From a virus: a DNA stretch of 64,000 nt. A program made the position numbers and the translations under genes. The stretch lies in the IMG/VR virus record IMGVR_UViG_3300003690_000003, positions 106,862 through 170,861 of that record; one strand, given 5' to 3'. The notes beneath the pieces were generated by a model. That model had not been told where the DNA came from, ran no database searches, and worked only from the letters and a program-made list of their open reading frames with translations. This document shows positions 1 through 64,000 of the stretch, in pieces; position 1 is the first letter of the stretch, and the number at the start of each line of letters is the position of its first letter.

Positions 1-520
1 TTATTCCACCCACAATGTCATTTTCTAAGACAGCAGCTAGAGCGCCTGCCATGTCGCCAATTCCAACCTCTCCTACTTCTTCTATGGGCCATTCTAAATC
101 AGGTATCGTGGAGTCCGGTGTCAAAGGGTGAATGGTCGTCGCCAGCGCCGGTGTACGTCCTATTGAAAAAGCTATTTTATTTGTATTAATGTTATTAGGG
201 GTATTTAAAATTTCAAGATCATCTGGTTCAAGACTGCCGTGATATTGGGTCTGATTCAAATAACCAAAGTCTGCATAGGTATTTGGACCGTCGCCGTCTT
301 TAAAAGACCAATATCGCCCCATCGCGCCACGAAAAAAATCTTGTTCTGTATAGTCCGGGCCTCGCGCGCGATCATTAGCACTCATATATGTCGTTCTTAG
401 GCATGCATGATTTAAAGCAAACTTAGGGGATGTAATATCATCCCACCTAATTGTACTTGTCCTTTCAAGTTTTGACACCCCGACCAAGCTTCTATCAACT
501 AAAAGGTTTCGTTTACCCAT
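1..520 (-). CDS. hypothetical protein, partial (runs off left edge); probably virion-associated
   Basis: Own translation from ATG at 520: MGKRNLLVDRSLVGVSKLERT..., open to position 1; continues the structural gene run. Confidence 0.7.
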   Translation of the reverse strand, partial: MGKRNLLVDRSLVGVSKLERTSTIRWDDITSPKFALNHACLRTTYMSANDRARGPDYTEQDFFRGAMGRYWSFKDGDGPNTYADFGYLNQTQYHGSLEPDDLEILNTPNNINTNKIAFSIGRTPALATTIHPLTPDSTIPDLEWPIEEVGEVGIGDMAGALAAVLENDIVGGI

Positions 521-571
521 TTGATTTTCCTATAGTATATAGATTTTTCTTGATATTTTTAAACATATTGA

Positions 572-3500
572 TTAGTAATCTTGTCCATTATCGTTCTGCT
601 CAAAAACGCGTGTAGGAATCGTAATCCCTGTTTGGTTTTCATATATAGTAATAACATTTCGTCTTCGAGGCATCGTGTGCCAACCAAACCATAGTTGCTT
701 AAGAGTTCTAACCCCGCGGTCTCGATCACTATTAGCACTTCGTGGCGGGGGCCACGCTATAGGTCGATGTGAACCAGCTTGCCAACGTCGTTTGCCGTTG
801 GGCAAGAGTTCCTTATACCACCTATAAAAAGCTATATAAACCTGCACTCGTTCAGGCCCAGTAAGTGATGGCGGTGGGCCCGGTGTGGTCGGTGCTTGTT
901 GTTGCGCGGCCGCATAACCAGTAGTAGTAGTGGTCATGGTAGCCGCGGCAGTTGTAGTGGCAGCCGCGGCAGCTGCTACACGGGTGGCTTCGGCTGCGGC
1001 AGCAGCGGCTGCTGCGGCGGCTGCTTGTTGGGCCTGGGCTGCGGCTGCCGCGGTGGCGCGAGCTGCTGCAGCCTGCTGTGCAGCATATGCAACAGCAGCC
1101 GTGGGGTTGGTTCCAACTCTTGTGTCTGTGTCGTATGAGTTAGCAAACTCGATAGAATCAGAAAATGAATCAATATTTGCAGCAATATTGGATGGGACCC
1201 CATATGTTATTGCTACGGCCTGAGTGGGACTTGGATTGGGTAACTCCAGAACTGCGCCTTCGCCTCCAATCACAAATAGCTCATTATAAATAGGCATCTT
1301 TAAGCCATCAAAATTAGCCAAATGTGTTTTGTGTCTTTTAAGGCGACACATTAAAGATCTATTACCGGTATCTGCGGCTTGTACAACTGATAGAGTAAGC
1401 GGATACCAAACCGGTGCCGTAACAATCGATCCCACCCCACCGAGCATATAAGCATGCATATATTCTACTATATATACAAATCCATATCGAGCTGCTATCA
1501 ATGCGGTATTACCCGGATCAATATTTCCGTCAGATACTTCATTAATAAATGCCATTTCAGAAGGCGCCGGAGGCGGTAAAGGAGTTGTGGCTGGATTAGC
1601 AAACGCGGGAGAACTGAGGGCTGGTGAACTAGCCAAACTAGCCGCCATATTTCCTTGCTCAACCTGGGCCTGAACTTGAGGGAGGCCAGCGCCTCCTACA
1701 AAAAAGTTCCCTGCGCTCAGCGTTGTTAGGGCGGGGACTATTGGATTGGGCTTTCCATTAAAAAAGTCCCCTTGAGTCAAATAGTTAGAAATCTGAGAAA
1801 CATTAGCGACGAGTTGAGTTGCCAAATTTGAGGTGCTACCACCAGCACCAGGCTGTAAAAGATTTATTGCTGCACTACCACTCAAAGCTTCGGCAGCAGC
1901 TTCGCGTTCAGGTTCGGTAATAAACTCTGAGTTTAATGAAAAAAGGTTGCTGACATCAAGGCCTTTCTCAGCATTAGCGCTCAGGTCCTCCGTGGTTGCA
2001 GGGGTGTTAAAAACGTTTTTTATAGGATTTTGTGGAGTATTTTGAAATACCGTTGCGACACAGTTATTAAAATGCATTATTCCATTTTGATTTTGAATTA
2101 GCCTTGTATTCGTATGTTGCAACGCCGGATTAGTTGCTTTAAGTCCCGGCGTACTAGCAAAAGTAATAGGAGAGTTTTTATTTATATTGGCCGAAAGAAT
2201 CTCGTAAAACGCTTCCTCTATGGCATTTTTAGTTGTATTATTATCTGAGAAAATGTCCAAAGGCTTCCGACCCGGTATTCTTAAAAAGTTAGGAGTTAAA
2301 AATATTGCGCCCTGTTGGGTGACCCCATCATTTTTTCCTGTCTCGTTGGCGACTAACCGGCCCCATTGATCAAAAGTAAGTCGCTTAATGGTCCCGCCGA
2401 CCGCGGCGTCGGTAGTCGAACCTACACTTAAAAGTCTCTTTGTGTTCAAAAAATCCAATCCATAAGGACGCAAAGCATCAGTGTCTATCGATTCCAAAAA
2501 GAACTGTCTAATGGTAAATATTTTTTTGCCCCCGGTCGTGGGTGCGGCGGGCGCCTGGGTCATGCTAGTTGTAGATCCTTTAGTTACTCCTATAGCACTC
2601 CTCAACGAAGAAGAAAAATCCCTGAGAAGCCTTATTAAAAATTCTATACCAGATGGTCCCGTAATCAAGGGGTTCACCGCAATAAATAAATTCATCTGTT
2701 CTTGAAGCGTTTGAGGACCAAAAAAGAAACCCATGGCAGTCAAATATTTGTTAACCGCTATAGACCACGGAGCTCCCACTACGATGGTAATAACTCCGCC
2801 TCCGAACTGTCGAGCTCGAATGTTTGCATCACGCGCAAGAGTTTGGCTGACTAACTCTTGACCCTCAGTTCCTGTAATGACGCCCATGCCGCCAATGGCT
2901 GGCTGGCCTCCAAAATCTATAATATTCTGAAGGGCGGCGCTGTACTGTTGAATAGCACCCTGGGCTACGGCTGCTGTTGTAGTTAAACTTTGTTCAATGG
3001 GCCCCATGTCAGAAACTGCACCATAGTCTACATCTCGCGGGGCACCGGTGGCGGGGTCAATATATTCAAGTGCCTCGCCGCTTTTAATTTTTTCTATAAA
3101 CAAGGGTGTATAGCGATTAGTCGTAATATTATAGTTACCAGAAAGTAAAGAGGTGCTCAGAAATCTTTCTAGCTGAACGATTAATAAATCGATGCCCGGG
3201 TCAGCAGGATCTGGCTTGGTTAAAATCTGTAAAATTTTATCTCTTGACTTATCTTCTATGGTTATCTCAACCCCATATTCATATAATCCAGTTGTAATAT
3301 CTTTAATACTATTATCGCGGATCTGATATTGCATGACTCCAGTTGAGGTGTTATAATCCATTCGTTGTGGTTCGCCCACTACTTCTACTCTTTTATCAAA
3401 CAAACGCAAGGGCGAATCCCCACCGGTTAATTTATTAAATACATTAGGCTTATTAACTCTGCGCCTTATAACCCTTATTGATTCCATATTACAACTTGTT

Positions 3501-4531
3501 AACTTATCATTAACATTATTATATAAAGCTTCATATTTGGCGCCATTTACTACAGCTTCTAAATAATCAAAACCGAAATAAAGAGACAAATCATTATTTT
3601 CATTTTTCGAAAAATATAAAGGCGAAAGATAAGATGGTTTTTGTTTTCTAACTTTTTCTAAAGTTTTTAATCTATCGCGAACGGCCTTATTGGCGGTTGT
3701 CAAACCACTCAACTTATTAAAATCAAATGAATGTCTTTCTACTCTCGCAAGATTTCGCTGATCAACTATCTTAGAGTTAATAGTTTTCTGGACTCGGAGA
3801 AGATTTCCGGACTCTGAGCCGCCAGAGCCATCTCCAGTGCGCCAGCGCGCTCCCTGATCTTGGTGAACGTCGCCCACCCATAGGCTCAGGCTTGGATCAT
3901 CAGAGGAAACACTTGCTGGATAAAACAGATTAGTTTCTAAGTTGACTATTGAGTTTTTAATGACCAGTTCAGAAACAGTTTTGCCAAATAAAACATCCGC
4001 TGGATCAATAACGCTGGTATCATTATCTTCATTTGTATCAACTATGGGTACCGCAAAAATACTTAAGTACGGAGGAGCGGCGCCGGGTACCTCAAATGAT
4101 TTTCTAAAAAGCAAATCCGTACCGTACAGATCTCCATACTGCTGCGCCTGTGTTGTAGAAAGGCCCGCACTTAGAGCAACGTCCCCTAAAACCGCTTCCT
4201 GAAGAGGATAAACTCCCCGCGAAACTTTACCGTTGTCCTGATTTGAGTTTAGAAAATCTTTAAGTTTCGTACGGTCAGCATATATCGATATTGCCAAAGC
4301 ATCGTCACTAGTGACAACAACTAAAACATTTAACTTATTAAAAAATGACTCGCGAGTTCCTATTATAGAAGAATTGCTAGCAGCCGTAGTAAAATACTGC
4401 TTTAACACAAACTCCACATCTATCTTGAGCTTGTCGCCTCGATTATACAATGTAATATTTTTGATATAAACCGGAAATGTGTCTGGATCTTGACCGATAA
4501 TGCTAAGACTATGTTCTGGGATATGTGCCAT
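572..4531 (-). CDS. large hypothetical virion protein with poly-Ala/Thr linker and a small basic C-terminal domain
   Basis: 1319-aa ORF coupled to the upstream gene at 4531; structural context; low-complexity AAAAQAQQAAAA tract near C-terminus. Confidence 0.6.
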   Translation of the reverse strand: MAHIPEHSLSIIGQDPDTFPVYIKNITLYNRGDKLKIDVEFVLKQYFTTAASNSSIIGTRESFFNKLNVLVVVTSDDALAISIYADRTKLKDFLNSNQDNGKVSRGVYPLQEAVLGDVALSAGLSTTQAQQYGDLYGTDLLFRKSFEVPGAAPPYLSIFAVPIVDTNEDNDTSVIDPADVLFGKTVSELVIKNSIVNLETNLFYPASVSSDDPSLSLWVGDVHQDQGARWRTGDGSGGSESGNLLRVQKTINSKIVDQRNLARVERHSFDFNKLSGLTTANKAVRDRLKTLEKVRKQKPSYLSPLYFSKNENNDLSLYFGFDYLEAVVNGAKYEALYNNVNDKLTSCNMESIRVIRRRVNKPNVFNKLTGGDSPLRLFDKRVEVVGEPQRMDYNTSTGVMQYQIRDNSIKDITTGLYEYGVEITIEDKSRDKILQILTKPDPADPGIDLLIVQLERFLSTSLLSGNYNITTNRYTPLFIEKIKSGEALEYIDPATGAPRDVDYGAVSDMGPIEQSLTTTAAVAQGAIQQYSAALQNIIDFGGQPAIGGMGVITGTEGQELVSQTLARDANIRARQFGGGVITIVVGAPWSIAVNKYLTAMGFFFGPQTLQEQMNLFIAVNPLITGPSGIEFLIRLLRDFSSSLRSAIGVTKGSTTSMTQAPAAPTTGGKKIFTIRQFFLESIDTDALRPYGLDFLNTKRLLSVGSTTDAAVGGTIKRLTFDQWGRLVANETGKNDGVTQQGAIFLTPNFLRIPGRKPLDIFSDNNTTKNAIEEAFYEILSANINKNSPITFASTPGLKATNPALQHTNTRLIQNQNGIMHFNNCVATVFQNTPQNPIKNVFNTPATTEDLSANAEKGLDVSNLFSLNSEFITEPEREAAAEALSGSAAINLLQPGAGGSTSNLATQLVANVSQISNYLTQGDFFNGKPNPIVPALTTLSAGNFFVGGAGLPQVQAQVEQGNMAASLASSPALSSPAFANPATTPLPPPAPSEMAFINEVSDGNIDPGNTALIAARYGFVYIVEYMHAYMLGGVGSIVTAPVWYPLTLSVVQAADTGNRSLMCRLKRHKTHLANFDGLKMPIYNELFVIGGEGAVLELPNPSPTQAVAITYGVPSNIAANIDSFSDSIEFANSYDTDTRVGTNPTAAVAYAAQQAAAARATAAAAAQAQQAAAAAAAAAAAEATRVAAAAAATTTAAATMTTTTTGYAAAQQQAPTTPGPPPSLTGPERVQVYIAFYRWYKELLPNGKRRWQAGSHRPIAWPPPRSANSDRDRGVRTLKQLWFGWHTMPRRRNVITIYENQTGITIPTRVFEQNDNGQDY
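900..1100 (-). repeat. GCN-rich low-complexity tract encoding poly-Ala/Thr/Gln
   Basis: Runs of gcggca/gctgcg; encodes AAVAYAAQQAAAARATAAAAAQAQQAAAAAAAAAAAEATRVAAAAAATTTAAATMTTTTTG. Confidence 0.85.
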
Positions 4532-5568
4532 TATTCACAGATATCCTCTTCTGGTGCATAAAGATCGCGAATGAAATACTCTCTGGTACTTATAACACTA
4601 GATCCGGGAGCTGTTCCAAGCGCCGAGAAGTCTTCTATATTTGCCTGTCGCAACAAGTCATTACTTATTTCATTATCGACTTCTAGCGTTAAATAATATG
4701 GCACTTCTGTATTTGTATGAATAGCCGCCGAATCATCATTAAATTTCAAGGGCAATAAGTTGCCAAACAAGGTGCTACTAGATAAATAAACTTCAATATC
4801 AAAGTTCTCTTTATTAAAATCTACGTTCTTTTCAGTTATTTGAATAATCAAATCTTCTGGGCTAATAACTACATAGGTTCCATCTGGTTTAATAGTTGTC
4901 GTTATCGCTTGAATATTGTGTACATTGTGTTGTTGGGTCAGCGCTTCGTCTGTATATTCAGGACTATCCGCGAGGGCTGGGGACCAATCTTCTATCGCTG
5001 CAGCATACGTTCTATATTTGATAGCAATATCAATTTGAGGAATCTTTTCTATTCCGGCGGAGCTCGTATAAAAAGAAAGTGATGACGAGATCTCGCCGTG
5101 GCGCGCCGTTACTGCCCATGCTGGCTGTTTGTTAGAGTTGAGCCTCGATCTTCCTAATGGTTTTGTAAAAAAATCAATCCTATCTTGAACATATTGTAGT
5201 TCTTGGCGATTATAGATTGCACCTGGATCCATGAATAAAGGATCGTCAAGAAGGGTGCGGTCTTCTTTAAATATGGCACGAATAATCGCTGCGCTAGCAC
5301 TTTGAGCCGTCTGGATACCAGTAAATACATTTAAGGTTTTAGTGGAGGGAGTATCATCTTGAATCCTTGGCTCTATACTATTTTGGCCTTCAGTTACAGT
5401 AACTTGTGTACTAGTATTATCCCCCCCCGTAAACGCAGAGTTGTATATTATACCTTCATCAAAAAAAGCATAATAAGCCGGCTTAAAAACGCCCTTGGAA
5501 AGCTTATATCTTCCATATGGGGTTAGCTTTACTTCTAAAACTTCTTGCTTTTTATTAAAAAACTCCAT
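4531..5568 (-). CDS. putative virion structural protein
   Basis: 345 aa; N-terminal LTPYGRYKLSKG...YAFFDEGIIY resembles the LTxxGR start of large-phage tail/baseplate proteins; located in the baseplate operon. Confidence 0.55.
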   Translation of the reverse strand: MEFFNKKQEVLEVKLTPYGRYKLSKGVFKPAYYAFFDEGIIYNSAFTGGDNTSTQVTVTEGQNSIEPRIQDDTPSTKTLNVFTGIQTAQSASAAIIRAIFKEDRTLLDDPLFMDPGAIYNRQELQYVQDRIDFFTKPLGRSRLNSNKQPAWAVTARHGEISSSLSFYTSSAGIEKIPQIDIAIKYRTYAAAIEDWSPALADSPEYTDEALTQQHNVHNIQAITTTIKPDGTYVVISPEDLIIQITEKNVDFNKENFDIEVYLSSSTLFGNLLPLKFNDDSAAIHTNTEVPYYLTLEVDNEISNDLLRQANIEDFSALGTAPGSSVISTREYFIRDLYAPEEDICE

Positions 5569-5577
5569 TAATCTTTC

Positions 5578-8500
5578 TTACCCTAGAAGGTTCAAGGCTC
5601 CTTGTGCTGCGTCGGCGGCAGCCTGATCAGCCAGGTCCTGCGCCGCTTCGACATCCTCAACCGATTCGCTGGAGGCATACTGTATTCCCATATCCATCTT
5701 AACTAGCTCCACAAGAGAGAAATAATCGTATGGCCAGTTGTAAGTATAAGGAGAATCAATGCTATTTGGAACTGTTGATAAATCATCAGTAAGCCCCGTT
5801 GCTTTATATTTGTTATAGTTACTCTTCGCTCTTCGTTTTACCTTAAATACCATCCAACGCATGTGCTCGCTAATCTGTCTCTGGTCACTATCGAAAAAGT
5901 CTTCTGCCAATAAGGAATGTTGGATTGTTGCCTCTCTAGCTTGTAGTGATTCTCCGCTAGTCTCAGGAGGTAAGTTTTGCCATATATCGGCTAAATCTTG
6001 TTGGGAAAACTTCTTTGTAAACTCAAAAACAAACATCACAAACGGATCGATTGTTTCTCGGCCCGTTTCGGTTGTTACAAAATCAAATTTTGGAGGGAAC
6101 ACATAGTCTTTCAAAGCTTTACAAATCTTTAGGACGTCAGGTTTCACTTGGACTTGAGTTTGCTGACCGGCAAGAATACGAATGGCGCCGTTTCTTTGGT
6201 GCTTGCTGAATCTATAGAACTTTCTGCGGCCGTCGAGGGCAATAGTAAATGGTACCGCTACGACCGCTTCGGATACCACTTTTGCATCGGTTATGGAGCC
6301 AATCCGCTTTACGACCGGAGAAAAACCAACTACATCTAGCAAAGATTGAACATTGTAATTTGCGTCGCCATTTGGTGAACTCTCGATGTGGCCTGGATCG
6401 GTTAAAGAGATAAAAATCCCCTCTCTCCCTTGACAGATGGCCCCCTTCTGATGCCACATCCCCTTGGTCGCTAAAAGGTCGCCGCTGTGAGCGGCCGCAG
6501 TCGGAGTGAGCGGCGTCGATGCTGACACGGCAGCAAAATTCAACACTGGCGTCTCAAACTTAGTTTGTATAAGCCATCGTTTTGTCGCGGTGGTCGTGTT
6601 GGCTATAATAGCGGTTACCTCTCTTGTCAAATCCACACTTGCACTAATCTGCATCGCCGCAAAGCGTTGTTTGGCGTCAGGGTCGTTCAGAAAAATCGTA
6701 TTTGTGCTCGCGTCAGGGCTTAAATATTCCCCAGACCTCTGGTAAGTTATCTCGCTATTAGAAAAAATATCAGCCAGCATAGGCTTCCCATCATATTGCG
6801 GTTTAAAAAGAATCGTTGCAACAGCCTCACCATCATAATAGGGAGGCGTTACGTGAACCCACGAAGGAATGTTGGCCGTTCCTTCGAAGCTGGCAGACAT
6901 CGGCCGTCCAAACCCGCTAGCACGATTATACATAGTAAAAATAGTCGTATCCGCAACTTGTTTAGAAAGTTGAGTTTGCGCTGGGCTGGCGGCGCCAATG
7001 ATAGATTGTTGAGTGCGGTTCAAGCTCACTTTCATGCCATAAACAGAACCAGATTTAACCTCTCTAAATTGATCTTCGCGGGAAGATTTAAATGATTTTA
7101 AACCAGTCTGGAAAAAGTCTACCGTCTCACAGACAAAATTATCTATAGCCAGTTCATAATTTTTAAGGCCATCTCCTGGCCATCTAACAGCATTCATACA
7201 GTTTGCCAACGTCGGATTGGTGGGATTACTAGCTAGGTGACCATAACTAGAAGAAATACTTCCCGAGCCCACTCCCCGATCAAATATATATCCTGCATTA
7301 AAGTTATCGTAGTTAGCAGCAGGGTTCGGGTCGTCGGCGGCGGGGACCTGAATGGGGGCGAGGATCCTAGTGCTCATATGCTGCACTGGATGTAGAAGCG
7401 CTTCAAAAGGAAGCTTGTGCATATAATAATAATATCCAGTTTCATCGACCAGGGTCGAGTAAGACGCCGAGGGGTTTAATGGAAGAAGACCTTTCCATCC
7501 ATAGTATTCCCCAAAATCATCTGAACCGGCGCGAGGACAGTTCGCCCCGCCGATCTGTTTCGTCTGAGACCGAGCTGAGTATTGAACATCGCGGCCGACG
7601 GTATGGCCGAGATAATCTCTGATATAGCCATCCCAAATGCTCCGAAGGATATAGTTGGAAACGCCAATTCCTGATTTAATCGTATTATACAAGATTCCCG
7701 GGCCGGCTAAGGGCTCAACAAAGGCACGAAATGCTGCTTTCGTCTCCATAAAATCAGACGTTATCCGGCCTCCACCCCTCTTGGGGAGACGACTACCCCC
7801 GGCCCAATCTGGACTAGTAGCCTCGTCGTCATTACCGCAGGCAGCCGCAGTACACTTCATAAACGGTCCATATGAAGATGAAAGTCCCTTGTAAGGCAAG
7901 AACTTAACTAACCCGGAGCATCGCAAAGCTAGCTTGTCTTTCTTCATAATATCGCCATTGACAAGAGATTTGTTATCGTAAGTCTCATCGACTACACTAA
8001 AAAATCTCATAAAATCAGAGTTGGAATAAACCTTGAAAAAATTATTCTCGGAGCTATCAGCTATAGAGGAACCAGTTAAGTCTAAAAAGCTATTATTGGG
8101 GGCCCAAAAGTCTTCAGCCGCCGTATTCAGATAATAATCCATCTGTTCACTAATTCTAAACTCGGGAACTATAGAATAATCTTTACCAATAAGTCTCAAA
8201 TTCTCACAATATTGATCATAAGTTAAATAAGGCTTTTTGCCGGCTTGTTCGGCAACCTGGTATTCGGCATCGCCTGGAAAGTTTGCTCTGGGGTTATTGG
8301 TATTAAAAGATGTGGGGGCTCCACCGTCACCGGCTGCGCCGGAGATACCAATCATACATCTTTGAGTGTACATACAACTGGCGGTAATATTTCCTTCACC
8401 CCACTGATCAAATCCAGAAAAACAATTTTGAAGAAGCCCAGAGCCACTAAGGGGATTCGAAGATAAGGTATCTTGAAAGTTTGTATCAGCTGTAGTGCCC

Positions 8501-11500
8501 GGGCTAGGATAGCCATGACCATCGAGAGGCCAAATACTGGCATTTAAGGCAGCGCCCGTAGGCGACATAGGAAGATCCACTTGACTACCGGCATATCCGC
8601 GTAGAGTGCGATTATTATTCCATATATTACTAATAGAATAGTTTACTCTCCGACGATTTCTATTAAGACCGGCATTCTTAGCTGCGGGATAAACTGTTTG
8701 TTTGTAGTTTACAAGTACTTTGTCTATATTTTCGAAAGGAGAGTTCTCAGTATTTCCAGCGGTATCTTTAAGAAGAAGCTCATTTAGACGATTGAAATAC
8801 AAATCTCCTCTCTTAGTGTCGAGTTTGAGATTATATCTATTTGTGAGTTCAATGTTTGCAAAGTAATCTACTTTATTAGCAAATGAATGATTATAAATCA
8901 ATGACTGATCGATAAACGTTACATTTCTATCATTATCGACCACTCTATTGGTGGAAACAAGAGTGTGAGTCATTACTTTGTGCTGGCTCCCTATAGGAGG
9001 TTCTATATAACTAACAATCTCGTTGCCTTTAAGACCGCGGACGCCAGTGGCCCGGTTTACTATAGTCGGGAGTGTTCTTACAGTTAGGCGGTTGTTCTTT
9101 CTTTGTTCTCGCACTAATGGGTGTGAGTGTGGGCCCGCTTGGATTTGTCGGAATGTAGGCCAGCCATAAGGGCCGTTGCGGTGAAGCATGAGAGCGTTGA
9201 ACATCTGCGCAGTGCCGGCGCCTTGGCCATAGGTGCCAGCAGCGGCTTCTCCAGTACCATCGTAAATAAACCCCTCAATATATCCAAAATCTTCAGCATT
9301 CCTATTGGCATATTGCGTCTCGATCGCATCGGACTGGGACGGGTAAAATAGTTTTACGCGCTGCTGTCCATTAAGTGTAGATAAAATATCCGTGTTTAAA
9401 GGAAATCCTAAAGTATTTTGGGACGCAGTAAGCGGATCCTTAAGAACAGTATTCAGACCCGCAAAATTTGGTCCATAAAACGGATATCCGCCGGCAGCTA
9501 CGGTCTTTCGTGTAGCGCCCCATCGGTACAGGGGGAACCACAGCGGATATGCCCCACCGGCCGGGCCCCTGACCGTGCAGCCAAAATCACTTGCCGAAAC
9601 AAACTGATCTTCTAGTTTGTAATGGAAAGGTCCATCATATCTTGAACCGTCGATAGAAAGATCTGAAGCCACTGCTCCATTAACAGTACCATTGTGACCA
9701 CCAATCTGATCGATTATCATCGTAGCCGAATCACCCCTTCCATCGCCCATGCGATACCAAGAGAGCAGACTGGCGGCCGCGCTGTGTTGTTTAAAATTCT
9801 TTGCTGTACCATTGTTATATGCCTCTTCGGCCTGGTTTGCTGATAGTTCAGTGTTCCAAATAGCCACTTCATCGATGTTGCCATCAAAGTAGCCGCCAGG
9901 GGCATCAAGTTCGACTCCTATGGTGCCGTTCTCGGTGGCGATGGCCGCGGGGTTATCCAGCTGGAAGCCGGCACTTGTAGTACGATCGACGCCGTCGAGA
10001 TACAGTTTCATACCGCCGAGAGAGACCCCTGCAGGATCGCCCCCCTCAAAGGTTGCCACGACATGGTGCCACTGATTATCATTTAAGTACGCAGTACCCG
10101 TCTTAATACGCCCGTTGCTGTCGCTACCATCAATTTGGAATCTAATCCCGTCGCTAGAGTTGGTATAAAGAGCACGACCATAAATACCAAAATGTATTAA
10201 CTGCTGATAGCTGCTCCAGTCCGCGGAATTAAACCACAAAGAAATCGAAAATGGCTTAGCGCTGGTGCCGCTTCCGCCAATAAGACTGTTCCAGGTAACG
10301 GCTGTTCCAATATCAATATAATCATTTGTATCATCAAAAAACATCGATGAACTGTTCTGAAGATATGCATAGCTTGTTAGACCATCATATCCATAAACCT
10401 TCGCGGTAGGAAGGAGTGAACCTGTAATCCATGCATATTGTCTATCGCTCTGCGGGATTTGATGAGTTACGTAAGCATTGTCATAGGTGTTGGTTTGATA
10501 GGTCGGCCATGAAACTCCTCCGGCGGCGAGGGCTTCGAAGCGCTTAGGAGCATGGGCGTGCTGAAGCACCAAGTCAGTTGCTAGCGAAGCGCTTGCGGCA
10601 CTACTGCCAATAAGGCCCATTTGATTATCAACGGAAGCGTTTGTATCGCCGGCGTAGGAGTTGAAACGATACCACGCTTGCAGACTCGTTGGAAGCGTCT
10701 CCTTGATATTAACAACAACTCCATTATTATATAAACTCTTCACTTCGGCTGCAGCCAGGACCTTTGACCAAACCGCAAAATTGCTAATATAAGCGTTGGT
10801 ATTCGCGGTTCCGCTATCTCTACTCCCAATAGTTAGGCCTTTTATAATCTGGCCAGAAGTACTCGAATTAGCTACGGTATCATTATCATTGACCCCATTA
10901 AGATAAATTGTGGCAGTTTCATCGCCGCCGTTGTCGCTCCCCCCGTTATAGGTTATAACCACATGATACCACCGATTGGTGGTAAGTGCTGTAGCGTTCA
11001 GGACGGTGACGCCTGAACTGTTGTTGCCAAAAAACTTTAAGAGACCGGTCGAATAAATATTCATATATCTCTGTACACCAAATGCCCAAACCTTGCTGCT
11101 GCTCCCGGGGAGAGTCGGAAGCCGCAGCCACAGAGAAACACTAAATGGCAATGCAGCGTTGCCCAAGCCACCTACAAGAGATGTCCAATCACTGGCGATG
11201 CCGGCCTCTACATAGCTTGTAGAACCATTGAAATAGCCAGCCCCCACAGGCGCCTCTTTGATCACACGCTTCGGATTTCGGTTCATCTTATTCCATGAGG
11301 GGAGGTTGGAATAAGCAACCTGAGTCAAACCATACTTGCGGATCCCCGAAGCCGAGCTGCTGGCCGCAACGCCGACTTCCACGCCAAAGCGACCAGAATG
11401 TAAAGTAGACCGCTGGTTGAGTCCGCGCGCATAATCAATCTGATCTACAACATGGATTGTACCGGATATGCTAGGATCGCCCGGAACCGAGCCGGTGCGT

Positions 11501-14500
11501 CCATAGTCTATAACTCCACGGTTGCGCCAAGGAAGTGCGTTATATACTGACTTCTCTTCGTGAGCGGGATCCATATAGCCGCGAGATGAGACATCCCAGC
11601 CACCAGGAGCATTAAACCTGTTAACTATAATAGACTGGTTAGAGTTTGCGCCGGTACGCGTAGGAAGGGTATATTCTAAGTTGCCCCCCACATTTTGTGT
11701 AAGATTTCCAAAGGAAGGAGAGGTCTTTTGTATAGCACTAGCTGGGAGGCTCTCAGGGGTTCCATTATGAGCGCCCACCTCATCGATCAGCGAGTTTACA
11801 CCAAGACTGTAGCTCGTTGAACCATCGGTGGCGTCATTGGCATTATCTCCGAGTTTCCACCAAGATATAAGATTTCCACTGGCGGCGGCAACAGTCTGTT
11901 TCAAATTAAGGCGCGCACCGTTATTATATATTTCGGTAACATGATCTTGAGAAAGTTCTTTTCTCCAAACGGCAGCATCACATATATGACCGAGCCATTC
12001 ATCCTGAACACCGGTGCCGCGGGCGCCTATAAAACATTCCATGCCGCTGATTTCAAGCGGAGCGCTAACAGTGTCTACCAGGTTGGTATCCAGTGTGCCA
12101 TTAACATATAATTTTTGTGCACCGGTGGTGTCGCCCTCAAATGTGGCCACAATATGCATCCACACTCCCGTTGTAATCGTACTTGTATTTACTTTACCCG
12201 TATCGACGCTGCCAGCAATAGTAAACTCAAAGCGGCCCGAGTCGCCAGTATCCCAATAAAGACGTCTATCTGAATTTGAAAAATCAAAAATGCGGTCATT
12301 GTCACTAATACTAGGATCTACTTTTACCCACGCTGAAAGGCTGAATGCTTTCGCGCTGCCCCCGGCGCCGCCAATCTCCGCTGCCCAAACCGTGTCCGCC
12401 CCAATCAAAACCCTATCGTCGGTGGTCTCACCCCCAAAATATACCGAATGAACTTCAGGAGTCTGCAGCGGGAATCGACCTCTCGTGGCCAAAGTCTCAG
12501 GATACAACGCAAAGTCAAACGACTGATCTTGGAAGAACGGATCATTAATGCTTCTTCCAGCGGTTTGTATAATCTGGTAGTTCTTCTGATAGTTTCCTAT
12601 CCTGCTATGCATTATTGTCCCGGACATTCTCTGGTTCAGAGAACCGGTTGTCATCAAGATATTCTTGATATTAACTGGACGTTTGGTGCCAACATTCCTC
12701 TTAAGATTGGCTTTTGGTCGATTAAATAAGTATGGAGGGCTTACTGCCGGCGAATCTTCTTGTGGGTATTGAGGGCCTACAATACCGAGGGCGCCCACCT
12801 CGGCGTCGGTGGCGGGAGGAAAGATCCGGCCACCGGTCCAAAGTCCTAATAGAAGCTTAAATCCTTCTGCGCGGTCGTCGGCGTTATCTAAACCACCACC
12901 GAGGGGATCGCCCTCCCGATGTGGCCTTGAACTAGAAACATTAAGCTCAATATGACGGTGTTCGCGGCCTCCTACAAACTTCTCAGTAAAAGGTCCCTGC
13001 ATTGGAACTTCATAGTCGGGCCCATAAACATCGGTATGTAGATTGGTTAACTGTACGCTTCCTGTAAATCGATTAACTATTTGGAGATTGTAACCGGTGT
13101 TAACTGATGAACTATATAAACTAAACGGCGCTATTAATTGACCGTCATTGGTTGTAAAATATGGAGAATTGGCGGGCTCTTTGTTGATAAATCCCATACC
13201 AAAGCCGAGTCTTCTCTTAACTCCCGGGTTTAAATTATCGGAAATATTTTGCCATTTCTCAACATCGTCTCCAAAAGCTAGCATTATATTAGCAGGAATA
13301 TTGGTACCAGGAACTCTTGGGCCGGCTGGATATGTTGCTGCATAAACCACGTCACGCTGTTTTTTGCGAGTATAGTTTACGCCACTACGAATAGTCCGCA
13401 GCTTCTTAAAACTATTCTCTATAGTAAATCTATAAGGGGTCGATTTTTTTCTATTACGAACAGACTCTGTTGTCTTAAGAACCATAGTCCGGCTATGATT
13501 GACGCTTGCAACTGAAGAACTAACAGGATTTAATGTCGTTCCCTCCATACCGGCATATTTTGGATACCTCTCTGCCATCTGCAGCCAATAAGTTGCATTA
13601 ACACTTTGTGAGAGTACTGTGGGGGGAGGCCCTGTGATAGGGGTGAGTATCGGATGGTGAGCGTACTTCCAGCCCGGGCTTAATGGAAGCACCGTTAAGA
13701 GAGGCCCGATGGGATCCGAGGGCTTCATTTCTAAAGTGGGGAACTTGTGTTGATATTTATCGCGCGCTAGTATGTGATTTTCCACCATTATTCGAATGCC
13801 ATCTGCAAAATCTGCAGATGCCGGTACCAACTGTTCAATCATCTTACCCAAAGAAGTATCAAACCATTTATAAAACTCAATATATTTATCTAAATCGGGT
13901 GTATTCTCAACGCGTTCAAAAAATAGCTCTCTCAGCTTTCCTAACCGTTTATATTGAGGACGATATTTATTAACTGGCTCTCCAATAAGATTGTTAAAAT
14001 CGACAATGGAACCAAATATATTAAGCATTTCCTCTGAAATGGTTTGATACATGCTCTTTTCGAATGCAAAAAAGAAAGTAATTGGACGTGATTCCCGTGT
14101 AAACTCAAGATCGTCTTGCGTGGTCAATACTTTAATCATGTCTTGAGCATAAAGATTCTCGGGCAAATTCTGTTTTGCCGAAACTAAGTAATCTACGTCT
14201 ACCACTTTAACAGAACTAACCGGGAATCCGTAACCTCGGCCGGTATGTTGAGCATTTAATATATTCCCTAATGCCCCGTAACGAGTAGTTTGAAGTGCTG
14301 TTGAACCAGAAGAAAAGTCTGCCACCACAAACTCTCCAGAAGCATCTGAGCCGGTTACCTGTTCAAAATCCCAGTTTAGTGCCAAAGTTTCTATTTGTGG
14401 AACTTCGAAATTGTTTTTACCATCCTGGAACACATAGGCACTTCTGTAGGGATGCAGCGCGCCATAGTTTTTAACATCTCTTGCGTGGGCTTTAATCGCA

Positions 14501-17500
14501 TCATTCTCTAAATAATCCAGCCAATATCTGCATGCTGCCATCTTAACATCCGACTTGGCTAAAACAGATCCAGTAAAGTTCTCAACATGAGCGCCCACAT
14601 ATACGCGCTTTGACCCCGTCATAAAACCATCCGGAACTTCAGATTGAAGTAAAGAACCGCTTACACTAAACTCATTTAATATTACATCAGCATCATACTG
14701 CACTCCATATAGCTCAACAATCCAGCTATGCGAAGTAGCATCGCTTCCGGTTACAAAATCCATCTCTGGATAGGTACTGGGACGTACGCGGACTGCTAAC
14801 GACCATTTGCTATTATCATAAACCTGTTCAAATAACGGACTTGTCAGGACAGAACCGGTTATACAGCCGCCAGAACTGGCGCTTAAAACGAACCTTGCAT
14901 TATTATCGCCAGCCGCTCCACGTGCGACAAAGACTTGGAAGTTAGTCCTGTCAAGAGAGTTCCAAGTTGTTTCATCCGAGAAGAGTATTTCGCTATCGAC
15001 TGCGGTATGAACTCCAAATATAGAGGCTGATACTTCAGTAAAGTTCTGAGTTGAATATAAATCGCTCGCTTGAGCGAACTTCTTAGGGAATAATACTTCG
15101 GCTTCTAATGTAAAAGCATAACCATTTGCGAGGAAGGCCCCCCCGGTAATATAATTTACTGAGTTGCTATTGGCGTTAGAAGCGTTTTGAAATACCAAAG
15201 AAGAAAAACGATCTGTGTGATTAAAGTCTATCAGACGATCACGTGATTCCGCCATCGTTGTATTATCACGAAGTTCATATTCTATATTGTCTCCATATAA
15301 GCTCAGCTTAACTACTTCTTCATCTATTCCAAAACAACGAACCAGATTTCTAAAACTTTTTTCAGTTCCCTTGGACTTATAAATGTGAATCAGATTATTA
15401 TAAATGTTCTGATATATCATACTCTTAATGTCAGTAAGAGATTTTACAAAAAGCCTATCTTCGCTTCTATCGGCTAGCTTTTCTAAAACGTCTGCGTCTA
15501 GAAATAACTCTGGAGAGAGTAAGCCGCGCGCGTCTAAAAGTCTATTACTAAAAATATTTGGTTTGTCGGATCCGCTAACATACCCAAAATCTTTAATGGT
15601 ATTAACGTTTTCTATCTGCAGTTGTAGAGAGTCAAAATACATCGCACAAATTTGTGTTAAGTTTTTTAATTCATCGCCACCCTTAGAATCTTCTTCCTGA
15701 ATCCAAGTGGGAAACATACCAAATAAAGACGAATTATTAGTATGATCGTAAACAGATCCGGAGGTTTCCAAAGAAGTTAATACGGCTTGGACCTCTGGAT
15801 GTGAGGGGTACAAAATAGGATCTCGGAACTCAGTGGCTGCAGCTGAAGCCGATACAATGGCAGAGCCCGTATTTCTAATAGCGGAATAGTATGTCGCATC
15901 GCGTGTCCAGGCACCGTTGGTCACGCGGCCTGAAAAGTCTAGAATAGTTAGGTCTTTACTTTCAACCCCCGTAATACCTTCATTGAACTTATAGTATACT
16001 CCCAAATCGGTATTTGCCAGGTCAGTGTTAGTACCCCCTCCCACTTGAGTAAACCAATAACGACCAATATCCTTCGAACTTCTTTGGGTCTTCCAATAGC
16101 GAAACTCGTCTAAAGAACCAGAAAGTTTACCGGCGCCGGCGGTGACGGTCGACGGTGTCGTTGTACCCGATGGAGCAGTTCTAAGGGCGCCTATATACGC
16201 CGCCATAGAGCCGCTAACCTTGTTGAGCCCAGTGGTACCTAGCAAAAGCTGCTGTTCAAAATCGCCATCAACATAAAATCTAGAGGTGATGCCGGCAGAT
16301 GCTGACTTAAAAGTAAATGCATAGTGATGCCAGTTTCCATCAGCCACTGATGCGGCGATAAAAGTATTCGTAGGTATCAACCCAGAACTATAAGTTAAAC
16401 CAGCCGGATCAAGTTGAATAGTTGGAAGAGTCGTTGTGGCCGCAGGAGTCATATGATCCGTTCCAATCTGATCATAAATTGCCGAATTTGTGTCTCTTGA
16501 GCCATCGCCCATTCGCCACCAAGAAATAATATTTGACACGTCAGAGCGCTGGCCTAAGTTTGTTGGCTCCCCGCTGTTGTAAAGTGCAGTAACTTCGGCT
16601 GAACTTAGTACCACCTTCCAAACACTTACCTCGTCTATATAACCGGTAAAAGCCTGATCCTTCTCTTCGTCGTTTCCTAAGAAAGCACCATAAGTAGAGA
16701 TAGTACCCCAATCATTCCTGGCCGTATTATAGCTACTATTAAGAGTCTTAACCACACCATCGACATAAACGATTGCTGTTTCTGCCGGACTCGTAGCGGC
16801 GTTTCCATCATATGTTACAACTATGTGATGCCATGTATTATCACTAATTGCATTATTGTTAGTTCGATTATTTAAATTGGTGCCGGCGGTGTCGGCATAA
16901 ACTTGAATTCTATTGGCATGACTGATGGCGACCCTAAAATCATCATTCCCTAGGGTAAAAATCCTATCTGGTGTACTGCCGCCGCCGTCCGCGGTTTTGT
17001 ATACCCAAGCCGAAAAAGTGATTCTCCTGTTCGTGAGTGCCGTATTCCATGTTCCGGCTGAGCGCGTGCCGCCCAATCTAGCCGTAATATCACTATCGCC
17101 GCTAAATAGCACCCCCTTGGGCGCTGCTGTCACAGCTGACGCGTCCACAAAGCCCATCGTCCCGGACATCATTGTTAGAAGGAAGGGACTCGTTCCATCA
17201 TCGGAACCGGTTAAATCAATTCTAAAACGACCATAATCTGCGCTTGATGAGTTGGCATAGTTCCAAAGATCAAAAATAACCTCTTTTCCGGTATTGTTAG
17301 TCGTATCAAACGCATCCTTTTTCAGCCAAAACTCTACAGATGTCCCATTGGTTAAATCAAGTTCTAGATTTGATTCTCTATTATCCGCCGGCGACCATAT
17401 ATTAGCCGGAGCGGTACGAGGGACCGTGCTTTTAAGATGAGGGCCTCCGTAAAGGCTAATATATTCAAGATCTTCTGGAAGACCATAGCCATCAACTATA

Positions 17501-17874
17501 CTTCCGTCACGATCGCCCCATCCACCATAAGAAAAGTTAATATATCCTGTAGTTCGTGGATATCTCTCTTCAAAAACGTATAAATCTACATATGAAGAAC
17601 TATTTTCCCAGCTAAGTCTCTCATATAAAGACCCATCATAAGGATAGGCCTTATAAATATTTCTTACTGCGTCCCCATAATATTGTTTAGCAGACCCATA
17701 TCGCGCAAAGTTTTCAGGTTTTGAATAATCAATAGGAGGTAGATAGCGGCTTTCTTTAACAATGTCTGCGTCGTGATAGTTAACTGATTCTACATCAGCG
17801 CCTACACTTTCTTCTGTTCTGTTTGTTAAAGATTTAGCAATCGAAATCTTACTAAATAGATCTTTAAGACTCAC
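5578..17874 (-). CDS. giant baseplate wedge-like protein (gp7/GpI-type motif) with multiple LamG/concanavalin-A-like domains
   Basis: 4098 aa; IYKSKGTEKSFRNLVRCFG wedge motif (~15330-15390); LamG signatures (FSxSxW, WHHxVxT, LYxDG, IDEVxxW, LxSWWRMGD) repeated at least four times; downstream of gp6 and gp25. Confidence 0.75.
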   Translation of the reverse strand: MSLKDLFSKISIAKSLTNRTEESVGADVESVNYHDADIVKESRYLPPIDYSKPENFARYGSAKQYYGDAVRNIYKAYPYDGSLYERLSWENSSSYVDLYVFEERYPRTTGYINFSYGGWGDRDGSIVDGYGLPEDLEYISLYGGPHLKSTVPRTAPANIWSPADNRESNLELDLTNGTSVEFWLKKDAFDTTNNTGKEVIFDLWNYANSSSADYGRFRIDLTGSDDGTSPFLLTMMSGTMGFVDASAVTAAPKGVLFSGDSDITARLGGTRSAGTWNTALTNRRITFSAWVYKTADGGGSTPDRIFTLGNDDFRVAISHANRIQVYADTAGTNLNNRTNNNAISDNTWHHIVVTYDGNAATSPAETAIVYVDGVVKTLNSSYNTARNDWGTISTYGAFLGNDEEKDQAFTGYIDEVSVWKVVLSSAEVTALYNSGEPTNLGQRSDVSNIISWWRMGDGSRDTNSAIYDQIGTDHMTPAATTTLPTIQLDPAGLTYSSGLIPTNTFIAASVADGNWHHYAFTFKSASAGITSRFYVDGDFEQQLLLGTTGLNKVSGSMAAYIGALRTAPSGTTTPSTVTAGAGKLSGSLDEFRYWKTQRSSKDIGRYWFTQVGGGTNTDLANTDLGVYYKFNEGITGVESKDLTILDFSGRVTNGAWTRDATYYSAIRNTGSAIVSASAAATEFRDPILYPSHPEVQAVLTSLETSGSVYDHTNNSSLFGMFPTWIQEEDSKGGDELKNLTQICAMYFDSLQLQIENVNTIKDFGYVSGSDKPNIFSNRLLDARGLLSPELFLDADVLEKLADRSEDRLFVKSLTDIKSMIYQNIYNNLIHIYKSKGTEKSFRNLVRCFGIDEEVVKLSLYGDNIEYELRDNTTMAESRDRLIDFNHTDRFSSLVFQNASNANSNSVNYITGGAFLANGYAFTLEAEVLFPKKFAQASDLYSTQNFTEVSASIFGVHTAVDSEILFSDETTWNSLDRTNFQVFVARGAAGDNNARFVLSASSGGCITGSVLTSPLFEQVYDNSKWSLAVRVRPSTYPEMDFVTGSDATSHSWIVELYGVQYDADVILNEFSVSGSLLQSEVPDGFMTGSKRVYVGAHVENFTGSVLAKSDVKMAACRYWLDYLENDAIKAHARDVKNYGALHPYRSAYVFQDGKNNFEVPQIETLALNWDFEQVTGSDASGEFVVADFSSGSTALQTTRYGALGNILNAQHTGRGYGFPVSSVKVVDVDYLVSAKQNLPENLYAQDMIKVLTTQDDLEFTRESRPITFFFAFEKSMYQTISEEMLNIFGSIVDFNNLIGEPVNKYRPQYKRLGKLRELFFERVENTPDLDKYIEFYKWFDTSLGKMIEQLVPASADFADGIRIMVENHILARDKYQHKFPTLEMKPSDPIGPLLTVLPLSPGWKYAHHPILTPITGPPPTVLSQSVNATYWLQMAERYPKYAGMEGTTLNPVSSSVASVNHSRTMVLKTTESVRNRKKSTPYRFTIENSFKKLRTIRSGVNYTRKKQRDVVYAATYPAGPRVPGTNIPANIMLAFGDDVEKWQNISDNLNPGVKRRLGFGMGFINKEPANSPYFTTNDGQLIAPFSLYSSSVNTGYNLQIVNRFTGSVQLTNLHTDVYGPDYEVPMQGPFTEKFVGGREHRHIELNVSSSRPHREGDPLGGGLDNADDRAEGFKLLLGLWTGGRIFPPATDAEVGALGIVGPQYPQEDSPAVSPPYLFNRPKANLKRNVGTKRPVNIKNILMTTGSLNQRMSGTIMHSRIGNYQKNYQIIQTAGRSINDPFFQDQSFDFALYPETLATRGRFPLQTPEVHSVYFGGETTDDRVLIGADTVWAAEIGGAGGSAKAFSLSAWVKVDPSISDNDRIFDFSNSDRRLYWDTGDSGRFEFTIAGSVDTGKVNTSTITTGVWMHIVATFEGDTTGAQKLYVNGTLDTNLVDTVSAPLEISGMECFIGARGTGVQDEWLGHICDAAVWRKELSQDHVTEIYNNGARLNLKQTVAAASGNLISWWKLGDNANDATDGSTSYSLGVNSLIDEVGAHNGTPESLPASAIQKTSPSFGNLTQNVGGNLEYTLPTRTGANSNQSIIVNRFNAPGGWDVSSRGYMDPAHEEKSVYNALPWRNRGVIDYGRTGSVPGDPSISGTIHVVDQIDYARGLNQRSTLHSGRFGVEVGVAASSSASGIRKYGLTQVAYSNLPSWNKMNRNPKRVIKEAPVGAGYFNGSTSYVEAGIASDWTSLVGGLGNAALPFSVSLWLRLPTLPGSSSKVWAFGVQRYMNIYSTGLLKFFGNNSSGVTVLNATALTTNRWYHVVITYNGGSDNGGDETATIYLNGVNDNDTVANSSTSGQIIKGLTIGSRDSGTANTNAYISNFAVWSKVLAAAEVKSLYNNGVVVNIKETLPTSLQAWYRFNSYAGDTNASVDNQMGLIGSSAASASLATDLVLQHAHAPKRFEALAAGGVSWPTYQTNTYDNAYVTHQIPQSDRQYAWITGSLLPTAKVYGYDGLTSYAYLQNSSSMFFDDTNDYIDIGTAVTWNSLIGGSGTSAKPFSISLWFNSADWSSYQQLIHFGIYGRALYTNSSDGIRFQIDGSDSNGRIKTGTAYLNDNQWHHVVATFEGGDPAGVSLGGMKLYLDGVDRTTSAGFQLDNPAAIATENGTIGVELDAPGGYFDGNIDEVAIWNTELSANQAEEAYNNGTAKNFKQHSAAASLLSWYRMGDGRGDSATMIIDQIGGHNGTVNGAVASDLSIDGSRYDGPFHYKLEDQFVSASDFGCTVRGPAGGAYPLWFPLYRWGATRKTVAAGGYPFYGPNFAGLNTVLKDPLTASQNTLGFPLNTDILSTLNGQQRVKLFYPSQSDAIETQYANRNAEDFGYIEGFIYDGTGEAAAGTYGQGAGTAQMFNALMLHRNGPYGWPTFRQIQAGPHSHPLVREQRKNNRLTVRTLPTIVNRATGVRGLKGNEIVSYIEPPIGSQHKVMTHTLVSTNRVVDNDRNVTFIDQSLIYNHSFANKVDYFANIELTNRYNLKLDTKRGDLYFNRLNELLLKDTAGNTENSPFENIDKVLVNYKQTVYPAAKNAGLNRNRRRVNYSISNIWNNNRTLRGYAGSQVDLPMSPTGAALNASIWPLDGHGYPSPGTTADTNFQDTLSSNPLSGSGLLQNCFSGFDQWGEGNITASCMYTQRCMIGISGAAGDGGAPTSFNTNNPRANFPGDAEYQVAEQAGKKPYLTYDQYCENLRLIGKDYSIVPEFRISEQMDYYLNTAAEDFWAPNNSFLDLTGSSIADSSENNFFKVYSNSDFMRFFSVVDETYDNKSLVNGDIMKKDKLALRCSGLVKFLPYKGLSSSYGPFMKCTAAACGNDDEATSPDWAGGSRLPKRGGGRITSDFMETKAAFRAFVEPLAGPGILYNTIKSGIGVSNYILRSIWDGYIRDYLGHTVGRDVQYSARSQTKQIGGANCPRAGSDDFGEYYGWKGLLPLNPSASYSTLVDETGYYYYMHKLPFEALLHPVQHMSTRILAPIQVPAADDPNPAANYDNFNAGYIFDRGVGSGSISSSYGHLASNPTNPTLANCMNAVRWPGDGLKNYELAIDNFVCETVDFFQTGLKSFKSSREDQFREVKSGSVYGMKVSLNRTQQSIIGAASPAQTQLSKQVADTTIFTMYNRASGFGRPMSASFEGTANIPSWVHVTPPYYDGEAVATILFKPQYDGKPMLADIFSNSEITYQRSGEYLSPDASTNTIFLNDPDAKQRFAAMQISASVDLTREVTAIIANTTTATKRWLIQTKFETPVLNFAAVSASTPLTPTAAAHSGDLLATKGMWHQKGAICQGREGIFISLTDPGHIESSPNGDANYNVQSLLDVVGFSPVVKRIGSITDAKVVSEAVVAVPFTIALDGRRKFYRFSKHQRNGAIRILAGQQTQVQVKPDVLKICKALKDYVFPPKFDFVTTETGRETIDPFVMFVFEFTKKFSQQDLADIWQNLPPETSGESLQAREATIQHSLLAEDFFDSDQRQISEHMRWMVFKVKRRAKSNYNKYKATGLTDDLSTVPNSIDSPYTYNWPYDYFSLVELVKMDMGIQYASSESVEDVEAAQDLADQAAADAAQGALNLLG

Positions 17875-17879
17875 TTTTG

Positions 17880-19421
17880 TTACCCTTCCTCAACCCTAAA
17901 CTTAAATTCTTCTGACTGTTGGACCCAGTCCTTTGATGAATCATTATAGTAAACGAACTTTAGACCATAAGAATAGCCGCCTTCTAATAATGACATGTTT
18001 AAATCAAAATAGTTTCCTGATACATCATAAGAAAGATAAGAATATTTGGTACTGCCAGTTCCATATGGAATCACATTAAGATCGTCTACTACCCGGAAAA
18101 CACGATAAGATGCGCTTACAATCGTTTCATTAGGAATAATCGCTGTCGCTACACTATAAATGGAATCATTTATTGCCTTTGGACGTACATAAAGTCTAAA
18201 CCTGGCTGTCTCACTTCGGATATAACCATCCTTAAGGTTGGATATTGCAGTTACATATTGGGTCGATGGCGCATTATCATAAGCCACAAGGGTTTTTGGA
18301 GCAACGGAGCCAGTAAAAAGTTCAGTAGTCCCATCATGCCATACATCGTAAAGCTGTGTTAAAGTACCTGTGGCGGCAAACGATGCTGAGTATATGCCGG
18401 TTTTGTACCATCCTCCAGTCACATTGATATCCAAATTGGCCGCGACATCCCCTCCAACTGGAAGTGCTAACTTAGAGCCCGCAGGGGCTGTTGAACCCGA
18501 ATATAAGCTAAGCAGTATTGTTCCGGTTCCTACCGATGGAATGTCAACGAGGCGCCCTCGAACATAGTTATATAAGTATAAAGTATTAAGATTGTCTGTT
18601 GCGGTGGCTAGAGAGCTGCTATAATAAAAGCTACCGCGGTTATCTTTAACACGTGAGTCCCAGCGCGCCTCTAACACCGGGCGCTTGAAGAAAAACTCTG
18701 AAGATCTTGCAAAAAACTTTTTAGTATAGTAGGATTCAGTAGCTCCCACAGTATTTTGAATAAGGCCACCGGTTGTATTAATCCCCGTAGAACTTGAAAA
18801 ATATGCTTCCTGACTAGCTGTAAGTCGCACACTGAGGCCATAATTATCATATTCACCGCCGGACTCGCCGACTATCCAGTTTTCTACGATTTCAGAAATA
18901 TCTATTTCTAGATCTTCATAGCCATTCGGGAAAGAAGCATTATAGGTTGGAGCGCTCAAATAATCGCCACCTACCGTGGTCCACGCGCCAACCTTGCCTC
19001 TGCGCATCCAGTTCGAACCACTATTATCATAAGTGCGATCAGTATACTCTTCCATATCTAAACCAACGCCTTCTTCCCAAGAAGATGAGATGGGTTCTAT
19101 TACCAGATTAAATTGGCGAGGCAACGTATAAGCATGCCGAGCGTTATACATTCTTAGATAAAAACTTACACTCCCGCTAGCAGGAATGGTGCCCGCTGTT
19201 CGATCTGTCGAAATCGTCGACACTGGAAACTCAATTATGGTGCGTGTTAATTCTTGGGAAAGCCCATCCGATCCGGAGGCTTCACCATAAATAGAAAAAA
19301 CCTCTACTACATCGGCCATTCCCATATTAGACCCCGTTCCTCTCTGACTTTCCAGCAAAGAAGACTTAAAGGCATTTGTTATAGTATTATCTTTATTAGC
19401 CGTATAACGCTTAATAGCCAT
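17880..19421 (-). CDS. DNRLRE-type (carbohydrate-binding-like) virion protein
   Basis: 513 aa; SSSWEEGVG...GSNW...WTTVGGDY and IDISEIVENW...NYGL...RPVLEARW pattern typical of DNRLRE domains; lies between gp6 and the wedge protein. Confidence 0.55.
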   Translation of the reverse strand: MAIKRYTANKDNTITNAFKSSLLESQRGTGSNMGMADVVEVFSIYGEASGSDGLSQELTRTIIEFPVSTISTDRTAGTIPASGSVSFYLRMYNARHAYTLPRQFNLVIEPISSSWEEGVGLDMEEYTDRTYDNSGSNWMRRGKVGAWTTVGGDYLSAPTYNASFPNGYEDLEIDISEIVENWIVGESGGEYDNYGLSVRLTASQEAYFSSSTGINTTGGLIQNTVGATESYYTKKFFARSSEFFFKRPVLEARWDSRVKDNRGSFYYSSSLATATDNLNTLYLYNYVRGRLVDIPSVGTGTILLSLYSGSTAPAGSKLALPVGGDVAANLDINVTGGWYKTGIYSASFAATGTLTQLYDVWHDGTTELFTGSVAPKTLVAYDNAPSTQYVTAISNLKDGYIRSETARFRLYVRPKAINDSIYSVATAIIPNETIVSASYRVFRVVDDLNVIPYGTGSTKYSYLSYDVSGNYFDLNMSLLEGGYSYGLKFVYYNDSSKDWVQQSEEFKFRVEEG

Positions 19422-21226
19422 TAAACCACGCTTCCTTGTATATCTACGTTTGGATACTTGATCTCAAATGCTGAATCCCTATCAGCTTTTATATATCTTC
19501 CATCGTTTGAAAGGTGTGCATCCAAATCAAAGTTAAAATTCGAATAAGGGTCACCGCTTTTTGCTATAAGCTTCACATCTAAAACGTCTATTACGTTGGG
19601 TACTTTTTGAAGTTCTTTATAAATATCTCCAATATAAAGGTCTTCGCCAATGTCGTACGTTGTATTGATAAAGTAGGTTCTCAATCTACTGGTGGCCGTA
19701 GCTAAAGCATTGTATTTATTCTCTTCGTAATCAGTTATTATAACAAATTCAACTCCAAAATTAACCACTTGAGCATCTAAAATATCAATCGTATCATTTA
19801 TTACTTTATAACGCGACAGCCATGTTTTTAAATTTTGTTTAATGGTTGAATTAGTATTCACTAAAAATCCATTATTATCTTCCGATAAAATATACATATT
19901 AAGATTTCTTTTGAAGGAATCAAAATCACGTAAAATCGTACATCTTTTAACAGCTCCAAAACTAGGAGGCATTGCATAAGAGATTGCCTGATAGTCCTGG
20001 ATGGTCACGGCCCTGTTTTGAGTTGCATAATAACTGAACACGCGCTGTTTGATTTCTTCTGTTGAGGGAAGTGATACGTCACCTAGGATGGGCTCCTCAT
20101 TATTAACTTCTAGAGAAGATAAAACAGTATTTCTTTTCGCTCCGTTAAGAGATCCTTCGTTTTCAAACTGTAAAATAGGAATAGCAACTGTCGTAAGAGT
20201 ATTGGCTGCAATATTAACATCACTTGCGTCATTAACTCGATAGTGAATCGTCAAGGTTGTATTTGCCGGCGCAATGCCAAACTTGTCGGTATCAGTGAGA
20301 TTAGTAGGATCAAACTCCTTGTCTGTGGTATAATCGCGGCCGTGGAGTTTCAATGTAATCTTGCTTGGATCTAAAACAGATGCATTTGTTAGCTCAGTAT
20401 CGCTCCCGTATCCAAACTGTAAAAATGCGTCGGTTCTGCTTCTCTCTAAAGTAAAACGTCGAATAGCTGGCACAGCCTTTAAAATCGAAGGGACACTATT
20501 TTTATCTGCATTGTTGTTTCTGATTGCTTTATAGATTACTTCTTGGGCCAGATGTTCTACTTCAAAATATTCATGACCCTCTGAATCTGATACCGACATA
20601 ATCTCCGTTACAGCCGGTGAGGCAAGCGGAACTTTCAGAAACCTTTGGTATTCGCCAATAGTTTTGGCCTCGCGTTCCATTCGGCCAGAAATAACCTTTC
20701 CGGAAGCTTTAGCCGCAAACCCAGTAGGTGAATTAGTAGTTCCATCAACGGTTGTGATTATAATTTCATTTCCGGCGGCTCCAAAATAAATATCTTCAGT
20801 GAGAGTAAATGTCTTGCCGCCCACGGAAGTAAACTGACTACTGGCTCGAAGAGTCGGATAATAATCTGTATCTGGCGCACCTAAAGAGTCGGCCGGTACT
20901 GTAACATAAAACTGTGCTGTTCCAACAGAAGTTGCACTATCGGTATACTTCCAACCTAATTGGCGCGCTAGCCGTACTACATTATCATATTCTAAAGCAC
21001 TATCCAAAAAAGACTCATTCACTTGATAATCCAAATAAAATGATAAAATATCTCCTATATAAGAAACCGAATCTAATACGAGCGATCCAAAGCCTGCCTC
21101 ATTGAAATCCTTAAAACTCTCAGGATAATAACGCTTTGCGTATCCCACCAGTTCCGTTTTAATCGATTCAAAATCCCGACTAGTATAGTTTACTGCTTTT
21201 ATTTTCTTTCTAGAGTTTGAAGGCAT
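19421..21226 (-). CDS. baseplate wedge subunit (T4 gp6 / baseplate J-like)
   Basis: NYTSRDFESIK...SYIGDILSFYLDYQVNESFLDSA...VVRLARQLG N-terminus and QNRAVTIQDY motif are characteristic. Confidence 0.9.
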   Translation of the reverse strand: MPSNSRKKIKAVNYTSRDFESIKTELVGYAKRYYPESFKDFNEAGFGSLVLDSVSYIGDILSFYLDYQVNESFLDSALEYDNVVRLARQLGWKYTDSATSVGTAQFYVTVPADSLGAPDTDYYPTLRASSQFTSVGGKTFTLTEDIYFGAAGNEIIITTVDGTTNSPTGFAAKASGKVISGRMEREAKTIGEYQRFLKVPLASPAVTEIMSVSDSEGHEYFEVEHLAQEVIYKAIRNNNADKNSVPSILKAVPAIRRFTLERSRTDAFLQFGYGSDTELTNASVLDPSKITLKLHGRDYTTDKEFDPTNLTDTDKFGIAPANTTLTIHYRVNDASDVNIAANTLTTVAIPILQFENEGSLNGAKRNTVLSSLEVNNEEPILGDVSLPSTEEIKQRVFSYYATQNRAVTIQDYQAISYAMPPSFGAVKRCTILRDFDSFKRNLNMYILSEDNNGFLVNTNSTIKQNLKTWLSRYKVINDTIDILDAQVVNFGVEFVIITDYEENKYNALATATSRLRTYFINTTYDIGEDLYIGDIYKELQKVPNVIDVLDVKLIAKSGDPYSNFNFDLDAHLSNDGRYIKADRDSAFEIKYPNVDIQGSVV

Positions 21227-21242
21227 TTTATATCTCCCTATA

Positions 21243-21638
21243 TTAGATTCCAGATTCGCTTTCTAGTATATCTACCCGGTCAGTATCTTGAAGGGGAATG
21301 ATTGTATATCTAACAGAAACTCCCAAAACATTAGGATTGCCTCTCATATCATCACCACTGTGAAAATCAACATGGTTTACCGTAACAAAAGGCATATATT
21401 TCTTTACCTGAGCGTTAATCTTTTCACTTATTTCTCCATAGGTGGCTCCTGTCATAGGTTCAAAAAAATAAGATCGCAAACCGATACCAAAATGAATATC
21501 CATAACGCGCTCGCCTTGGTTTGTTAGCAGTAAATTTTTCAAGTTTTGCTTAATCATTTCTTTATAGGTGATATTCAAATTATAAAAACCAAACTGATCA
21601 TCATATCGAAGAGGAAATTTTGGTGACAAGCCTTTCAT
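21243..21638 (-). CDS. baseplate gp25/GPW-like sheath initiator
   Basis: IKQNLKNLLLTNQGERVMDIHFGIGLRSYFFEP motif; adjacent to gp6. Confidence 0.9.
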   Translation of the reverse strand: MKGLSPKFPLRYDDQFGFYNLNITYKEMIKQNLKNLLLTNQGERVMDIHFGIGLRSYFFEPMTGATYGEISEKINAQVKKYMPFVTVNHVDFHSGDDMRGNPNVLGVSVRYTIIPLQDTDRVDILESESGI

Positions 21639-21652
21639 ATCTTTAACCTTTT

Positions 21653-21695
21653 TAATTAGTTATGTAAAAAGTTATTTGGTACATTTATAAATAGA
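21653..21695 (-). promoter_or_regulatory. two candidate phage late-promoter boxes (ACTAATTA 21653-21660, TCTATTTATA 21686-21695)
   Basis: In the intergenic gap upstream of gp25; the same motif recurs before several other genes. Confidence 0.5.
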
Positions 21696-21733
21696 GATCG
21701 GTGCATAAGTCTATTAAAAAAACTTATTGTTAT

Positions 21734-24700
21734 TTATGTACAATCTATCGGATCAAGACCTCCACCTCCATCTGTGGTATCGGATACATCATCTATCTCT
21801 GCTTCGATTCGGTCAGGTTCTTCCTCACAACTATAAGTCGATGAAGGCTCCCGCGGTTCTGGCGGAGGTCCAAGTTGTGGAGGTGCAGGGGCGGGGAGGG
21901 AAGGACACTGTTGTACGGCGTCCACAAGAGCTGGATTAAACTCTCCTTCTGGCGGATATCCTTCAAAAAGCCTTAAAAGAATGTATATTATACCCAAAGG
22001 CCCCGGAGGTAATGCAAATATATAAGGTATTGTTCCTATTAAATTTAAGCCGTCAGGACTTACAGATGGTCGAATAAACTTCGGTGCATTACCAAATTTC
22101 TCTGCAATCCTGTTATCCATAAACTCTACCAAATCGAACTCCGCTATTTCTTCAGCGGCCGCTTCCTGTTCCGCTAGCGCTGCTGCCACAGCGCCGCCAG
22201 CTTGCGCAAGATCTGTGACTCTGCTGGCCTGCTCGATTATCTGCCCGCTAACGTCTTTAATAATCTTTCCAACTACTACGTGAGGATCAATCATTTCCGC
22301 AAGTCCTTTAAGAATCCGTATGGGGGTTTCTATAAGCATCTTTAATATAAAAGATTGCCCCATCTCTGCAAATGGTTCACCAAACGCTGCACCAATACCC
22401 AACATTGCATCGGCAAGAGCATCCGAAGAGGCTCGGCTTTCAGGATCTGTAAACGCATAATCATCTCCTGCTAAGGCCGCTCTCAGTATCATTCGAAGCG
22501 ATATTTTGGTATCATTAAACATGGTTGTAAAGTCACCAGATAGCATATCGGCAGAACGAAGTCCAATCGTAAACAAAAACTGCATTAGAGCATCACTATC
22601 ATATGCGGGTGATGGCATCTGGTAGCCCGGGTTCTTAAATAGCTTTTTGTATCCTTCATCGTTTACAATCTGATTTGCCACCTGAGTTCCATAACTAAGT
22701 TGAGTGCGGGTATCTCTAAGGAACGGCCTTACTACATCATACATCCGAGTATCGACATATTTACTTTCCTGGGCGCCTCCACGTCTTTGAATATCGCGAG
22801 ATCGCGCTGATATATCAAGAGATCCCACTGTTCCTGCGAGGGAAACTTCCCCCTTAATTCCTGTATCAACTCCCCATATCCGGCCGGTGTTGGTCGCTCC
22901 TGGATCCGCGCTCTGTATAATCCAGTTGGACTTAGTTTTATAATAATGCTGTCTATACTTGTTATTTACCGGCTGTGGAGGAGGTGTGTCGGGCGGTGCA
23001 TATTCAGTACCCGGGCAGCCGCGGCCGGCCAGCAGCGCCAGATCGACACCCAGGCCGATGTATTGATCGATCGTAGCTGAGCTGAGACATTCTGGGACTT
23101 CCTGCTGAACAGGAGTACCTGGTGCCACAGTCGCAGCGACGAGTTCTCTCATCACCGGGTGTTCGAGAGACATTTTTGGAGAGTAATAAGCTATCCTTGA
23201 CCCCATCCGAATATCTTTAAGTACATGTGTTATTGTATTATCATAAGATTTATCGCCAGTTAAATACCCAGTTGAAGAGGGCCACCTTGCCTCATCCGGA
23301 GAGAAATCAGGCCCAAGCAAATCCGCTGCTGCCTCCATAAGAGCCCTAAACATTTGAGCCTCAGTCATCGCCTGGAGTTGCTGGGCACCCGGGGCTGGGC
23401 CGGGGTCATTGCTGGTTCCAGTAGAATTACCCAGCATTGCCTGAAACTCATCCCACTTCATGTCCCTAATTTGTTCCTCCATCGCTACCTGGCGCTCGCC
23501 ATCCTGGCTAACAAGCCATATATCTACAACCTCGAAGTCTCCACTGGCTAGCCCCGGCAAGCTTGGACACTTCGAAGGATCCGAGGGGCCCGGGCCAACG
23601 CGGGGATCTTGACACCTCAACTGACTACCCGGAGATTTATGCCATTTAAAGGGAACACTAATATCGCCGTGTGGTGTCCTGCGGCCCTTATATGCTGGGT
23701 GGTGGCGCTGTTCGTCGTCGTGGCCGGAGCTGGGAGTGGAGGGGTAATCACTCGCGTTCCAAAAGACTTTATCCCATCCCCATCGATGCGGCGGCGCAAT
23801 AGTATTGTTGGCATAACCTAACTGTAACTTTGCTTGAAGTAACTTATCCGGTAAGTATGTACTCGCAACTTCTACGCGCCGGTCGATCTCGGTAACAGCA
23901 TAATCTACATCTCCAGAAATGCCGCCATTGCCTGTATATTGTGCCCAGTCTTCATGAGGTTCGTTAAGCTCGTTGATCATGGAGGGATATTGAAAAAATC
24001 TAACTGCCCAGTCGGCATACCCATCTCCATCCGCATCCCCTTCCTGCACCGCTGGCCAATCAACACCAGCAGGACCGAGATCATTGCCCGAACCAATCCC
24101 ATCATGCCACCTTCGACCATAACCAAGAAGTGTCCAGGTCGGGTATCCTGTCCAAACAGCTTCGTTATAATCGCTGGGGTATAAGTCATTTTTACGCAAA
24201 CGATATTGAATATCTCCCGTTCCTAGCGAGGTGATCGTGTTCCTTGCGGGGGCCTCGGCCTCGCCGTAGCCGGGGCCGGTACGTGGCTTGTCTACTTTCC
24301 ACCAATAAACCGTTATCCTGTTATGAAGATCATCATATCGATTGCTTGATTCTACTATTTGATCAGATATCCAATCTTTTCTATACATATAGCGGCTGGC
24401 AGCCCATCCGCCGGTGCGAGCAGCTTCAGTAAGATGAGCATTGCCGCCCGGGGTCATCGAACCCCCGGGTTGCTGGTCGAGATCCCAGGGATCGTCCATA
24501 GTGCCATTAGCTACGAACGGATATATAAGAGGCGTCGTAGCTTCAACAGAGAGAGACGTTTGAGAGTGCTGAAACCCAAGACCGACGCCCCCGGCGGTGT
24601 GGCCGATCTGGCGCGTCCAGCTCCAAACCGACGGCAGTCCTAGGTGTTTGATTACCTTGCGCCGGAAAGAGCTGCCGCCCTCTTCAAATAAATCTCCCTC

Positions 24701-27700
24701 GAAGGCCACGTCTACACCGCCCGCGGGGATCGTAGTGGGATCCTGGTGGTCACCGCCGTACCAGCCGCTGCGATCCATATAAGTACCGGGGCCTCGTCCG
24801 GCGATGTCGTCTTGAAGGTTTGCTTGCGCGGAATCGGGTTGGCGTACTTCATTCCACCAAAACCTAATTGCATCATAATTGTTTTTTCGTATCGGTCCTC
24901 GAACAGCATGATAGTATTCTCGCCCCGCTACCTTCTCGGCGTGGCCTGGCTTGCCGCAGTTAGCAGTCTCACAACCTAGCCCAAGATTAATCCCTTTTTT
25001 ATCACCGGCATGCCGGTGATCGTATGAACCATTGCCGGCCCTGCCTTTCCAGTAATACCAGGGACTCTCATGCTGTATGGTTCTTACTATATACATCACT
25101 GATACACTGTCCAGGCTAGTATCAGGTTTTGTATCACTAGCCCGAACGGTATTAACAAATGTATTAAATCGATCGATACTAACGACCATATCATTCCAGT
25201 TTGACGCATAAGTATATTCGCCCTCTTGGGTCGATGTATCAAACGGAATAGGTAAAAGTTTATCCATCCATTCTTTAATCTGGCCGGCGCGACGCAGGTT
25301 CTCCTCTGCCATCATCGCGGCCTTAACGGCGTTATCTGCTTCTACCGAACCTGCTATGGGGGTTCCGGCAAGCATATTGTTTAGATTATCCATATTTACA
25401 GCTAGTTTAATATAGTTTTCGCGAACAAACACACCATGGTTTGCGGCCAAAAGAGCCTCATCCTCCGATATTGTATCAGACATAACCCCGGGGTATCGCA
25501 AAGATGTTCCATAATTATAGTCCACTTCCCTGGCGGCCGTTATTGTCTCAACTCCTTGCTGGTCCGTTGTTGTTATCTCTGGCTCTTCAAGTTCCCATGT
25601 AAATATATCTCCCCAGCCGGAGGCCCTTTTTAACTGTGGTTTAATCGGAGCCGAAGGATTGACTGTAAGTGGGAAATCAAGAACATCGGAAGTTGGCAAT
25701 CCATACAATAAGAAAGAGGTGTCAGCGCCGGCGGTCTGCTTCCCAAACGCGGTATTAATAATATCTGCCATTTTGACTAATCTTTTGCGAATCACATATT
25801 CTAGAGCATATTTGCCATATGTGTCATTTAGCATAACCGTTGTTAGATCGACCGCTTCTTCGCGAGGTCCCGCAGCATCGATCGCTGCCATCACATCGAG
25901 CGGGATTATTTCAGGAGCTCCATCTGGATCTGTCGGATTTGGAAGATGTCTTCCGGGGTCCAGTTCGTGGGCTGATGACTGGGCGCGAATTCTGAGCTTA
26001 TCAACATGCATTATTGATGCTTTAGTCAATGCTATTAACATTTGTCTTTCTAGCCTGTCCTCTCTTCCCTCGTTGGCGTCTAAGGGCATTGTCGATGTAG
26101 CGCCAATGCTACCATATATTGCTTCAATAATGTTCGTTCTAACAAACTCACCACTAAGCCAATCGGCATCTAGCCCGTATGCATCAAGCAAAAAGATATT
26201 TTTAAGAAGTTGTTCTAATAAAAGAACCTGCACATAGGCATTCAGGACTGCATAAATTAGCGCATCCTCGACCGGTCCTATCACACAAGTTTTATCTGTA
26301 CACGAGTTTTCTTCAAACTCGTTTAAAGCTTCTTGAATAATACCATCAATATCTAACAAATCATTACCAAATGTAGCACCATTGGGACATGGTATGGGTA
26401 CTAATGATAGTTTTTTAAGCTCTCCTACACTAAAAAGCTTTGAATTTCGCACATTATATGCTAGTGAATTAAACAAAGATATATATGCTGAAAAATATAA
26501 GGACTTCTTACAGGCCTGCCTTAATAACGTTGGATCCTGCTCGAAGCCGGTACTCCCGGGACCAATAGGAGGATTGTAAAGCTCAAAAGTGGAAATATAA
26601 TGATCAAATACGGATGATTCAAAAGCAGATGCTAAAAATTCTCGACCGTCACAAGAGAATTGAAAGTTATCACCTCCGTCTGCGCACTGGTAAGTGGCGG
26701 AGGCGCCCTCCGCGGGTACCGGGTATCTTTCAATCCCCGTCTCAGTTGTATAGGTTAAGGGAAACAGAGAGGCGGCCGACCCTGCCGGTACTTGTCCGGG
26801 GGAAAAATAGATATAAGAGCTTAACTCCGGATTATTATAATCTATTATAAGAATAGAGAAATACATATTATTGTAATCGGGGAGCGGGTTGAGCGAGACA
26901 CTTGAATTATTACTAAGCCATGGAGAACTAATATTACGATCCAAACCGGCTAAGTTGTCTTTATACCCCGGGGCAACGTTGTATGTGATGGATATACCAG
27001 CACAAGCGGAACCCCGGCCTGAATCAGTAGCTTCGAATAGTCTTGCTATCCCAGCAATTTGAGGATTGCTCATTAATCGTGAAGGGAACAAACTCATTAA
27101 CTGTTCTCCGGGAGGATCTCGATCAGACTCAGTCAGCGCACCTTCGTCGTCGCGCGGGCTCGGAGGAGTGGGAAGAGCGCCGGCTTCTTCCAAAGCATCC
27201 ATAAGCGCCGCATTTTCTGTACTGCATCCGGGTGTAGGTACAAGCAATATATCTCTTAACAAAGAAATATCACGTATAAAGGCAGTTTTTGGTATATCAA
27301 AAAGACCAGTAAACATGGTAGTAATAGAGTGATTGAGTGCCGGCATGCTTGCAAAGGCCGGTACTACTCCAGCTCCACAGCCCAAATCAGGAATAGCCCC
27401 GTCCATCAAACCGGCCCCATTGTCATAAGCGTCCAAAAGAGCATCAAAAATACTGGGGTCTACGGCCTCCGTTAACATCTCTTCTATGGTACAGGGATCC
27501 AGGTCATCGACGTTAATGGGCGGCTCGGCATATACTGATTCACAATAATCATTTGAAACACAGCCCCCCACGCATATAAAAAAATCTACTATTCGTGCAT
27601 CATTAAAAAGTATCGCACTCAAAGAGGTATTGCCCCCTTCTAAAAAGTCGGGTTCTGTGCTCAATATATTCTTAATAACTTCCACTACTCTTTCAGAGGC

Positions 27701-29314
27701 AGCTCCATTAATTAAATCGCATGTTTCACGAGGTGTTATATTCTGCGCCACCTTCGCTAAAAATGAATCGCCTGTTTCAGAAACTATATTAAACTCTTCG
27801 TAACAAGATTCAAGGCATGCTTGAATGTTGGGTTCATCCTTGGCGATCCGTGTAGGTTGCGGATAAAGATCGATTAAAGAATTGATAGGAATTGCCTCTC
27901 CAACTTCTTCTTCATCTTGGCCGCGGCAAAGCTCAACAATTATATCTGCGAGTGTTTGAGTTACTGCTAGTAACGCATCATAGGCGGCATCTATTAGTCC
28001 TTGTTTAATTTCTTCTACTATGCCTTTGGCGATATCAACAGTAGGAAGATCGATTTCTATTTTAGGAATTTTGAGAATAAGCGGTTTTGGCATTATATCA
28101 TAAGGATTAAGGCCCGGGATGGGAGGAAGCGTTCGGAGGGTCCACCCGGATTTTATAGCCAAACATTCTAAGGCCGCCATGATCAGATTATCAATTCCGT
28201 ACTTGTTTATAAACTCTTGAACTATTTCAACTTTTGCTTCAGCGTCCTTCATCTTTTCGGCGACTTTTTGAAGCTTCTTTTCCATCTTCTTTCTTTCAGG
28301 ATCTTTTTCCATGGCCTGACGAAGCATGGCTAGCTGTACTACTGGGTCTTTAAGTTTCTTCTTGTTTTCTTCTTCGGTTTCCTTATCTATAAAGGGTTTT
28401 TGGCCCTTTTTCTGCTCATTTTCTTCGGTAGGAGAGTGGGGGCGCCCAAAAAAGTTAACTTCTACATTTGGCAAAAACTTAGCTATAAACTCCGACCACG
28501 TAGGAATTTGTCTACTTGTTTTAAGCCGATGTATTTTATGAAGCTGAAACAATAATCGATTGACGCGTGGATCTTTTAACCCTGGTGTGTCATATAAAAA
28601 ATACGTTTTCCCCTTTATAAGAGGTTTATCTAATCCGCGTTGAACCAGCGTAATATTAGTAATTTGATATGAACTATCAAATGCAATGCGTATTTTATCG
28701 TCCTCATAAGGTCGATATTTAAAGTCATTAAACTCAATAAATAATTTTATTTTCTTTACCGCGGCAAGAAGTTTGTTATAATCTTGTATAAAATTAACCG
28801 ATGGTTTTGTGCTTCCCTCAAAATATTTACTCTGACTCTGGAAACCGTTAAACATAGTCGAAATATCAGCTACTTGTCTATCGAACTTAGATGTTCGATA
28901 TTCTTCAACGTATATTGAAGAAGCCGCAGTATCGATCTTCTTCGGCGCTCCATCAACAACGCTTTTCTCAATAGAAAAAAGTAGAAGAGGGCGTGTCATT
29001 GGACGCGTAAAAAAGTGATAAGCCTCTCCAGTAGCGCTTGGCATCGGGGATGGAGCAGCCGCGGCTAATGGAAGTTCTTTGCCATAAAAATCATATATTT
29101 TTAGGACTGCTGACGCTTTTACAGGAATCGATGTTTCCCATAGGGTTCCCGGTAGTGCCAAAAGATCATAATAATCTGCTTCAGAAAGTGTTCGATCTAA
29201 CGTTTCCCCCCTAATCACTATTTTAATTAAGTCGCCCTCTACCCAAGGCCTGCCAACTTGACGCGCATACCATTTTCTTTGATTTAAAAGGTTCTCTCGG
29301 ACTCGTGAGCTCAT
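21734..29314 (-). CDS. giant hypothetical baseplate-associated protein
   Basis: 2526 aa between the gp5-like gene and gp25; Lys/Glu coiled coil, Cys-bearing acidic segments and a Trp/Gly/Asp-rich central region. Confidence 0.6.
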   Translation of the reverse strand: MSSRVRENLLNQRKWYARQVGRPWVEGDLIKIVIRGETLDRTLSEADYYDLLALPGTLWETSIPVKASAVLKIYDFYGKELPLAAAAPSPMPSATGEAYHFFTRPMTRPLLLFSIEKSVVDGAPKKIDTAASSIYVEEYRTSKFDRQVADISTMFNGFQSQSKYFEGSTKPSVNFIQDYNKLLAAVKKIKLFIEFNDFKYRPYEDDKIRIAFDSSYQITNITLVQRGLDKPLIKGKTYFLYDTPGLKDPRVNRLLFQLHKIHRLKTSRQIPTWSEFIAKFLPNVEVNFFGRPHSPTEENEQKKGQKPFIDKETEEENKKKLKDPVVQLAMLRQAMEKDPERKKMEKKLQKVAEKMKDAEAKVEIVQEFINKYGIDNLIMAALECLAIKSGWTLRTLPPIPGLNPYDIMPKPLILKIPKIEIDLPTVDIAKGIVEEIKQGLIDAAYDALLAVTQTLADIIVELCRGQDEEEVGEAIPINSLIDLYPQPTRIAKDEPNIQACLESCYEEFNIVSETGDSFLAKVAQNITPRETCDLINGAASERVVEVIKNILSTEPDFLEGGNTSLSAILFNDARIVDFFICVGGCVSNDYCESVYAEPPINVDDLDPCTIEEMLTEAVDPSIFDALLDAYDNGAGLMDGAIPDLGCGAGVVPAFASMPALNHSITTMFTGLFDIPKTAFIRDISLLRDILLVPTPGCSTENAALMDALEEAGALPTPPSPRDDEGALTESDRDPPGEQLMSLFPSRLMSNPQIAGIARLFEATDSGRGSACAGISITYNVAPGYKDNLAGLDRNISSPWLSNNSSVSLNPLPDYNNMYFSILIIDYNNPELSSYIYFSPGQVPAGSAASLFPLTYTTETGIERYPVPAEGASATYQCADGGDNFQFSCDGREFLASAFESSVFDHYISTFELYNPPIGPGSTGFEQDPTLLRQACKKSLYFSAYISLFNSLAYNVRNSKLFSVGELKKLSLVPIPCPNGATFGNDLLDIDGIIQEALNEFEENSCTDKTCVIGPVEDALIYAVLNAYVQVLLLEQLLKNIFLLDAYGLDADWLSGEFVRTNIIEAIYGSIGATSTMPLDANEGREDRLERQMLIALTKASIMHVDKLRIRAQSSAHELDPGRHLPNPTDPDGAPEIIPLDVMAAIDAAGPREEAVDLTTVMLNDTYGKYALEYVIRKRLVKMADIINTAFGKQTAGADTSFLLYGLPTSDVLDFPLTVNPSAPIKPQLKRASGWGDIFTWELEEPEITTTDQQGVETITAAREVDYNYGTSLRYPGVMSDTISEDEALLAANHGVFVRENYIKLAVNMDNLNNMLAGTPIAGSVEADNAVKAAMMAEENLRRAGQIKEWMDKLLPIPFDTSTQEGEYTYASNWNDMVVSIDRFNTFVNTVRASDTKPDTSLDSVSVMYIVRTIQHESPWYYWKGRAGNGSYDHRHAGDKKGINLGLGCETANCGKPGHAEKVAGREYYHAVRGPIRKNNYDAIRFWWNEVRQPDSAQANLQDDIAGRGPGTYMDRSGWYGGDHQDPTTIPAGGVDVAFEGDLFEEGGSSFRRKVIKHLGLPSVWSWTRQIGHTAGGVGLGFQHSQTSLSVEATTPLIYPFVANGTMDDPWDLDQQPGGSMTPGGNAHLTEAARTGGWAASRYMYRKDWISDQIVESSNRYDDLHNRITVYWWKVDKPRTGPGYGEAEAPARNTITSLGTGDIQYRLRKNDLYPSDYNEAVWTGYPTWTLLGYGRRWHDGIGSGNDLGPAGVDWPAVQEGDADGDGYADWAVRFFQYPSMINELNEPHEDWAQYTGNGGISGDVDYAVTEIDRRVEVASTYLPDKLLQAKLQLGYANNTIAPPHRWGWDKVFWNASDYPSTPSSGHDDEQRHHPAYKGRRTPHGDISVPFKWHKSPGSQLRCQDPRVGPGPSDPSKCPSLPGLASGDFEVVDIWLVSQDGERQVAMEEQIRDMKWDEFQAMLGNSTGTSNDPGPAPGAQQLQAMTEAQMFRALMEAAADLLGPDFSPDEARWPSSTGYLTGDKSYDNTITHVLKDIRMGSRIAYYSPKMSLEHPVMRELVAATVAPGTPVQQEVPECLSSATIDQYIGLGVDLALLAGRGCPGTEYAPPDTPPPQPVNNKYRQHYYKTKSNWIIQSADPGATNTGRIWGVDTGIKGEVSLAGTVGSLDISARSRDIQRRGGAQESKYVDTRMYDVVRPFLRDTRTQLSYGTQVANQIVNDEGYKKLFKNPGYQMPSPAYDSDALMQFLFTIGLRSADMLSGDFTTMFNDTKISLRMILRAALAGDDYAFTDPESRASSDALADAMLGIGAAFGEPFAEMGQSFILKMLIETPIRILKGLAEMIDPHVVVGKIIKDVSGQIIEQASRVTDLAQAGGAVAAALAEQEAAAEEIAEFDLVEFMDNRIAEKFGNAPKFIRPSVSPDGLNLIGTIPYIFALPPGPLGIIYILLRLFEGYPPEGEFNPALVDAVQQCPSLPAPAPPQLGPPPEPREPSSTYSCEEEPDRIEAEIDDVSDTTDGGGGLDPIDCT

Positions 29315-29328
29315 TTAATATCCTTTTC

Positions 29329-30312
29329 TTAGTTTGTAGTGTTGTAATCGCTACAAATAAAAGATTCAAATCCTTCTTTTAAATAATTATTTTCCCACAT
29401 TGACATATTAGTCATATGTGAGACAATGGATAATTCTGTTTGAGCCGTTTGTTGTACAATCGCCTTGATCGCATCTGCTATCATATCGGTGCTTGGCGAG
29501 GTAGATTGTCCATAAAAAGGAGATTTATGAGTATGAGATGCAACTTTCTGATTCATTGATCTTTGATATTTTAAGAACGAGTATACTATTTCTCTCAAAT
29601 CTTCAACCTGTTCACCCAACTTAAGAAGCGCATTTTTTAGATTAGTTCCTTTTACAAGCGGCTGAGAATCCGGATCGGGGCCCGGGCCTGCAATCAGATC
29701 AATACCGCTTATTCCTAGAACACGTTCGCCTCTAGCATCTCTTGCGTCTTGACTGGTAACAAGTTTGATACCTCCTCGCGACACGAGGCGGATTTGATCT
29801 GCTTTAAGAGCAATCGCCGAAGCCGCAATCGCATTTCCCACTTTGCCATCTGGAAGCTCAAAATAGTCATCAATGTCTGCTTTTTGACTAATATAAATAC
29901 GCGCAGCATCAATCTTAAAATCCGGATTTACTTTTATCGGGTTACCATCATCATCTCGTTCGCGAACATAAGATCCCATGCGCCCTACAACTAAATCTAT
30001 TGCACCTACCTGAGTGTGCCCCTTCCCCCCGTATCCTGTTACTGTCGCGCCAGGACGATCGCTTCCCAATACTAACCACGCATTTCGGCTATTATTGAAT
30101 ACTCGATCGCTTATAAGTTCATTATATAAAGGAACCGGTTCTATAGAACGATTACCAGCAATCCCCGACTTCTCAAACTTAAGATCATCCGGAGCATTAA
30201 TATAAGCTTCTAGTCTCTGCGGATTGGCAAAATCTAAAGCGACATTTTTATCGGGCCTAGGAGCTAAATATTTAGTCTTCTCGCCTACAAAATCGTCATT
30301 TTCACTGCTCAT
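29329..30312 (-). CDS. baseplate central spike (gp5/gpV C-terminal-like)
   Basis: Short beta-strand repeats (ARIYISQKADID, IALKADQIRLVSRGGIKLVT), PLVKG helix and C-terminal SHTH (HxH metal-binding spike-apex motif). Confidence 0.6.
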   Translation of the reverse strand: MSSENDDFVGEKTKYLAPRPDKNVALDFANPQRLEAYINAPDDLKFEKSGIAGNRSIEPVPLYNELISDRVFNNSRNAWLVLGSDRPGATVTGYGGKGHTQVGAIDLVVGRMGSYVRERDDDGNPIKVNPDFKIDAARIYISQKADIDDYFELPDGKVGNAIAASAIALKADQIRLVSRGGIKLVTSQDARDARGERVLGISGIDLIAGPGPDPDSQPLVKGTNLKNALLKLGEQVEDLREIVYSFLKYQRSMNQKVASHTHKSPFYGQSTSPSTDMIADAIKAIVQQTAQTELSIVSHMTNMSMWENNYLKEGFESFICSDYNTTN

Positions 30313-30323
30313 TCATTTTCCCT

Positions 30324-31262
30324 TTATCGAAGAACATACCCTACCCCGTCGACCCACTGGGCGCCCGTATTTTGCTGGACCTGGGCCCAACTTTGTCCGA
30401 CTCGATCTCGGGCGCTGGCTTGACATTGCTTTTGTGCTTCTGCCTCCAGGGCCTCGATTTTCCGACCCTCGGTCGCCTGTTCAACACATTGATTAAAAAT
30501 CACAGCCTCTGCTTCAAACCTTACCTGTTGCGGAGACACATTTTGAGTAGCTTCACTAACTTGCCTATTATAACCCTCGCATGCGACCTGATTGCCCGCA
30601 GCGCACTGCGCTTTAAGTGCTTTCAGAATAGGATCTTTTTCTGTCGCTACTATCTCAGCCAGCTCCTGCATCGTCTCTCCTTCTCCAATTCCTGTTTTCT
30701 TAGTACTAGAGTTAAACTTACTAACCAAACTACTATCTGATATATTCTCAGAAAACATATCAGAAATATTAATGCCGGTTGTTTTTATATAATCCCCTTT
30801 AGTGTGAGTAAGATTATCGTATCTTACCACTACAACATCTCCCCTCTCTGGTTCAGGGGATCCTTCTAACACTGTTGCTTTAAACGTAGGAAGCAGACTC
30901 ACATACATAGGATCTAAAACACTCAACTTTTTAAGATTCATATGTACTGTTGTAGGTCGAGATATAACGTAACATTTCAAATCAAACATTTTTTCTTGTG
31001 TTTTATCTATATCGGCTACTAAGCCTAAGTTTGGGTCATATGAAGACATCATTCCGGCGCTTCGTGGAAGCACGGCCATCACAACTGCTTCATCGTCGTC
31101 CGGTGGCAGCGCGTTTGGTACAAAGTAAGCGCTAGTGGCGCGCCCGGCGGCAGATAAGCTATTATCTAAACGCGTATCTATAAGTGGCTGATCAATCGGA
31201 GTGCCGTATGATTTTGTTTCATGTCTTTTTACAAATTCTAGGAATCTATTTGGGCGTGTCAT
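30324..31262 (-). CDS. hypothetical protein, possibly gp5 N-terminal OB-fold-like
   Basis: PEPERGDVVVVRY resembles the PxxGxxVxVxF motif of gp5/gpV OB folds; directly upstream of the spike gene. Confidence 0.35.
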   Translation of the reverse strand: MTRPNRFLEFVKRHETKSYGTPIDQPLIDTRLDNSLSAAGRATSAYFVPNALPPDDDEAVVMAVLPRSAGMMSSYDPNLGLVADIDKTQEKMFDLKCYVISRPTTVHMNLKKLSVLDPMYVSLLPTFKATVLEGSPEPERGDVVVVRYDNLTHTKGDYIKTTGINISDMFSENISDSSLVSKFNSSTKKTGIGEGETMQELAEIVATEKDPILKALKAQCAAGNQVACEGYNRQVSEATQNVSPQQVRFEAEAVIFNQCVEQATEGRKIEALEAEAQKQCQASARDRVGQSWAQVQQNTGAQWVDGVGYVLR

Positions 31263-31558
31263 TCTTGATTTTCCTTATCAAGCATATCATAGAGATCTGA
31301 TTTATCTTCTTCAGATAATCCATCCACTCCTCCTTGCTGCTTTTGAAGAAGTGCAGAAATCTTAACCATTTGCTCATTAGATCTTTGTAGATTTTCTACA
31401 TATTTGGCCGCTATAGCGCCAAGCTCTTTGCGCGCTGAGTCTGACATTTTCATATCATTCATCGCGTCTATAAGAAGCGACTTGGCAAGCGCGCGGTCTT
31501 CTCTAATATTGCGCGTAGCCTCTTGAATATATTCTTCTAGATTTCGCCGCTTTCCCAT
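31259..31558 (-). CDS. hypothetical helical protein
   Basis: 99-aa ORF overlapping both neighbours. Confidence 0.65.
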   Translation of the reverse strand: MGKRRNLEEYIQEATRNIREDRALAKSLLIDAMNDMKMSDSARKELGAIAAKYVENLQRSNEQMVKISALLQKQQGGVDGLSEEDKSDLYDMLDKENQE

Positions 31559-32247
31559 TTGTTTCTAAATACCTTATACTTTTTACGAAGTTTGTTTAAG
31601 TTATTAACTACTTGTTTTGTGTTAAGCCCAGTAATCTCCCGTAAGTATAAGTAAATAGCTTTTTTATTGAAAATTTCAATATCATTACATGACTCAAAAA
31701 GTATTTTCACAGCCTGAAGAACCTTCTTCTCATTTTCTTTGAGCATATCGCCGTCCCAATCGGACAGTTCCAAAAAAAAATTGTTCCAAAACTCTTGTTC
31801 TTCTCTTGTCTGATCATATTGTTTCTCTTTTGATATCACCTCTTCATGAAGTTGATTTATCATGTCTTCTAAGTATACTTCTTTTTTTGCGCGACGCGCG
31901 TTCTGTTTTACTTTATGGATAAACCAATTTTTAGTTACTACACTAAAATATGAAAAAGCTTTAGAGCCCTTGTTTGGATCATATTTATCCAATATTGTAG
32001 TAAGCCATATTTTACATTCATCTCGAAGAGAGTCGATATTTGGCAATGAAGTAAACCGATAAGTAAAAATTATCTTATTTACCATTTCATTAAATGCTGG
32101 CTGTATAAACGCAATATATAGTTCAGTTCGTCGCTCTATAGTACATGCTTCTTTGGCATATTCTACAATAGCATCTTCATGAATCTGTGTAAAATAATGA
32201 TTCTTACGCCTCTTATTCTTCTTCTTGAGGGGTGTTGGTTCCATCAT
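31537..32247 (-). CDS. phage RNA polymerase sigma factor, T4 gp55-like (late)
   Basis: NHYFTQ N-terminal motif and KYDPNKGSKAFSYFSVVTKNWF region-2 motif, comparable to the gp55-type YDPxKSxNPFAYFTQI; C-terminal HTH-like LREITGLNTKQVVNNLNKLRK. Confidence 0.7.
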   Translation of the reverse strand: MMEPTPLKKKNKRRKNHYFTQIHEDAIVEYAKEACTIERRTELYIAFIQPAFNEMVNKIIFTYRFTSLPNIDSLRDECKIWLTTILDKYDPNKGSKAFSYFSVVTKNWFIHKVKQNARRAKKEVYLEDMINQLHEEVISKEKQYDQTREEQEFWNNFFLELSDWDGDMLKENEKKVLQAVKILFESCNDIEIFNKKAIYLYLREITGLNTKQVVNNLNKLRKKYKVFRNKWESGEI

Positions 32248-32548
32248 CCTCTAAGTCCTCCTCTAATCTTTCTACATCCGTGGTGAGGCTATATATATCT
32301 TCAAATTTCCTCAACTCTTCACGAACAAATTTTGTCTTAATAACCAATTCTTCTAAGATCGGTTCTCCATGATACATATCCATTGCATATAAAGAACTAG
32401 TAAACTCCTCAAACACTCGAAAAACTACATATAAATCCCCCAAGTTATCTGAGGTATAAAGCAGCTTAGCTAACACTTTATAGACATACCAAATTAACAA
32501 AATATTTAATACTACAGATAAAATCAGTCCTAATATCAAATATGTCAT
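32213..32548 (-). CDS. hypothetical protein with N-terminal transmembrane helix
   Basis: LILGLILSVVLNILLIWYVY hydrophobic stretch; overlaps neighbours. Confidence 0.65.
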   Translation of the reverse strand: MTYLILGLILSVVLNILLIWYVYKVLAKLLYTSDNLGDLYVVFRVFEEFTSSLYAMDMYHGEPILEELVIKTKFVREELRKFEDIYSLTTDVERLEEDLEDDGTNTPQEEE

Positions 32549-32793
32549 CGTTGCGTGTCTAGATCCTTACGTTGCTTTTGTAGTTCTTGGCGAGATTCTT
32601 CGATAAACTCTTCTGTTATTTGACCCACTTTTTTAGTGGATTGCTTTTTAACCCCATAAGATGGCGTTGTTAAAAGCTTTGTTAACATATCTTGCACACC
32701 ACATTTTTCACACACCTGTAGTATATCACTAAGGCCATGCATTGTTAAGTATTCAATATTACAGGCGCCACACTTATAGGCATAGCGCGGCAT
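32545..32793 (-). CDS. FmdB-family zinc-ribbon protein
   Basis: MPRYAYKCGAC...CEKCG...KLL signature. Confidence 0.8.
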   Translation of the reverse strand: MPRYAYKCGACNIEYLTMHGLSDILQVCEKCGVQDMLTKLLTTPSYGVKKQSTKKVGQITEEFIEESRQELQKQRKDLDTQR

Positions 32794-33011
32794 TAGTTTT
32801 CTTCTGTTAATACTTCATCAACAAAATCTGGTACATTGGCTACTGTAGTTCCATCAAAACTAACTACAGGAGGATTTACCACAAACAGATCGCCACTATC
32901 GTCAAGCTCCCAGTCGGTTTCTTGCAACAGTTCTACAATGTCCGTTTCCTCTAAAAGACACTTCTGTAGTGTCATCATCAATGCCCCTAGGGCTTGGTTA
33001 CTAAGTTTCAT
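32793..33011 (-). CDS. hypothetical protein
   Basis: 72 aa, AGGAG RBS, coupled to the next gene. Confidence 0.65.
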   Translation of the reverse strand: MKLSNQALGALMMTLQKCLLEETDIVELLQETDWELDDSGDLFVVNPPVVSFDGTTVANVPDFVDEVLTEEN

Positions 33012-33077
33012 TTTTTCTCCTTCTGTATGCTTTCCTGTGACGGAAAGTCATAGTATATATTTTATCAGTGTGCATTA

Positions 33078-33833
33078 CTATTTGGTTCCTCGTATGGCAG
33101 GGTCAATATTATAAGCCTTAAAAAGTGGCTGTAGCTCCTGTTCATAATGAGAGGTAAGCCAACATGCCTTCCTTCCCAATGAACCACCGGTAATAGCGGT
33201 GGCCATATATGGAAATACGCTCGAATCATAGTGTAGGTTCCCTCGTTTGGGCTCTCCGCTATATGTGTAACACCCCCTAATACCCATACGTATGCATGCG
33301 TGTGATCCCCGAACTTCGCTATCTTGAATATTTCGTGGGGCAAAAAACTTAAAAAGATTCAGTAAGCGATCCTTTTTCCAGATTGCAGCTTGAGTAGAAT
33401 AGATATATGTCGACCGGGGCGCCGAAGATATTTCAAATAAATCCAGCTCTTCAGAAACTTTCTGGTCCGGGAGTCGGGGATCGATCCCTGACTTTATTAG
33501 GCGTACAAAGCTGTAATCGGATTCCTTAAGAAACTGATTAATGGCACGAATTTTTTCTTCTTGTGCGTCATCATAAAGTATAAAATCTTCAAACATTACT
33601 AACACATGTTCTTCTTTCACCTGTGACATCGACTCAATAAACCTTTTACAATACACCTCTTCTTCATTATTTAGGACCTGGATACAGTTTGTCGGCAGCG
33701 TCTCAGCATGGTGGGGTATTAATACTGTCTTCTTGTCAAAAAACGGCGCATGTTTTTCAAGCTGTCCAAAAAACATAGACCATACATCCGCATAGCTGGG
33801 GTGAGTCCACACTACTAATCTTAAATTATCCAT
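33078..33833 (-). CDS. putative glycosyltransferase (GT-A-like fold)
   Basis: HVLVMFEDFIL (DxD-like) and STQAAIWKK motifs; last gene of the sugar cluster. Confidence 0.5.
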   Translation of the reverse strand: MDNLRLVVWTHPSYADVWSMFFGQLEKHAPFFDKKTVLIPHHAETLPTNCIQVLNNEEEVYCKRFIESMSQVKEEHVLVMFEDFILYDDAQEEKIRAINQFLKESDYSFVRLIKSGIDPRLPDQKVSEELDLFEISSAPRSTYIYSTQAAIWKKDRLLNLFKFFAPRNIQDSEVRGSHACIRMGIRGCYTYSGEPKRGNLHYDSSVFPYMATAITGGSLGRKACWLTSHYEQELQPLFKAYNIDPAIRGTK

Positions 33834-33842
33834 GTTCTATGC

Positions 33843-34205
33843 TTATATTTCCAATCCCAAAAGTCCCTTATTTCTATCAAGGTTTATAGCTACAGCATAG
33901 TCTTCGTTCCCGTCGGGCTTTCGATCGTTTACTAAATATCTTTTACCGCCCCCAACTCCCAGAATAAGCTGATCATAAATAATACCTAGTTGTGACAGCT
34001 GTCTTTCTGTTTGGGACCGGGACCCTTCTCTGCGCCCAGATACTAATATAATATTATAACCTTTTTTGTCCCATTCTAATAATGTTTCAACTGTTCCAGA
34101 TAAAAGCTTTGGATTAAAATCTGGTTTGGTTGTTTCCGTGGCAGCGCCATGTTCTATCAATGTTCCGTCGATATCACAAAATATTGTTTTTGCCCTATTA
34201 TCCAT
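33843..34205 (-). CDS. capless HAD-family phosphatase
   Basis: IFCDIDGTL motif I, LVSGR motif II, LVNDRK. Confidence 0.8.
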   Translation of the reverse strand: MDNRAKTIFCDIDGTLIEHGAATETTKPDFNPKLLSGTVETLLEWDKKGYNIILVSGRREGSRSQTERQLSQLGIIYDQLILGVGGGKRYLVNDRKPDGNEDYAVAINLDRNKGLLGLEI

Positions 34206-35169
34206 AAAATAAGCTTCCTAGCTTGTTCTTAATATTGTATTTTATTTCAGTATCAATATCTTCAAAATTAGATTTAATTCTTTCTAGGAAATCTAGTTGA
34301 GATAATATATAATGACCGCATATATTTATAAGCTCTTCTTTATTTACTGTGGGATCATAATAATCGTCTACCCACTTTTTCCAACGTCTAGAGTCATAGC
34401 ATATCTGCCAAAATACGTCAAGAAGTTCAGGCTTTTCATTTTTAATTTTATGTAGATATGTTTTAGTTTCTATCTGTCCGAATTCTGGGGCTATATTAAT
34501 TGAATCTAGGCCAAGTGAAAACTTTTCGTGAATCAGCGCTGGTGGCAAATAGTCACCATTGTGTTCCTTCGCAAACATTCCATGCTGATGTACTATTTTA
34601 AGCATTCCTTTAAGTCGCTCCTTGCCATATACTCCTGTGTTTTCATTTCCTTGCAACGATGTACCTGATTGTATCACACAATATTTAATTTTTTCATATT
34701 CTGCTGCTTTAAGCTTCCGCTCTAAATCTTTTAATAGCCTGCCGACCTCGGAGGTACTAAAATGTCTGATTGCTTCCTCTGTTCCCACTTCAAAAAATAT
34801 CTTCGAGTTTCGTTGATAACAATATTTAATCATTTCAACTGTCCACTGCAAACCATCTTCATAAACGGGATATTTTTTCCAAGGATCAATGTGAATCATA
34901 TCTAAATATTTGCAATCTACCTCTAAAGAATCATAACCGTCATCATCACAAAGCCCCTGGCCGGGGCCGGCATGATCGCGAGTGATGAACTGCCGCGGCA
35001 TATATCTGCGAAAGGTTTTGGTCGACCACCCATTTACATAGCCTCCTTGGGTGGCAACTTGACGACGAGAAGGGATAAATCCTATACGATGGCCTGTCTC
35101 GTTGCAAAACTCTACTACAGAGTCTACAACATTTTTTGACATTGGGCCAATAAAATATTTAATCGACAT
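34198..35169 (-). CDS. GatZ/KbaZ-like TIM-barrel protein (putative ketose-phosphate epimerase)
   Basis: RDHAGP, IHIDP, EVGTEE, VIQSGT, KEHNGDY and NIAPEFG parallel the GatZ motifs DHxGP, IHLD, IGTE, VVQPG, EAHSTDY, KVGP. Confidence 0.65.
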   Translation of the reverse strand: MSIKYFIGPMSKNVVDSVVEFCNETGHRIGFIPSRRQVATQGGYVNGWSTKTFRRYMPRQFITRDHAGPGQGLCDDDGYDSLEVDCKYLDMIHIDPWKKYPVYEDGLQWTVEMIKYCYQRNSKIFFEVGTEEAIRHFSTSEVGRLLKDLERKLKAAEYEKIKYCVIQSGTSLQGNENTGVYGKERLKGMLKIVHQHGMFAKEHNGDYLPPALIHEKFSLGLDSINIAPEFGQIETKTYLHKIKNEKPELLDVFWQICYDSRRWKKWVDDYYDPTVNKEELINICGHYILSQLDFLERIKSNFEDIDTEIKYNIKNKLGSLFYG

Positions 35170-36721
35170 TTTCCAGTGTTCTTTTCAAACTCAGCTTCCC
35201 AAAATTAAATAAAAATTTGTTAAAAGGATATTTATGCAATGGCGCCATGTTTATCCATATAATCGCCGTCAGCACCTCTACCTTTTGAAAATCATATCCA
35301 TTATCAATAATAAATTTTTTCAATATCTTTTTACACTCTAAAAGTTTAGAGTTACACAAAATATAACAGTTATCGACTGAACTATTAAACATCTTCTTGT
35401 TTACAATTTCATGATTAATACTCAGATTGTGATTCAGCTTAGCCAAATCATAATATATGTCCCCAATCGATAAATGACCTCCGAAATCTTGACGCCAATC
35501 GAGTAAACAGAAGCCATCCTCCGTTTCAAGAATATTGTCTAATATAAAATCTCCATGGAACTGTACAGGAACCCCCGCGCATAACCATTTCAAATCGATT
35601 TTATTGAAAAGCTCTTTAATAGGAGGGACCGCTTCTCCATTAATCAGCACCGACACGTCGGAGTTTTTCTCTAAAAATGTATTAATACGTGAAAATGTTT
35701 TATCGACGTAAAACCGACGACATATCTCATCAAAGGCATCACACTCTTTTTTTAACCACAGCCGCTCTTTTGACCACTCTAGAAGGCGCCAAAACTTCTC
35801 GCGGGTAACTGACTTAGAAAACAAACTCCCTGGGACCAACTCATACTTATAAAAGTTATTTCCTGTGGCCACGACGCGAGGTACCAAGCCAGCAAGACGT
35901 TTGGCACGCTGAATACGATTTTGATTAATCTCGGCATTGGCAAAAAACTTTATAACGTGCTTCTCAAAAAAGTAAATCGATTCCTCCTTTTTTTCCAGCA
36001 CGTCGGTCGTGGTCGTAAAGTGTTGTCGAGCCCTTTCTAGTTCTCCTACGTTGCCAATATCAATCCACCCATGTGCCTCAACAAACTTAACTGGAGCCGC
36101 CGAAGTCTCCAACATACGGTTGATTACATTTCCTTCAAACAAAGAAGTGCTATCCCCTTCCGCGTGATATAATTTTTCTAGCTCCTCCCAAAACAAAATA
36201 TAATCTTTAATCCCGCATAGTCCTACATATGCAAAATCATAATGAAGCTCTCCTTTCTCTTTAATTTTTACTACTGCGCCCCTGTCAACCAACAGGGTGC
36301 TATATTGCGAAGCGTCATTTTTTTGCTCTCCAACACAAAAATTCTCACCACTTTGAACACACTCCAATAAAAATGTACTATCCTTAAAGAAAGTATCACA
36401 TGCATTAAATATGAAAGGGCACTGAAGTTCTTCCTTGGCTTGTAAAATAGAATAAGCAAGGCTCGACCCGGGACCATTATAGTTATCCACCCACACAAAA
36501 GCACAGTTTAACTGCGGATATGCCATTTCTACAAACTCTTTTACATATAAACCATAGTGTCCTAGCGTAATCACGAACTCTGTGCCAGCTGGATATCCTT
36601 CTATAATATATGAAATAGCTGGTTTGTCCCCTATGCGAACAAGTGCCTTGTTGGTAAAATCGGTAAGATCACCAAGGCGGCTCCCAACTCCGCTTGTTGT
36701 TATTAATACTTTATATTGCAC
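35159..36721 (-). CDS. sugar nucleotidyltransferase fused to an APH/choline-kinase-like phosphotransferase
   Basis: N-terminal SGVGSRL...NKALVRI and WIDIGN (NTP transferase); C-terminal FHGDFILDNI...LLDWR...DIYYDLAKL (APH-like kinase); GTG start. Confidence 0.85.
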   Translation of the reverse strand: MQYKVLITTSGVGSRLGDLTDFTNKALVRIGDKPAISYIIEGYPAGTEFVITLGHYGLYVKEFVEMAYPQLNCAFVWVDNYNGPGSSLAYSILQAKEELQCPFIFNACDTFFKDSTFLLECVQSGENFCVGEQKNDASQYSTLLVDRGAVVKIKEKGELHYDFAYVGLCGIKDYILFWEELEKLYHAEGDSTSLFEGNVINRMLETSAAPVKFVEAHGWIDIGNVGELERARQHFTTTTDVLEKKEESIYFFEKHVIKFFANAEINQNRIQRAKRLAGLVPRVVATGNNFYKYELVPGSLFSKSVTREKFWRLLEWSKERLWLKKECDAFDEICRRFYVDKTFSRINTFLEKNSDVSVLINGEAVPPIKELFNKIDLKWLCAGVPVQFHGDFILDNILETEDGFCLLDWRQDFGGHLSIGDIYYDLAKLNHNLSINHEIVNKKMFNSSVDNCYILCNSKLLECKKILKKFIIDNGYDFQKVEVLTAIIWINMAPLHKYPFNKFLFNFGKLSLKRTLENVD

Positions 36722-37075
36722 TTAGTCGGACACTCTCTTATAGTCATCTTCGAAGCGAACTATATCATCTTCACCAAAATATTCTCCCCGCTGCACTTCA
36801 ATAAAAACCAAGTTGTCTTGGCCCGTATTGCGTATACGATGCTTTGCTTCTACAGGGACGCGTACAACATCTCCGGCCTTAACCTCGGACGTAACATCAT
36901 CCAATGTTAGGCGCCCCCCTCCTTGAACTATAATCCATGTTTCATCGCGCTTGTGATGTAGCTGGTAACTGGGGGCATGCCCTGGATATACCACTATTTC
37001 CTTCACCTTACAGTAGCTTGTATCCAAAAGGTTTTCGAATGTTCCCCATGGGCGCGCTTCCTTATAGTGTGTCAT
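36722..37075 (-). CDS. cupin, type II phosphomannose-isomerase C-terminal-like
   Basis: RPWG...SYQLHHKRDETW...KHRIRN...FIEVQRGEYFGEDDIVRFEDDY. Confidence 0.9.
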   Translation of the reverse strand: MTHYKEARPWGTFENLLDTSYCKVKEIVVYPGHAPSYQLHHKRDETWIIVQGGGRLTLDDVTSEVKAGDVVRVPVEAKHRIRNTGQDNLVFIEVQRGEYFGEDDIVRFEDDYKRVSD

Positions 37076-38244
37076 GGGACGAATTTAATCTTGGGATTTA
37101 TATTAGTAAGGATGTCATGTTTTATTTCCTCGTTATAAACGCCAGCCCTTAAGATTACTATAGCACTATCTTCGTTGCTCAACGCGGCCGGAGACGCTAC
37201 CTGAAGATGTGTGCCATAAAGTCGTTTACCGTGTTTTTTAACATCGTTATCTAAGATGCTAACTATCTTGTCTGTTTGCAGTCCGTGGGCTATCAACCAC
37301 TGCGAAAACACATGCCCTCCAAATAGATATATCGGCGCTGTGGCCTCCTTGACTAAAATATTAAGCTCTTGGGATAATTGCGCGTCGGCTTTTATGTACT
37401 TCATCCACAACTCTTTATGATTCTCATAAAGCTTTGGGGGTAGTTCGGATGGTCGTCTGCTGTTGCTAGTTTTTTTAATACCATAAAAAATACTATGATC
37501 ATCTCTAAAATATTCTTTTTCAACAACTTCAAACCCATAGGTTTCTATAAAATAATCGACGTATACCTCATCTAAGAAATATGTGTGCTCAAAATTTAAA
37601 CAATTAGAGTAGTTTTTTTCTAACATCGCTCTCATATTGGGGATAGAAAAAAACGACAGGTCCCCTATCTTCATAAATGTCGCTTTGTCGCGCATAAAAC
37701 GATGAGGAGAATATACATGCTCGAATACGTGTGAATGTACTATCGTATCATATCTTTCGGTCGCTTTAAAATTCTCATTAAACCACCCTTTAATAAGGTG
37801 CAGAGGCTCCTTAATATTCTCACTTGGATTGGGCTCCACAATCGTCCACTTCAACTCCGGACGATTGTTTAGAATTAGGCGCCCTAAATAACCATGTAAC
37901 CCTCCTATTTCCAATATGCTATTGGTCTTATCAGGCTGTCGTAAAATAAATCTAGAAAAAGCTTCGTGATGTCGGCGCCAAAGCTCTCCTACCGTCCCCG
38001 AGCCATGGCCTTTTTTATATACTATTTCCAAAGGTAAAACAGGATCAAGCTGAATCATTCCAGACTTGCGACTAATCCACCAACTCATCGACGAAACTAA
38101 ATCATCTTCTGGTGACGTGTTATCACACCCCATAAAAACAGGAAAATTTGAAAAGGTGCACAGATGCTCCATATCTGTAGAGTTCGTAATTAAATCAGAG
38201 CCTCTTGGGATACCTGTTATAACATTTGTCTTATCTTTTTTCAT
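37072..38244 (-). CDS. class I SAM-dependent methyltransferase (NDP-sugar methyltransferase-like)
   Basis: ILEIGGLHG, HSHVFEHV, FEHTYF and a C-terminal Rossmann domain (ILDNDVKKHGKRLYGT) as in sugar C-methyltransferases. Confidence 0.75.
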   Translation of the reverse strand: MKKDKTNVITGIPRGSDLITNSTDMEHLCTFSNFPVFMGCDNTSPEDDLVSSMSWWISRKSGMIQLDPVLPLEIVYKKGHGSGTVGELWRRHHEAFSRFILRQPDKTNSILEIGGLHGYLGRLILNNRPELKWTIVEPNPSENIKEPLHLIKGWFNENFKATERYDTIVHSHVFEHVYSPHRFMRDKATFMKIGDLSFFSIPNMRAMLEKNYSNCLNFEHTYFLDEVYVDYFIETYGFEVVEKEYFRDDHSIFYGIKKTSNSRRPSELPPKLYENHKELWMKYIKADAQLSQELNILVKEATAPIYLFGGHVFSQWLIAHGLQTDKIVSILDNDVKKHGKRLYGTHLQVASPAALSNEDSAIVILRAGVYNEEIKHDILTNINPKIKFVP

Positions 38245-40003
38245 TTTTTTCCCAACTCAAAAACTTATCAAAGACATATTCAGCCGGCGGATTAGCTCCG
38301 TGTTCAGATAAAAAAAGCACCGAAGTTTCAAATGGATTCCAACTATCTTTATATCTAGTCAGATTGACCGGCATTGAGAACGCACTTGTGTTCCAATCGG
38401 CCCAGACTATCTGTGGACACCCACATAGGCTTGCTAAATGCATCGGTCCAGAAGAAGTTCCAAAAATGCATGCTGCGCTAGCCAAAGTGTTTAAAAGTTC
38501 CTTCGATTCACACTCTCGCATGTCCGCGGAACCTTCGACAAACATGGATTCTTCTTTGGTTCCAATACATACTACATTATAGCCCACCGAATGAAGTTTT
38601 TTAATTAAGTCTTCCCACTTGTCACGGCTCCAATTGTCATTGGGGCGCAAGCTTCTATTCCGAGCATGAATAACAACAGCTTTTTCCTCTTTTGTTTTCT
38701 CTCCTAGCTTTTTATACTCAGGGGGAAGGAAGTGTTGTGCTATCTGGATTTTTTCAGTAATCGGAGTATAGGGAGGGTTTCCAACTCTTCGCGGGCCCAC
38801 AACCGATACGGCCGACTCTTGCGGATCGATTTTTAGAGATTCCAGAGTCTCTTTAACTATGGCCCCTAGCGGCGGGATGCCCGTACGATGAAAGGTGTCT
38901 CGGGGCCCTGCGTTTTCAGGATCAAAAGGAACAAATATATCACAAAAATCATCATATAAAAAGCGCGAATGTTTTGAAGACACACATACGGTTTTATCAT
39001 AAAACGCAGAAAGGCTTCTAATATATCCCTGCCACGCAAACAATTCCCACCCAAACTCTCCGACCCACGGACCAGCAAGTAAAATGGTTTCTTTTTCTTT
39101 CTTGTGTCTCGGCGAAAAGTCAAATCTTTCTAATAAGCGCAACGTTTCGGCAGCCCAGTTCTTTCTGGTATATTGCTGGACTGTCACTCTACCTTGTTTT
39201 CCTATCCTCTCTCTTTCTTTGGGATTCTCTAGATAAAATGCAATCTTTTTATTTAAATCATCATAGTCTTTAAAAATAACGAGGTCTTCGCCGTCCGTAA
39301 AAAAATCTTCCCTGTCGTTCCAATCATCTGATATCAAAAATCCGGCGGCGGCTAGAACCTTAAAAACCCGATCTGACTGACCCCCTGTCGTACAAAAATT
39401 AAGATTAATCTTGGACTGCGATACCGCCATGGAGTGTTGCTCAGCAAAAACATTGTTTATTACGCTAATAGAGTATTTGATTTGTTCCATCTTGGATTTT
39501 CGATCGCCGTACAGCGTCCCTATAAAACTAACATCATAAATCTTTTCTAGATTTCGCGGCTTCTCAAGAGCGCTATCAAAGCCATCTGTTACCAAAAACG
39601 AGTTTTTATTAAGCTCTAATGCTTTATCTAACACATTCTTCTTATCACATGTAAAAAAGTCTGCCACTCTTGTCTTGTCGTAGAATTCTTCGTATGAATA
39701 TGTAGCAAGAGGATCAGCAAACCAATAGCATAAAGGAGCAAGTTTTTTACACTCTTTAAAAACTCGAATGCTTATACCGTTACATTTAGAAAAAATTATA
39801 AAATCGGGAGCCCAGCTTTTACAAAAGCGAATAATTTCATCATCCCTTTTAGAGGAAATAAAAGGATTCCCTTCTAAAGTATGCCCGCGAGTTCGATAGT
39901 TATAAGCAACCACTGTGTGTCCCGCGTTTTGTAGCTCCCTCAGCTTTGCGTTATCAGCACTTTGATGTATATTATCAAAAACGGCGCTATAAAATATTTT
40001 CAT
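38231..40003 (-). CDS. two-domain glycosyltransferase: CgeB/GT1-like plus GT9 (heptosyltransferase-like)
   Basis: DVSFIG, SKINLN, SDRVFKVLAAAGFLISD (CgeB-type); GEFGWE and FGTSSGPMHLASLCGCP (GT9 DSGPMHLA motif). Confidence 0.8.
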   Translation of the reverse strand: MKIFYSAVFDNIHQSADNAKLRELQNAGHTVVAYNYRTRGHTLEGNPFISSKRDDEIIRFCKSWAPDFIIFSKCNGISIRVFKECKKLAPLCYWFADPLATYSYEEFYDKTRVADFFTCDKKNVLDKALELNKNSFLVTDGFDSALEKPRNLEKIYDVSFIGTLYGDRKSKMEQIKYSISVINNVFAEQHSMAVSQSKINLNFCTTGGQSDRVFKVLAAAGFLISDDWNDREDFFTDGEDLVIFKDYDDLNKKIAFYLENPKERERIGKQGRVTVQQYTRKNWAAETLRLLERFDFSPRHKKEKETILLAGPWVGEFGWELFAWQGYIRSLSAFYDKTVCVSSKHSRFLYDDFCDIFVPFDPENAGPRDTFHRTGIPPLGAIVKETLESLKIDPQESAVSVVGPRRVGNPPYTPITEKIQIAQHFLPPEYKKLGEKTKEEKAVVIHARNRSLRPNDNWSRDKWEDLIKKLHSVGYNVVCIGTKEESMFVEGSADMRECESKELLNTLASAACIFGTSSGPMHLASLCGCPQIVWADWNTSAFSMPVNLTRYKDSWNPFETSVLFLSEHGANPPAEYVFDKFLSWEKNEKR

Positions 40004-40009
40004 ACCACT

Positions 40010-40339
40010 CTACTTTTTAAAAAACTCACTATCAAGAATTCCTTTATCATCAACATATATATCGGCGGCCGGCTTACCTAGAAAGAGAGCATGATATTTA
40101 AGACCCCACTCGTTTAGTTGATTTTCTGTAAAAGAATACATTTGTTTGTATGCCTCAATTTGATTGTTACTGCTTCTTCCCATCCCCCGCGCAGTCAAAA
40201 AAAATATTGTATGGCCATTCTGATATAGATCATTTACTTTCTGGATACGCTTCCGATCGGGAATTGAATTAATGTAATCGCTCCCGTTTGTCTGACAGAT
40301 TGTTCCATCGATATCAAAAACATAAGTTATTTTATCCAC
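40010..40339 (-). CDS. capless HAD phosphatase (EcbF/BcbF-like capsule-biosynthesis type)
   Basis: YVFDIDGTIC, LTARGM, LGKPAADIYVDDKG. Confidence 0.85.
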   Translation of the reverse strand: MDKITYVFDIDGTICQTNGSDYINSIPDRKRIQKVNDLYQNGHTIFFLTARGMGRSSNNQIEAYKQMYSFTENQLNEWGLKYHALFLGKPAADIYVDDKGILDSEFFKK

Positions 40340-40995
40340 TTATTAAAATCTCTTATAAACCCATCTACAGATTCATCAGTTTTTAAATGTTTAGTCGCCT
40401 TTTTAATTACTGAAGCAGAGGCCGTCACAATATGACAGCCGGCATCCCAACAGTCTTCTAAATCATATGCATTACGAATACTTCCAGCTATTATCTCACA
40501 CTGCAGGTTGTTGATATCAATAAATTTTCTCGTTCTTTGCAACGCTTGAATCGCGTTTCCTTGGTTGTCCAAAACCCTATTATAAAATAGAGAAACATAT
40601 CTGGCGCCGGCGGAGGCGGCTAGTTGCAACTGCGTGGCAGTAAAACAGCATGTACAGTTCACTCTAACTCCAAGCTGGAAAAGTTGATTTACCGCTCTCA
40701 TTTCCTCAAACCCGACCGGTACCTTTATATTCACATTATCATAATCAATTCTTTCAATAATCTTTAGCCCCTGCTTAATCATCTCATCAGGTTCTGTTGC
40801 GAAAACCTCAACAGAAACTGGTATTTTCTGTTGGTACTTTTTACAAAGCTCGCAAATCTGTTGGATGTGCGAATAGAAATCTGCCTTTGGTTCTTTTGAA
40901 AGTAAAGACGGATTGGTTGTTATGCCTTGCACTAACCCTTTTGACAATACTTCTTCTATCTCTTGTAGGTTCGCTGTATCGACAAATAATTTCAT
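40327..40995 (-). CDS. tal: transaldolase (TalC/Fsa type)
   Basis: LFVDTAN, GITTNPSL, catalytic NIKVP, IIAGSIR. Confidence 0.9.
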   Translation of the reverse strand: MKLFVDTANLQEIEEVLSKGLVQGITTNPSLLSKEPKADFYSHIQQICELCKKYQQKIPVSVEVFATEPDEMIKQGLKIIERIDYDNVNIKVPVGFEEMRAVNQLFQLGVRVNCTCCFTATQLQLAASAGARYVSLFYNRVLDNQGNAIQALQRTRKFIDINNLQCEIIAGSIRNAYDLEDCWDAGCHIVTASASVIKKATKHLKTDESVDGFIRDFNKWIK

Positions 40996-41411
40996 TTTTT
41001 ATCTTCCTCTAAATGTTTATACGTTTTCCCATCTTCAACTATGTGGGAGTCCGCATTATCATCCAAAGTTGAAAACTCTATAATAACCGTATCCTCCAAA
41101 GCGATTCGCATATGCATAAAACCAGGCGGTATGTGAAATACATCTCCTTTATTTAAAATCAAAGAAGTATTTTTTGCTCTTCCGATTCGAGTCCCTACTT
41201 TGAGCTTTCCTGATTCAATATAATAAGATTCTTCCTTCTTTACATGATATTCCAGGCTACTTTGAGTATCCTTTCTCATAAAAATCCTTTTAACTGTATA
41301 TTTATCATTTTCGAAAAGAGTTTTTATACTACCCCAATATTTATCGATACTCTTTACTACACTATTAACCGGAGGCAGCGTGTGGCGACCATATTTAATT
41401 TCATTGCCCAT
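40992..41411 (-). CDS. cupin-domain protein (putative sugar isomerase)
   Basis: KYWG, SSLEYHVKKEESYYIESG, HIPPGFMH, EFST; start placed at the Met overlapping the araD stop region. Confidence 0.75.
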   Translation of the reverse strand: MGNEIKYGRHTLPPVNSVVKSIDKYWGSIKTLFENDKYTVKRIFMRKDTQSSLEYHVKKEESYYIESGKLKVGTRIGRAKNTSLILNKGDVFHIPPGFMHMRIALEDTVIIEFSTLDDNADSHIVEDGKTYKHLEEDKK

Positions 41412-42084
41412 AGTAACTCTTATCCCCATGCTTTCTCAAAAAGTGTTTATTGATGATAAATTTTTCTAGTGTTGACTGCGGATTGAACAACAAGGTTTTG
41501 TATGCCATTTCTGCGACCAACTCTAAAATAAATGAATGTTGCAATGCGTTCTCGATTGTATTTCCCCAAACGAAAGAGCCATGCCCGGATATCAGACATG
41601 CCGCAACATCATTATAACTCAAACCAGACATTTTATAAAATTTTGCAATAGTTTTGCCCGTATATTTCTCATAATTTTCTGTCACTTCATTTTCAGTGGG
41701 GTGACGGATACATGGTATTTCTCCAAAAAAATAGTCCGCATGAGTTGTACCCAAACAGGGTATTGATTTCTGGGCTTGCGCAAAAATCGTAGCATATTTC
41801 GAATGTGTATGCACTATGCTATTGATATCTGAAAAGTTTTTATAAATCTCTAAATGAGTTGGCAAATCAACGGACGGTTTTCTACCGCTTATTAAAGTTT
41901 CATCCATTCTTACACTAGAGATTTCATCAATACTCAATAAATTCAAATCAGCTCCAGAAGGCTTTATATAAACTACGCTAGTATCTCTATCATAATAACT
42001 AACATTTCCCCAAGTTAAACTAACAAGACCCTTGTCGATGATCCATTTGTTGGCCTTTAAAACCTCTTTCTTAATCGATCTCAT
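41401..42084 (-). CDS. araD: L-ribulose-5-phosphate 4-epimerase (class II aldolase family)
   Basis: TWGNVS, IKPSG, KPSVD, HTHSKYAT, GTTHADYF and C-terminal HFLRKHGxxxYYGQ. Confidence 0.9.
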   Translation of the reverse strand: MRSIKKEVLKANKWIIDKGLVSLTWGNVSYYDRDTSVVYIKPSGADLNLLSIDEISSVRMDETLISGRKPSVDLPTHLEIYKNFSDINSIVHTHSKYATIFAQAQKSIPCLGTTHADYFFGEIPCIRHPTENEVTENYEKYTGKTIAKFYKMSGLSYNDVAACLISGHGSFVWGNTIENALQHSFILELVAEMAYKTLLFNPQSTLEKFIINKHFLRKHGDKSYYGQ

Positions 42085-42982
42085 TCAAATCCTCATATAC
42101 TGGTGATACGGTACCTCTTTTTAAGGTGGACGCCGCGGCCCATTTATTACAAAAAGATAAATCTTTATCCTTGTAACTCATACTGAAAGCAGCCAAAAAA
42201 GAGTCGCCGGCGCCACATGTATCCACGGGCGCGACTCGATATCCATCATGACACAACAATACATTGTTATAATACAGAATCGAGCCGGCGGCTCCTAAAG
42301 TGACACATATATTACTATTCAGATTTTTAGATAGTTTCTGCATGTGTTTATATGTAGGTTTAAAAAAAGGGCAGTTTTGTATTGCCTCTTCATGGTTCAT
42401 ACAAATAAAATCTGAGTTAGCAAAGTGGGGGTATTGATTCTTCCCATCAGAAATCTGTGAGCTGGAGATTACTACTGCCTTGTTGGTTTTAAAATATTCT
42501 ATCAGGTCTTGAGTTGTCTTCTTATCATCAAAAAGGCCATTTCTATAATCCGCTAAAACGACGGTGTCAACTTTTTGTTGAGCTACATACTTCTTTATAA
42601 GCTCTAAATCTGCTATGACAAGATTTCTTTTGTCGCCACGATTTATTTGCAAATATTTATAGCTATGGAGTCCTTTTTTAATCCAAACTCTGCTTTTAAC
42701 AAGATTTTCTCCCCTGTGTGCCAGGGGTTTAAGTATGAAGTTATCACTCTTCCAACCATAAAATAAGCCACTGTATTGATCTTCCCCTACGTTTGTAAAA
42801 AATGTAACGCGTGCTCCAAGTGACAACAAATTGTTTACTACATTGGCAGCACCTCCAAAAGATACTTTTTCATCAACAAGCCTGGTTTTTAAAGTAGGAG
42901 TTTCTAAAGATAGACCTATACAATCACAAAAAAGATCATGATCAACGATTGAATCTCCTAAAACTAAAATATTTTTTTTCAA
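42071..42982 (-). CDS. PfkB-family sugar kinase (HldA / RfaE domain I-like)
   Basis: LVLGDSIVD, GGAANV, DYRNG, DTCGAGDSF anion hole. Confidence 0.85.
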   Translation of the reverse strand: MKKNILVLGDSIVDHDLFCDCIGLSLETPTLKTRLVDEKVSFGGAANVVNNLLSLGARVTFFTNVGEDQYSGLFYGWKSDNFILKPLAHRGENLVKSRVWIKKGLHSYKYLQINRGDKRNLVIADLELIKKYVAQQKVDTVVLADYRNGLFDDKKTTQDLIEYFKTNKAVVISSSQISDGKNQYPHFANSDFICMNHEEAIQNCPFFKPTYKHMQKLSKNLNSNICVTLGAAGSILYYNNVLLCHDGYRVAPVDTCGAGDSFLAAFSMSYKDKDLSFCNKWAAASTLKRGTVSPVYEDLNEID

Positions 42983-43848
42983 CTTTCACTCTTCTCCCAG
43001 CCTTTGTTTTGGTATATTTTCTTTATAACGTTGGTGGTAGAATAGTTTTCCAAGAGGGGATATATTTTTATATCAACTTTATCTGGTATCTTATCTCGGC
43101 GCCTTACCTCTTTAGCATTCCACTCCCCTCCCTTCACAATAATAGATGGCTGTAGCTCTTCTATAATGCTTGCGCTTTCCAGTTCATCGTAAACCACCAC
43201 TTCGTCTACTTCTTCAAGCGCCTCTAAAAGCTTTTTTCTATCTTCTTCGTTATTAATGGGTCTATTTTCGCCCTTTAGCTCACGAACACTCCTATCCGAG
43301 TTGATACCAACAACAAGCTTATCTCCGAGAGACTTAGCGAATCTTAACAATCCTAGATGCCCAGCATGCAAAATATCAAATACTCCATTCGTAAAAACAA
43401 TTTGTTTCTTTGTAGATGACAACTTCTCTACTCGTGCGATATGTCTGCCTTCTCCAAAGTTAGTTTGTAGCCAAATATCTGTAATTTCAAAATTTTGTTC
43501 TTCCGTGGTAGTCCAACTTCCCAAACATAGTACATTAGAATCGTTATGTTCACGACTCTTTGGCGCTGTCATAACATTGTGAACTAAGGCTGCCCTCACT
43601 TTATCAAATCTATTTGCGGCGATGCTCATACCAACACCAGTACCACAAATAAGAATACCCCTGTGAATATCATCATTGCTTAAAATCTGACACAATTGAT
43701 TAGCGTAGTCGACGTAGTCCACTTTTTTAGTTTTATCATAAGGTCCTATATCTATAACAATATACCCCTTCTCTTTAAGGTGGGTTCTAATTTTTTCTTT
43801 TAAAGTAATCCCGTTATGATCAGACGCCAAGCCTACAATATTCATCAA
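42979..43848 (-). CDS. RpiB-type sugar-phosphate isomerase fused to an HldC / RfaE domain II nucleotidyltransferase
   Basis: ASDHNG, CGTGVGMSIAANR, REHNDSNVL, GRH (RpiB); FTNGVFDILHAGH, GINSDRSVRELKGENRPIN, YSTT (RfaE II). Confidence 0.9.
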   Translation of the reverse strand: MMNIVGLASDHNGITLKEKIRTHLKEKGYIVIDIGPYDKTKKVDYVDYANQLCQILSNDDIHRGILICGTGVGMSIAANRFDKVRAALVHNVMTAPKSREHNDSNVLCLGSWTTTEEQNFEITDIWLQTNFGEGRHIARVEKLSSTKKQIVFTNGVFDILHAGHLGLLRFAKSLGDKLVVGINSDRSVRELKGENRPINNEEDRKKLLEALEEVDEVVVYDELESASIIEELQPSIIVKGGEWNAKEVRRRDKIPDKVDIKIYPLLENYSTTNVIKKIYQNKGWEKSES

Positions 43849-44714
43849 AGCTCCAATAAATCTGAAAAAGTTTTTAGCGCTGCATCTCTTTTTTGTCTTA
43901 TTTTAACGATCAGCTCTTTACCGGATAAATCAAACCAGTCTTCCGAGGTAGCGCCGATCATAGCCTTTCGAGTTACTACTTTACATTCGAGCATTTTTGC
44001 TTCTACCACAACTCGTGACAGTGTTTCCAATACCTGCGGCATAAAAATAAAATATTTGTATTGAGCCATAGCTTCTAATAACTCTTCCTCTGAAAGCGGA
44101 CCTATTAAATCGTACTCTATACTATTTGTTTCGCAATACTTAACGGCCTCCACTGTTCCTTTAATAGGATTAGGCGAGTTAATAATACAATACTTATTTT
44201 TCTTGGGAGATCCCACCAAGGATTCTATAAAATCTAGCTTCTCGTCTGACCACAAAGAACAGCCAATATTGCTTACGTTATTTATATCAAGAGTTTTTTC
44301 CATTATTTTTTTGCATATGCCGCTTAATACTACGACACTGTATGCTTTTTCATAAAAGCTTTTATTAATGATTTGCTCTCCTGGGATGATAAAATTAGGA
44401 AACACAGAAGGATCACGAGTTCTTATATATTTGTGATCATGTTCATAAATAATATATTTTTTGGGGCCACCATGGCCGGAAGATCCTTCTAAAAGTCGTT
44501 TGCTCTGTTCGGAAAGCTCAATAAAGTTGGATATAATATATGTTTCTTCCGCGGAAGAAGAAACAATCGTGTCGGGTGTAGTCTTCTTCGCATGAAGCAT
44601 TGTTACATCTACTTCGGTATTTCGTAGAAAGTTGATAAGTACAGCATCATTGTTTTCGGCGCCGCCATTGATTTGGTTATTAAAAAAGTCAGCCACAAAA
44701 GTTACCTTTTTCAT
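43845..44714 (-). CDS. putative glycosyltransferase (GT-B)
   Basis: GGAE, YEHD, KGT, ETLSRVVVEAKMLEC (Ex7E motif). Confidence 0.7.
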   Translation of the reverse strand: MKKVTFVADFFNNQINGGAENNDAVLINFLRNTEVDVTMLHAKKTTPDTIVSSSAEETYIISNFIELSEQSKRLLEGSSGHGGPKKYIIYEHDHKYIRTRDPSVFPNFIIPGEQIINKSFYEKAYSVVVLSGICKKIMEKTLDINNVSNIGCSLWSDEKLDFIESLVGSPKKNKYCIINSPNPIKGTVEAVKYCETNSIEYDLIGPLSEEELLEAMAQYKYFIFMPQVLETLSRVVVEAKMLECKVVTRKAMIGATSEDWFDLSGKELIVKIRQKRDAALKTFSDLLEL

Positions 44715-45958
44715 AACACTTCTATATTACTTAAGCTTTCAAGCCACTCCACTTCTTCTTTAGAATAGATTGTAGAAATAAAATCTTTATACAACTGTTC
44801 AGCTTGAAAATTCTTTATAATATGTTTTTTCAACTTATTTGCGGCGGCCTGAAATCTCGTATGGTTTTTGTAAACTTCGCGAAGTTGTTTCTTGTAATCG
44901 CCCTCAACGGGATATGCCCACATCGAATCTTTCTCTACGACGCCTTCCCAGTGAGCTTCAGGAGGCACAGTGCCAAGAGTATAAGCTACTTTTGCTACCA
45001 TAGGTCTCAATTTACCATTTTTATTTGGAGCATAAAGAAAATCTGTATGGCCACTCCAAAGTGAAGTTACAATGGGTAATCCATTATATGCTGCTTCGAA
45101 TAACGGTAACCCAAAGCCTTCTCCGTGACTTATAGAAACCAAAGCTTTTATCTTATCATGGGTATAAAGCCATGTCATTTCTTCTTCCGAGAGAGTTCCG
45201 TGTAGCAAATATATTTTACATTTTCGCTCGCCGTATGGTCTCATTAATGCTTTCAAACGCATCTCGGTTATCTGCCTATCGATTATACAATCTTTGGCTA
45301 TGTTAGTTTTTAAAACGAAACCAACTTCTTCATCTTTAAACTCGTCTACAAACCACTTAAGAGTGTTATCTATATTTTTTCGCGGGCCCCATTGTGCCAC
45401 TGTTAAAAAGTTAAAATCGTATTTCAAATCTATCCCCTCTAGAGAACTAGGTTCAAAATGTCGCACTGGATAGTTAATAACTTCAATCGGAGTCTCACAT
45501 CTATAGTTTTCTACTATTTCGCCAGTCTCTTTGTTTTTTGCGTTGGCTGTGGTGGTCTCATATACTTGTTTGGAATGATTCGAGACTACAATAATCTTAT
45601 CCATATCATTTCCTTTAGTGAGCCATATAGGTGCCACCTTGGTAGTTTCAATACCAGCAGTATACCCAATGTTTATGGGTGCTATTTTTTCCCATTCATT
45701 AGGAATTGTTACCTGAAGAGATATATCTAAAAGTCCCTTTGCTTGAACAAGTTTCATCGTTTTGAAAAGCAAGTGATCAAGCCACTGACGTTCTTCGCCT
45801 AGGCCCGTAATATACCCGGTGTGTCCCCATGGAATATTAATGAGATATATATCAAATACATCTTCGCGACTTTTTAGTGCTCGAAGAGCAAATCTGGTTT
45901 GTTCTCCATAACCCGAACGAGAGAATGCGGGCCCTTTAACTAATATTTTCTTTTTCAT
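44711..45958 (-). CDS. GT4-family glycosyltransferase
   Basis: SGYG, RKNID, GEGFGLPLFEA. Confidence 0.85.
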   Translation of the reverse strand: MKKKILVKGPAFSRSGYGEQTRFALRALKSREDVFDIYLINIPWGHTGYITGLGEERQWLDHLLFKTMKLVQAKGLLDISLQVTIPNEWEKIAPINIGYTAGIETTKVAPIWLTKGNDMDKIIVVSNHSKQVYETTTANAKNKETGEIVENYRCETPIEVINYPVRHFEPSSLEGIDLKYDFNFLTVAQWGPRKNIDNTLKWFVDEFKDEEVGFVLKTNIAKDCIIDRQITEMRLKALMRPYGERKCKIYLLHGTLSEEEMTWLYTHDKIKALVSISHGEGFGLPLFEAAYNGLPIVTSLWSGHTDFLYAPNKNGKLRPMVAKVAYTLGTVPPEAHWEGVVEKDSMWAYPVEGDYKKQLREVYKNHTRFQAAANKLKKHIIKNFQAEQLYKDFISTIYSKEEVEWLESLSNIEVL

Positions 45959-47214
45959 ACTATCTCCAAGAACTCATATGCTATATAACCTTTTCGTGTA
46001 TTCCACGAACCGTTGATCTCGTAAACTTCTTTTAAGGTCTCATCCCATTTTTCTATATAAGTTGCGAAATTATAGTTTTTCGTAACATGGGCTACTCCTA
46101 GGTGACCCATTTCTGCTCGCTGTTCGGCTGTCAAATTGTAAAAGTCTACTAAAGCCTTAACAAAATCATCTTTATTTAATCGGTCTTCAAAAATATATGG
46201 AACGTCTTGAGAGCCAATAACCGCTTTAGAAACAGACTCAAGTCCAATTCCAAACCAGTTCTCTCCGTCGGTTACTTGTTCTTGAAGTCCTCCTGTCATA
46301 TTAACAATAATAGGTGTTTCACATGCTAACGATTCTAATGTAGCCAGCCCAAATCCCTCTGCATCAGCAATATTAATCGTGCAATCTGCCATATTATACA
46401 TCAGGGCCATGCCTTCGGGAGGCAATTTGTCTCTAGAAAGCATTATTTCTCCATTTGTTAGCCCCAACTCATACATAATATGTTCTAAATCTTGCCCATG
46501 GACATCTTTTGGTTCGGTGTGCATAATCAAACACGCGTTATCGTGTCCTACCTTGTCCAAAAACTCCTTAAACCAGAAAATCAATGTTCCACTTTGCTTT
46601 CGGCGCGCATTTCGATTATTCCAAAAAAATACAAATTTCTTCGGATTATTTAAGTGTGTTTGTCGAAATGTTTCTACAACCTCCGCGTCTAGTTTTTTAA
46701 AATATGTCGGATCAACAGCATGAGGAAGATATAAAGATTTAACTGTCGGTGAAACCGTTTTAACTATATCATATGTCACTTTAGATATACAAGCGACACA
46801 ATCGTTTGAATCATAAAACTTTTTGTTAAAACGAGGATAAGGATAATTATCCCATACGTGATAATATACCATCGGAACAAGAGAACGAATCTCGTTTTCT
46901 ATCTCCCACAACCAACCGTAAAAACGAGGATCCGTCATAAACCATAAAATATCCGGTTTTTGCTGAATTAATATAGATCTAACCTGGTCCTGTGTACCAT
47001 ATCCATCAACAGGAAAAATAAGCCAATCATCACCCCACTGCTCGGTTTTTTGAGCATTATGATCATCATGCCGCATCGCTCCAGCAAAAGATATAAACTG
47101 ATAACGACCTGTCTTAAGCAGTCCTTCAATAATATACTTTGTTTGAGTTCCCACTCCGGAAGGAGAAAGAGGATGATCACTTATAGTGAAAATCTTGATT
47201 TTTTTATCTGTCAT
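45955..47214 (-). CDS. GT4-family glycosyltransferase
   Basis: PSGVG, NRNARRKQ, AEGFGLATLESLACETP. Confidence 0.85.
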   Translation of the reverse strand: MTDKKIKIFTISDHPLSPSGVGTQTKYIIEGLLKTGRYQFISFAGAMRHDDHNAQKTEQWGDDWLIFPVDGYGTQDQVRSILIQQKPDILWFMTDPRFYGWLWEIENEIRSLVPMVYYHVWDNYPYPRFNKKFYDSNDCVACISKVTYDIVKTVSPTVKSLYLPHAVDPTYFKKLDAEVVETFRQTHLNNPKKFVFFWNNRNARRKQSGTLIFWFKEFLDKVGHDNACLIMHTEPKDVHGQDLEHIMYELGLTNGEIMLSRDKLPPEGMALMYNMADCTINIADAEGFGLATLESLACETPIIVNMTGGLQEQVTDGENWFGIGLESVSKAVIGSQDVPYIFEDRLNKDDFVKALVDFYNLTAEQRAEMGHLGVAHVTKNYNFATYIEKWDETLKEVYEINGSWNTRKGYIAYEFLEIV

Positions 47215-47224
47215 GTTTTTTTCC

Positions 47225-47986
47225 TTAAGGACATTCTTTTGTCATATTAAAAGCGCACTTATAGCAGTTGCTTCGCTTTTTGAAATATCGTTGTTTTTCA
47301 ATATTATAAAGTGCCATATGCAATAGTTTAAGTGCGTTCTCGGTTTTTTTTGCTCCACTAGAAACTCGGAAGAACTCAACTTTATTTTTTTCAGCGGTTC
47401 TTTTAAGAAGCGCAAAATGAGTTTCAACATTTCTAAGATCGATATTGTGCTTCTGGCAAAAGAAATATTTATATAATGTTAGCTGATAGGTAACCATCGG
47501 GTTTGAACGTCTGCGAGAATCCCATCCCCATGTGGTAGTTTTCCAGTCTACAATATGATATTTACCATCATCAGTCTTAACCACCGCATCAATAAATCCT
47601 TTAAAATCTATTTTCTCATTAATCGGCACCCTTAATTGTTCTTCACTAGAAATAATCTCATAACTTTTAAAGTAGTCATCGAGGGCGGGCTCAATCTCTG
47701 GTAAGAGCGCTAACCCCTGTGGCACCATTTCCATGGCCCTCTCTAGGTTGAACTCTACCTTGTCGTCTTCAAGCCGTTTGAGTGCTTTCTGAAAGCTTTT
47801 CGTGAATGCCTCAGAAGCGTCGAAGTCCTCTTTAAGCAACTTTCTCTCACAAACGTCATGAACAGCATTTCCAAATGCTGTATACTCGTTTCCTTTAAAA
47901 GCCTTAAGGCCGTCGATATGTACAAGTTTATGATAAAACGGGCAGAACTCCCAGTTTTTTAGCTCTGAATAAGATATATGGGTCAA
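47225..47986 (-). CDS. PD-(D/E)XK nuclease, Cas4/RecB/AddB-like, with probable Fe-S cysteines
   Basis: ISYSEL...CP, GNAVH, KGFIDAV...IVDWKT, QLTLY, CYKCAFNMTKECP (1+3 Cys). Confidence 0.85.
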   Translation of the reverse strand: MTHISYSELKNWEFCPFYHKLVHIDGLKAFKGNEYTAFGNAVHDVCERKLLKEDFDASEAFTKSFQKALKRLEDDKVEFNLERAMEMVPQGLALLPEIEPALDDYFKSYEIISSEEQLRVPINEKIDFKGFIDAVVKTDDGKYHIVDWKTTTWGWDSRRRSNPMVTYQLTLYKYFFCQKHNIDLRNVETHFALLKRTAEKNKVEFFRVSSGAKKTENALKLLHMALYNIEKQRYFKKRSNCYKCAFNMTKECP

Positions 47987-48685
47987 CTAGTTGTCGCTTT
48001 CTCTGTGTAACGTACTTAAAATATTATACAATACTGGGCTCACTTCTTTAACCCGACGAGTATCTCCAAGATAATATTTTTCAAAACCATTGGCAAAATA
48101 TTCTCTCAATGAAGTGGCAGCGTAAGGTGAAGCAAAAAGCCCCATAGTTAAAGTTAGTAATATGGGATAGCCAACCGTATCCGATAGAAACTCGTCGAAG
48201 GCTTCTGAATATTCAAAGTTCAAATAATATTTCTCTGGAATCTGATATTCATGCGCATCCAATATGGCTTTTAACTTCGCTCTTTTCCCTATGAACTCAT
48301 CCCGAAGTTTCTGATCCCCATATATAAAACTTCCATACCTAGACTCTATAGAATGTGCGATTTCATGAATAACATCTTCTAACATGTCGTGAGTAGTGGG
48401 TTCTTTATTAGAAATATAAATAGCATCATCGGCGTATATTGCATTGCGTCCTTTAAGATTTGGGAACTCACCAATATAAACTATCTCTATATTACCAAGC
48501 AAATGTCGTGGGATTTTCTTTTCAATTTTTTCTACAAACTCAGCTATATTTACTTCATCTGAAAAAATCGGATCTTTAATCACTATGGGGATTTGACCAT
48601 GAATACGATATTCCTGAGTTTTTTTAATTCCTTCTGCAATATAGGAATGTAAACTATTTATCTCCGCTGGGCGCTTCTTCTTCAT
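47987..48685 (-). CDS. zincin-like metallopeptidase domain protein
   Basis: HEIAH plus downstream YAATSLREYFA third-ligand motif; start moved to 48685, which has an AGAGGA RBS. Confidence 0.6.
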   Translation of the reverse strand: MKKKRPAEINSLHSYIAEGIKKTQEYRIHGQIPIVIKDPIFSDEVNIAEFVEKIEKKIPRHLLGNIEIVYIGEFPNLKGRNAIYADDAIYISNKEPTTHDMLEDVIHEIAHSIESRYGSFIYGDQKLRDEFIGKRAKLKAILDAHEYQIPEKYYLNFEYSEAFDEFLSDTVGYPILLTLTMGLFASPYAATSLREYFANGFEKYYLGDTRRVKEVSPVLYNILSTLHRESDN

Positions 48686-48989
48686 TGCTATCCTCTGAGG
48701 TTCCTGAGTTTTTCTCAGCATTAAATAGTCGCTCGCCCGCTTCTACGTCTGATAATGCTTGATGATATCCTCGAATCCAGTTTTCTTCTGCGATAGGCAT
48801 TAAAAACTCCGGAAAGTCCTCTGCAAAAACCTCTACAACCATTTCGAGAGTTACATCATTATTTTCTGGTTGCTTCTTTTCTCCCACATATTGTACAATG
48901 TAATTCATCAAATCATTTTTACATTCTACACTCTCTTTAAGCTCAGGGTTGTCTGTTATTTCGGGGTTATCTTTAAACTCAATATCCAT
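48654..48989 (-). CDS. hypothetical acidic protein
   Basis: 111-aa ORF with AGGAG RBS. Confidence 0.65.
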   Translation of the reverse strand: MDIEFKDNPEITDNPELKESVECKNDLMNYIVQYVGEKKQPENNDVTLEMVVEVFAEDFPEFLMPIAEENWIRGYHQALSDVEAGERLFNAEKNSGTSEDSNEEEAPSGDK

Positions 48990-48998
48990 TTTTTTCTC

Positions 48999-50339
48999 CT
49001 ACAAATATTTAGCAGCATATGTTGCTACCTTAGAGCGTTCGCCTTTCATCAAAGTGACATGGCCGGCCAATTCAAAGTTCTTGAACTTTTCCACAGCATG
49101 TGTAAGACCATTCGTCGTCTCATCGACATATGCATTATCTATTTGTTCAATATCACCAGTCAAAATAATCTTCGATCCTTCACCTACTCTAGTTATTATA
49201 GTCTTTAATTCATGAGTTGTCAAGTTCTGAGCTTCATCTATTATAATATAAGCGTTAGCTATTGAACGCCCACGAATATAGGTCAACGCTTCGATTTCTA
49301 TTCTACCACGATCGAGATACATATCTAAAGTAGTTTTATCATTTCCCATCAAAAACTGAAGATTATCTTGGATCGGCATTAGCCACGGTTTCATCTTTTC
49401 TTCTAAAGTCCCCGGTAAAAAGCCCAAATCCTTGCCCAGAGGCTGCACAGGACGCGATACAATCATGCGTGTATAGTGGGGGTCCCCTGTGCCCATGAAA
49501 TCGTCTACAGTCTGTTGTAGGCCGGCTGCTATAGCACAAAGCGTCTTACCAGATCCCGCCTTGCCAATAAGAGTGATAATCTGTACACTACGATCCATCA
49601 AAAGATCCATCGTAAACTGCTGTTCTTTATTTCGTGATTTTACTCCCCATATTCCCTTGTTATATTTGAGCAATCGGCGAAGAGGCTCTGCGTGTGAAAT
49701 AAAGCGTGCTAATGCTGTCTTTTTTTGATTAGCATTGGATACAAGCATTAAAAACTGATTGGGATGGCACGCCAGTTCTTCCGGTTCTAAATATATATCT
49801 TCTCCATCATAAAATCTTTCAATCACACGATCGTCCACTAGATGAGTAGCAAATCCGGTGAAAATGCTTTCACTGTCTTTTACAATTTGATTATTAATAT
49901 AATCTTCTGTTTCTAAACCAATGGAATCGCAAATAACGCGCATATTAATATCGCGCGAAACCATAATGACTTTGCGAGTGGGGTGTTCCTTTTTAACTGA
50001 TAATGCTGTAGCTATGATAAGATGATCTGGTATAGAAGGCTCTAAATCTTTAGGGAATCCGCTTTTTCGTAGAGTTTCAGAGCCCCATGCATATAAAAGC
50101 CCGTGACCTTTCCGAATTCTAACTCCGCTGAACAAAGAACCCTTTGTGCGAAGTTCATCTAAAATACGAATTGTTTTACGCGACTGCGTACCAACGCTAT
50201 CTTGGCGTTTCTTGTGTTTATCAATCTCTTCCAAAACCTTGAAAGGGATTATTAAATCGTTATTCCCGTAATTATAGATACAAGCAGCATTTGTTAAAAG
50301 AGCGCTGGTATCTAGGACGTAGAACTTTTTTCTACTCAT
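48999..50339 (-). CDS. phoH: PIN-PhoH (PhoH2-type) ATPase
   Basis: N-terminal PIN domain (VLDTSAL, LEEIDKHK, SRDINMR); GKAGSGKT, LGFLPG, YIRGRS, IIDEAQN, GDIEQID. Confidence 0.92.
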   Translation of the reverse strand: MSRKKFYVLDTSALLTNAACIYNYGNNDLIIPFKVLEEIDKHKKRQDSVGTQSRKTIRILDELRTKGSLFSGVRIRKGHGLLYAWGSETLRKSGFPKDLEPSIPDHLIIATALSVKKEHPTRKVIMVSRDINMRVICDSIGLETEDYINNQIVKDSESIFTGFATHLVDDRVIERFYDGEDIYLEPEELACHPNQFLMLVSNANQKKTALARFISHAEPLRRLLKYNKGIWGVKSRNKEQQFTMDLLMDRSVQIITLIGKAGSGKTLCAIAAGLQQTVDDFMGTGDPHYTRMIVSRPVQPLGKDLGFLPGTLEEKMKPWLMPIQDNLQFLMGNDKTTLDMYLDRGRIEIEALTYIRGRSIANAYIIIDEAQNLTTHELKTIITRVGEGSKIILTGDIEQIDNAYVDETTNGLTHAVEKFKNFELAGHVTLMKGERSKVATYAAKYL

Positions 50340-50385
50340 CTAATGTTAATTAGACAGCATATGCAACTTCTTGTTGTTTTTATTG

Positions 50386-50616
50386 TTAATGGTATCTGTA
50401 TTTTACCAATATGGCTACCGGTACCCAAAAAAGTGTTACGACTACCATAATCACTTGAACGCCAAAAATGGCGTCTAAATATCCGGTCATTCTTAATGAA
50501 TTAACTATATTGGCGATAAAAACACTATTAAGTATAATAATACAAAAAGTCACACCAAGAGTCAACAACACATAAACTAAGTCTATTAAAGCTGTTTTTA
50601 ATCTTTTTAAGTTCAT
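50386..50616 (-). CDS. small membrane protein with two TM helices
   Basis: Two hydrophobic segments in 76 aa. Confidence 0.55.
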   Translation of the reverse strand: MNLKRLKTALIDLVYVLLTLGVTFCIIILNSVFIANIVNSLRMTGYLDAIFGVQVIMVVVTLFWVPVAILVKYRYH

Positions 50617-50942
50617 ACTGCTGCTGCGTGGAATACTGTCTCGTCTGGTCGATAGAGAAGTTCATTTACAACAAATCCGCTCTTTTCGCCTTTGCAGTGT
50701 TTAGGAAACCATCTATTGGTATCCATAATATCTATAAATGTATTTAAAGTATAGTAAATCTCGCCATGCACAGTTTCTAGACGCCATCGATGGGCCCGAT
50801 CGCTTTGTCCTTTAACATCGCTTTCAAAAGATTTTATATCATCCATTCGCATATAAATATGATAGTTTTTATCCTCTCGTACATGTGTAAAGTTTACAAA
50901 ATATGCACCCACTTCGGCGACATTTTCAACATTAATTTTCAT
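50613..50942 (-). CDS. hypothetical protein
   Basis: 109 aa, overlaps neighbours. Confidence 0.6.
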   Translation of the reverse strand: MKINVENVAEVGAYFVNFTHVREDKNYHIYMRMDDIKSFESDVKGQSDRAHRWRLETVHGEIYYTLNTFIDIMDTNRWFPKHCKGEKSGFVVNELLYRPDETVFHAAAV

Positions 50943-51432
50943 TATTTTTTCCTCTCAAAAGAATTCTTTTATCTGGCTTAGGTATATCCAAATCAGTAGT
51001 ATCTAAATCGGCAATGAGATTGGAATCATTAACAAGGTCAGAACTACTTTGTATTTTTTCGCCTCCAAGGGCCCACGCTAACTTAATACCAAGTTTTCCA
51101 CAAAGGGCCATTTCAGGAGTATTTTTATTGGTCCTGTCGCCCCCATTGCCAAAAATATCCGGCCTTACCCTGTAAAGAGCCTCACAAACAGTTCCATCTT
51201 TATCATCAACCAGAACTACTCTTGTAACCCCTTGAATCGCTCCTAGTATTTCTGCTCTTTCCTCCCAAGGCATAAATATATATCCTTTTTTCTTCATTAG
51301 CCAATCATCGCTGTTAGCTGCAATAATGACATTTCCCAGTTCTGCTGCAGCCAATATCATGCGCACGTGGCCGATATGAATAGGATCAAAACCACCTGAA
51401 AGCATTATCACTGGAGTTAAGGGTTCGTCCAT
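50932..51432 (-). CDS. cytidylyltransferase-like protein (HIGH family, TagD/RfaE II-like)
   Basis: SGGFDPIHIGH, NSDDWLMKKKG, NGGDR, KIQSSS. Confidence 0.85.
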   Translation of the reverse strand: MDEPLTPVIMLSGGFDPIHIGHVRMILAAAELGNVIIAANSDDWLMKKKGYIFMPWEERAEILGAIQGVTRVVLVDDKDGTVCEALYRVRPDIFGNGGDRTNKNTPEMALCGKLGIKLAWALGGEKIQSSSDLVNDSNLIADLDTTDLDIPKPDKRILLRGKNNEN

Positions 51433-51441
51433 CTTTACTTT

Positions 51442-51834
51442 CTACCAATAAACTGTATAAGACTCTGAATTATTATCAAAATCAATAATAATATATTCAA
51501 TATCTACCGGCTCGCCGCATGTCGGATTATAATATGTGCGTTCCATAAAAAAATATCCATTGGTATGATTATTATGCACGAAATCTTTGGTGTTTTGAAC
51601 ATCGATTAAAGAAGTAATATGAATGAGCAAATAATATAAATCTTCATATCCATCTCCATCATCTGCTATAGCCCAAAATCTCCAATCATCAGCGGATCTT
51701 TCCTCATTATCAATACACTCCCACCCCGCATCTACAATGTGGGGGATATCATCATAATATGGCTCATAGTCTAGGACAAAGATGCAGCCATTCATTACAA
51801 AGCCCAATAAAGCGGTAATCATAAATCGATGCAT
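51442..51834 (-). CDS. putative lipoprotein
   Basis: Signal-like N-terminus ending in MNGC; acidic beta-rich body. Confidence 0.5.
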   Translation of the reverse strand: MHRFMITALLGFVMNGCIFVLDYEPYYDDIPHIVDAGWECIDNEERSADDWRFWAIADDGDGYEDLYYLLIHITSLIDVQNTKDFVHNNHTNGYFFMERTYYNPTCGEPVDIEYIIIDFDNNSESYTVYW

Positions 51835-52097
51835 TATTCTATTTCCTCGCGATTTATATATATCACGTTATCTTCTTTCCTGATGTCTAATCTTTTTTCT
51901 ATATCTTCAAGCTCTTCTAGTTCCCATGGCATCGGAACAATTTCGTTATGAGCCAACGCGACTTCGTGATAGTTTAAACGAGTTTCTAAGTACTGCATAC
52001 GATTATAAAATACAGTTGTATGTCTCTTTAACACTATAATGTTAAGAAAAGTCAAAAATCCTAGCGCTAATATTAGGGAGAAGTTAAGCTCTATCAT
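51834..52097 (-). CDS. hypothetical membrane-anchored protein
   Basis: N-terminal TM helix, 87 aa. Confidence 0.6.
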   Translation of the reverse strand: MIELNFSLILALGFLTFLNIIVLKRHTTVFYNRMQYLETRLNYHEVALAHNEIVPMPWELEELEDIEKRLDIRKEDNVIYINREEIE

Positions 52098-52105
52098 CTT
52101 TATCT

Positions 52106-52134
52106 ATGATACATGAATATTTTTTGTTTGTCAA
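52106..52134 (-). promoter_or_regulatory. sigma70-type promoter TTGACA-N17-TATCAT
   Basis: Perfect -35 and 17-nt spacer; 8 nt upstream of the ATG at 52097. Confidence 0.7.
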
Positions 52135-52143
52135 TGGTATTTT

Positions 52144-52380
52144 TTAGTTTTTGTCAGGTTCTTTTTCTTCTTTGTACGTAGAATAAATAACAATTGTTCT
52201 GAGCCCCTCAAAGGTGGCCGGAGTTACTTTCCTAGCGACACTAGCCTTTTCTTTTGTGCTAGCATCTACCAGCAACGCCGCCCCGAGCGCGCTGTTTTTG
52301 ATTTTATACTTATAAAGCGGGCTTATTTCAACAGTTGCTTTTAAGATGATTGTTTTTCTTTCATTCTCGGTCATTCTCAA
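52144..52380 (-). CDS. hypothetical protein
   Basis: 78-aa ORF downstream of a sigma70-like promoter; start uncertain. Confidence 0.5.
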   Translation of the reverse strand: MRMTENERKTIILKATVEISPLYKYKIKNSALGAALLVDASTKEKASVARKVTPATFEGLRTIVIYSTYKEEKEPDKN

Positions 52381-52446
52381 AATGCTCTCACTGTTAACAT
52401 TGTCTTTTTCATGTTAGTTCTCCTTTCTCCTAACAGACATAATACC

Positions 52447-52475
52447 ATTATGAGTCATATAGTTTAAGAAGTCAA
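52447..52475 (-). promoter_or_regulatory. sigma70-type promoter TTGACT-N17-CATAAT
   Basis: Near-consensus boxes with 17-nt spacer, directly after the terminator T-tract. Confidence 0.7.
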
Positions 52476-52476
52476 T

Positions 52477-52501
52477 AAAAAAACCCCCTCCGAAGAGGGG
52501 G
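52477..52501 (-). terminator. rho-independent terminator
   Basis: CCCCCTC-TTCG-GAGGGGG stem with cUUCGg tetraloop followed by T7. Confidence 0.9.
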
Positions 52502-52535
52502 CTTAATATTAAGGCCTTTAGAATACTCTTAAGGT

Positions 52536-53093
52536 TTAAGAGAACGCTGAAGCCATCGCTGTCGCGCCGGTGCCCCGATTGCAGATCTTAAGCTCCGCGG
52601 CCCAGCCGTTCAAAGCTCCGGTCAAGTTCACGAGTTTTAGCGTTGTACCGGCACCACCATCGCCGTTAGTGTCTCCTTCGAGCGTAATGACGTTATCAGC
52701 AGCGACTGATACATCCACCGCAGATGTGATCTGACCACCGATACGAACGATAATAGAACCAAGCGCGTACGCGGTGTCTGTAGTCGTTGTGAAGGTGTGT
52801 TGAACACCATCATTTAGATTTGTCGTCCACAAGACTGTAATCCAGTCACCGATCGCTCCAGCCGCGGCTGACGGTATTGTCATTGCGAGCCCGGTAGCTG
52901 TTTCGCCTGAATAATGCGTGTTAACCGATAACGCCGTTGCAGTGATCGCGGTCCGTGCTGCACCAGCTGTCGCTGCAGCTCGAAGTGTTCTAGAATCACG
53001 GAGGCCTTCAGTAGACTCCGTCACGATATTAGCACCTTGGATTTTAAAGTCGCCTTTAATCTTTCTCAGTAAATTTACTGCTCTCTTACTCAT
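52536..53093 (-). CDS. Ala/Thr/Gly-rich beta protein, possible capsid decoration or fibre protein
   Basis: 185 aa; strong AGGAGG RBS, own terminator, doubled late-box motif upstream. Confidence 0.5.
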   Translation of the reverse strand: MSKRAVNLLRKIKGDFKIQGANIVTESTEGLRDSRTLRAAATAGAARTAITATALSVNTHYSGETATGLAMTIPSAAAGAIGDWITVLWTTNLNDGVQHTFTTTTDTAYALGSIIVRIGGQITSAVDVSVAADNVITLEGDTNGDGGAGTTLKLVNLTGALNGWAAELKICNRGTGATAMASAFS

Positions 53094-53206
53094 TTTAATT
53101 TCCCTCCTATAGGATTATATAAGTACGTACGTTGAGGGTATCCCCTCACCTATACATAGTCTTACATAGTCTTAGTGGTCTGATCAGCAGTTAATATTGG
53201 CGAATA

Positions 53207-53308
53207 TTAAGACGGGATGGAGGTGGCCACCCACCACCAAGCTATTGTAGCAATCAATAACGATATTGATAATAAGCCAAAGTCTTGTTTTTTCCACCAC
53301 TTACACAT
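53207..53308 (-). CDS. small Trp-rich membrane peptide (33 aa)
   Basis: Own translation MCKWWKKQDFGLLSISLLIATIAWWWVATSIPS; fills the gap between genes. Confidence 0.4.
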   Translation of the reverse strand: MCKWWKKQDFGLLSISLLIATIAWWWVATSIPS

Positions 53309-53314
53309 ACATTT

Positions 53315-53599
53315 TTACTTTTTTCTACGCTTTTTTTGAAGTTTTTTCTTTCTTCTTTTTTTAAACTCTCGGTGTTCTAATATAAGACGAGTTTCTTCAA
53401 TGGCTGGATCAAGGCGCGTTTTCACTGCAAAACACTTATCACTCTGTGGCCAAACACCCGGCATAAAACGTACCTTCACTTGCAGTTCTGGATCCGCTAG
53501 AAGCTCGCTGCGCTTTTGGGCGGCCTCAGCAAACGATGAGTACCTTCTAACAATTGTCCAAGGGGGCCCTTCTTTGCCCTCTTGTATTCTTTCACTCAT
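53315..53599 (-). CDS. hypothetical protein with Lys/Arg-rich C-terminus
   Basis: 94 aa, AGGAG RBS, ends KKRRKKKLQKKRRKK. Confidence 0.65.
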   Translation of the reverse strand: MSERIQEGKEGPPWTIVRRYSSFAEAAQKRSELLADPELQVKVRFMPGVWPQSDKCFAVKTRLDPAIEETRLILEHREFKKRRKKKLQKKRRKK

Positions 53600-53697
53600 T
53601 AATGTCTCCTGTTACTTCCTCTGTCAGTAAACATACCAACAGCCACTATTATAACCATTAATATGCTGACAGTTAAGAGTATATCTCCAAGTTCCAC
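53599..53697 (-). CDS. small membrane peptide (32 aa)
   Basis: GTG start after GGAGG; MELGDILLTVSILMVIIVAVGMFTDRGSNRRH; TAATG coupling to the next gene. Confidence 0.5.
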   Translation of the reverse strand: MELGDILLTVSILMVIIVAVGMFTDRGSNRRH

Positions 53698-53699
53698 TA

Positions 53700-54206
53700 T
53701 TATTCTTCCTCCAAAGTCTTATAGTAAACCATTCCGAGAACTGGCTCATAATATTCTCCCTCTTCGATTATCAGTGATATCATTTTATGTGTTTTCGTTA
53801 CAGGACGCCAAATAATTTGAAGCAATTTATCCGGGGCGCGCCACATCCAATCGAATTGGTTGCCTTTTTTCTTATCTTCTGTGATGTGCAAACATTCAAA
53901 TTTATCTCTGGTAAGATACGATATTAGATTATCATATATTTCTACTTCACTTTGCAAAAGAAGTTTTTCACCACAGAAATAAAGATCTGTAGTCCCTTCG
54001 AGTTGTAATAAAAGGTAACCAGAAACTAAATCTGTTTTTACTTCTTCGGAACATCTCCACATGATGCTTCCATCATTCGGATCAGCCCAAACGCATTCCA
54101 TCTGAAAATATTCTTCACCATAATCGGGTCCTGGTTCCCCTTGTATGCAAGAACACAAAATAACACATAACGTTATTAAAAATAGGTATTTATAACCAAT
54201 CCCCAT
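53700..54206 (-). CDS. putative lipoprotein
   Basis: Hydrophobic N-terminus with LCSC lipobox-like site. Confidence 0.5.
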   Translation of the reverse strand: MGIGYKYLFLITLCVILCSCIQGEPGPDYGEEYFQMECVWADPNDGSIMWRCSEEVKTDLVSGYLLLQLEGTTDLYFCGEKLLLQSEVEIYDNLISYLTRDKFECLHITEDKKKGNQFDWMWRAPDKLLQIIWRPVTKTHKMISLIIEEGEYYEPVLGMVYYKTLEEE

Positions 54207-54242
54207 CTATAATAAATAGAGAACAAGGTTATAAACCAGAAT

Positions 54243-54869
54243 CTATGATATCGATTTTTGTGTTGCTCTGGCAAACACAAACAGAAAGATGCCGATTAAG
54301 GCGAGACCAATCCAGCCTAGGTAAAGGCCCGCCCCAATAAATCCTGAAGCTGATATTATAGTGACACGCAAGGAAATCTTTGTGGCTTTTTCGGGCCCAT
54401 ATTTCATTGAAAGTATAGCCCGTAATACTCTTCCGCCATCCATTGGATACGCTGGGAACAGGTTAAAAATGCCCATTACAGCATTAATCAGGGCCAAGTC
54501 GGCTGCTCCTGGAAGCTGTAAAGCTATCAACGGTAATGAAGCTAGAAATAATACCAAATTTACAGCTGGTCCGGCTAATGCAATATAAATCTCTTCCTTG
54601 GGATTATCAGGTTCTCTTTCAATAGCTGCTAGACCGCCCAGAAGATGCAATGTAATGCTGTGAGTTCCAATCCCAAAATGCTTTGCTGTAATAGCGTGTC
54701 CCATTTCGTGCAGTAAAACAGAACCAAATAGCAATATGATTAAGATGGTTGCCAAAAGAGCACCGATTAGGCCACCCGCATAGCTTCCCATTAAAACATA
54801 CGCGATAGCAACGATAAAAAAACTACCATGTAGTCGAATCGGTACACCATCAAATGTAAATAAAGTCAT
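54243..54869 (-). CDS. site-2 protease (peptidase M50)
   Basis: LLHEMGH, LLGG, IALAGPAVN, FNLFPAYPMDGGRVL; multiple TM helices. Confidence 0.92.
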   Translation of the reverse strand: MTLFTFDGVPIRLHGSFFIVAIAYVLMGSYAGGLIGALLATILIILLFGSVLLHEMGHAITAKHFGIGTHSITLHLLGGLAAIEREPDNPKEEIYIALAGPAVNLVLFLASLPLIALQLPGAADLALINAVMGIFNLFPAYPMDGGRVLRAILSMKYGPEKATKISLRVTIISASGFIGAGLYLGWIGLALIGIFLFVFARATQKSIS

Positions 54870-55414
54870 TAAAGTCCTTTATCACCCCATCCACCATAGA
54901 TCCATTTTTCATTCATAAGATGACCAATTTCCTCCGTATGCATCCAACCAAGAGCATGACCAAGTTCATGTTCTAGAACACGCGCTCTAACTTTATTTTT
55001 AAGATATATCTTTGCCCAAGAAACTTCACCAGTATCATTGTCCACATAAAAATGAGTAGTAGCCATATTACTCCCGGGTTTAAACGTTTCTTGCGTCACC
55101 AAGTTAATGGTAATATATCCCACAGGGTCTGAGTCTTGACATACCGACAGGGCCCGTTTTCCCCCCAAATAAACACTATGGTAGAACATGTAGCCACGTT
55201 CATTCCACCATTTTATAGCTTTATTAACATCTTTTTTCCCCACCGGCGCATAATCACAAACAACTACCGTTGGTATTCTTTTCCAGTGCCCAGCTTGGAT
55301 TAACAACTTTTTAGATATTTTAAATGTTTCGAGTCCTTTTGTAACAGGGATAGTCGCATATATATTACCAGGTATTATTAATAGCAATAGTAATATTAAA
55401 AGCAACTTTCTCAT
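54869..55414 (-). CDS. secreted matrixin-like (M10) zinc metalloprotease
   Basis: Signal peptide; HELGHALGWMH plus Met-turn HLMN. Confidence 0.8.
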   Translation of the reverse strand: MRKLLLILLLLLIIPGNIYATIPVTKGLETFKISKKLLIQAGHWKRIPTVVVCDYAPVGKKDVNKAIKWWNERGYMFYHSVYLGGKRALSVCQDSDPVGYITINLVTQETFKPGSNMATTHFYVDNDTGEVSWAKIYLKNKVRARVLEHELGHALGWMHTEEIGHLMNEKWIYGGWGDKGL

Positions 55415-55986
55415 TTTCTCAAGCCTTTATTACCCCATGATGGACGATAGTTACTCATCATGTGGCCTTTCCCGCCACCGTGATACCAGCCCAGAGCATG
55501 CCCAAGTTCATGTGCAAGAATGTGTGAATATATTTTGCTATTTTGTTCGTCTTCCGATAGAACCTTGAAGCGCAAATGAATATTGGACCACAATATACTA
55601 TCTTTTTCCTTATTTCGTTTAGTCGTGGCAGCTGCAGGCGATTGAGGGTGTGCCATTTGAGAATAGTCCGTTGTGGGTTTAAACATGATAAAACCTGCAG
55701 GAGTCTCGGAGTAGCATGCCTCTAAAGAGGTTTTATTCTTCGAGTCATAGATGGCATTCAGAACATAACCTAGACTCTTCCACCACTCGACAGCTTTCCG
55801 AGTGTCCTTGACAGTAATATTTGCTCCTTCACACACTATCACCGTAGGAATTATTCTCCATTCCCCTTTTTGCAGGGGCGGATCATATTCTTGAGGGGAG
55901 GGCATTATTTGATATGGTTCGGCGCCGCTGGCCGGATCCGGGGATCCAAAAGCCATAAATAACAGTACAATAAGAAGTTTTTTCAT
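55411..55986 (-). CDS. secreted matrixin-like (M10) zinc metalloprotease, paralog of the neighbour
   Basis: Signal peptide; HELGHALGWYH, HMMS; shares WxxIPTVxVC, KAxxWW and WGxKGL with 54869..55414. Confidence 0.8.
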   Translation of the reverse strand: MKKLLIVLLFMAFGSPDPASGAEPYQIMPSPQEYDPPLQKGEWRIIPTVIVCEGANITVKDTRKAVEWWKSLGYVLNAIYDSKNKTSLEACYSETPAGFIMFKPTTDYSQMAHPQSPAAATTKRNKEKDSILWSNIHLRFKVLSEDEQNSKIYSHILAHELGHALGWYHGGGKGHMMSNYRPSWGNKGLRK

Positions 55987-56011
55987 GATAATTCAATAAG
56001 AAGTTGGTAGT

Positions 56012-56330
56012 TGGTGGAGGTGGTGGGAATCGAACCCACGTCCAAAGCATGCATCCTTCAAGTCGTTCACAAGCATAGTTATATTTTAATCTAAATACAC
56101 AAAATAGTCAAGCTTTTAATGCGCAAAACTTTGACAAAAGCGCTTACATTGTCAATGCTCTTCTTGGACACTTGGTGAAGAGCAACCAAGGGTTAAGCAG
56201 CTAGGGCTAAACCGTAATCTGCATCATTGGCAGTTATATTTTTTCTGAAAAGTTTTATGTGATTACCAGAAGTTACACAGCTTGCACTAATATACGGATT
56301 TTTTACTCTGTCGATACCTTAAACACCCCC
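56012..56330 (-). ncRNA. ssrA: tmRNA; tag ORF at 56231-56193 encodes ANDADYGLALAA*
   Basis: 5' GGGGGUG pairs with 3' CACCUCC-ACCA including the G3-U alanine wobble; T-arm GTGGGTTCGATTCCCAC; ATAACT-GCC resume context; pseudoknot stems visible. Confidence 0.95.
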
Positions 56331-56352
56331 TTAATACCTACTATAATATATA

Positions 56353-56712
56353 TTACTCTTCTTCGGAAAAGAAATTGATTACTTCATACTTCTTAATTGC
56401 CTTCTTAAAATTCCTCTCTGATATTCCTAATATTCTGGTAGCATCTTTCCTAGTTTTAGTCACTCCCATTGCTGCCTTGATAGCTGCATCTTTAATGAGA
56501 TCTGGTAACGACTTCCATAATAATATACCATGGATTTTGCCTCGTGTCAATCTGGCCGCAAGTTCTAAGCGCAAAGCAATAATATCTTCCAGAGTTAAAG
56601 CGCCAAGCATGGCTTCAAACTCTTCAGATGATCTGCCTTCTTTTCTTAACTTGCGAGAAACACTAAAATATCGATTGCGACCTATTTTTTCGTGTCGTTT
56701 GAGAGTAACCAT
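56353..56712 (-). CDS. protein with C-terminal Fis-like helix-turn-helix
   Basis: AIKAAMGVTKTRKDATRILGISERNFKKAIKKY fits the HTH_8 pattern. Confidence 0.6.
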   Translation of the reverse strand: MVTLKRHEKIGRNRYFSVSRKLRKEGRSSEEFEAMLGALTLEDIIALRLELAARLTRGKIHGILLWKSLPDLIKDAAIKAAMGVTKTRKDATRILGISERNFKKAIKKYEVINFFSEEE

Positions 56713-57527
56713 TCAACGATTTCGTCCATATCTAAGTTTACTTTTTCTTGGAGTGCCGGAGGTCCCGGCGCAAGTTCAGCGGTGGCACCTTCGAGGCCGG
56801 GAGCCACCTCAGCGCCGGGCGGCATTTGTATATCCGGAGGGGGAAGGTCGGTCTGTAGTTCATCTTCGAAGCGCTCAAAATATAGCTTAAGATTAGTCAT
56901 AATATAATCTTTGAACATTTCTCGATCTGATGGATCATCTAGATCATCAAAAGCCGTTATGAGATTCTTTTCGATGTCTTTGTAGTCGGTATAGGCTCTA
57001 TTTCTACCTGTCTTGTCTTGCCCAACAATCGAGAATTCTTCTACCTCTTCTTCCGGAGTTGGTTCCTTTTTTTCTACATCAATAAAAGCCGGATTCTCTT
57101 CCGGGGTGCCCACATCAATCTCAACCACTTCCTGAATATCAACCACTTCTTCTTCTTCTCGTGGCAAAAATCGCGAGTCTTCCACTTCTAGGGAGGAATC
57201 AACAGCATTTAAAATATGATTTTTGTAGGATTCTCGCTGTTCTTTTTTGGAGGTGAGAGATTTATAGCCTTGTCGTAGAACCGTCAACATGTTAGTATTT
57301 TTAAAAAGATCTTCAAGAGCATTAATACCAGTATTGGCATGCACCGCGCTCGTAGTAACGGCGGGGTCTGCTTCTACAATAAGTTGTCGAATAACGCTTC
57401 TTAGCTGCTTTTCTTCTTGCAACTGCTCCTGTGCTTTTCCAACACGTCGCATTTTAACTACTTTAATGGCTTCACGTATATGTTGCCGCAACTGCATTTC
57501 TTGTACAAATTGTTTTCTATCGATCAT
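56682..57527 (-). CDS. acidic hypothetical protein, possibly head-associated
   Basis: 281 aa; repeated EEKQLRxxIRxxIxE helices at the N-terminus. Confidence 0.6.
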   Translation of the reverse strand: MIDRKQFVQEMQLRQHIREAIKVVKMRRVGKAQEQLQEEKQLRSVIRQLIVEADPAVTTSAVHANTGINALEDLFKNTNMLTVLRQGYKSLTSKKEQRESYKNHILNAVDSSLEVEDSRFLPREEEEVVDIQEVVEIDVGTPEENPAFIDVEKKEPTPEEEVEEFSIVGQDKTGRNRAYTDYKDIEKNLITAFDDLDDPSDREMFKDYIMTNLKLYFERFEDELQTDLPPPDIQMPPGAEVAPGLEGATAELAPGPPALQEKVNLDMDEIVEWLLSNDTKK

Positions 57528-59785
57528 AATGATGTCCCACTATTAATTAAATAGTTCGCTACTTCTTCAACTAGTGATTTACCTGTTAATTTTTGATGTT
57601 GCTTTTGCTTCTCGTTTTCTTCTTCGGTATCTAAGTCGTGCCATGGGCCACCCTTAGCTCCAAGAGCACCACCTTCTATAGAACCTCCAGCCATACTAGA
57701 TATTTCATCAATCATTTCATCAATCAGCCCATGAAGATCGCTGGCACGAAAGGATTCGCCGATCGGCTGTTCCTCCTTGGGTTCTTCTTTGGTAGTACCA
57801 CCAAGAACTCTTGTAAAAATATATTCTGCCTGATTTTGTGAACTTTCAGGCAAGAAAGTTTTAAACTTTTTTAGGTCTCCATCTAAAAGCGCGCGTCGCA
57901 TTTGGCTGGCGCTCATTTTCTCAAGTGGATCGTCGGAACCGGCGAGAGGAGGAACCATTAAGGAGCCCACTGTCAAGTCTGGGCGCGCCTTTTTGATGCT
58001 TTTACCAATGTCTCCATGTTGTCTGTCGGCAGTGCTAGCAGCAATATGTAGAGTAGAGCCTTTAGGGAGCCCGAGCGCTGAGTTGTATATAGCCTGTAAA
58101 GGACTATTCGTTATTCTAATCTCTCCCGTTTTCTTTTTAATGGGTCTTCCATCCTCATCCAGCACTGGAAGACCATTCTTAGGAACAGTTATTATTGCAA
58201 TTTCATCCAATCCTATATTCTCATTTTGTAAAAGCATTCGAAGAACTTGCATAGATTGAGATAGAGTTATTCCATCACGTGCAGTTTCCCCGGTCACCAA
58301 GTATGGCTTGGCACCAGGTTTCTTGGCAGTTGCTTGTTTGATCAGATGTATATGGCCCTTGTGCGGTGGTTTAAAGCCCCCGGGGATAAAAATGAACTCT
58401 TTTCCTTTGTTAGTAAAGACTTCATTAAGCGGTACCAGATCATCAAATAAGTTTGCCGGTATGCCCGGGCGGGAACCGGGGAAGTTTTGCAGACCTAATA
58501 ACTGGTTCATAGGGGCAAAGTTGCCAGTAAACTTATATGTGTGACCATCAAAATCAAATACAAATCCTTCGGCCGCGGTCACTATTTTTTCAACATTTTT
58601 GAGTTTTCTCATTTGTTGTGCTAAAAAGTCTTTTGCTTCTTGACTGTGAGAGTTTTCTACTGTCTGAATGATATGAGATATTTTCTTTTGAAGATCTTCG
58701 ACTTCTTTTCGATTATCTAAAATAAATGCGCTTTGAAGACTTTTTAGCATTTCTACAGAAAAATCATGAATAAGATCTTCTAAAGGCTCTAAAATATCTT
58801 TTATTATTAGTTTAGAGTTGACAATTAACTCTCTTATTTGAGCTTCTACTTCAGGAGTACCTTCTGTTACGGCATCTAAAATACCCTTATTGTGAAAGCC
58901 GCGGGTTCTTTTAGTGGGCCCTCCTTTAATATCATAATATTCCGCGTACATGCGACGATAAAGAAGTTTACGCGCTTCGAAATTAAGAGTTGGAAGTCGT
59001 TGGTTAACAATCTTTTCAAGTCTGTCGATTATAAACTGCCCAATATTTTTATTATCTGTGAGACCATTTACAGACATAAGTTTGTCTAGTCGAAGAATGG
59101 ATTCATCATATATTGCCCCAGTAGATAAGTTTTGAAGTTGAATAACTGCTCCAACTTGAAGAGCCATACCTTCTCTTTCAACATTATTATAAAATGACTC
59201 TAGATAAGCCTCTAGTTTAACAGCTTTTTCTTCTGCATCCTCGCGCGGCATACTAATAGTATCTTGTTTTTCTGCATCGTAGGCTTCATGGCCTACACGA
59301 TGAATTAAAAGAGATTCAACATCATAGTTAATAGCATTTCTACTGGATGCACTCATAACTTCAGCATTATAAAAGATATCTGCGTCTTCCCCAAAAAACT
59401 CAAGCTGAAGTTTTAAAGGAAGGCTTTCGGCGAATGCTTCAAAAGTTGCCATAGCTTGCGTATAGGCGGCGCGGACGTGTTCCGGAGTTTCTCTCTTTTT
59501 TCTAAGCTTACCGGTTCGAAGGCCCTTAAAAGCCGGATTTTCAATAGCCATATAAGCCATTAAGTCATCGGAGTTAAAACCTTTTTTAAAGGCGTGATCA
59601 TCGTTTCTTATTGCGACTGTTTCTCTGCGCAGCACAGAATATGAAATGGAGATATTTTGACCATCTGTTTTCTCGGTACCTGAAAGTTTTCCTTCCGAGG
59701 CTAACTTAAAGATCTCCTTCAGCTTACCAAAGGTAAGAGCGGGGTCGTCATATAAATGAGACATGTGTCCAGCGCGCCCACCCAT
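57524..59785 (-). CDS. fusion of a ligase-like (DUF6267-type) domain and a HIGH-family nucleotidyltransferase
   Basis: GHMSHLYD, TEKTDGQN (KxDG), AEGFVF, YKFTGNFAP; then PGGFKPPHKGH and KMSASQMR. Confidence 0.7.
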   Translation of the reverse strand: MGGRAGHMSHLYDDPALTFGKLKEIFKLASEGKLSGTEKTDGQNISISYSVLRRETVAIRNDDHAFKKGFNSDDLMAYMAIENPAFKGLRTGKLRKKRETPEHVRAAYTQAMATFEAFAESLPLKLQLEFFGEDADIFYNAEVMSASSRNAINYDVESLLIHRVGHEAYDAEKQDTISMPREDAEEKAVKLEAYLESFYNNVEREGMALQVGAVIQLQNLSTGAIYDESILRLDKLMSVNGLTDNKNIGQFIIDRLEKIVNQRLPTLNFEARKLLYRRMYAEYYDIKGGPTKRTRGFHNKGILDAVTEGTPEVEAQIRELIVNSKLIIKDILEPLEDLIHDFSVEMLKSLQSAFILDNRKEVEDLQKKISHIIQTVENSHSQEAKDFLAQQMRKLKNVEKIVTAAEGFVFDFDGHTYKFTGNFAPMNQLLGLQNFPGSRPGIPANLFDDLVPLNEVFTNKGKEFIFIPGGFKPPHKGHIHLIKQATAKKPGAKPYLVTGETARDGITLSQSMQVLRMLLQNENIGLDEIAIITVPKNGLPVLDEDGRPIKKKTGEIRITNSPLQAIYNSALGLPKGSTLHIAASTADRQHGDIGKSIKKARPDLTVGSLMVPPLAGSDDPLEKMSASQMRRALLDGDLKKFKTFLPESSQNQAEYIFTRVLGGTTKEEPKEEQPIGESFRASDLHGLIDEMIDEISSMAGGSIEGGALGAKGGPWHDLDTEEENEKQKQHQKLTGKSLVEEVANYLINSGTSL

Positions 59786-59786
59786 T

Positions 59787-60038
59787 TTAACTCTCCTTAT
59801 TTTCTTCTAGTATATTAACTTGTTCTTCAAGAACTTTAATCTGCTCTTGCATTTTTCTGCAATGCCGGCGTACTTCGTGAAGATTAGATTTAGCTATTTC
59901 AACTCGTCGCGAATCTCGTTGTGTTCGAGGAATAATCGCATTTAAAGTTTCCGCAATCGATTGAATGTAGGTCTCTACACTTGGCTTCTGGGCTTCGCCA
60001 AGGAGAAACTCCCGAGTCATTCGATTTAAATCAACCAC
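59787..60038 (-). CDS. hypothetical coiled-coil protein
   Basis: 83 aa, GTG start. Confidence 0.6.
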   Translation of the reverse strand: MVDLNRMTREFLLGEAQKPSVETYIQSIAETLNAIIPRTQRDSRRVEIAKSNLHEVRRHCRKMQEQIKVLEEQVNILEENKES

Positions 60039-60040
60039 GA

Positions 60041-60328
60041 TTAGCTACTCTTTTTTGTTTTCGTAGTTTTCTTTCTTGCGGTTGTCTTGCGCGTACGCGT
60101 CTTGGTGGTTAACTTGGGATGATGCTTTCGGAAATCTTCCGCAGTCACTTCAGCAGTCGCAAGTGTAGCAGTCGTGGTTGCGGTGAGCGCAGGAGTCGGT
60201 TCAATAACCGTGACCGGTTCGATTGTCGTCGTCGGAGTCTCCGCGGCCGCAAGAATCGCGTTGGATACAGCATTGGGAGGTAGTAACCCAAGTTGAATCT
60301 TTCTAAGAACTTTTCTTTTAGATGCCAT
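60041..60328 (-). CDS. small Thr-rich protein with histone-like basic tail
   Basis: C-terminus KTRTRKTTARKKTTKTKKSS. Confidence 0.6.
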   Translation of the reverse strand: MASKRKVLRKIQLGLLPPNAVSNAILAAAETPTTTIEPVTVIEPTPALTATTTATLATAEVTAEDFRKHHPKLTTKTRTRKTTARKKTTKTKKSS

Positions 60329-62076
60329 TATTTTGTCTCCTTGCTAAGTTTCTCGAATATCCTTCGGGCCACATCTCGTGCCTCATCGAGGGTGAGGGAA
60401 AGAGATTCGTGTTCTTGTGTCTCGATGGATTCGCGTACGGGCCTGCGGTCGACGAAAGGGTCTCCTCTAACCGTTACGGCTTGCTTGAACCCCTTCGTAA
60501 GAGGGACTCCTCCGGGGGCGGATAGTTTTCCTTGAGCGACGCGTCCCGCCACTGCTTTCGAGGAAGCCGCGGCTTCTGGGGTTCTTTCCCAGCCTTGACT
60601 TTTCGGTGCAAAAGCAGGCTTTTCTCCTGCCTCGAAACCCCGTTTGCCGGCGCGAACACCGCCTGCCGGCGATACTCCTAGTGTGGCACCCAGCTCCGAA
60701 CTAACTTTCCGGCGTCTTTGAATATCGCCGGCCTGGCGCTCTTTTCGATCGTCGAACTCCGGCGCCTGAGCGGCCGGAGCGCTAGTGCCAGCTCCAGTTT
60801 TCTTACCCCAATCGATTTCCTGTTCCTGAAGGCCGGCCAGCTCATGGAAGCGGCTTAATTCTGATCCTAACTGATGTTCTTTTCGAAGAGGACCATATTC
60901 CTCTCCGCGTTCGGGAACAGGTGCTCGGACATCTGCAGCCTTCCGGCGAACCGGGTATTGTTGCGCTGAATCCTCAGCATCTCCAAGCTCTGCAGGAGGC
61001 GCGCCCGCAGGCTTTTCTCGTTTAATGTCCCCGGGCCGCGGTTCGCGAGAGCCCGGTGGCTGCTCGCGTTTAAGAGTGACTGGGCCTTCCTGCTCGTCGA
61101 GTTCACTTTCCTTGGCCATTGAAGGTCGATTGCCTTCTTCATCAGCATGCTCTTCGGAGGCGATACCTTCGTAATGCCTGCCGCGGCCCATTGCTTCTTC
61201 TATATCTTCATCGTCTTCATTATCTTCGTTGCGGGCTAAATGACCAGGGTGTTCTTCAGCGAGAGAAGCTTCAAGAATGGTAAGTTCTTCAACTCGTAAA
61301 GTCCTTATATTGTTATCACCAAAATCAACTTCATATGCTGTTACTTCTTGTAACTGTTCGTTCCAGTTATGATCGGTACATCGTCCTTCTAAACCGCTCA
61401 CATTCTCGCGCACATGGTGTGCACAGTAGTGATTGGGAGTAAAAATGCCCTCGTCTACTTCTTCAGCATCTGCGGCCGCATCCTTCATAGACTCTTCCTT
61501 ATCGCCGTCCTTATCGAGATCTAGGAAGTCTGGCTTAGCTCCTTCCTTAAGAAGCCCCCACTTTTTCATCAATAAAGTGTTGAGCTCGTTGTTTTTCCAT
61601 TCTTTTAATGACATTTTTGGTTCTCCTGCTTTCTCAAAATCGATTTCAATCTCGATATCGCCTTTCTTAATTAGGTCTTCAAAGTCTCTAAAGATAATAT
61701 TTCCGCGCTTATACGCATCTAGTTCAGCATTTCGCATAGCCTCGTTTTCTTGAGCATATCCGGGGCCGAGGTTTTCTGTTGATTCAAAGTCCCCATTGCA
61801 GTTTTGTGCATGGTGAACAAGTTCATGCGAAAACGATCGTAGAATATCTTTTGGGTGACGCCCATCAACGTAAATGGCAATCGAAAACTCATCTGGATTA
61901 TACTGAGCTGTGCGCCCGAGCAGCTTGTTAGCATTTTCTTCATCAGACTGAAATGAAACCATAACAGGCTTAAAAAAACCTAACTTTTCTTGAGCATATG
62001 GAAAAAAATGCTGAATCATCTGACTTAAATGATCCAGATTTCGATTTGAGTTGTTTTGTATACTACACCCTTCCAT
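60328..62076 (-). CDS. modular acidic protein with N-terminal HEXXH zincin domain and a DxDxDG motif
   Basis: DILRSFSHELVHHAQ...E; KPDFLDLDKDGDKEESMKDAA; HYCAHHV; RFHELAGL; long disordered segments. Confidence 0.6.
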   Translation of the reverse strand: MEGCSIQNNSNRNLDHLSQMIQHFFPYAQEKLGFFKPVMVSFQSDEENANKLLGRTAQYNPDEFSIAIYVDGRHPKDILRSFSHELVHHAQNCNGDFESTENLGPGYAQENEAMRNAELDAYKRGNIIFRDFEDLIKKGDIEIEIDFEKAGEPKMSLKEWKNNELNTLLMKKWGLLKEGAKPDFLDLDKDGDKEESMKDAAADAEEVDEGIFTPNHYCAHHVRENVSGLEGRCTDHNWNEQLQEVTAYEVDFGDNNIRTLRVEELTILEASLAEEHPGHLARNEDNEDDEDIEEAMGRGRHYEGIASEEHADEEGNRPSMAKESELDEQEGPVTLKREQPPGSREPRPGDIKREKPAGAPPAELGDAEDSAQQYPVRRKAADVRAPVPERGEEYGPLRKEHQLGSELSRFHELAGLQEQEIDWGKKTGAGTSAPAAQAPEFDDRKERQAGDIQRRRKVSSELGATLGVSPAGGVRAGKRGFEAGEKPAFAPKSQGWERTPEAAASSKAVAGRVAQGKLSAPGGVPLTKGFKQAVTVRGDPFVDRRPVRESIETQEHESLSLTLDEARDVARRIFEKLSKETK

Positions 62077-62078
62077 TA

Positions 62079-62315
62079 TTAACGTCTATCCTTCCCAGGG
62101 TCTATCATTCGTCTGCGCATTTGATAATCCTTTTCAAATAGATAATCTGATATAACAGATACTTTAAAATATCTTGGTTGTTTAACATAAGGTATTAGGC
62201 CGTGTACTAAAAGCATAATACCACTTAACAAAAGCCGAATAGACATCCCCATCGCAAAAAATAAATGCGTGATATAATCGGTTCTCCGATCTTTAAGATG
62301 ATACCAATCAAACAT
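62079..62315 (-). CDS. DUF6356-like small membrane protein
   Basis: HL...YITHLFFA...LVHGLIP pattern. Confidence 0.55.
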   Translation of the reverse strand: MFDWYHLKDRRTDYITHLFFAMGMSIRLLLSGIMLLVHGLIPYVKQPRYFKVSVISDYLFEKDYQMRRRMIDPGKDRR

Positions 62316-62343
62316 CGTGATATAAATAGTTTAGAGAGAGCAA

Positions 62344-62697
62344 TTATACCACTCCCCACAAGAAACCTATTAAATGCCAAATATTTATTACTATATATAT
62401 TAATACCAATGTCCACGTGGCACTTAATACCAGGTTTGGACGCTTTGGGCGCAACCACTTTAATATTCCGATTCCGAAAAATGTTAATAGTAGCTTGCCA
62501 AAAGCAAAAGTCACCATCGACTCTTGCACTAAATATTCCATTAGAGGATTGGCTTCTTCGGCCGCGCCTAGGCTAAGCCACAAAATAGTCGCAATAAGAT
62601 CAAGAAGAGCTAGAATAATAAGCGCACTAAAAAGCAGTTTAAGTTTTTTACGCGGTACTTTGCGTGCACTTTTTATTTTTCTCACCTCCCATATCAA
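62344..62697 (-). CDS. DUF5658-like membrane protein
   Basis: LDLIAT...EANPLM...K motif with three TM helices. Confidence 0.65.
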   Translation of the reverse strand: MIWEVRKIKSARKVPRKKLKLLFSALIILALLDLIATILWLSLGAAEEANPLMEYLVQESMVTFAFGKLLLTFFGIGILKWLRPKRPNLVLSATWTLVLIYIVINIWHLIGFLWGVV

Positions 62698-62851
62698 TTA
62701 TGATACAATCTTCTTTTTCCTTTTTTTCTTCGATCTCTGGCATGGGGGGTAAGGGTACGGGAAGCTGCGGTCTCTGGTATAACTCTTCTCTTTTTCGTTC
62801 CTCTCTTTGTCTTATTTTTTCAAGTATATAAGGTGGTATATATTTCATCAT
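62648..62851 (-). CDS. hypothetical protein
   Basis: 67 aa with IPPYILEKI and QRPQLPVP segments. Confidence 0.55.
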   Translation of the reverse strand: MMKYIPPYILEKIRQREERKREELYQRPQLPVPLPPMPEIEEKKEKEDCIIIDMGGEKNKKCTQSTA

Positions 62852-62859
62852 TTTTTACC

Positions 62860-63483
62860 TCACAGTAAATCATCGATATAATCAAATAGATACTCTTCAC
62901 TCCAACCGCGGTAGATCATATACATTTCCATTTCTCGATTAATAAGATAGAATGATGGCCAACCGCTCAATCTCCAAGTTCCTCCGGAGCTTTCTAACAA
63001 ACTACGATCCCCGACCAAAATAGGCGCCGTGATGATATTATATGTAGTAGCCCATTGTTGTGCGTCGGTAACAGTAGGAATCTCTCTACTTTCAGTTTCG
63101 ATTAGGACCGTTATATATAAGAGGTCTTGTTCAATATAGTAGTCGTAATGTTCTTGTGTAAAAAATGCAGCACTCCTGCAAGGTCCGCACCACATAGCAG
63201 AAAAATCTAATACGATCGCTGTTCCGTAATGATCGTAAAGTTGAAAAACTTCTCCATTTTGATCTAATAATTCAAAATTGCATGGATGGTAACTTGGGCG
63301 CGTGCCACACTCGTCCCACGTTACTGGGGTGTTGCCCACCATAAGGGGAGCTTCCACATCTGAATCTTCTGTGAGTTCTACGCCAGGCGGCCATCCAGAA
63401 TTGGAGTCGGTGGTATCATTATTCGGTTCTACCACACAGGATGCTAGCAAAATACAAAACAATAATCCTATGCGTCTTAACAC
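62860..63483 (-). CDS. TlpA/redoxin-like thioredoxin-fold lipoprotein
   Basis: LASC lipobox; FELLDQNG, VLDFSAMWCGPC, GWPSFYLIN. Confidence 0.85.
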   Translation of the reverse strand: MLRRIGLLFCILLASCVVEPNNDTTDSNSGWPPGVELTEDSDVEAPLMVGNTPVTWDECGTRPSYHPCNFELLDQNGEVFQLYDHYGTAIVLDFSAMWCGPCRSAAFFTQEHYDYYIEQDLLYITVLIETESREIPTVTDAQQWATTYNIITAPILVGDRSLLESSGGTWRLSGWPSFYLINREMEMYMIYRGWSEEYLFDYIDDLL

Positions 63484-63547
63484 AAGAATCCCCTTATTTT
63501 AACTAGGATCCCTAAAAGTTAAAACACTTTAAGAATATATTATTATT

Positions 63548-63763
63548 TTACATAGCGATGGGAAGGCCGGCTGATTTCATAGCTATAAGAAGAGCGCTTA
63601 TCTCTTCTTCTCGCATACCATCGATTATTCGTAGAACCTGTGTAACCTTATGAGACTGTTGGACTGCGCTTGTGTCTACGGCGCCGGCAGCGGGTGGTTG
63701 CTCATTCAGGCTTTTTAGTTCTTCTTGAACAAGTTGTTTTAAACTGTCGCGTGATAGTTTCAT
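63548..63763 (-). CDS. small hypothetical protein with MKLS..LKQLVQEEL leader
   Basis: 71 aa; leader motif of a type common among large-phage proteins. Confidence 0.6.
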   Translation of the reverse strand: MKLSRDSLKQLVQEELKSLNEQPPAAGAVDTSAVQQSHKVTQVLRIIDGMREEEISALLIAMKSAGLPIAM

Positions 63764-63766
63764 TTC

Positions 63767-64000
63767 TTAGTCCTTTAGTCCACTCATACATAGTATAGCC
63801 ACAAGCCCCGGGACCTCATCTTTTACATAAACGCCTGAAAATAGTGTATTAGTTCTACCTCCGACATAAGAAATGGCAGCATCCATGTGTTTGCTAACTT
63901 CTGGATTAGAAGCCATTGCAGATGTAACCACCAACAACATAGCTCCGTTAACGGGACTTCCTTGCGGCTGTGGGCACGGAGAGCGCGTTGAGCAGTTCTG
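63767..64000 (-). CDS. C-terminal fragment of a probable tubulin/FtsZ-family protein
   Basis: Own translation ...GAMLLVVTSAMASNPEVSKHMDAAISYVGGRTNTLFSGVYVKDEVPGLVAILCMSGLKD*; strand-helix-strand-strand ending in SGL as in FtsZ/CetZ/TubZ C-domains; GTPase motif would be outside the window. Confidence 0.45.
   Translation of the reverse strand, partial: QNCSTRSPCPQPQGSPVNGAMLLVVTSAMASNPEVSKHMDAAISYVGGRTNTLFSGVYVKDEVPGLVAILCMSGLKD

Follow-up and report, generated by a model that had tools for sequence, protein, structure and literature searches.

Enrichment of the tripeptide [ST][GA]S in virion proteins of an aquatic T4-like phage clade and its possible role as an O-glycosylation sequon

The outer baseplate proteins of an uncultured marine T4-like phage contain the tripeptide [ST][GA]S three- to fivefold more often than expected by chance, which raises the question of whether the motif is selected and, if so, what reads it. 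The two focal proteins are minus-strand ORFs in the analyzed window, a 64,000-nt stretch of IMG/VR record IMGVR_UViG_3300003690_000003 (positions 106,862 to 170,861). The original prediction was that the tripeptide is a selected surface motif and plausibly the acceptor for glycosyltransferases (GTs) encoded by the phage. The focal genes and their neighbors are as follows (coordinates within the window):

5578..17874 (-): 4098-aa giant protein of the baseplate operon (P0001), 34 sites
17880..19421 (-): 513-aa all-beta virion protein (P0002), 10 sites
19421..21226 (-): gp6-like baseplate wedge protein, 0 sites
21243..21638 (-): gp25-like baseplate wedge protein, 0 sites
21734..29314 (-): 2526-aa protein of unknown family, upstream of the gp25-like gene, 0 sites against 3.3 expected

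Over-representation of the motif in the two focal proteins

The 34 sites of the 4098-aa protein compare with 10.1 expected from composition (Poisson p = 3e-9; a count reached in 0 of 2000 shuffles), and the 10 sites of the 513-aa protein with 1.9 expected (p = 3e-5), exactly reproducing the approximate hand counts of the original prediction (about 34 and 10, with about 10 and 2 expected). Against a first-order Markov model the excess in the giant protein persists (16.3 expected; p = 8e-5), and that in the 513-aa protein is marginal (4.8 expected; p = 0.02). The gp6-like protein, in which none had been reported and none was found on recounting, serves as an internal negative control; its versions in five relatives are likewise free of the motif, as are homologs of the 2526-aa protein in three relatives. 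The four Laminin_G_3 modules inserted in the giant protein (aa 273-428, 1841-1979, 2242-2379, and 2527-2681; Pfam limits) contain no sites, correcting the single site previously assigned to them.

Several trivial origins of the signal could be rejected. Local S/G/T-rich composition does not account for it: the excess persists after shuffling inside windows of 20-200 aa, and it is order-specific, the remaining permutations of the three residue classes being at expectation. The per-protein enrichment therefore withstands both composition correction and local shuffling. Post-hoc choice of the motif was countered by ranking every tripeptide in the two proteins, an unbiased procedure that placed TGS first, SAS third, and SGS fourth; TGS alone survives Bonferroni correction when tripeptides are considered singly (3.6e-7 x 8000). 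A DNA-level cause was rejected since codon choice varies freely across the 44 motif sites, placing the signal at the level of protein. Enrichment of SAS equals that of SGS, and Thr at position 3 is not enriched ([ST][GA]T, 10 against 8.6 expected). The preceding residue (-1) is hydrophobic at 58% of 112 sites (background 31%), in line with the early impression that most sites follow a hydrophobic residue; the following residue (+1) is hydrophobic at 45% of the 112 sites, and Pro is absent from this position.

Distribution among virion proteins, relatives, and folds

Genome-wide, only nine virion proteins are enriched, with the rest of the genome at 47 sites observed against 49.7 expected. The enriched set includes the tail sheath, the two baseplate proteins, and seven proteins of unknown family adjoining head or fiber genes. 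All nine sites of the sheath (9/9) lie in a lineage-specific insert (aa 143-643), and its conserved core (aa 711-997) has none. Two presumably exposed proteins of this phage (1319 and 1191 aa) are not enriched. A single duplicated domain behind all enriched proteins was rejected: by BLAST they are mutually non-homologous, with similarity detected only between u366 and u460.

The excess is retained among relatives, at 4.4x across 150 representatives of the 513-aa family and 3.86x (range 2.7-6.0) across 120 homologs of the giant protein, in which the version with Thr at position 3 reaches 1.4x. At conserved sites the position-3 Ser is near-invariant, position 1 toggles between S and T, and position 2 toggles between G, A, and S. 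Conservation of position is strong in the 513-aa protein, six sites of which are retained in >80% of 117 homologs, and in the core of the giant protein (aa 660-1250). Conserved sites of the 513-aa protein include those at aa 31, 84, 438, and 457. Elsewhere in the giant protein, in variable regions, sites turn over and density is kept: an alignment of six giant proteins (35-46% identity) has 130 motif columns, 88 of which occur in a single sequence, yet totals are steady at 33-37 against 8-10 expected. The cultured phages immuto (vB_FspM_immuto, of Flavobacterium sp. LMO8), Mel-JY01 (of Microcystis), and RM378 also show an excess. No motif excess was found in T4 or in the cyanomyoviruses P-RSM6 and S-CAM3, and their giant proteins led us to reject the possibility that the motif is a generic trait of beta-rich phage tail proteins. 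Retention in 120-150 homologs per protein, limitation to some of the virion proteins and their lineage-specific inserts, and absence from domains of the same fold elsewhere upheld the prediction of selection, and on these sequence comparisons a "selected surface motif" appears well supported.

The 513-aa protein is predicted to consist of a carbohydrate-binding-module (CBM)-like jelly roll and Ig/FN3-like domains. In the giant protein, 13 sites fall within aa 660-1250, nine of them within a ConA/pentraxin-like beta-sandwich (approximately aa 870-1240). Searches of the two proteins against Pfam and PHROGs gave LamG in the giant protein as the sole match, and the 513-aa protein had no tblastn match in 50,697 phage records. 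Foldseek returned generic CBM/Ig-like matches for the 513-aa model and ConA/pentraxin-like matches for aa 870-1240 of the giant protein, with no T4 baseplate protein among the matches listed for either model. A ConA/LamG-like fold is thus shared by the native domain at aa 870-1240, dense in motifs, and the inserted modules, which have none, and across 130 LamG modules the motif ratio is 1.26 inside the modules and 4.08 outside. The motif is not dictated by fold, since one fold class is represented both with and without it.

These structural data bear on the possibility that the tripeptide is purely a structural or assembly motif of the native virion domains of the clade, with nothing attached. 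In this reading, an amphipathic beta-strand would point two hydroxyls outward and turn a small residue inward, serving folding, strand capping, or subunit packing. By DSSP analysis of the models, the sites occupy strands and strand ends as well as loops and low-confidence coil; about half of the modeled sites are within strands or at strand ends, and many sit inside beta-strands with hydrophobic flanks. Hydrophobic residues at -1 and +1 with no Pro at +1 form a beta-strand pattern, the motif is missing from virion proteins that are alpha-helical or Ala-rich, and the strong positional conservation in the 513-aa protein and at aa 660-1250 of the giant protein is predicted equally well by a structural role. 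However, the motif also occurs in loops and low-confidence coil and in non-homologous proteins, is missing from same-fold domains (the LamG modules, and the homologous sheath inserts of phage LR756508, which carry 1 and 0 sites), and is replaced at changing positions in variable regions without loss of density. Thr is usually favored in beta-strands, yet it is excluded from the enrichment at position 3, and the giant beta-rich proteins of T4 and the cyanomyoviruses show no such signal. A beta-turn role, which the original prediction had offered as its alternative, proved poorly supported: two-residue type I'/II' turns call for Gly (positive phi) and hairpin turns, and here structural contexts are mixed and no positive-phi turn is required because Ala and Ser substitute for Gly. 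We regard a purely structural explanation as unlikely, if still deserving of weight.

Glycosyltransferase genes and candidate readers of the motif

The window also includes a cluster of at least three GT genes together with sugar-nucleotide enzymes:

34198..44714 (-): sugar-nucleotide/glycosyltransferase island, with contents unlike those of immuto and Mel-JY01
44711..45958 (-): GT4b, a second family-4 glycosyltransferase (415 aa), EX7E intact
45955..47214 (-): GT4a, a GT-B family-4 glycosyltransferase (419 aa), EX7E intact; a core gene conserved in the clade
47225..47986 (-): PD-(D/E)XK nuclease, upstream neighbor of the GT4 pair

The island encodes an NTP-transferase/kinase, a C-methyltransferase, a 590-aa GT9-like/Glyco_trans_1_2 protein (38231-40003), a transaldolase, a cupin, a class II aldolase, a PfkB kinase, and an RpiB-cytidylyltransferase. 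No transporter families were identified among the cluster proteins scanned, several cluster ORFs being without a family assignment. For the GT4 pair, Pfam matched only the C-terminal lobes (Glycos_transf_1 and GT4-conflict). GT4b orthologs adjoin GT4a in immuto and Mel-JY01, where the block of nuclease, GT4a, and GT4b followed by a sugar island is syntenic with that of our phage; the nuclease neighborhood is kept in these three phages and in LR756508.

GT4a is present in all five near-complete relatives (60-65% identical). Among the 50,697 phage records its homologs (identity of 27% or more, coverage of 75% or more) are limited to the gp6-related clade and RM378, with none in T4, P-RSM6, or S-CAM3. 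The motif follows a similar distribution. Our phage, immuto, and Mel-JY01 are all strongly enriched. RM378, which has GT4a and a doubtful GT4b (no Pfam match), is enriched in some baseplate and fiber ORFs, whereas its sheath and capsid protein are not enriched. LR756508 has GT4a, lacks GT4b, and shows no clear motif excess. The siphoviruses TJE1 and S-CBS4, which encode distant GT4 homologs (23-25% identity), have no clear excess, apart from one S-CBS4 fiber at 2x. The association between GT4 and motif comprises very few independent events, approximately one clade and one possible co-loss, and the sheath tree on which LR756508 would count as a co-loss has weak support (80/83) and is poorly resolved.

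Because the motif excess travels with the conserved GT4 pair, a sequon reading is probable: with about even confidence, we propose from these sequence patterns that [ST][GA]S is an O-glycosylation sequon on outward-facing virion proteins, read by the GT4 pair. The short linear acceptor signal would be the extended motif hydrophobic-[ST]-[G/A, sometimes S]-S-hydrophobic. Late in infection, soluble GT4a and GT4b would place the first sugars on a motif hydroxyl in the cytoplasm, with GT4a as the candidate priming transferase and the near-invariant position-3 Ser as the likely target; the adjacent phage-variable sugar island may then make and add further sugars, elaborating the glycan. The baseplate, fibers, sheath inserts, and head/neck decorations would then bear a glycan coat that varies by strain, with a putative role in shielding, adsorption, or stability. 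The original proposal of an acceptor for phage GTs thus gains a comparative link to the GT4 pair, a plausible candidate, and loses the GT9-like enzyme as its agent.

Alternatively, the GT4 pair and island might act elsewhere, on phage DNA or host envelope glycans, with the co-occurrence of the motif a coincidence of the clade. Known activities of phage GTs include DNA glycosylation and changes of host serotype (as cited in PMC12619734), the nuclease is a conserved neighbor of the pair, and few independent events underlie the association. Against this, our phage, Mel-JY01, and RM378 contain no ThyA-type hydroxymethylase, an absence that speaks against DNA glycosylation, and LR756508 is without both GT4b and the motif excess. 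We consider action on another substrate improbable. Similarly improbable is a reader other than a GT, whether acting by phosphorylation or acylation, as a chaperone or assembly factor, or as a host surface component: selection on density and a near-invariant Ser would suit any Ser-directed reader, and the motif's connection with the GT4 pair is a correlation. However, the pair is the sole gene set shown to co-distribute with the motif, no protein kinase or acyltransferase emerged as a candidate co-varying with it, and kinase-like domains were found only in sugar-activation contexts.

The original prediction had drawn an analogy with the Ser heptosylation of autotransporters by AAH/TibC, for which the 590-aa GT9-like enzyme, supplied with a phage-made ADP-heptose-type donor, would be responsible. 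The protein has a weak Pfam match to GT9 (heptosyltransferase) at aa 414-532 (24.0 bits; cut-off 22), a nucleotide sugar of the heptose type could be made by the adjoining transaldolase, PfkB kinase, and RpiB-cytidylyltransferase, and bacterial autotransporter heptosyltransferases (BAHTs) act on Ser rather than Thr (PMC4358343). The gene, however, is absent from 4-5 of the five near-complete relatives with the same baseplate motif density, and from immuto, Mel-JY01, and RM378; among the 50,697 phage records, the only homolog is one short fragment. It is therefore not co-inherited with the proposed substrate, and since motif-dense relatives mostly lack it, the motif is uncoupled from this gene in particular; it is the GT4 pair, not the GT9-like gene, that is retained together with the motif. 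Nor does the protein show homology to TibC/AAH: a phmmer search against all PDB chains (E <= 1) gave only a chance hemerythrin match. In the mapped sites of TibA, moreover, GG or AA follows the Ser, a context unlike that of the phage motif (PMC4358343). Ser heptosylation by this enzyme is highly improbable, and as a clade-wide explanation it is already largely refuted; at most, the 590-aa enzyme adds an outer sugar in this strain.

Returning to O-glycosylation primed by the GT4 pair, we suggest, with slightly less than even confidence, that an aquatic T4-like clade has its own protein O-glycosylation code, consisting of hydrophobic-[ST]-[GAS]-S-hydrophobic, the GT4 pair, and a hypervariable island; this clade encompasses thousands of marine metagenomic relatives and cultured phages of Flavobacterium and Microcystis. 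The literature yielded no description of this motif, or of glycosylation in this clade. To our knowledge, virion glycosylation by phage enzymes has been chemically documented only for a few mycobacteriophages, and we know of no acceptor sequon for any phage. If the sequon is genuine, sequence data would allow glycan coats to be predicted throughout a highly abundant group of phages from marine and freshwater habitats, and the large variable sugar-gene islands without identified export genes would be explained. There would also be consequences for adsorption, for the stability of particles, for their grazing or enzymatic decay, and for strain-level surface diversity. The cultured phages immuto and Mel-JY01 make the hypothesis open to direct test.

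Comparison with known glycosylation systems

In mycobacteriophages, phage-encoded GTs glycosylate the structural proteins of the phage itself (Freeman et al., 2023, as cited in PMC12619734), the glycans in these siphoviruses being attached at the C-termini of the capsid and tail-tube subunits (PMC12619734). Our phage is similar in encoding GTs for which its own virion proteins are the proposed acceptors. It differs in that a defined tripeptide is proposed, and in that candidate sites are dispersed in the baseplate, fiber, sheath-insert, and head/neck proteins of a T4-like myovirus.

BAHTs are characterized by an iron-finger (four Cys), a thumb formed by a beta-hairpin, and assembly into a dodecamer. 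Family members share >50% homology with one another, and TibC/AAH are soluble GT-B enzymes that hyper-glycosylate Ser, not Thr, in a folded beta-rich surface protein in the cytoplasm (PMC4358343). The preference for Ser over Thr at position 3 of the phage motif is comparable; however, the GT9-like protein has no structure match, is not conserved with the motif, and has no autotransporter partner. The top solved-structure match of both phage GT4s is B736L of a chlorovirus (PDB 3oy2; E of 6e-8 and 1e-4), which is likewise a virus-encoded GT4-type protein, although it derives from a eukaryotic algal virus and the similarity is confined to the C-terminal GT-B lobe.

An organizational parallel is offered by the serine-rich repeat protein (SRRP) adhesins of Gram-positive bacteria, which are glycosylated in the cytoplasm and primed by the products of two adjacent GT4-type genes, GtfA and GtfB, the latter acting as a chaperone; the acceptor is Ser in alternating-Ser (S-x-S) sequences (PMC6973325). 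The phage enzymes differ in having no DUF1975 by Pfam, in retaining the catalytic EX7E motif in both proteins (where the SRRP pair has one non-catalytic partner), and in their insignificant similarity to GtfA structures (E about 0.6). The phage also shows no accessory Sec export among the cluster proteins scanned, and its sites are dispersed single tripeptides in folded beta-rich proteins rather than long tandem repeats. In SRRP systems the priming pair is conserved and the number of additional GT genes is strain-variable, giving varied glycans (PMC6973325); in the phage, two adjacent conserved GT4 genes are likewise followed by a variable GT/sugar island. This hypervariable island would diversify the virion glycan in a manner similar to that of an O-antigen locus.

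Motif excess in the baseplate operon and across the genome

The window covers the end (64 kb) of one IMG/VR virus record, which is 170,861 bp long and an estimated 94% complete; all genes discussed in it lie on the minus strand. The baseplate operon comprises, in order of transcription:

21734-29314, minus strand: 2526-aa protein, family unassigned
21243-21638, minus strand: gp25
19421-21226, minus strand: gp6
17880-19421, minus strand: 513-aa protein
5578-17874, minus strand: 4098-aa (giant) protein
End of the operon, after the 4098-aa gene, minus strand: 345-aa and 1319-aa proteins

Based on gp6 (~31% identity), Microcystis phage Mel-JY01 and Flavobacterium phage vB_FspM_immuto rank as the nearest cultured relatives. 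The 513-aa protein has >5000 metagenomic homologues, many of them in Tara Oceans data, and none in 50,697 deposited phage genomes. The 1319-aa protein (window 572-4531) contains 21 AAA tripeptides (1.6 expected) and no enrichment of [ST][GA]S; a family search gave no match, and the protein may be an Ala-rich helical fibre.

The giant and 513-aa proteins carry 34 and 10 [ST][GA]S tripeptides against 10.1 and 1.9 expected from composition, and gp6 carries none, reproducing the hand counts on which a glycosylation sequon had originally been predicted. The excess outlasts composition correction in both proteins: none of 2000-3000 shuffles, including those in local windows, attained the observed counts, the one exception being the 20-aa window, the smallest used, in the 513-aa protein (fraction 0.0003). 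Under a first-order Markov expectation, p=8e-5 for the giant and p=0.02 for the 513-aa protein. The motif is directional, with S[ST][GA], [GA]S[ST], [GA][ST]S and [ST]S[GA] all at expectation, and Thr is not enriched at position 3 ([ST][GA]T, 10 vs 8.6 expected). When every tripeptide in these two proteins is ranked, TGS comes first, SAS third and SGS fourth; codons differ between sites.

In a genome-wide ORF screen (enriched: p<0.01 with at least three sites), eight proteins passed, and a ninth (443 aa, 7 sites vs 2.6), narrowly below the cut-off, was grouped with them:

Tail sheath
208-, 443-, 913- and 133-aa proteins, adjoining head genes
460- and 366-aa proteins, adjoining fibre genes
4098- and 513-aa proteins, baseplate operon

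All other ORFs pooled have 47 sites (49.7 expected), and some probable fibre proteins are not enriched. Homology among the enriched proteins was detectable for one pair only. At 58% of their 112 sites a hydrophobic residue precedes the motif (background 31%), at 45% one follows it, and Pro never does. In the sheath, 9/9 sites fall inside a lineage-specific insert (aa 143-643), which, judging from T4 gp18, should face outward, and none in the conserved Pfam sheath domains (aa 711-989). The motif is also absent from gp6 of this phage and five relatives (~5.7 expected in total), and from the ~2500-aa protein upstream of gp25 in this phage and three relatives; inner baseplate components may avoid it, the counts not being independent as the sequences are homologous.

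Fold and conservation of the motif sites

A purely structural role, such as in beta-turns, was the alternative raised originally. The 513-aa model (pLDDT 91.7) is all-beta (CBM-like and Ig/FN3-like); aa 345, 370 and 436 mark sites within strands, 49, 201 and 308 those at the ends of strands, and 134 and 455 loop sites. In the model of giant aa 660-1250 (pLDDT 71), nine sites lie in a well-modelled ConA/pentraxin/LamG-like sandwich, and three highly conserved ones in low-confidence coil. No site occurs in the 588 aa of the giant's four inserted Laminin_G_3 modules (P(0)=0.003 at the rest-of-protein rate), and 130 such modules in 120 giant homologues have a ratio of 1.26, vs 4.08 outside them. 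The first module (aa 273-428, no sites) seems nested in a split LamG-like domain (aa ~150-603, four sites), the C-terminal half of which matches the profile at aa 507-603, the N-terminal half probably lying at aa ~150-250. In LR756508 (uncultured, 484 kb), the inserts of two sheath paralogues are homologous to ours (30-32% identity) and have one and no sites, whereas sheath counts elsewhere are nine in our phage, 8-9 in three near-complete relatives, seven in Mel-JY01 and eight in immuto. These paralogues are encoded in tandem (LR756508.1 202451-209917; 825 and 828 aa), both without motif excess. Because LamG modules and homologous sheath inserts exist (nearly) without the motif, the fold tolerates its absence.

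The 513-aa protein averages 5.8x expectation over 120 close homologues and 4.4x over 150 family representatives (41-61% identity), and six of its ten sites are retained in >80% of 117 homologues. For the giant, the mean over 120 homologues is 3.86x (range 2.67-5.99), with TGS at 4.9x, SGS 4.1x, SAS 3.4x, TAS 2.9x, [ST]SS 2.2x and [ST][GA]T just 1.4x. Where sites are conserved within aa 660-1250, Ser at position 3 is all but invariant, position 1 alternates between S and T, and position 2 between G, A and S. Six whole giant proteins (35-46% identity) each retain 33-37 sites (8-10 expected), yet 88 of 130 motif columns are found in a single sequence, a count raised by alignment error; motif density is clearly kept up beyond conserved positions. 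Since the same folds occur motif-free, Thr is excluded at position 3 and Ala or Ser is accepted for Gly, the structural reading is weakened, and we regard it as unlikely. The reading with most support makes the motif a linear, Ser-directed acceptor in the outer domains of the virion; that it is read by a factor other than a glycosyltransferase appears improbable.

Candidate glycosyltransferases

A sugar-gene cluster occupies ~34-47 kb of the window. It was originally proposed that the motif is an acceptor for phage glycosyltransferases, by analogy with AAH/TibC heptosylation, for which the candidate was a 590-aa GT9-like protein. This protein has no similarity to any solved structure and no phage homologue bar one short fragment. 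Its gene is missing in four or five of the five near-complete relatives, which show the same excess (10-12 sites vs ~1.9 in 513-aa homologues; 33-37 vs 8.3-9.6 in giant homologues), largely ruling it out as a clade-wide explanation and leaving heptosylation by this enzyme very improbable. GT4a (419 aa) differs from the GT9-like gene in being present in all five, at 60-65% identity.

At thresholds of 27% identity and 75% coverage, Mel-JY01, immuto, LR756508 and RM378 are the sole deposited phages with a GT4a homologue. Our phage, immuto and Mel-JY01 share the gene order PD-(D/E)XK nuclease, GT4a, GT4b (415 aa), with sugar genes that vary by phage coming next. Both GT4s retain the EX7E signature, and the closest relative of known structure is the chlorovirus glycosyltransferase B736L. 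Strong motif excess occurs in baseplate and fibre genes after gp6 in immuto and Mel-JY01, and in several ORFs of RM378, which partly agrees with a GT4-motif link. No excess was found in T4 structural genes (19 sites vs 33 expected overall), the giant virion proteins examined in cyanomyoviruses P-RSM6 and S-CAM3, or TJE1; across T4 74-123 kb, structural and neighbouring ORFs have nine sites vs 23.4. LR756508, the clade member without clear motif excess, has the nuclease and GT4a, and GT4b is absent throughout its 484 kb; its position beside Mel-JY01 in the sheath tree (support just 80/83) is suggestive of co-loss of GT4b and the excess.

We infer, with about even confidence, that the GT4 pair O-glycosylates the motif: the conserved pair would prime the motif Ser with a sugar, and the variable sugar island would extend the glycan. 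The GT4-motif association counts few independent evolutionary events; we nevertheless consider coincidental co-occurrence improbable. Searches of our phage, Mel-JY01 and RM378 gave no ThyA-type hydroxymethylase, which lowers the likelihood of DNA glycosylation.

A compact block at 40327-43848 (transaldolase, cupin, class II aldolase, PfkB kinase, RpiB-cytidylyltransferase fusion) may yield a higher-carbon nucleotide sugar with no GmhA-type isomerase involved. Adjoining the nuclease is a 244-aa protein (window 47987-48721) whose aa 198-236 resemble the anthrax lethal factor N/C domain family, a sub-threshold Pfam match (24.3 bits, cut-off 27.4) that is probably a mere metalloprotease-like motif. 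PhoH with an N-terminal PIN domain fusion (446 aa) is encoded at 48999-50339.

Comparison with known glycosylation systems

The nearest mechanistic analogue of the proposed GT4 system is GtfA/GtfB, which prime alternating-Ser repeats and likewise combine conserved primers with variable extra glycosyltransferases (PMC6973325). Unlike GtfA/GtfB, the phage GT4s lack DUF1975, both are apparently catalytic, and the acceptor sites are dispersed; for these reasons we claim membership neither in this family nor in the mycobacteriophage type of virion glycosylation. The closest biological counterpart is the glycosylation of mycobacteriophage virions, as described in work cited in PMC12619734.

Follow-up and report, generated by a model that had tools for sequence, protein, structure and literature searches.

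The sugar genes at 38231..43848 of this viral DNA raise the question of which activated sugar can be made by enzymes of the ADP-heptose type when the isomerase GmhA is missing. The window, by which we mean the whole 64,000-nucleotide stretch analysed, belongs to a virus record of 170,861 bp that is 94% complete. A first-pass annotation had named seven genes here, namely a fusion of RpiB to a nucleotidyltransferase, a PfkB kinase, AraD, a cupin, a transaldolase, a HAD protein and a transferase, and all seven are present, together with upstream accessory genes on the same strand:

42979..43848, minus strand: RpiB + HldC-like nucleotidyltransferase fusion, 289 aa (Pfam, NCBIfam)
42071..42982, minus strand: PfkB-family sugar kinase, 303 aa (Pfam, NCBIfam)
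41401..42084, minus strand: AraD-type class II aldolase-fold 4-epimerase, 227 aa (NCBIfam NF006047)
40992..41429, minus strand: metal-binding cupin of the class II PMI type, 145 aa (Pfam, hhalign)
40327..40995, minus strand: short (TalC-type) transaldolase, 222 aa (Pfam TAL_FSA)
40010..40339, minus strand: small capless HAD phosphatase with a DxD motif, 109 aa (TIGR01689)
38231..40003, minus strand: two-domain glycosyltransferase, 590 aa (Pfam)
43845..47214, minus strand: upstream accessory genes, a 289-aa protein and two GT4 glycosyltransferases (Pfam)

Every start among the seven genes overlaps or abuts the stop before it, and the sugar-gene island adjoins baseplate and fibre genes. The earlier remark that no SIS-domain GmhA is visible holds for the whole 171-kb record, in which neither SIS nor SIS_2 domains were found; SIS domains were likewise not found in three further large viral records or two cyanophages. 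Among cellular carriers of the cassette, the Parcubacteria and Pacearchaeota genomes gave no GmhA match, and dependence on host GmhA is unlikely. We propose with moderate confidence, on the strength of sequence comparison, that the first six genes form a horizontally mobile cassette that would make an ADP-activated C7 or C8 aldose from pentose-phosphate intermediates without GmhA or GmhB.

Conservation and distribution of the gene set

The search for RpiB fused to CTP_transf_like domains and for the neighbourhoods of such fusions, which the first-pass annotation had recommended, reveals an architecture common to more than 120 protein clusters. Among 57 viral loci retrieved using the fusion protein, the PfkB kinase and the cupin are each present in 54, the transaldolase in 52, the HAD protein in 50 and AraD in 48, and 38 of the 57 have the complete set of six core genes in one and the same order, with amino-acid identities of 30-83% and differing flanks. 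This six-gene arrangement is far beyond chance. Myoviruses of at least two backgrounds carry the cassette. The closest relatives of the window's baseplate protein are found in Microcystis phage Mel-JY01 and Flavobacterium phage immuto, and another carrier (L036) is cyanomyovirus-like. In Acidobacteriaceae, without AraD, it is embedded in a Wza/Wzz/flippase/polymerase locus, on contigs as long as 964 kb, and it is also present in assemblies of Parcubacteria, Saccharibacteria, Woesearchaeota and Pacearchaeota (DPANN). This fixed synteny across phages and cells indicates that the core genes act as one unit, in keeping with the earlier supposition that the enzymes work together. No description of this cassette was found in the literature searched.

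The isomerase step

The fusion protein divides into an RpiB domain (residues ~5-145) and an HldC-like adenylyl/cytidylyltransferase domain (~150-280), matched in Pfam by LacAB_rpiB (residues 5-143, 166 bits) and CTP_transf_like (residues 152-275, 73 bits); its best solved relatives are the RpiB 3he8 (118 bits) and the cytidylyltransferase-fold entry 5x9q (102 bits). The nucleotidyltransferase half scores 154.3 bits against rfaE_dom_II of NCBIfam, under the cut-off of 181.5, and its HAGH and YSTT motifs are conserved across the fusion proteins. The RpiB half, at 150.8 bits, lies above the cut-off (138.65) of the NCBIfam rpiB equivalog TIGR01120 and keeps all E. coli-type catalytic (Cys/Thr/His/Asp) and Arg phosphate-clamp residues; residues D9, H10, C67, T69, H100, N101, R134, H135, R138, H160, G162 and H163 are invariant in an alignment of 39 fusion sequences. 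The claim that the fusion replaces GmhA is not borne out, as the RpiB half is, judged by its sequence, a canonical RpiB, and the cupin is the better candidate. Ribose-5-phosphate, the product of RpiB, is plentiful in any cell. A canonical RpiB and so ubiquitous a product count against reading the cassette as a heptose or octose route.

In Pfam, the cupin matches Cupin_1, MannoseP_isomer and Lyx_isomer weakly, and the profile of its family aligns with the window's own PMI-type cupin over 102 columns (hhalign probability 97%, E 1e-10). Conservation within the cassette is highest for this protein, at up to 83% identity; its AF2 model has a pLDDT of 93.7, and a fold search returned generic cupins only, with the cupin domain of the CapF epimerase among the top matches. 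The metal-ligand positions are conserved (E60, H62, E67 and H106 in the window, His being the family consensus at 60), Lys-47 is invariant and Lys-65 almost so. Relatives of the protein are found as HldE-cupin, cupin-HAD and cupin-transaldolase fusions. These fusions and the PMI-type profile match, together with modules of kinase, nucleotidyltransferase, cupin and HAD in cultured cyanophages that contain neither RpiB nor SIS, suggest that the PMI-like cupin is likelier than RpiB to substitute for GmhA in the conversion of a ketose phosphate to an aldose phosphate.

The converse assignment, in which the RpiB domain stands in for GmhA and carries out the committed isomerisation of a heptulose or octulose phosphate, and the cupin is a later epimerase of the RmlC/CapF kind, acting for example on the NDP-sugar, we regard as unlikely. 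RpiB is joined physically to the activating nucleotidyltransferase in every member, enzymes of the RpiB family also isomerise allose-6-phosphate and erythrulose-4-phosphate (NCBIfam families), and the CapF fold match would suit a later epimerase, but the score above the true-RpiB cut-off and the retained E. coli-type catalytic and phosphate-binding residues speak for the usual reaction. The related cyanophage modules always keep the cupin while lacking RpiB and SIS, HldE-cupin fusions occur, and the cupin profile matches that of a PMI-type isomerase cupin across its full length, all of which argues against this assignment. There is, in addition, a mismatch at C3, as transaldolases form products that are 3S, whereas RpiB acts on substrates with a ribulose-like configuration at this carbon.

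Kinase, phosphatase and the pentose phosphate enzymes

The kinase (PfkB, 78.7 bits in Pfam), whose gene directly follows that of the fusion in 54 of the 57 viral loci, has rfaE_dom_I as its top NCBIfam match (91 bits against a cut-off of 345), with ribokinase at 56 bits, and is proposed to be an HldA-like kinase, putatively acting on the anomeric O-1 of a sugar omega-phosphate. The HAD protein is of the EcbF/BcbF type (TIGR01689, 44 bits; phrog_1238, 96 bits), with 9iqw (58 bits) and 1xpj (40 bits) as solved relatives, and scores 20.5 bits against HAD-SF-IIIA, the GmhB type, below the cut-off of 44.6. We propose it as a putative terminal-phosphate phosphatase, a functional analogue of GmhB drawn from another subfamily. 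Kinase, nucleotidyltransferase, HAD and transaldolase all score under their NCBIfam equivalog cut-offs. The matches of the kinase to rfaE_dom_I and of the nucleotidyltransferase to rfaE_dom_II (154 bits), taken with the GT9 genes that follow the cassette, point to a heptose-type logic. That part of the first-pass annotation stands, in so far as isomerase, 1-kinase, phosphatase and nucleotidyltransferase form a set from which GmhA is absent; the casting of RpiB as the GmhA substitute is not supported.

AraD scores 269.6 bits against NF006047 (cut-off 257) and 246 bits against the equivalog TIGR00760 (cut-off 389), and aligns with E. coli AraD (1jdi) over the full length at 208 bits, about half of the residues being identical. 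The equivalents of the Zn ligands (H95, H97 and H171) and of Asp76, Asp120 and Tyr229 are kept, with invariance scored in 47 cassette AraDs, as is the phosphate pocket (N28, K42, S44, G45 and S74), where only E. coli S75 is changed, to V, T or I. This likeness and the complete active site argue for the usual pentulose-5-phosphate substrate, for which a heptose or octose route offers no evident use. AraD is missing from 5 viral loci and from those of Acidobacteriaceae; it is an accessory member of the cassette, dispensable in several lineages.

Enzymes so like those of ordinary pentose-5-phosphate metabolism as RpiB and AraD would fit a pentofuranose nucleotide route, like the phage UDP-Araf (Afh) pathway, with the transaldolase merely feeding the pentose pool, a reading to which we attach little probability. 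RpiB and AraD would give D- or L-ribulose-5-phosphate and the cupin arabinose-5-phosphate (D or L), assignments that we consider quite improbable, even if a PMI-like cupin that sets C2 in the 'arabino/manno' configuration could plausibly serve as a counterpart of KdsD. Equally doubtful are the later steps, in which the kinase would form the 1,5-bisphosphate, the HAD remove the 5-phosphate and the nucleotidyltransferase activate the sugar. Phages make UDP-Araf with an isomerase, a kinase, a small HAD and a nucleotidyltransferase (PMC13326640); the cassette shares this bisphosphate logic and the small HAD family, 1xpj being the reported structural match of the phage Araf-1,5-bisphosphate phosphatases, and the upstream GT4 genes resemble those of DNA arabinosylation (PMC13326640). 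The phage UDP-D-arabinofuranose pathway differs, however, in having its own SIS arabinose-5-phosphate isomerase and a fusion of APH kinase and NTP_transferase (AfhE), both absent from the cassette, where kinase and nucleotidyltransferase are HldA/HldC-like; the window's APH/NTP_transferase-type (AfhE-like) gene is separate, in the neighbouring module at 35159-36721. It also acts on DNA made with a ThyA-like hydroxylase (arabinosyl-5-hydroxycytosine DNA), and the virus record, which gave no Thymidylat_synt match, has no ThyA-like 5-hydroxy-dCMP synthase, only ThyX being present. The GT9 (heptosyltransferase family) genes that accompany the cassette in cells, the dispensability of AraD and the cassette-specific transaldolase clade tell against a pentofuranose as well.

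The transaldolase (TAL_FSA, 161.6 bits in Pfam) has 3r8r of B. subtilis and 1vpx of T. maritima as its nearest solved relatives. Transaldolases combine the Schiff-base Lys with Glu and Phe, where F6P aldolases (FSA) have Gln and Tyr instead, and Glu63, Lys91 and Phe137 align with 3r8r and 1vpx in the transaldolase pattern. The cassette transaldolases form one clade (support 98/91) that includes neither cyanophage talC nor the other Acidobacteria paralogues and that travels with the cassette. A cyanomyovirus-like record (G008) has the cassette transaldolase as its sole transaldolase, so that there it may be no more than an auxiliary gene of the phage for the pentose phosphate pathway. On a further reading there is no single pathway, and RpiB, transaldolase and AraD are general auxiliary genes of pentose phosphate metabolism that boost nucleotide supply beside an ordinary ADP-D-glycero-D-manno-heptose module. 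We judge this reading very unlikely. The talC of cyanophages is indeed an unlinked auxiliary gene, and the RpiB and transaldolase of the Pacearchaeota cassette, the sole copies in that genome, could be housekeeping enzymes. Yet RpiB and nucleotidyltransferase are translationally fused in more than 120 protein clusters, the transaldolase is fixed between cupin and HAD in phages and cellular EPS loci alike, its clade is distinct from cyanophage talC, and Acidobacteria hold it on top of a housekeeping TalB and other paralogues.

Proposed pathway, related systems and glycosyltransferases

The analysis shows which genes are present, that their catalytic motifs are intact and their synteny conserved, that GmhA is missing, that GT9 genes adjoin and what each enzyme is homologous to, and on to these results we map, by inference, the substrates, order of steps, nucleotide and acceptor of the C7/C8 aldose route. 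The transaldolase would form the committed ketose phosphate, either sedoheptulose-7-phosphate or, with ribose-5-phosphate from the RpiB domain as in LmbR chemistry, octulose-8-phosphate. AraD, where present, may invert C4 of this ketose, and the metal-binding PMI-like cupin would then take on the job of GmhA and convert it to the aldose phosphate. The HldA-like PfkB kinase would phosphorylate O-1, the small EcbF/AfhF-type HAD would strip the terminal phosphate in place of GmhB, and the HldC-like domain of the fusion would form the NDP-sugar, probably the ADP form. A GT9-type transferase, in the window the GT9-like half of the 590-aa transferase, would take up this donor, and possible acceptors are virion proteins and the host envelope. 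The candidate products are a heptose or an LmbR-like octose and, less likely, a pentofuranose; a non-standard stereochemistry or chain length is possible.

The cassette would share with ADP-heptose synthesis (GmhA/HldA/GmhB/HldC) the four-step logic of isomerase, anomeric kinase, terminal phosphatase and nucleotidyltransferase, its kinase and nucleotidyltransferase being closest to the two domains of HldE, and in cells the adjoining GT9. It differs in having a PMI-like cupin in place of the SIS-type GmhA, a 109-aa capless EcbF/AfhF-type HAD rather than GmhB, a nucleotidyltransferase fused to RpiB and not to the kinase, an integral transaldolase and usually AraD, and no clear HldD among the SDR genes neighbouring the cassette, which are Gmd/Fcl and GalE-like. 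Closer in gene families is a cyanomyovirus module (T4-like gene clusters 304-308 in S-SSM7, also in P-TIM68, S-CAM1 and others) that has the same cupin (phrog_7851), HAD (phrog_1238) and nucleotidyltransferase (phrog_7878), an adjoining carbohydrate kinase and no SIS, but is without RpiB and AraD and has its transaldolase unlinked and of another clade. We found no characterisation of this module, only automatic names such as 'cysteine dioxygenase' for the cupin and 'phosphoheptose isomerase' for the HAD. Subtracting it from the cassette leaves a transaldolase and a ribose-5-phosphate-forming enzyme, a likeness to the lincomycin octose pathway, where a transaldolase is likewise added to a heptose-type series of isomerase, kinase, phosphatase and nucleotidyltransferase. 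The Lmb isomerase, kinase and guanylyltransferase are probably of other families than the cassette's cupin, PfkB and CTP_transf_like proteins. In lincomycin biosynthesis, the five activities lead to a GDP-octose with ribose-5-phosphate as the transaldolase acceptor, and the Lmb table assigns isomerase, kinase and guanylyltransferase to other gene products (PMC4351081).

The 590-aa transferase contains Glyco_trans_1_2 (residues 160-287, 81.8 bits in Pfam) and, in its C-terminal half (414-532), a marginal GT9 match (PF01075, 24 bits against a cut-off of 22). It is a variable accessory outside the conserved core. The proposal of transfer by GT9 finds support in the cellular loci, where GT9 genes directly follow the cassette (L075, 90 bits; L077, 85 bits; PF01075) and GT9-like genes stand beside most of the 22 loci, but is weakened for the window's own transferase, which occurs in just 8 of the 57 viral loci. 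L014 encodes a relative of the C-terminal half of this transferase, and that relative gives a match to the Acidobacteriaceae GT9 of L075 too. The upstream accessory genes, present in 13-16 of the 57 loci, travel with the cassette in the window's phage lineage; the 289-aa protein among them belongs to a viral family seen elsewhere fused to GT2/GT1 enzymes, and Atlas structure matches (TM 0.94) relate these genes to parts of viral GT2 proteins.

Gene content and spread of the cassette

The window is the final 64 kb of a virus record of 170,861 bp that CheckV rates as 94% complete, and almost all of its long ORFs lie on the minus strand. Positions 38231-43848 hold seven genes, each start overlapping or abutting the preceding stop; six of them form what we call the cassette, and the seventh, a 590-aa transferase, is accessory.

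Genes at window positions 38231-43848 and upstream, with their occurrence among 57 viral loci
Within 38231-43848, minus strand: fusion of RpiB with an HldC-like cytidylyltransferase-fold domain, 289 aa (Pfam, NCBIfam)
Within 38231-43848, minus strand: PfkB kinase, best named relative HldE domain I (91 bits, far under cut-off); 54/57 loci
Within 38231-43848, minus strand: AraD (NF006047, 269.6 bits, cut-off 257); 48/57 loci
Within 38231-43848, minus strand: cupin, 145 aa (Pfam/NCBIfam); 54/57 loci
Within 38231-43848, minus strand: short transaldolase (Pfam/NCBIfam); 52/57 loci
Within 38231-43848, minus strand: HAD, 109 aa, EcbF/BcbF 'capsule biosynthesis phosphatase' type; 50/57 loci
Within 38231-43848, minus strand: transferase, 590 aa, Glyco_trans_1_2 domain and marginal GT9 match (24 bits); 8/57 loci
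Upstream: GT4 pair and PD-(D/E)XK gene; 13-16 of 57 loci

Pfam and NCBIfam identified the seven genes just as the first-pass annotation had described them, with no SIS or SIS_2 domain across the whole record. The RpiB half of the fusion scores 150.8 bits against TIGR01120, above the equivalog cut-off of 138.65, and the second half, a nucleotidyltransferase (NT), scores 154 bits against rfaE_dom_II, for which the cut-off is 181.5 (NCBIfam).

A search for fusions of RpiB with a CTP_transf_like domain and for their neighbourhoods found the architecture to be common, both domains being present in all of the best 120 database clusters (59-86% identical). The 57 viral loci were returned by an alignment-based scan of IMG/VR, whereas a scan from the single fusion protein gave three partial matches only; locus counts come from comparison of the window proteins with the six-frame ORFs of the 57. 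The complete order fusion, kinase, AraD, cupin, transaldolase, HAD is present in 38 of them, and in most of the others the locus is cut short or the HAD or AraD lies elsewhere. The grouping is a conserved cassette and not a chance neighbourhood. Searched at the nucleotide level, the module had no match in the phage collection. Five viral loci and those of the Acidobacteriaceae lack AraD, which leaves fusion, kinase, cupin, transaldolase and HAD as the minimal conserved set.

The carriers belong to more than one phage lineage. The closest matches to the window's baseplate protein, at 31%, come from Microcystis phage Mel-JY01 and Flavobacterium phage immuto, and a 205-kb contig with the full cassette (L036) has flanks 78% nucleotide-identical to Synechococcus phage S-SRM01. 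Cellular cassettes are also found in Acidobacteriaceae, Parcubacteria, Saccharibacteria, Woesearchaeota and Pacearchaeota assemblies, in the first of these on contigs of up to 964 kb and within a Wza/Wzz/MurJ-type flippase/polymerase locus. Ocean viromes contain the cassette in abundance, and it occurs in organisms of minimal metabolism as well. Some contigs come from MAGs labelled, for instance, Pelagibacter or Prochlorococcus, and such labels are probably due to phage contigs or infected cells. At two Acidobacteriaceae loci (L078 and L083) the cassette genes match as split pieces in neighbouring frames, which suggests assembly-error frameshifts in these MAGs or pseudogenisation.

Heptose-type logic and the candidate isomerase

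In NCBIfam the cassette kinase and NT come closest to the two HldE domains; the NT half of the fusion has HxGH and STT motifs, and among its solved relatives the cytidylyltransferase-fold entry 5x9q scores best. Clear GT9 genes directly follow the cassette in an Acidobacteriaceae locus (L075, 90 bits) and a Parcubacteria locus (L077, 85 bits). By phmmer, GT9-like genes lie beside most of 22 cellular loci and some viral loci, and the C-terminal half of the window's 590-aa transferase is linked to the cellular genes through a further locus, L014. We rate the cassette as a variant form of a known pathway kind. Neighbouring SDR genes were considered as HldD and rejected, being Gmd, Fcl and GalE-like members of separate GDP-fucose sets with GT10/GT11 genes.

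In the first-pass annotation the RpiB-NT fusion took the place of GmhA. Four results favour the cupin instead, and point to a PMI-like cupin as the putative replacement. First, a smaller module in cultured cyanomyoviruses (P-TIM68, S-SSM7, S-CAM1 and others) comprises kinase, NT, the same cupin and the same HAD, with no SIS or RpiB found in P-TIM68 or S-SSM7, the two genomes searched. Second, among relatives of the cupin are fusion proteins whose other part is a complete HldE (PfkB + NT), an HAD domain or a transaldolase. Third, PMI, which converts a ketose-6-phosphate to the C2 'manno' aldose-6-phosphate, gives the same stereochemical outcome as GmhA acting on sedoheptulose-7-phosphate. Fourth, judged by its residues, the RpiB half looks like an unmodified ribose-5-phosphate isomerase: D9, H10, C67, T69, H100, N101, R134, H135 and R138, the E. 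coli-type catalytic set plus the phosphate clamp, are invariant in 39 fusion proteins, and among solved structures an ordinary RpiB (3he8) comes closest.

The cupin is the most conserved protein of the cassette (up to 83% identity) and the least annotated. Its sequence found nothing below E 0.02 among solved structures, and Foldseek with the predicted model (pLDDT 93.7) returned generic cupins only (CapF, cysteine dioxygenase-like, lyxose isomerase, PMI), with no specific assignment. The family profile aligns over 102 columns (hhalign 97%, E 1e-10) with a class II PMI-type cupin encoded at window positions 36722-37075; the two share PWG, S-x-x-x-H-x-x-K/R-x-E and GD...P...H motifs, and the metal-ligand positions are conserved. 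No GmhA match was found in the cassette-bearing Parcubacteria and Pacearchaeota genomes, and in Acidobacteriaceae a GmhA-like gene is present elsewhere in the genome.

RefSeq cyanophage records carry automatic names for these proteins, the cupin being called 'cysteine dioxygenase' and the small HAD family (phrog_1238) 'phosphoheptose isomerase', the latter at 7748-8086 of the P-TIM68 locus (L062) and 9055-9390 of the S-SSM7 locus (L063). Both look like propagated mis-annotations.

The literature searched gave no description of an RpiB-NT fusion, of a cupin as the isomerase, or of the six-gene cassette. Papers on pelagimyophages and cyanophages mention 'rfaE' and LPS-like genes of host-recognition regions in general terms only (PMC7029224), and a commentary on a cross-kingdom survey of heptose enzymes lists NT-only, kinase-NT and isomerase-kinase-NT forms and gives the phosphatase as absent from viruses (PMC11461863). 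If our assignment is correct, GmhA and GmhB, the genome markers of heptose biosynthesis, would be replaceable by an unrelated PMI-like cupin and a tiny HAD, and viral and archaeal pathways of this kind would then escape surveys based on the overlap of the four canonical enzyme families.

Candidate products of the cassette

That a transaldolase, RpiB and AraD are embedded in the cassette points either to a design that feeds itself or to a new C7/C8 sugar. Under the former, the three enzymes would push pentose-phosphate carbon to sedoheptulose-7-phosphate and the product would be ordinary ADP-D-glycero-D-manno-heptose. Under the latter, RpiB would supply ribose-5-phosphate, to which the transaldolase would add a C3 unit to form octulose-8-phosphate, and AraD, where present, would epimerise the new ketose at C4; the octulose step is likened to that of LmbR in lincomycin biosynthesis, where a C3 unit is transferred onto ribose-5-phosphate (PMC4351081).

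The full cassette and the cyanophage mini-module differ by exactly a transaldolase and a ribose-5-phosphate-forming enzyme, as expected if an octulose were built. The transaldolase has the Glu/Lys/Phe pattern of transaldolases, as opposed to the Gln/Tyr of fructose-6-phosphate aldolases. Also in favour of an octulose, Acidobacteria retain it in addition to TalB. Against it, Pacearchaeota have no RpiB or transaldolase in the genome besides those of the cassette, and the cyanomyovirus-like record of the L036 contig (G008) likewise has the cassette transaldolase as its only one. This last finding weakens the argument that the phage enzyme is a dedicated paralogue; the argument is partly restored by the tree, which unites the cassette transaldolases of phages, Acidobacteria, CPR and DPANN in a single clade (support 98/91), apart from cyanophage talC and the other Acidobacteria paralogues; this too speaks for an octulose. 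The G008 enzyme itself falls outside the conventional cyanophage talC clade.

AraD sits uneasily with both schemes. Its alignment to E. coli AraD spans the full length (208 bits), and all catalytic residues are retained in 47 distinct cassette AraDs, the sole systematic change being at the E. coli S75 position in the phosphate pocket; this intact pentulose-type active site fits poorly with an octulose pathway and equally so with the supply of sedoheptulose-7-phosphate. A third and weaker candidate is an Afh-like pathway to a pentofuranose. The cassette HAD matches 9iqw and 1xpj, the latter also being the structure matched by phage phosphatases that take the 5-phosphate off arabinofuranose-1,5-bisphosphate (PMC13326640).

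On balance, a heptose is a quite conceivable product, a little short of an even chance; an octose or other long-chain variant is a more tentative proposal, a pentose is improbable, and something else takes up the rest. More specifically, it is possible, if rather doubtful, that the sugar differs from ordinary glycero-manno-heptose, being an ADP-octose made from ribose-5-phosphate and a C3 unit by the cassette transaldolase, or a C4-epimeric heptose or octose from an AraD-type epimerase working on a long-chain ketose phosphate, with the PMI-like cupin as isomerase in both cases and the whole an undescribed nucleotide-sugar route. Such a route would be common to marine phages, CPR bacteria, DPANN archaea and Acidobacteria and would serve surface or virion glycans; a new sugar would sharply raise the interest of the cassette.

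Genomic surroundings and the possible glycan target

On one side of the island are the baseplate and giant structural genes, on the other a PhoH/nuclease block, with GT4 genes alongside. No ThyA-like base-modifying gene was found in the virus record, and DNA glycosylation or hypermodification of the known kind is therefore unlikely; virion proteins or the host envelope are possible acceptors.

Other features of the window
5578-17874 and 21734-29314: giant ORFs (4098 and 2526 aa) adjoining a gp25-like baseplate gene (21243-21638); the 2526-aa protein had no tblastn match in the phage collection
33843-37075: second sugar-activation set, built like the phage AfhE/AfhF UDP-arabinofuranose enzymes but with a cupin in place of the SIS isomerase of those systems; again no ThyA-like gene in the same record
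33843-34205: second small HAD of this set, 24% identical to the cassette HAD
35159-36721: NTP_transferase + APH-kinase fusion of this set
36722-37075: cupin of this set, of strong class II PMI type
43845-44714: 289-aa protein without a Pfam match
50932-51432: second CTP_transf_like nucleotidyltransferase, stand-alone, 166 aa, 29% identical to the NT half of the fusion and kept near a PIN-PhoH gene in 11 related loci

The Atlas model of the 43845-44714 protein (pTM 0.91) superposes at TM 0.94 on part of viral GT2 proteins of 530-550 aa, so that it is a free-standing version of a domain elsewhere joined to glycosyltransferases; in 13 related loci its gene separates the GT4 pair from the cassette. 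In other carriers, among them L025 and L004, bona fide Gmd and Fcl (GDP-fucose synthesis) adjoin the cassette, and GT10/GT11/GT6 transferases, FkbM methyltransferases and 2OG oxygenases occur in the flanks. Since genes of these kinds flank it in many carriers, the cassette is part of larger multi-sugar glycan islands.
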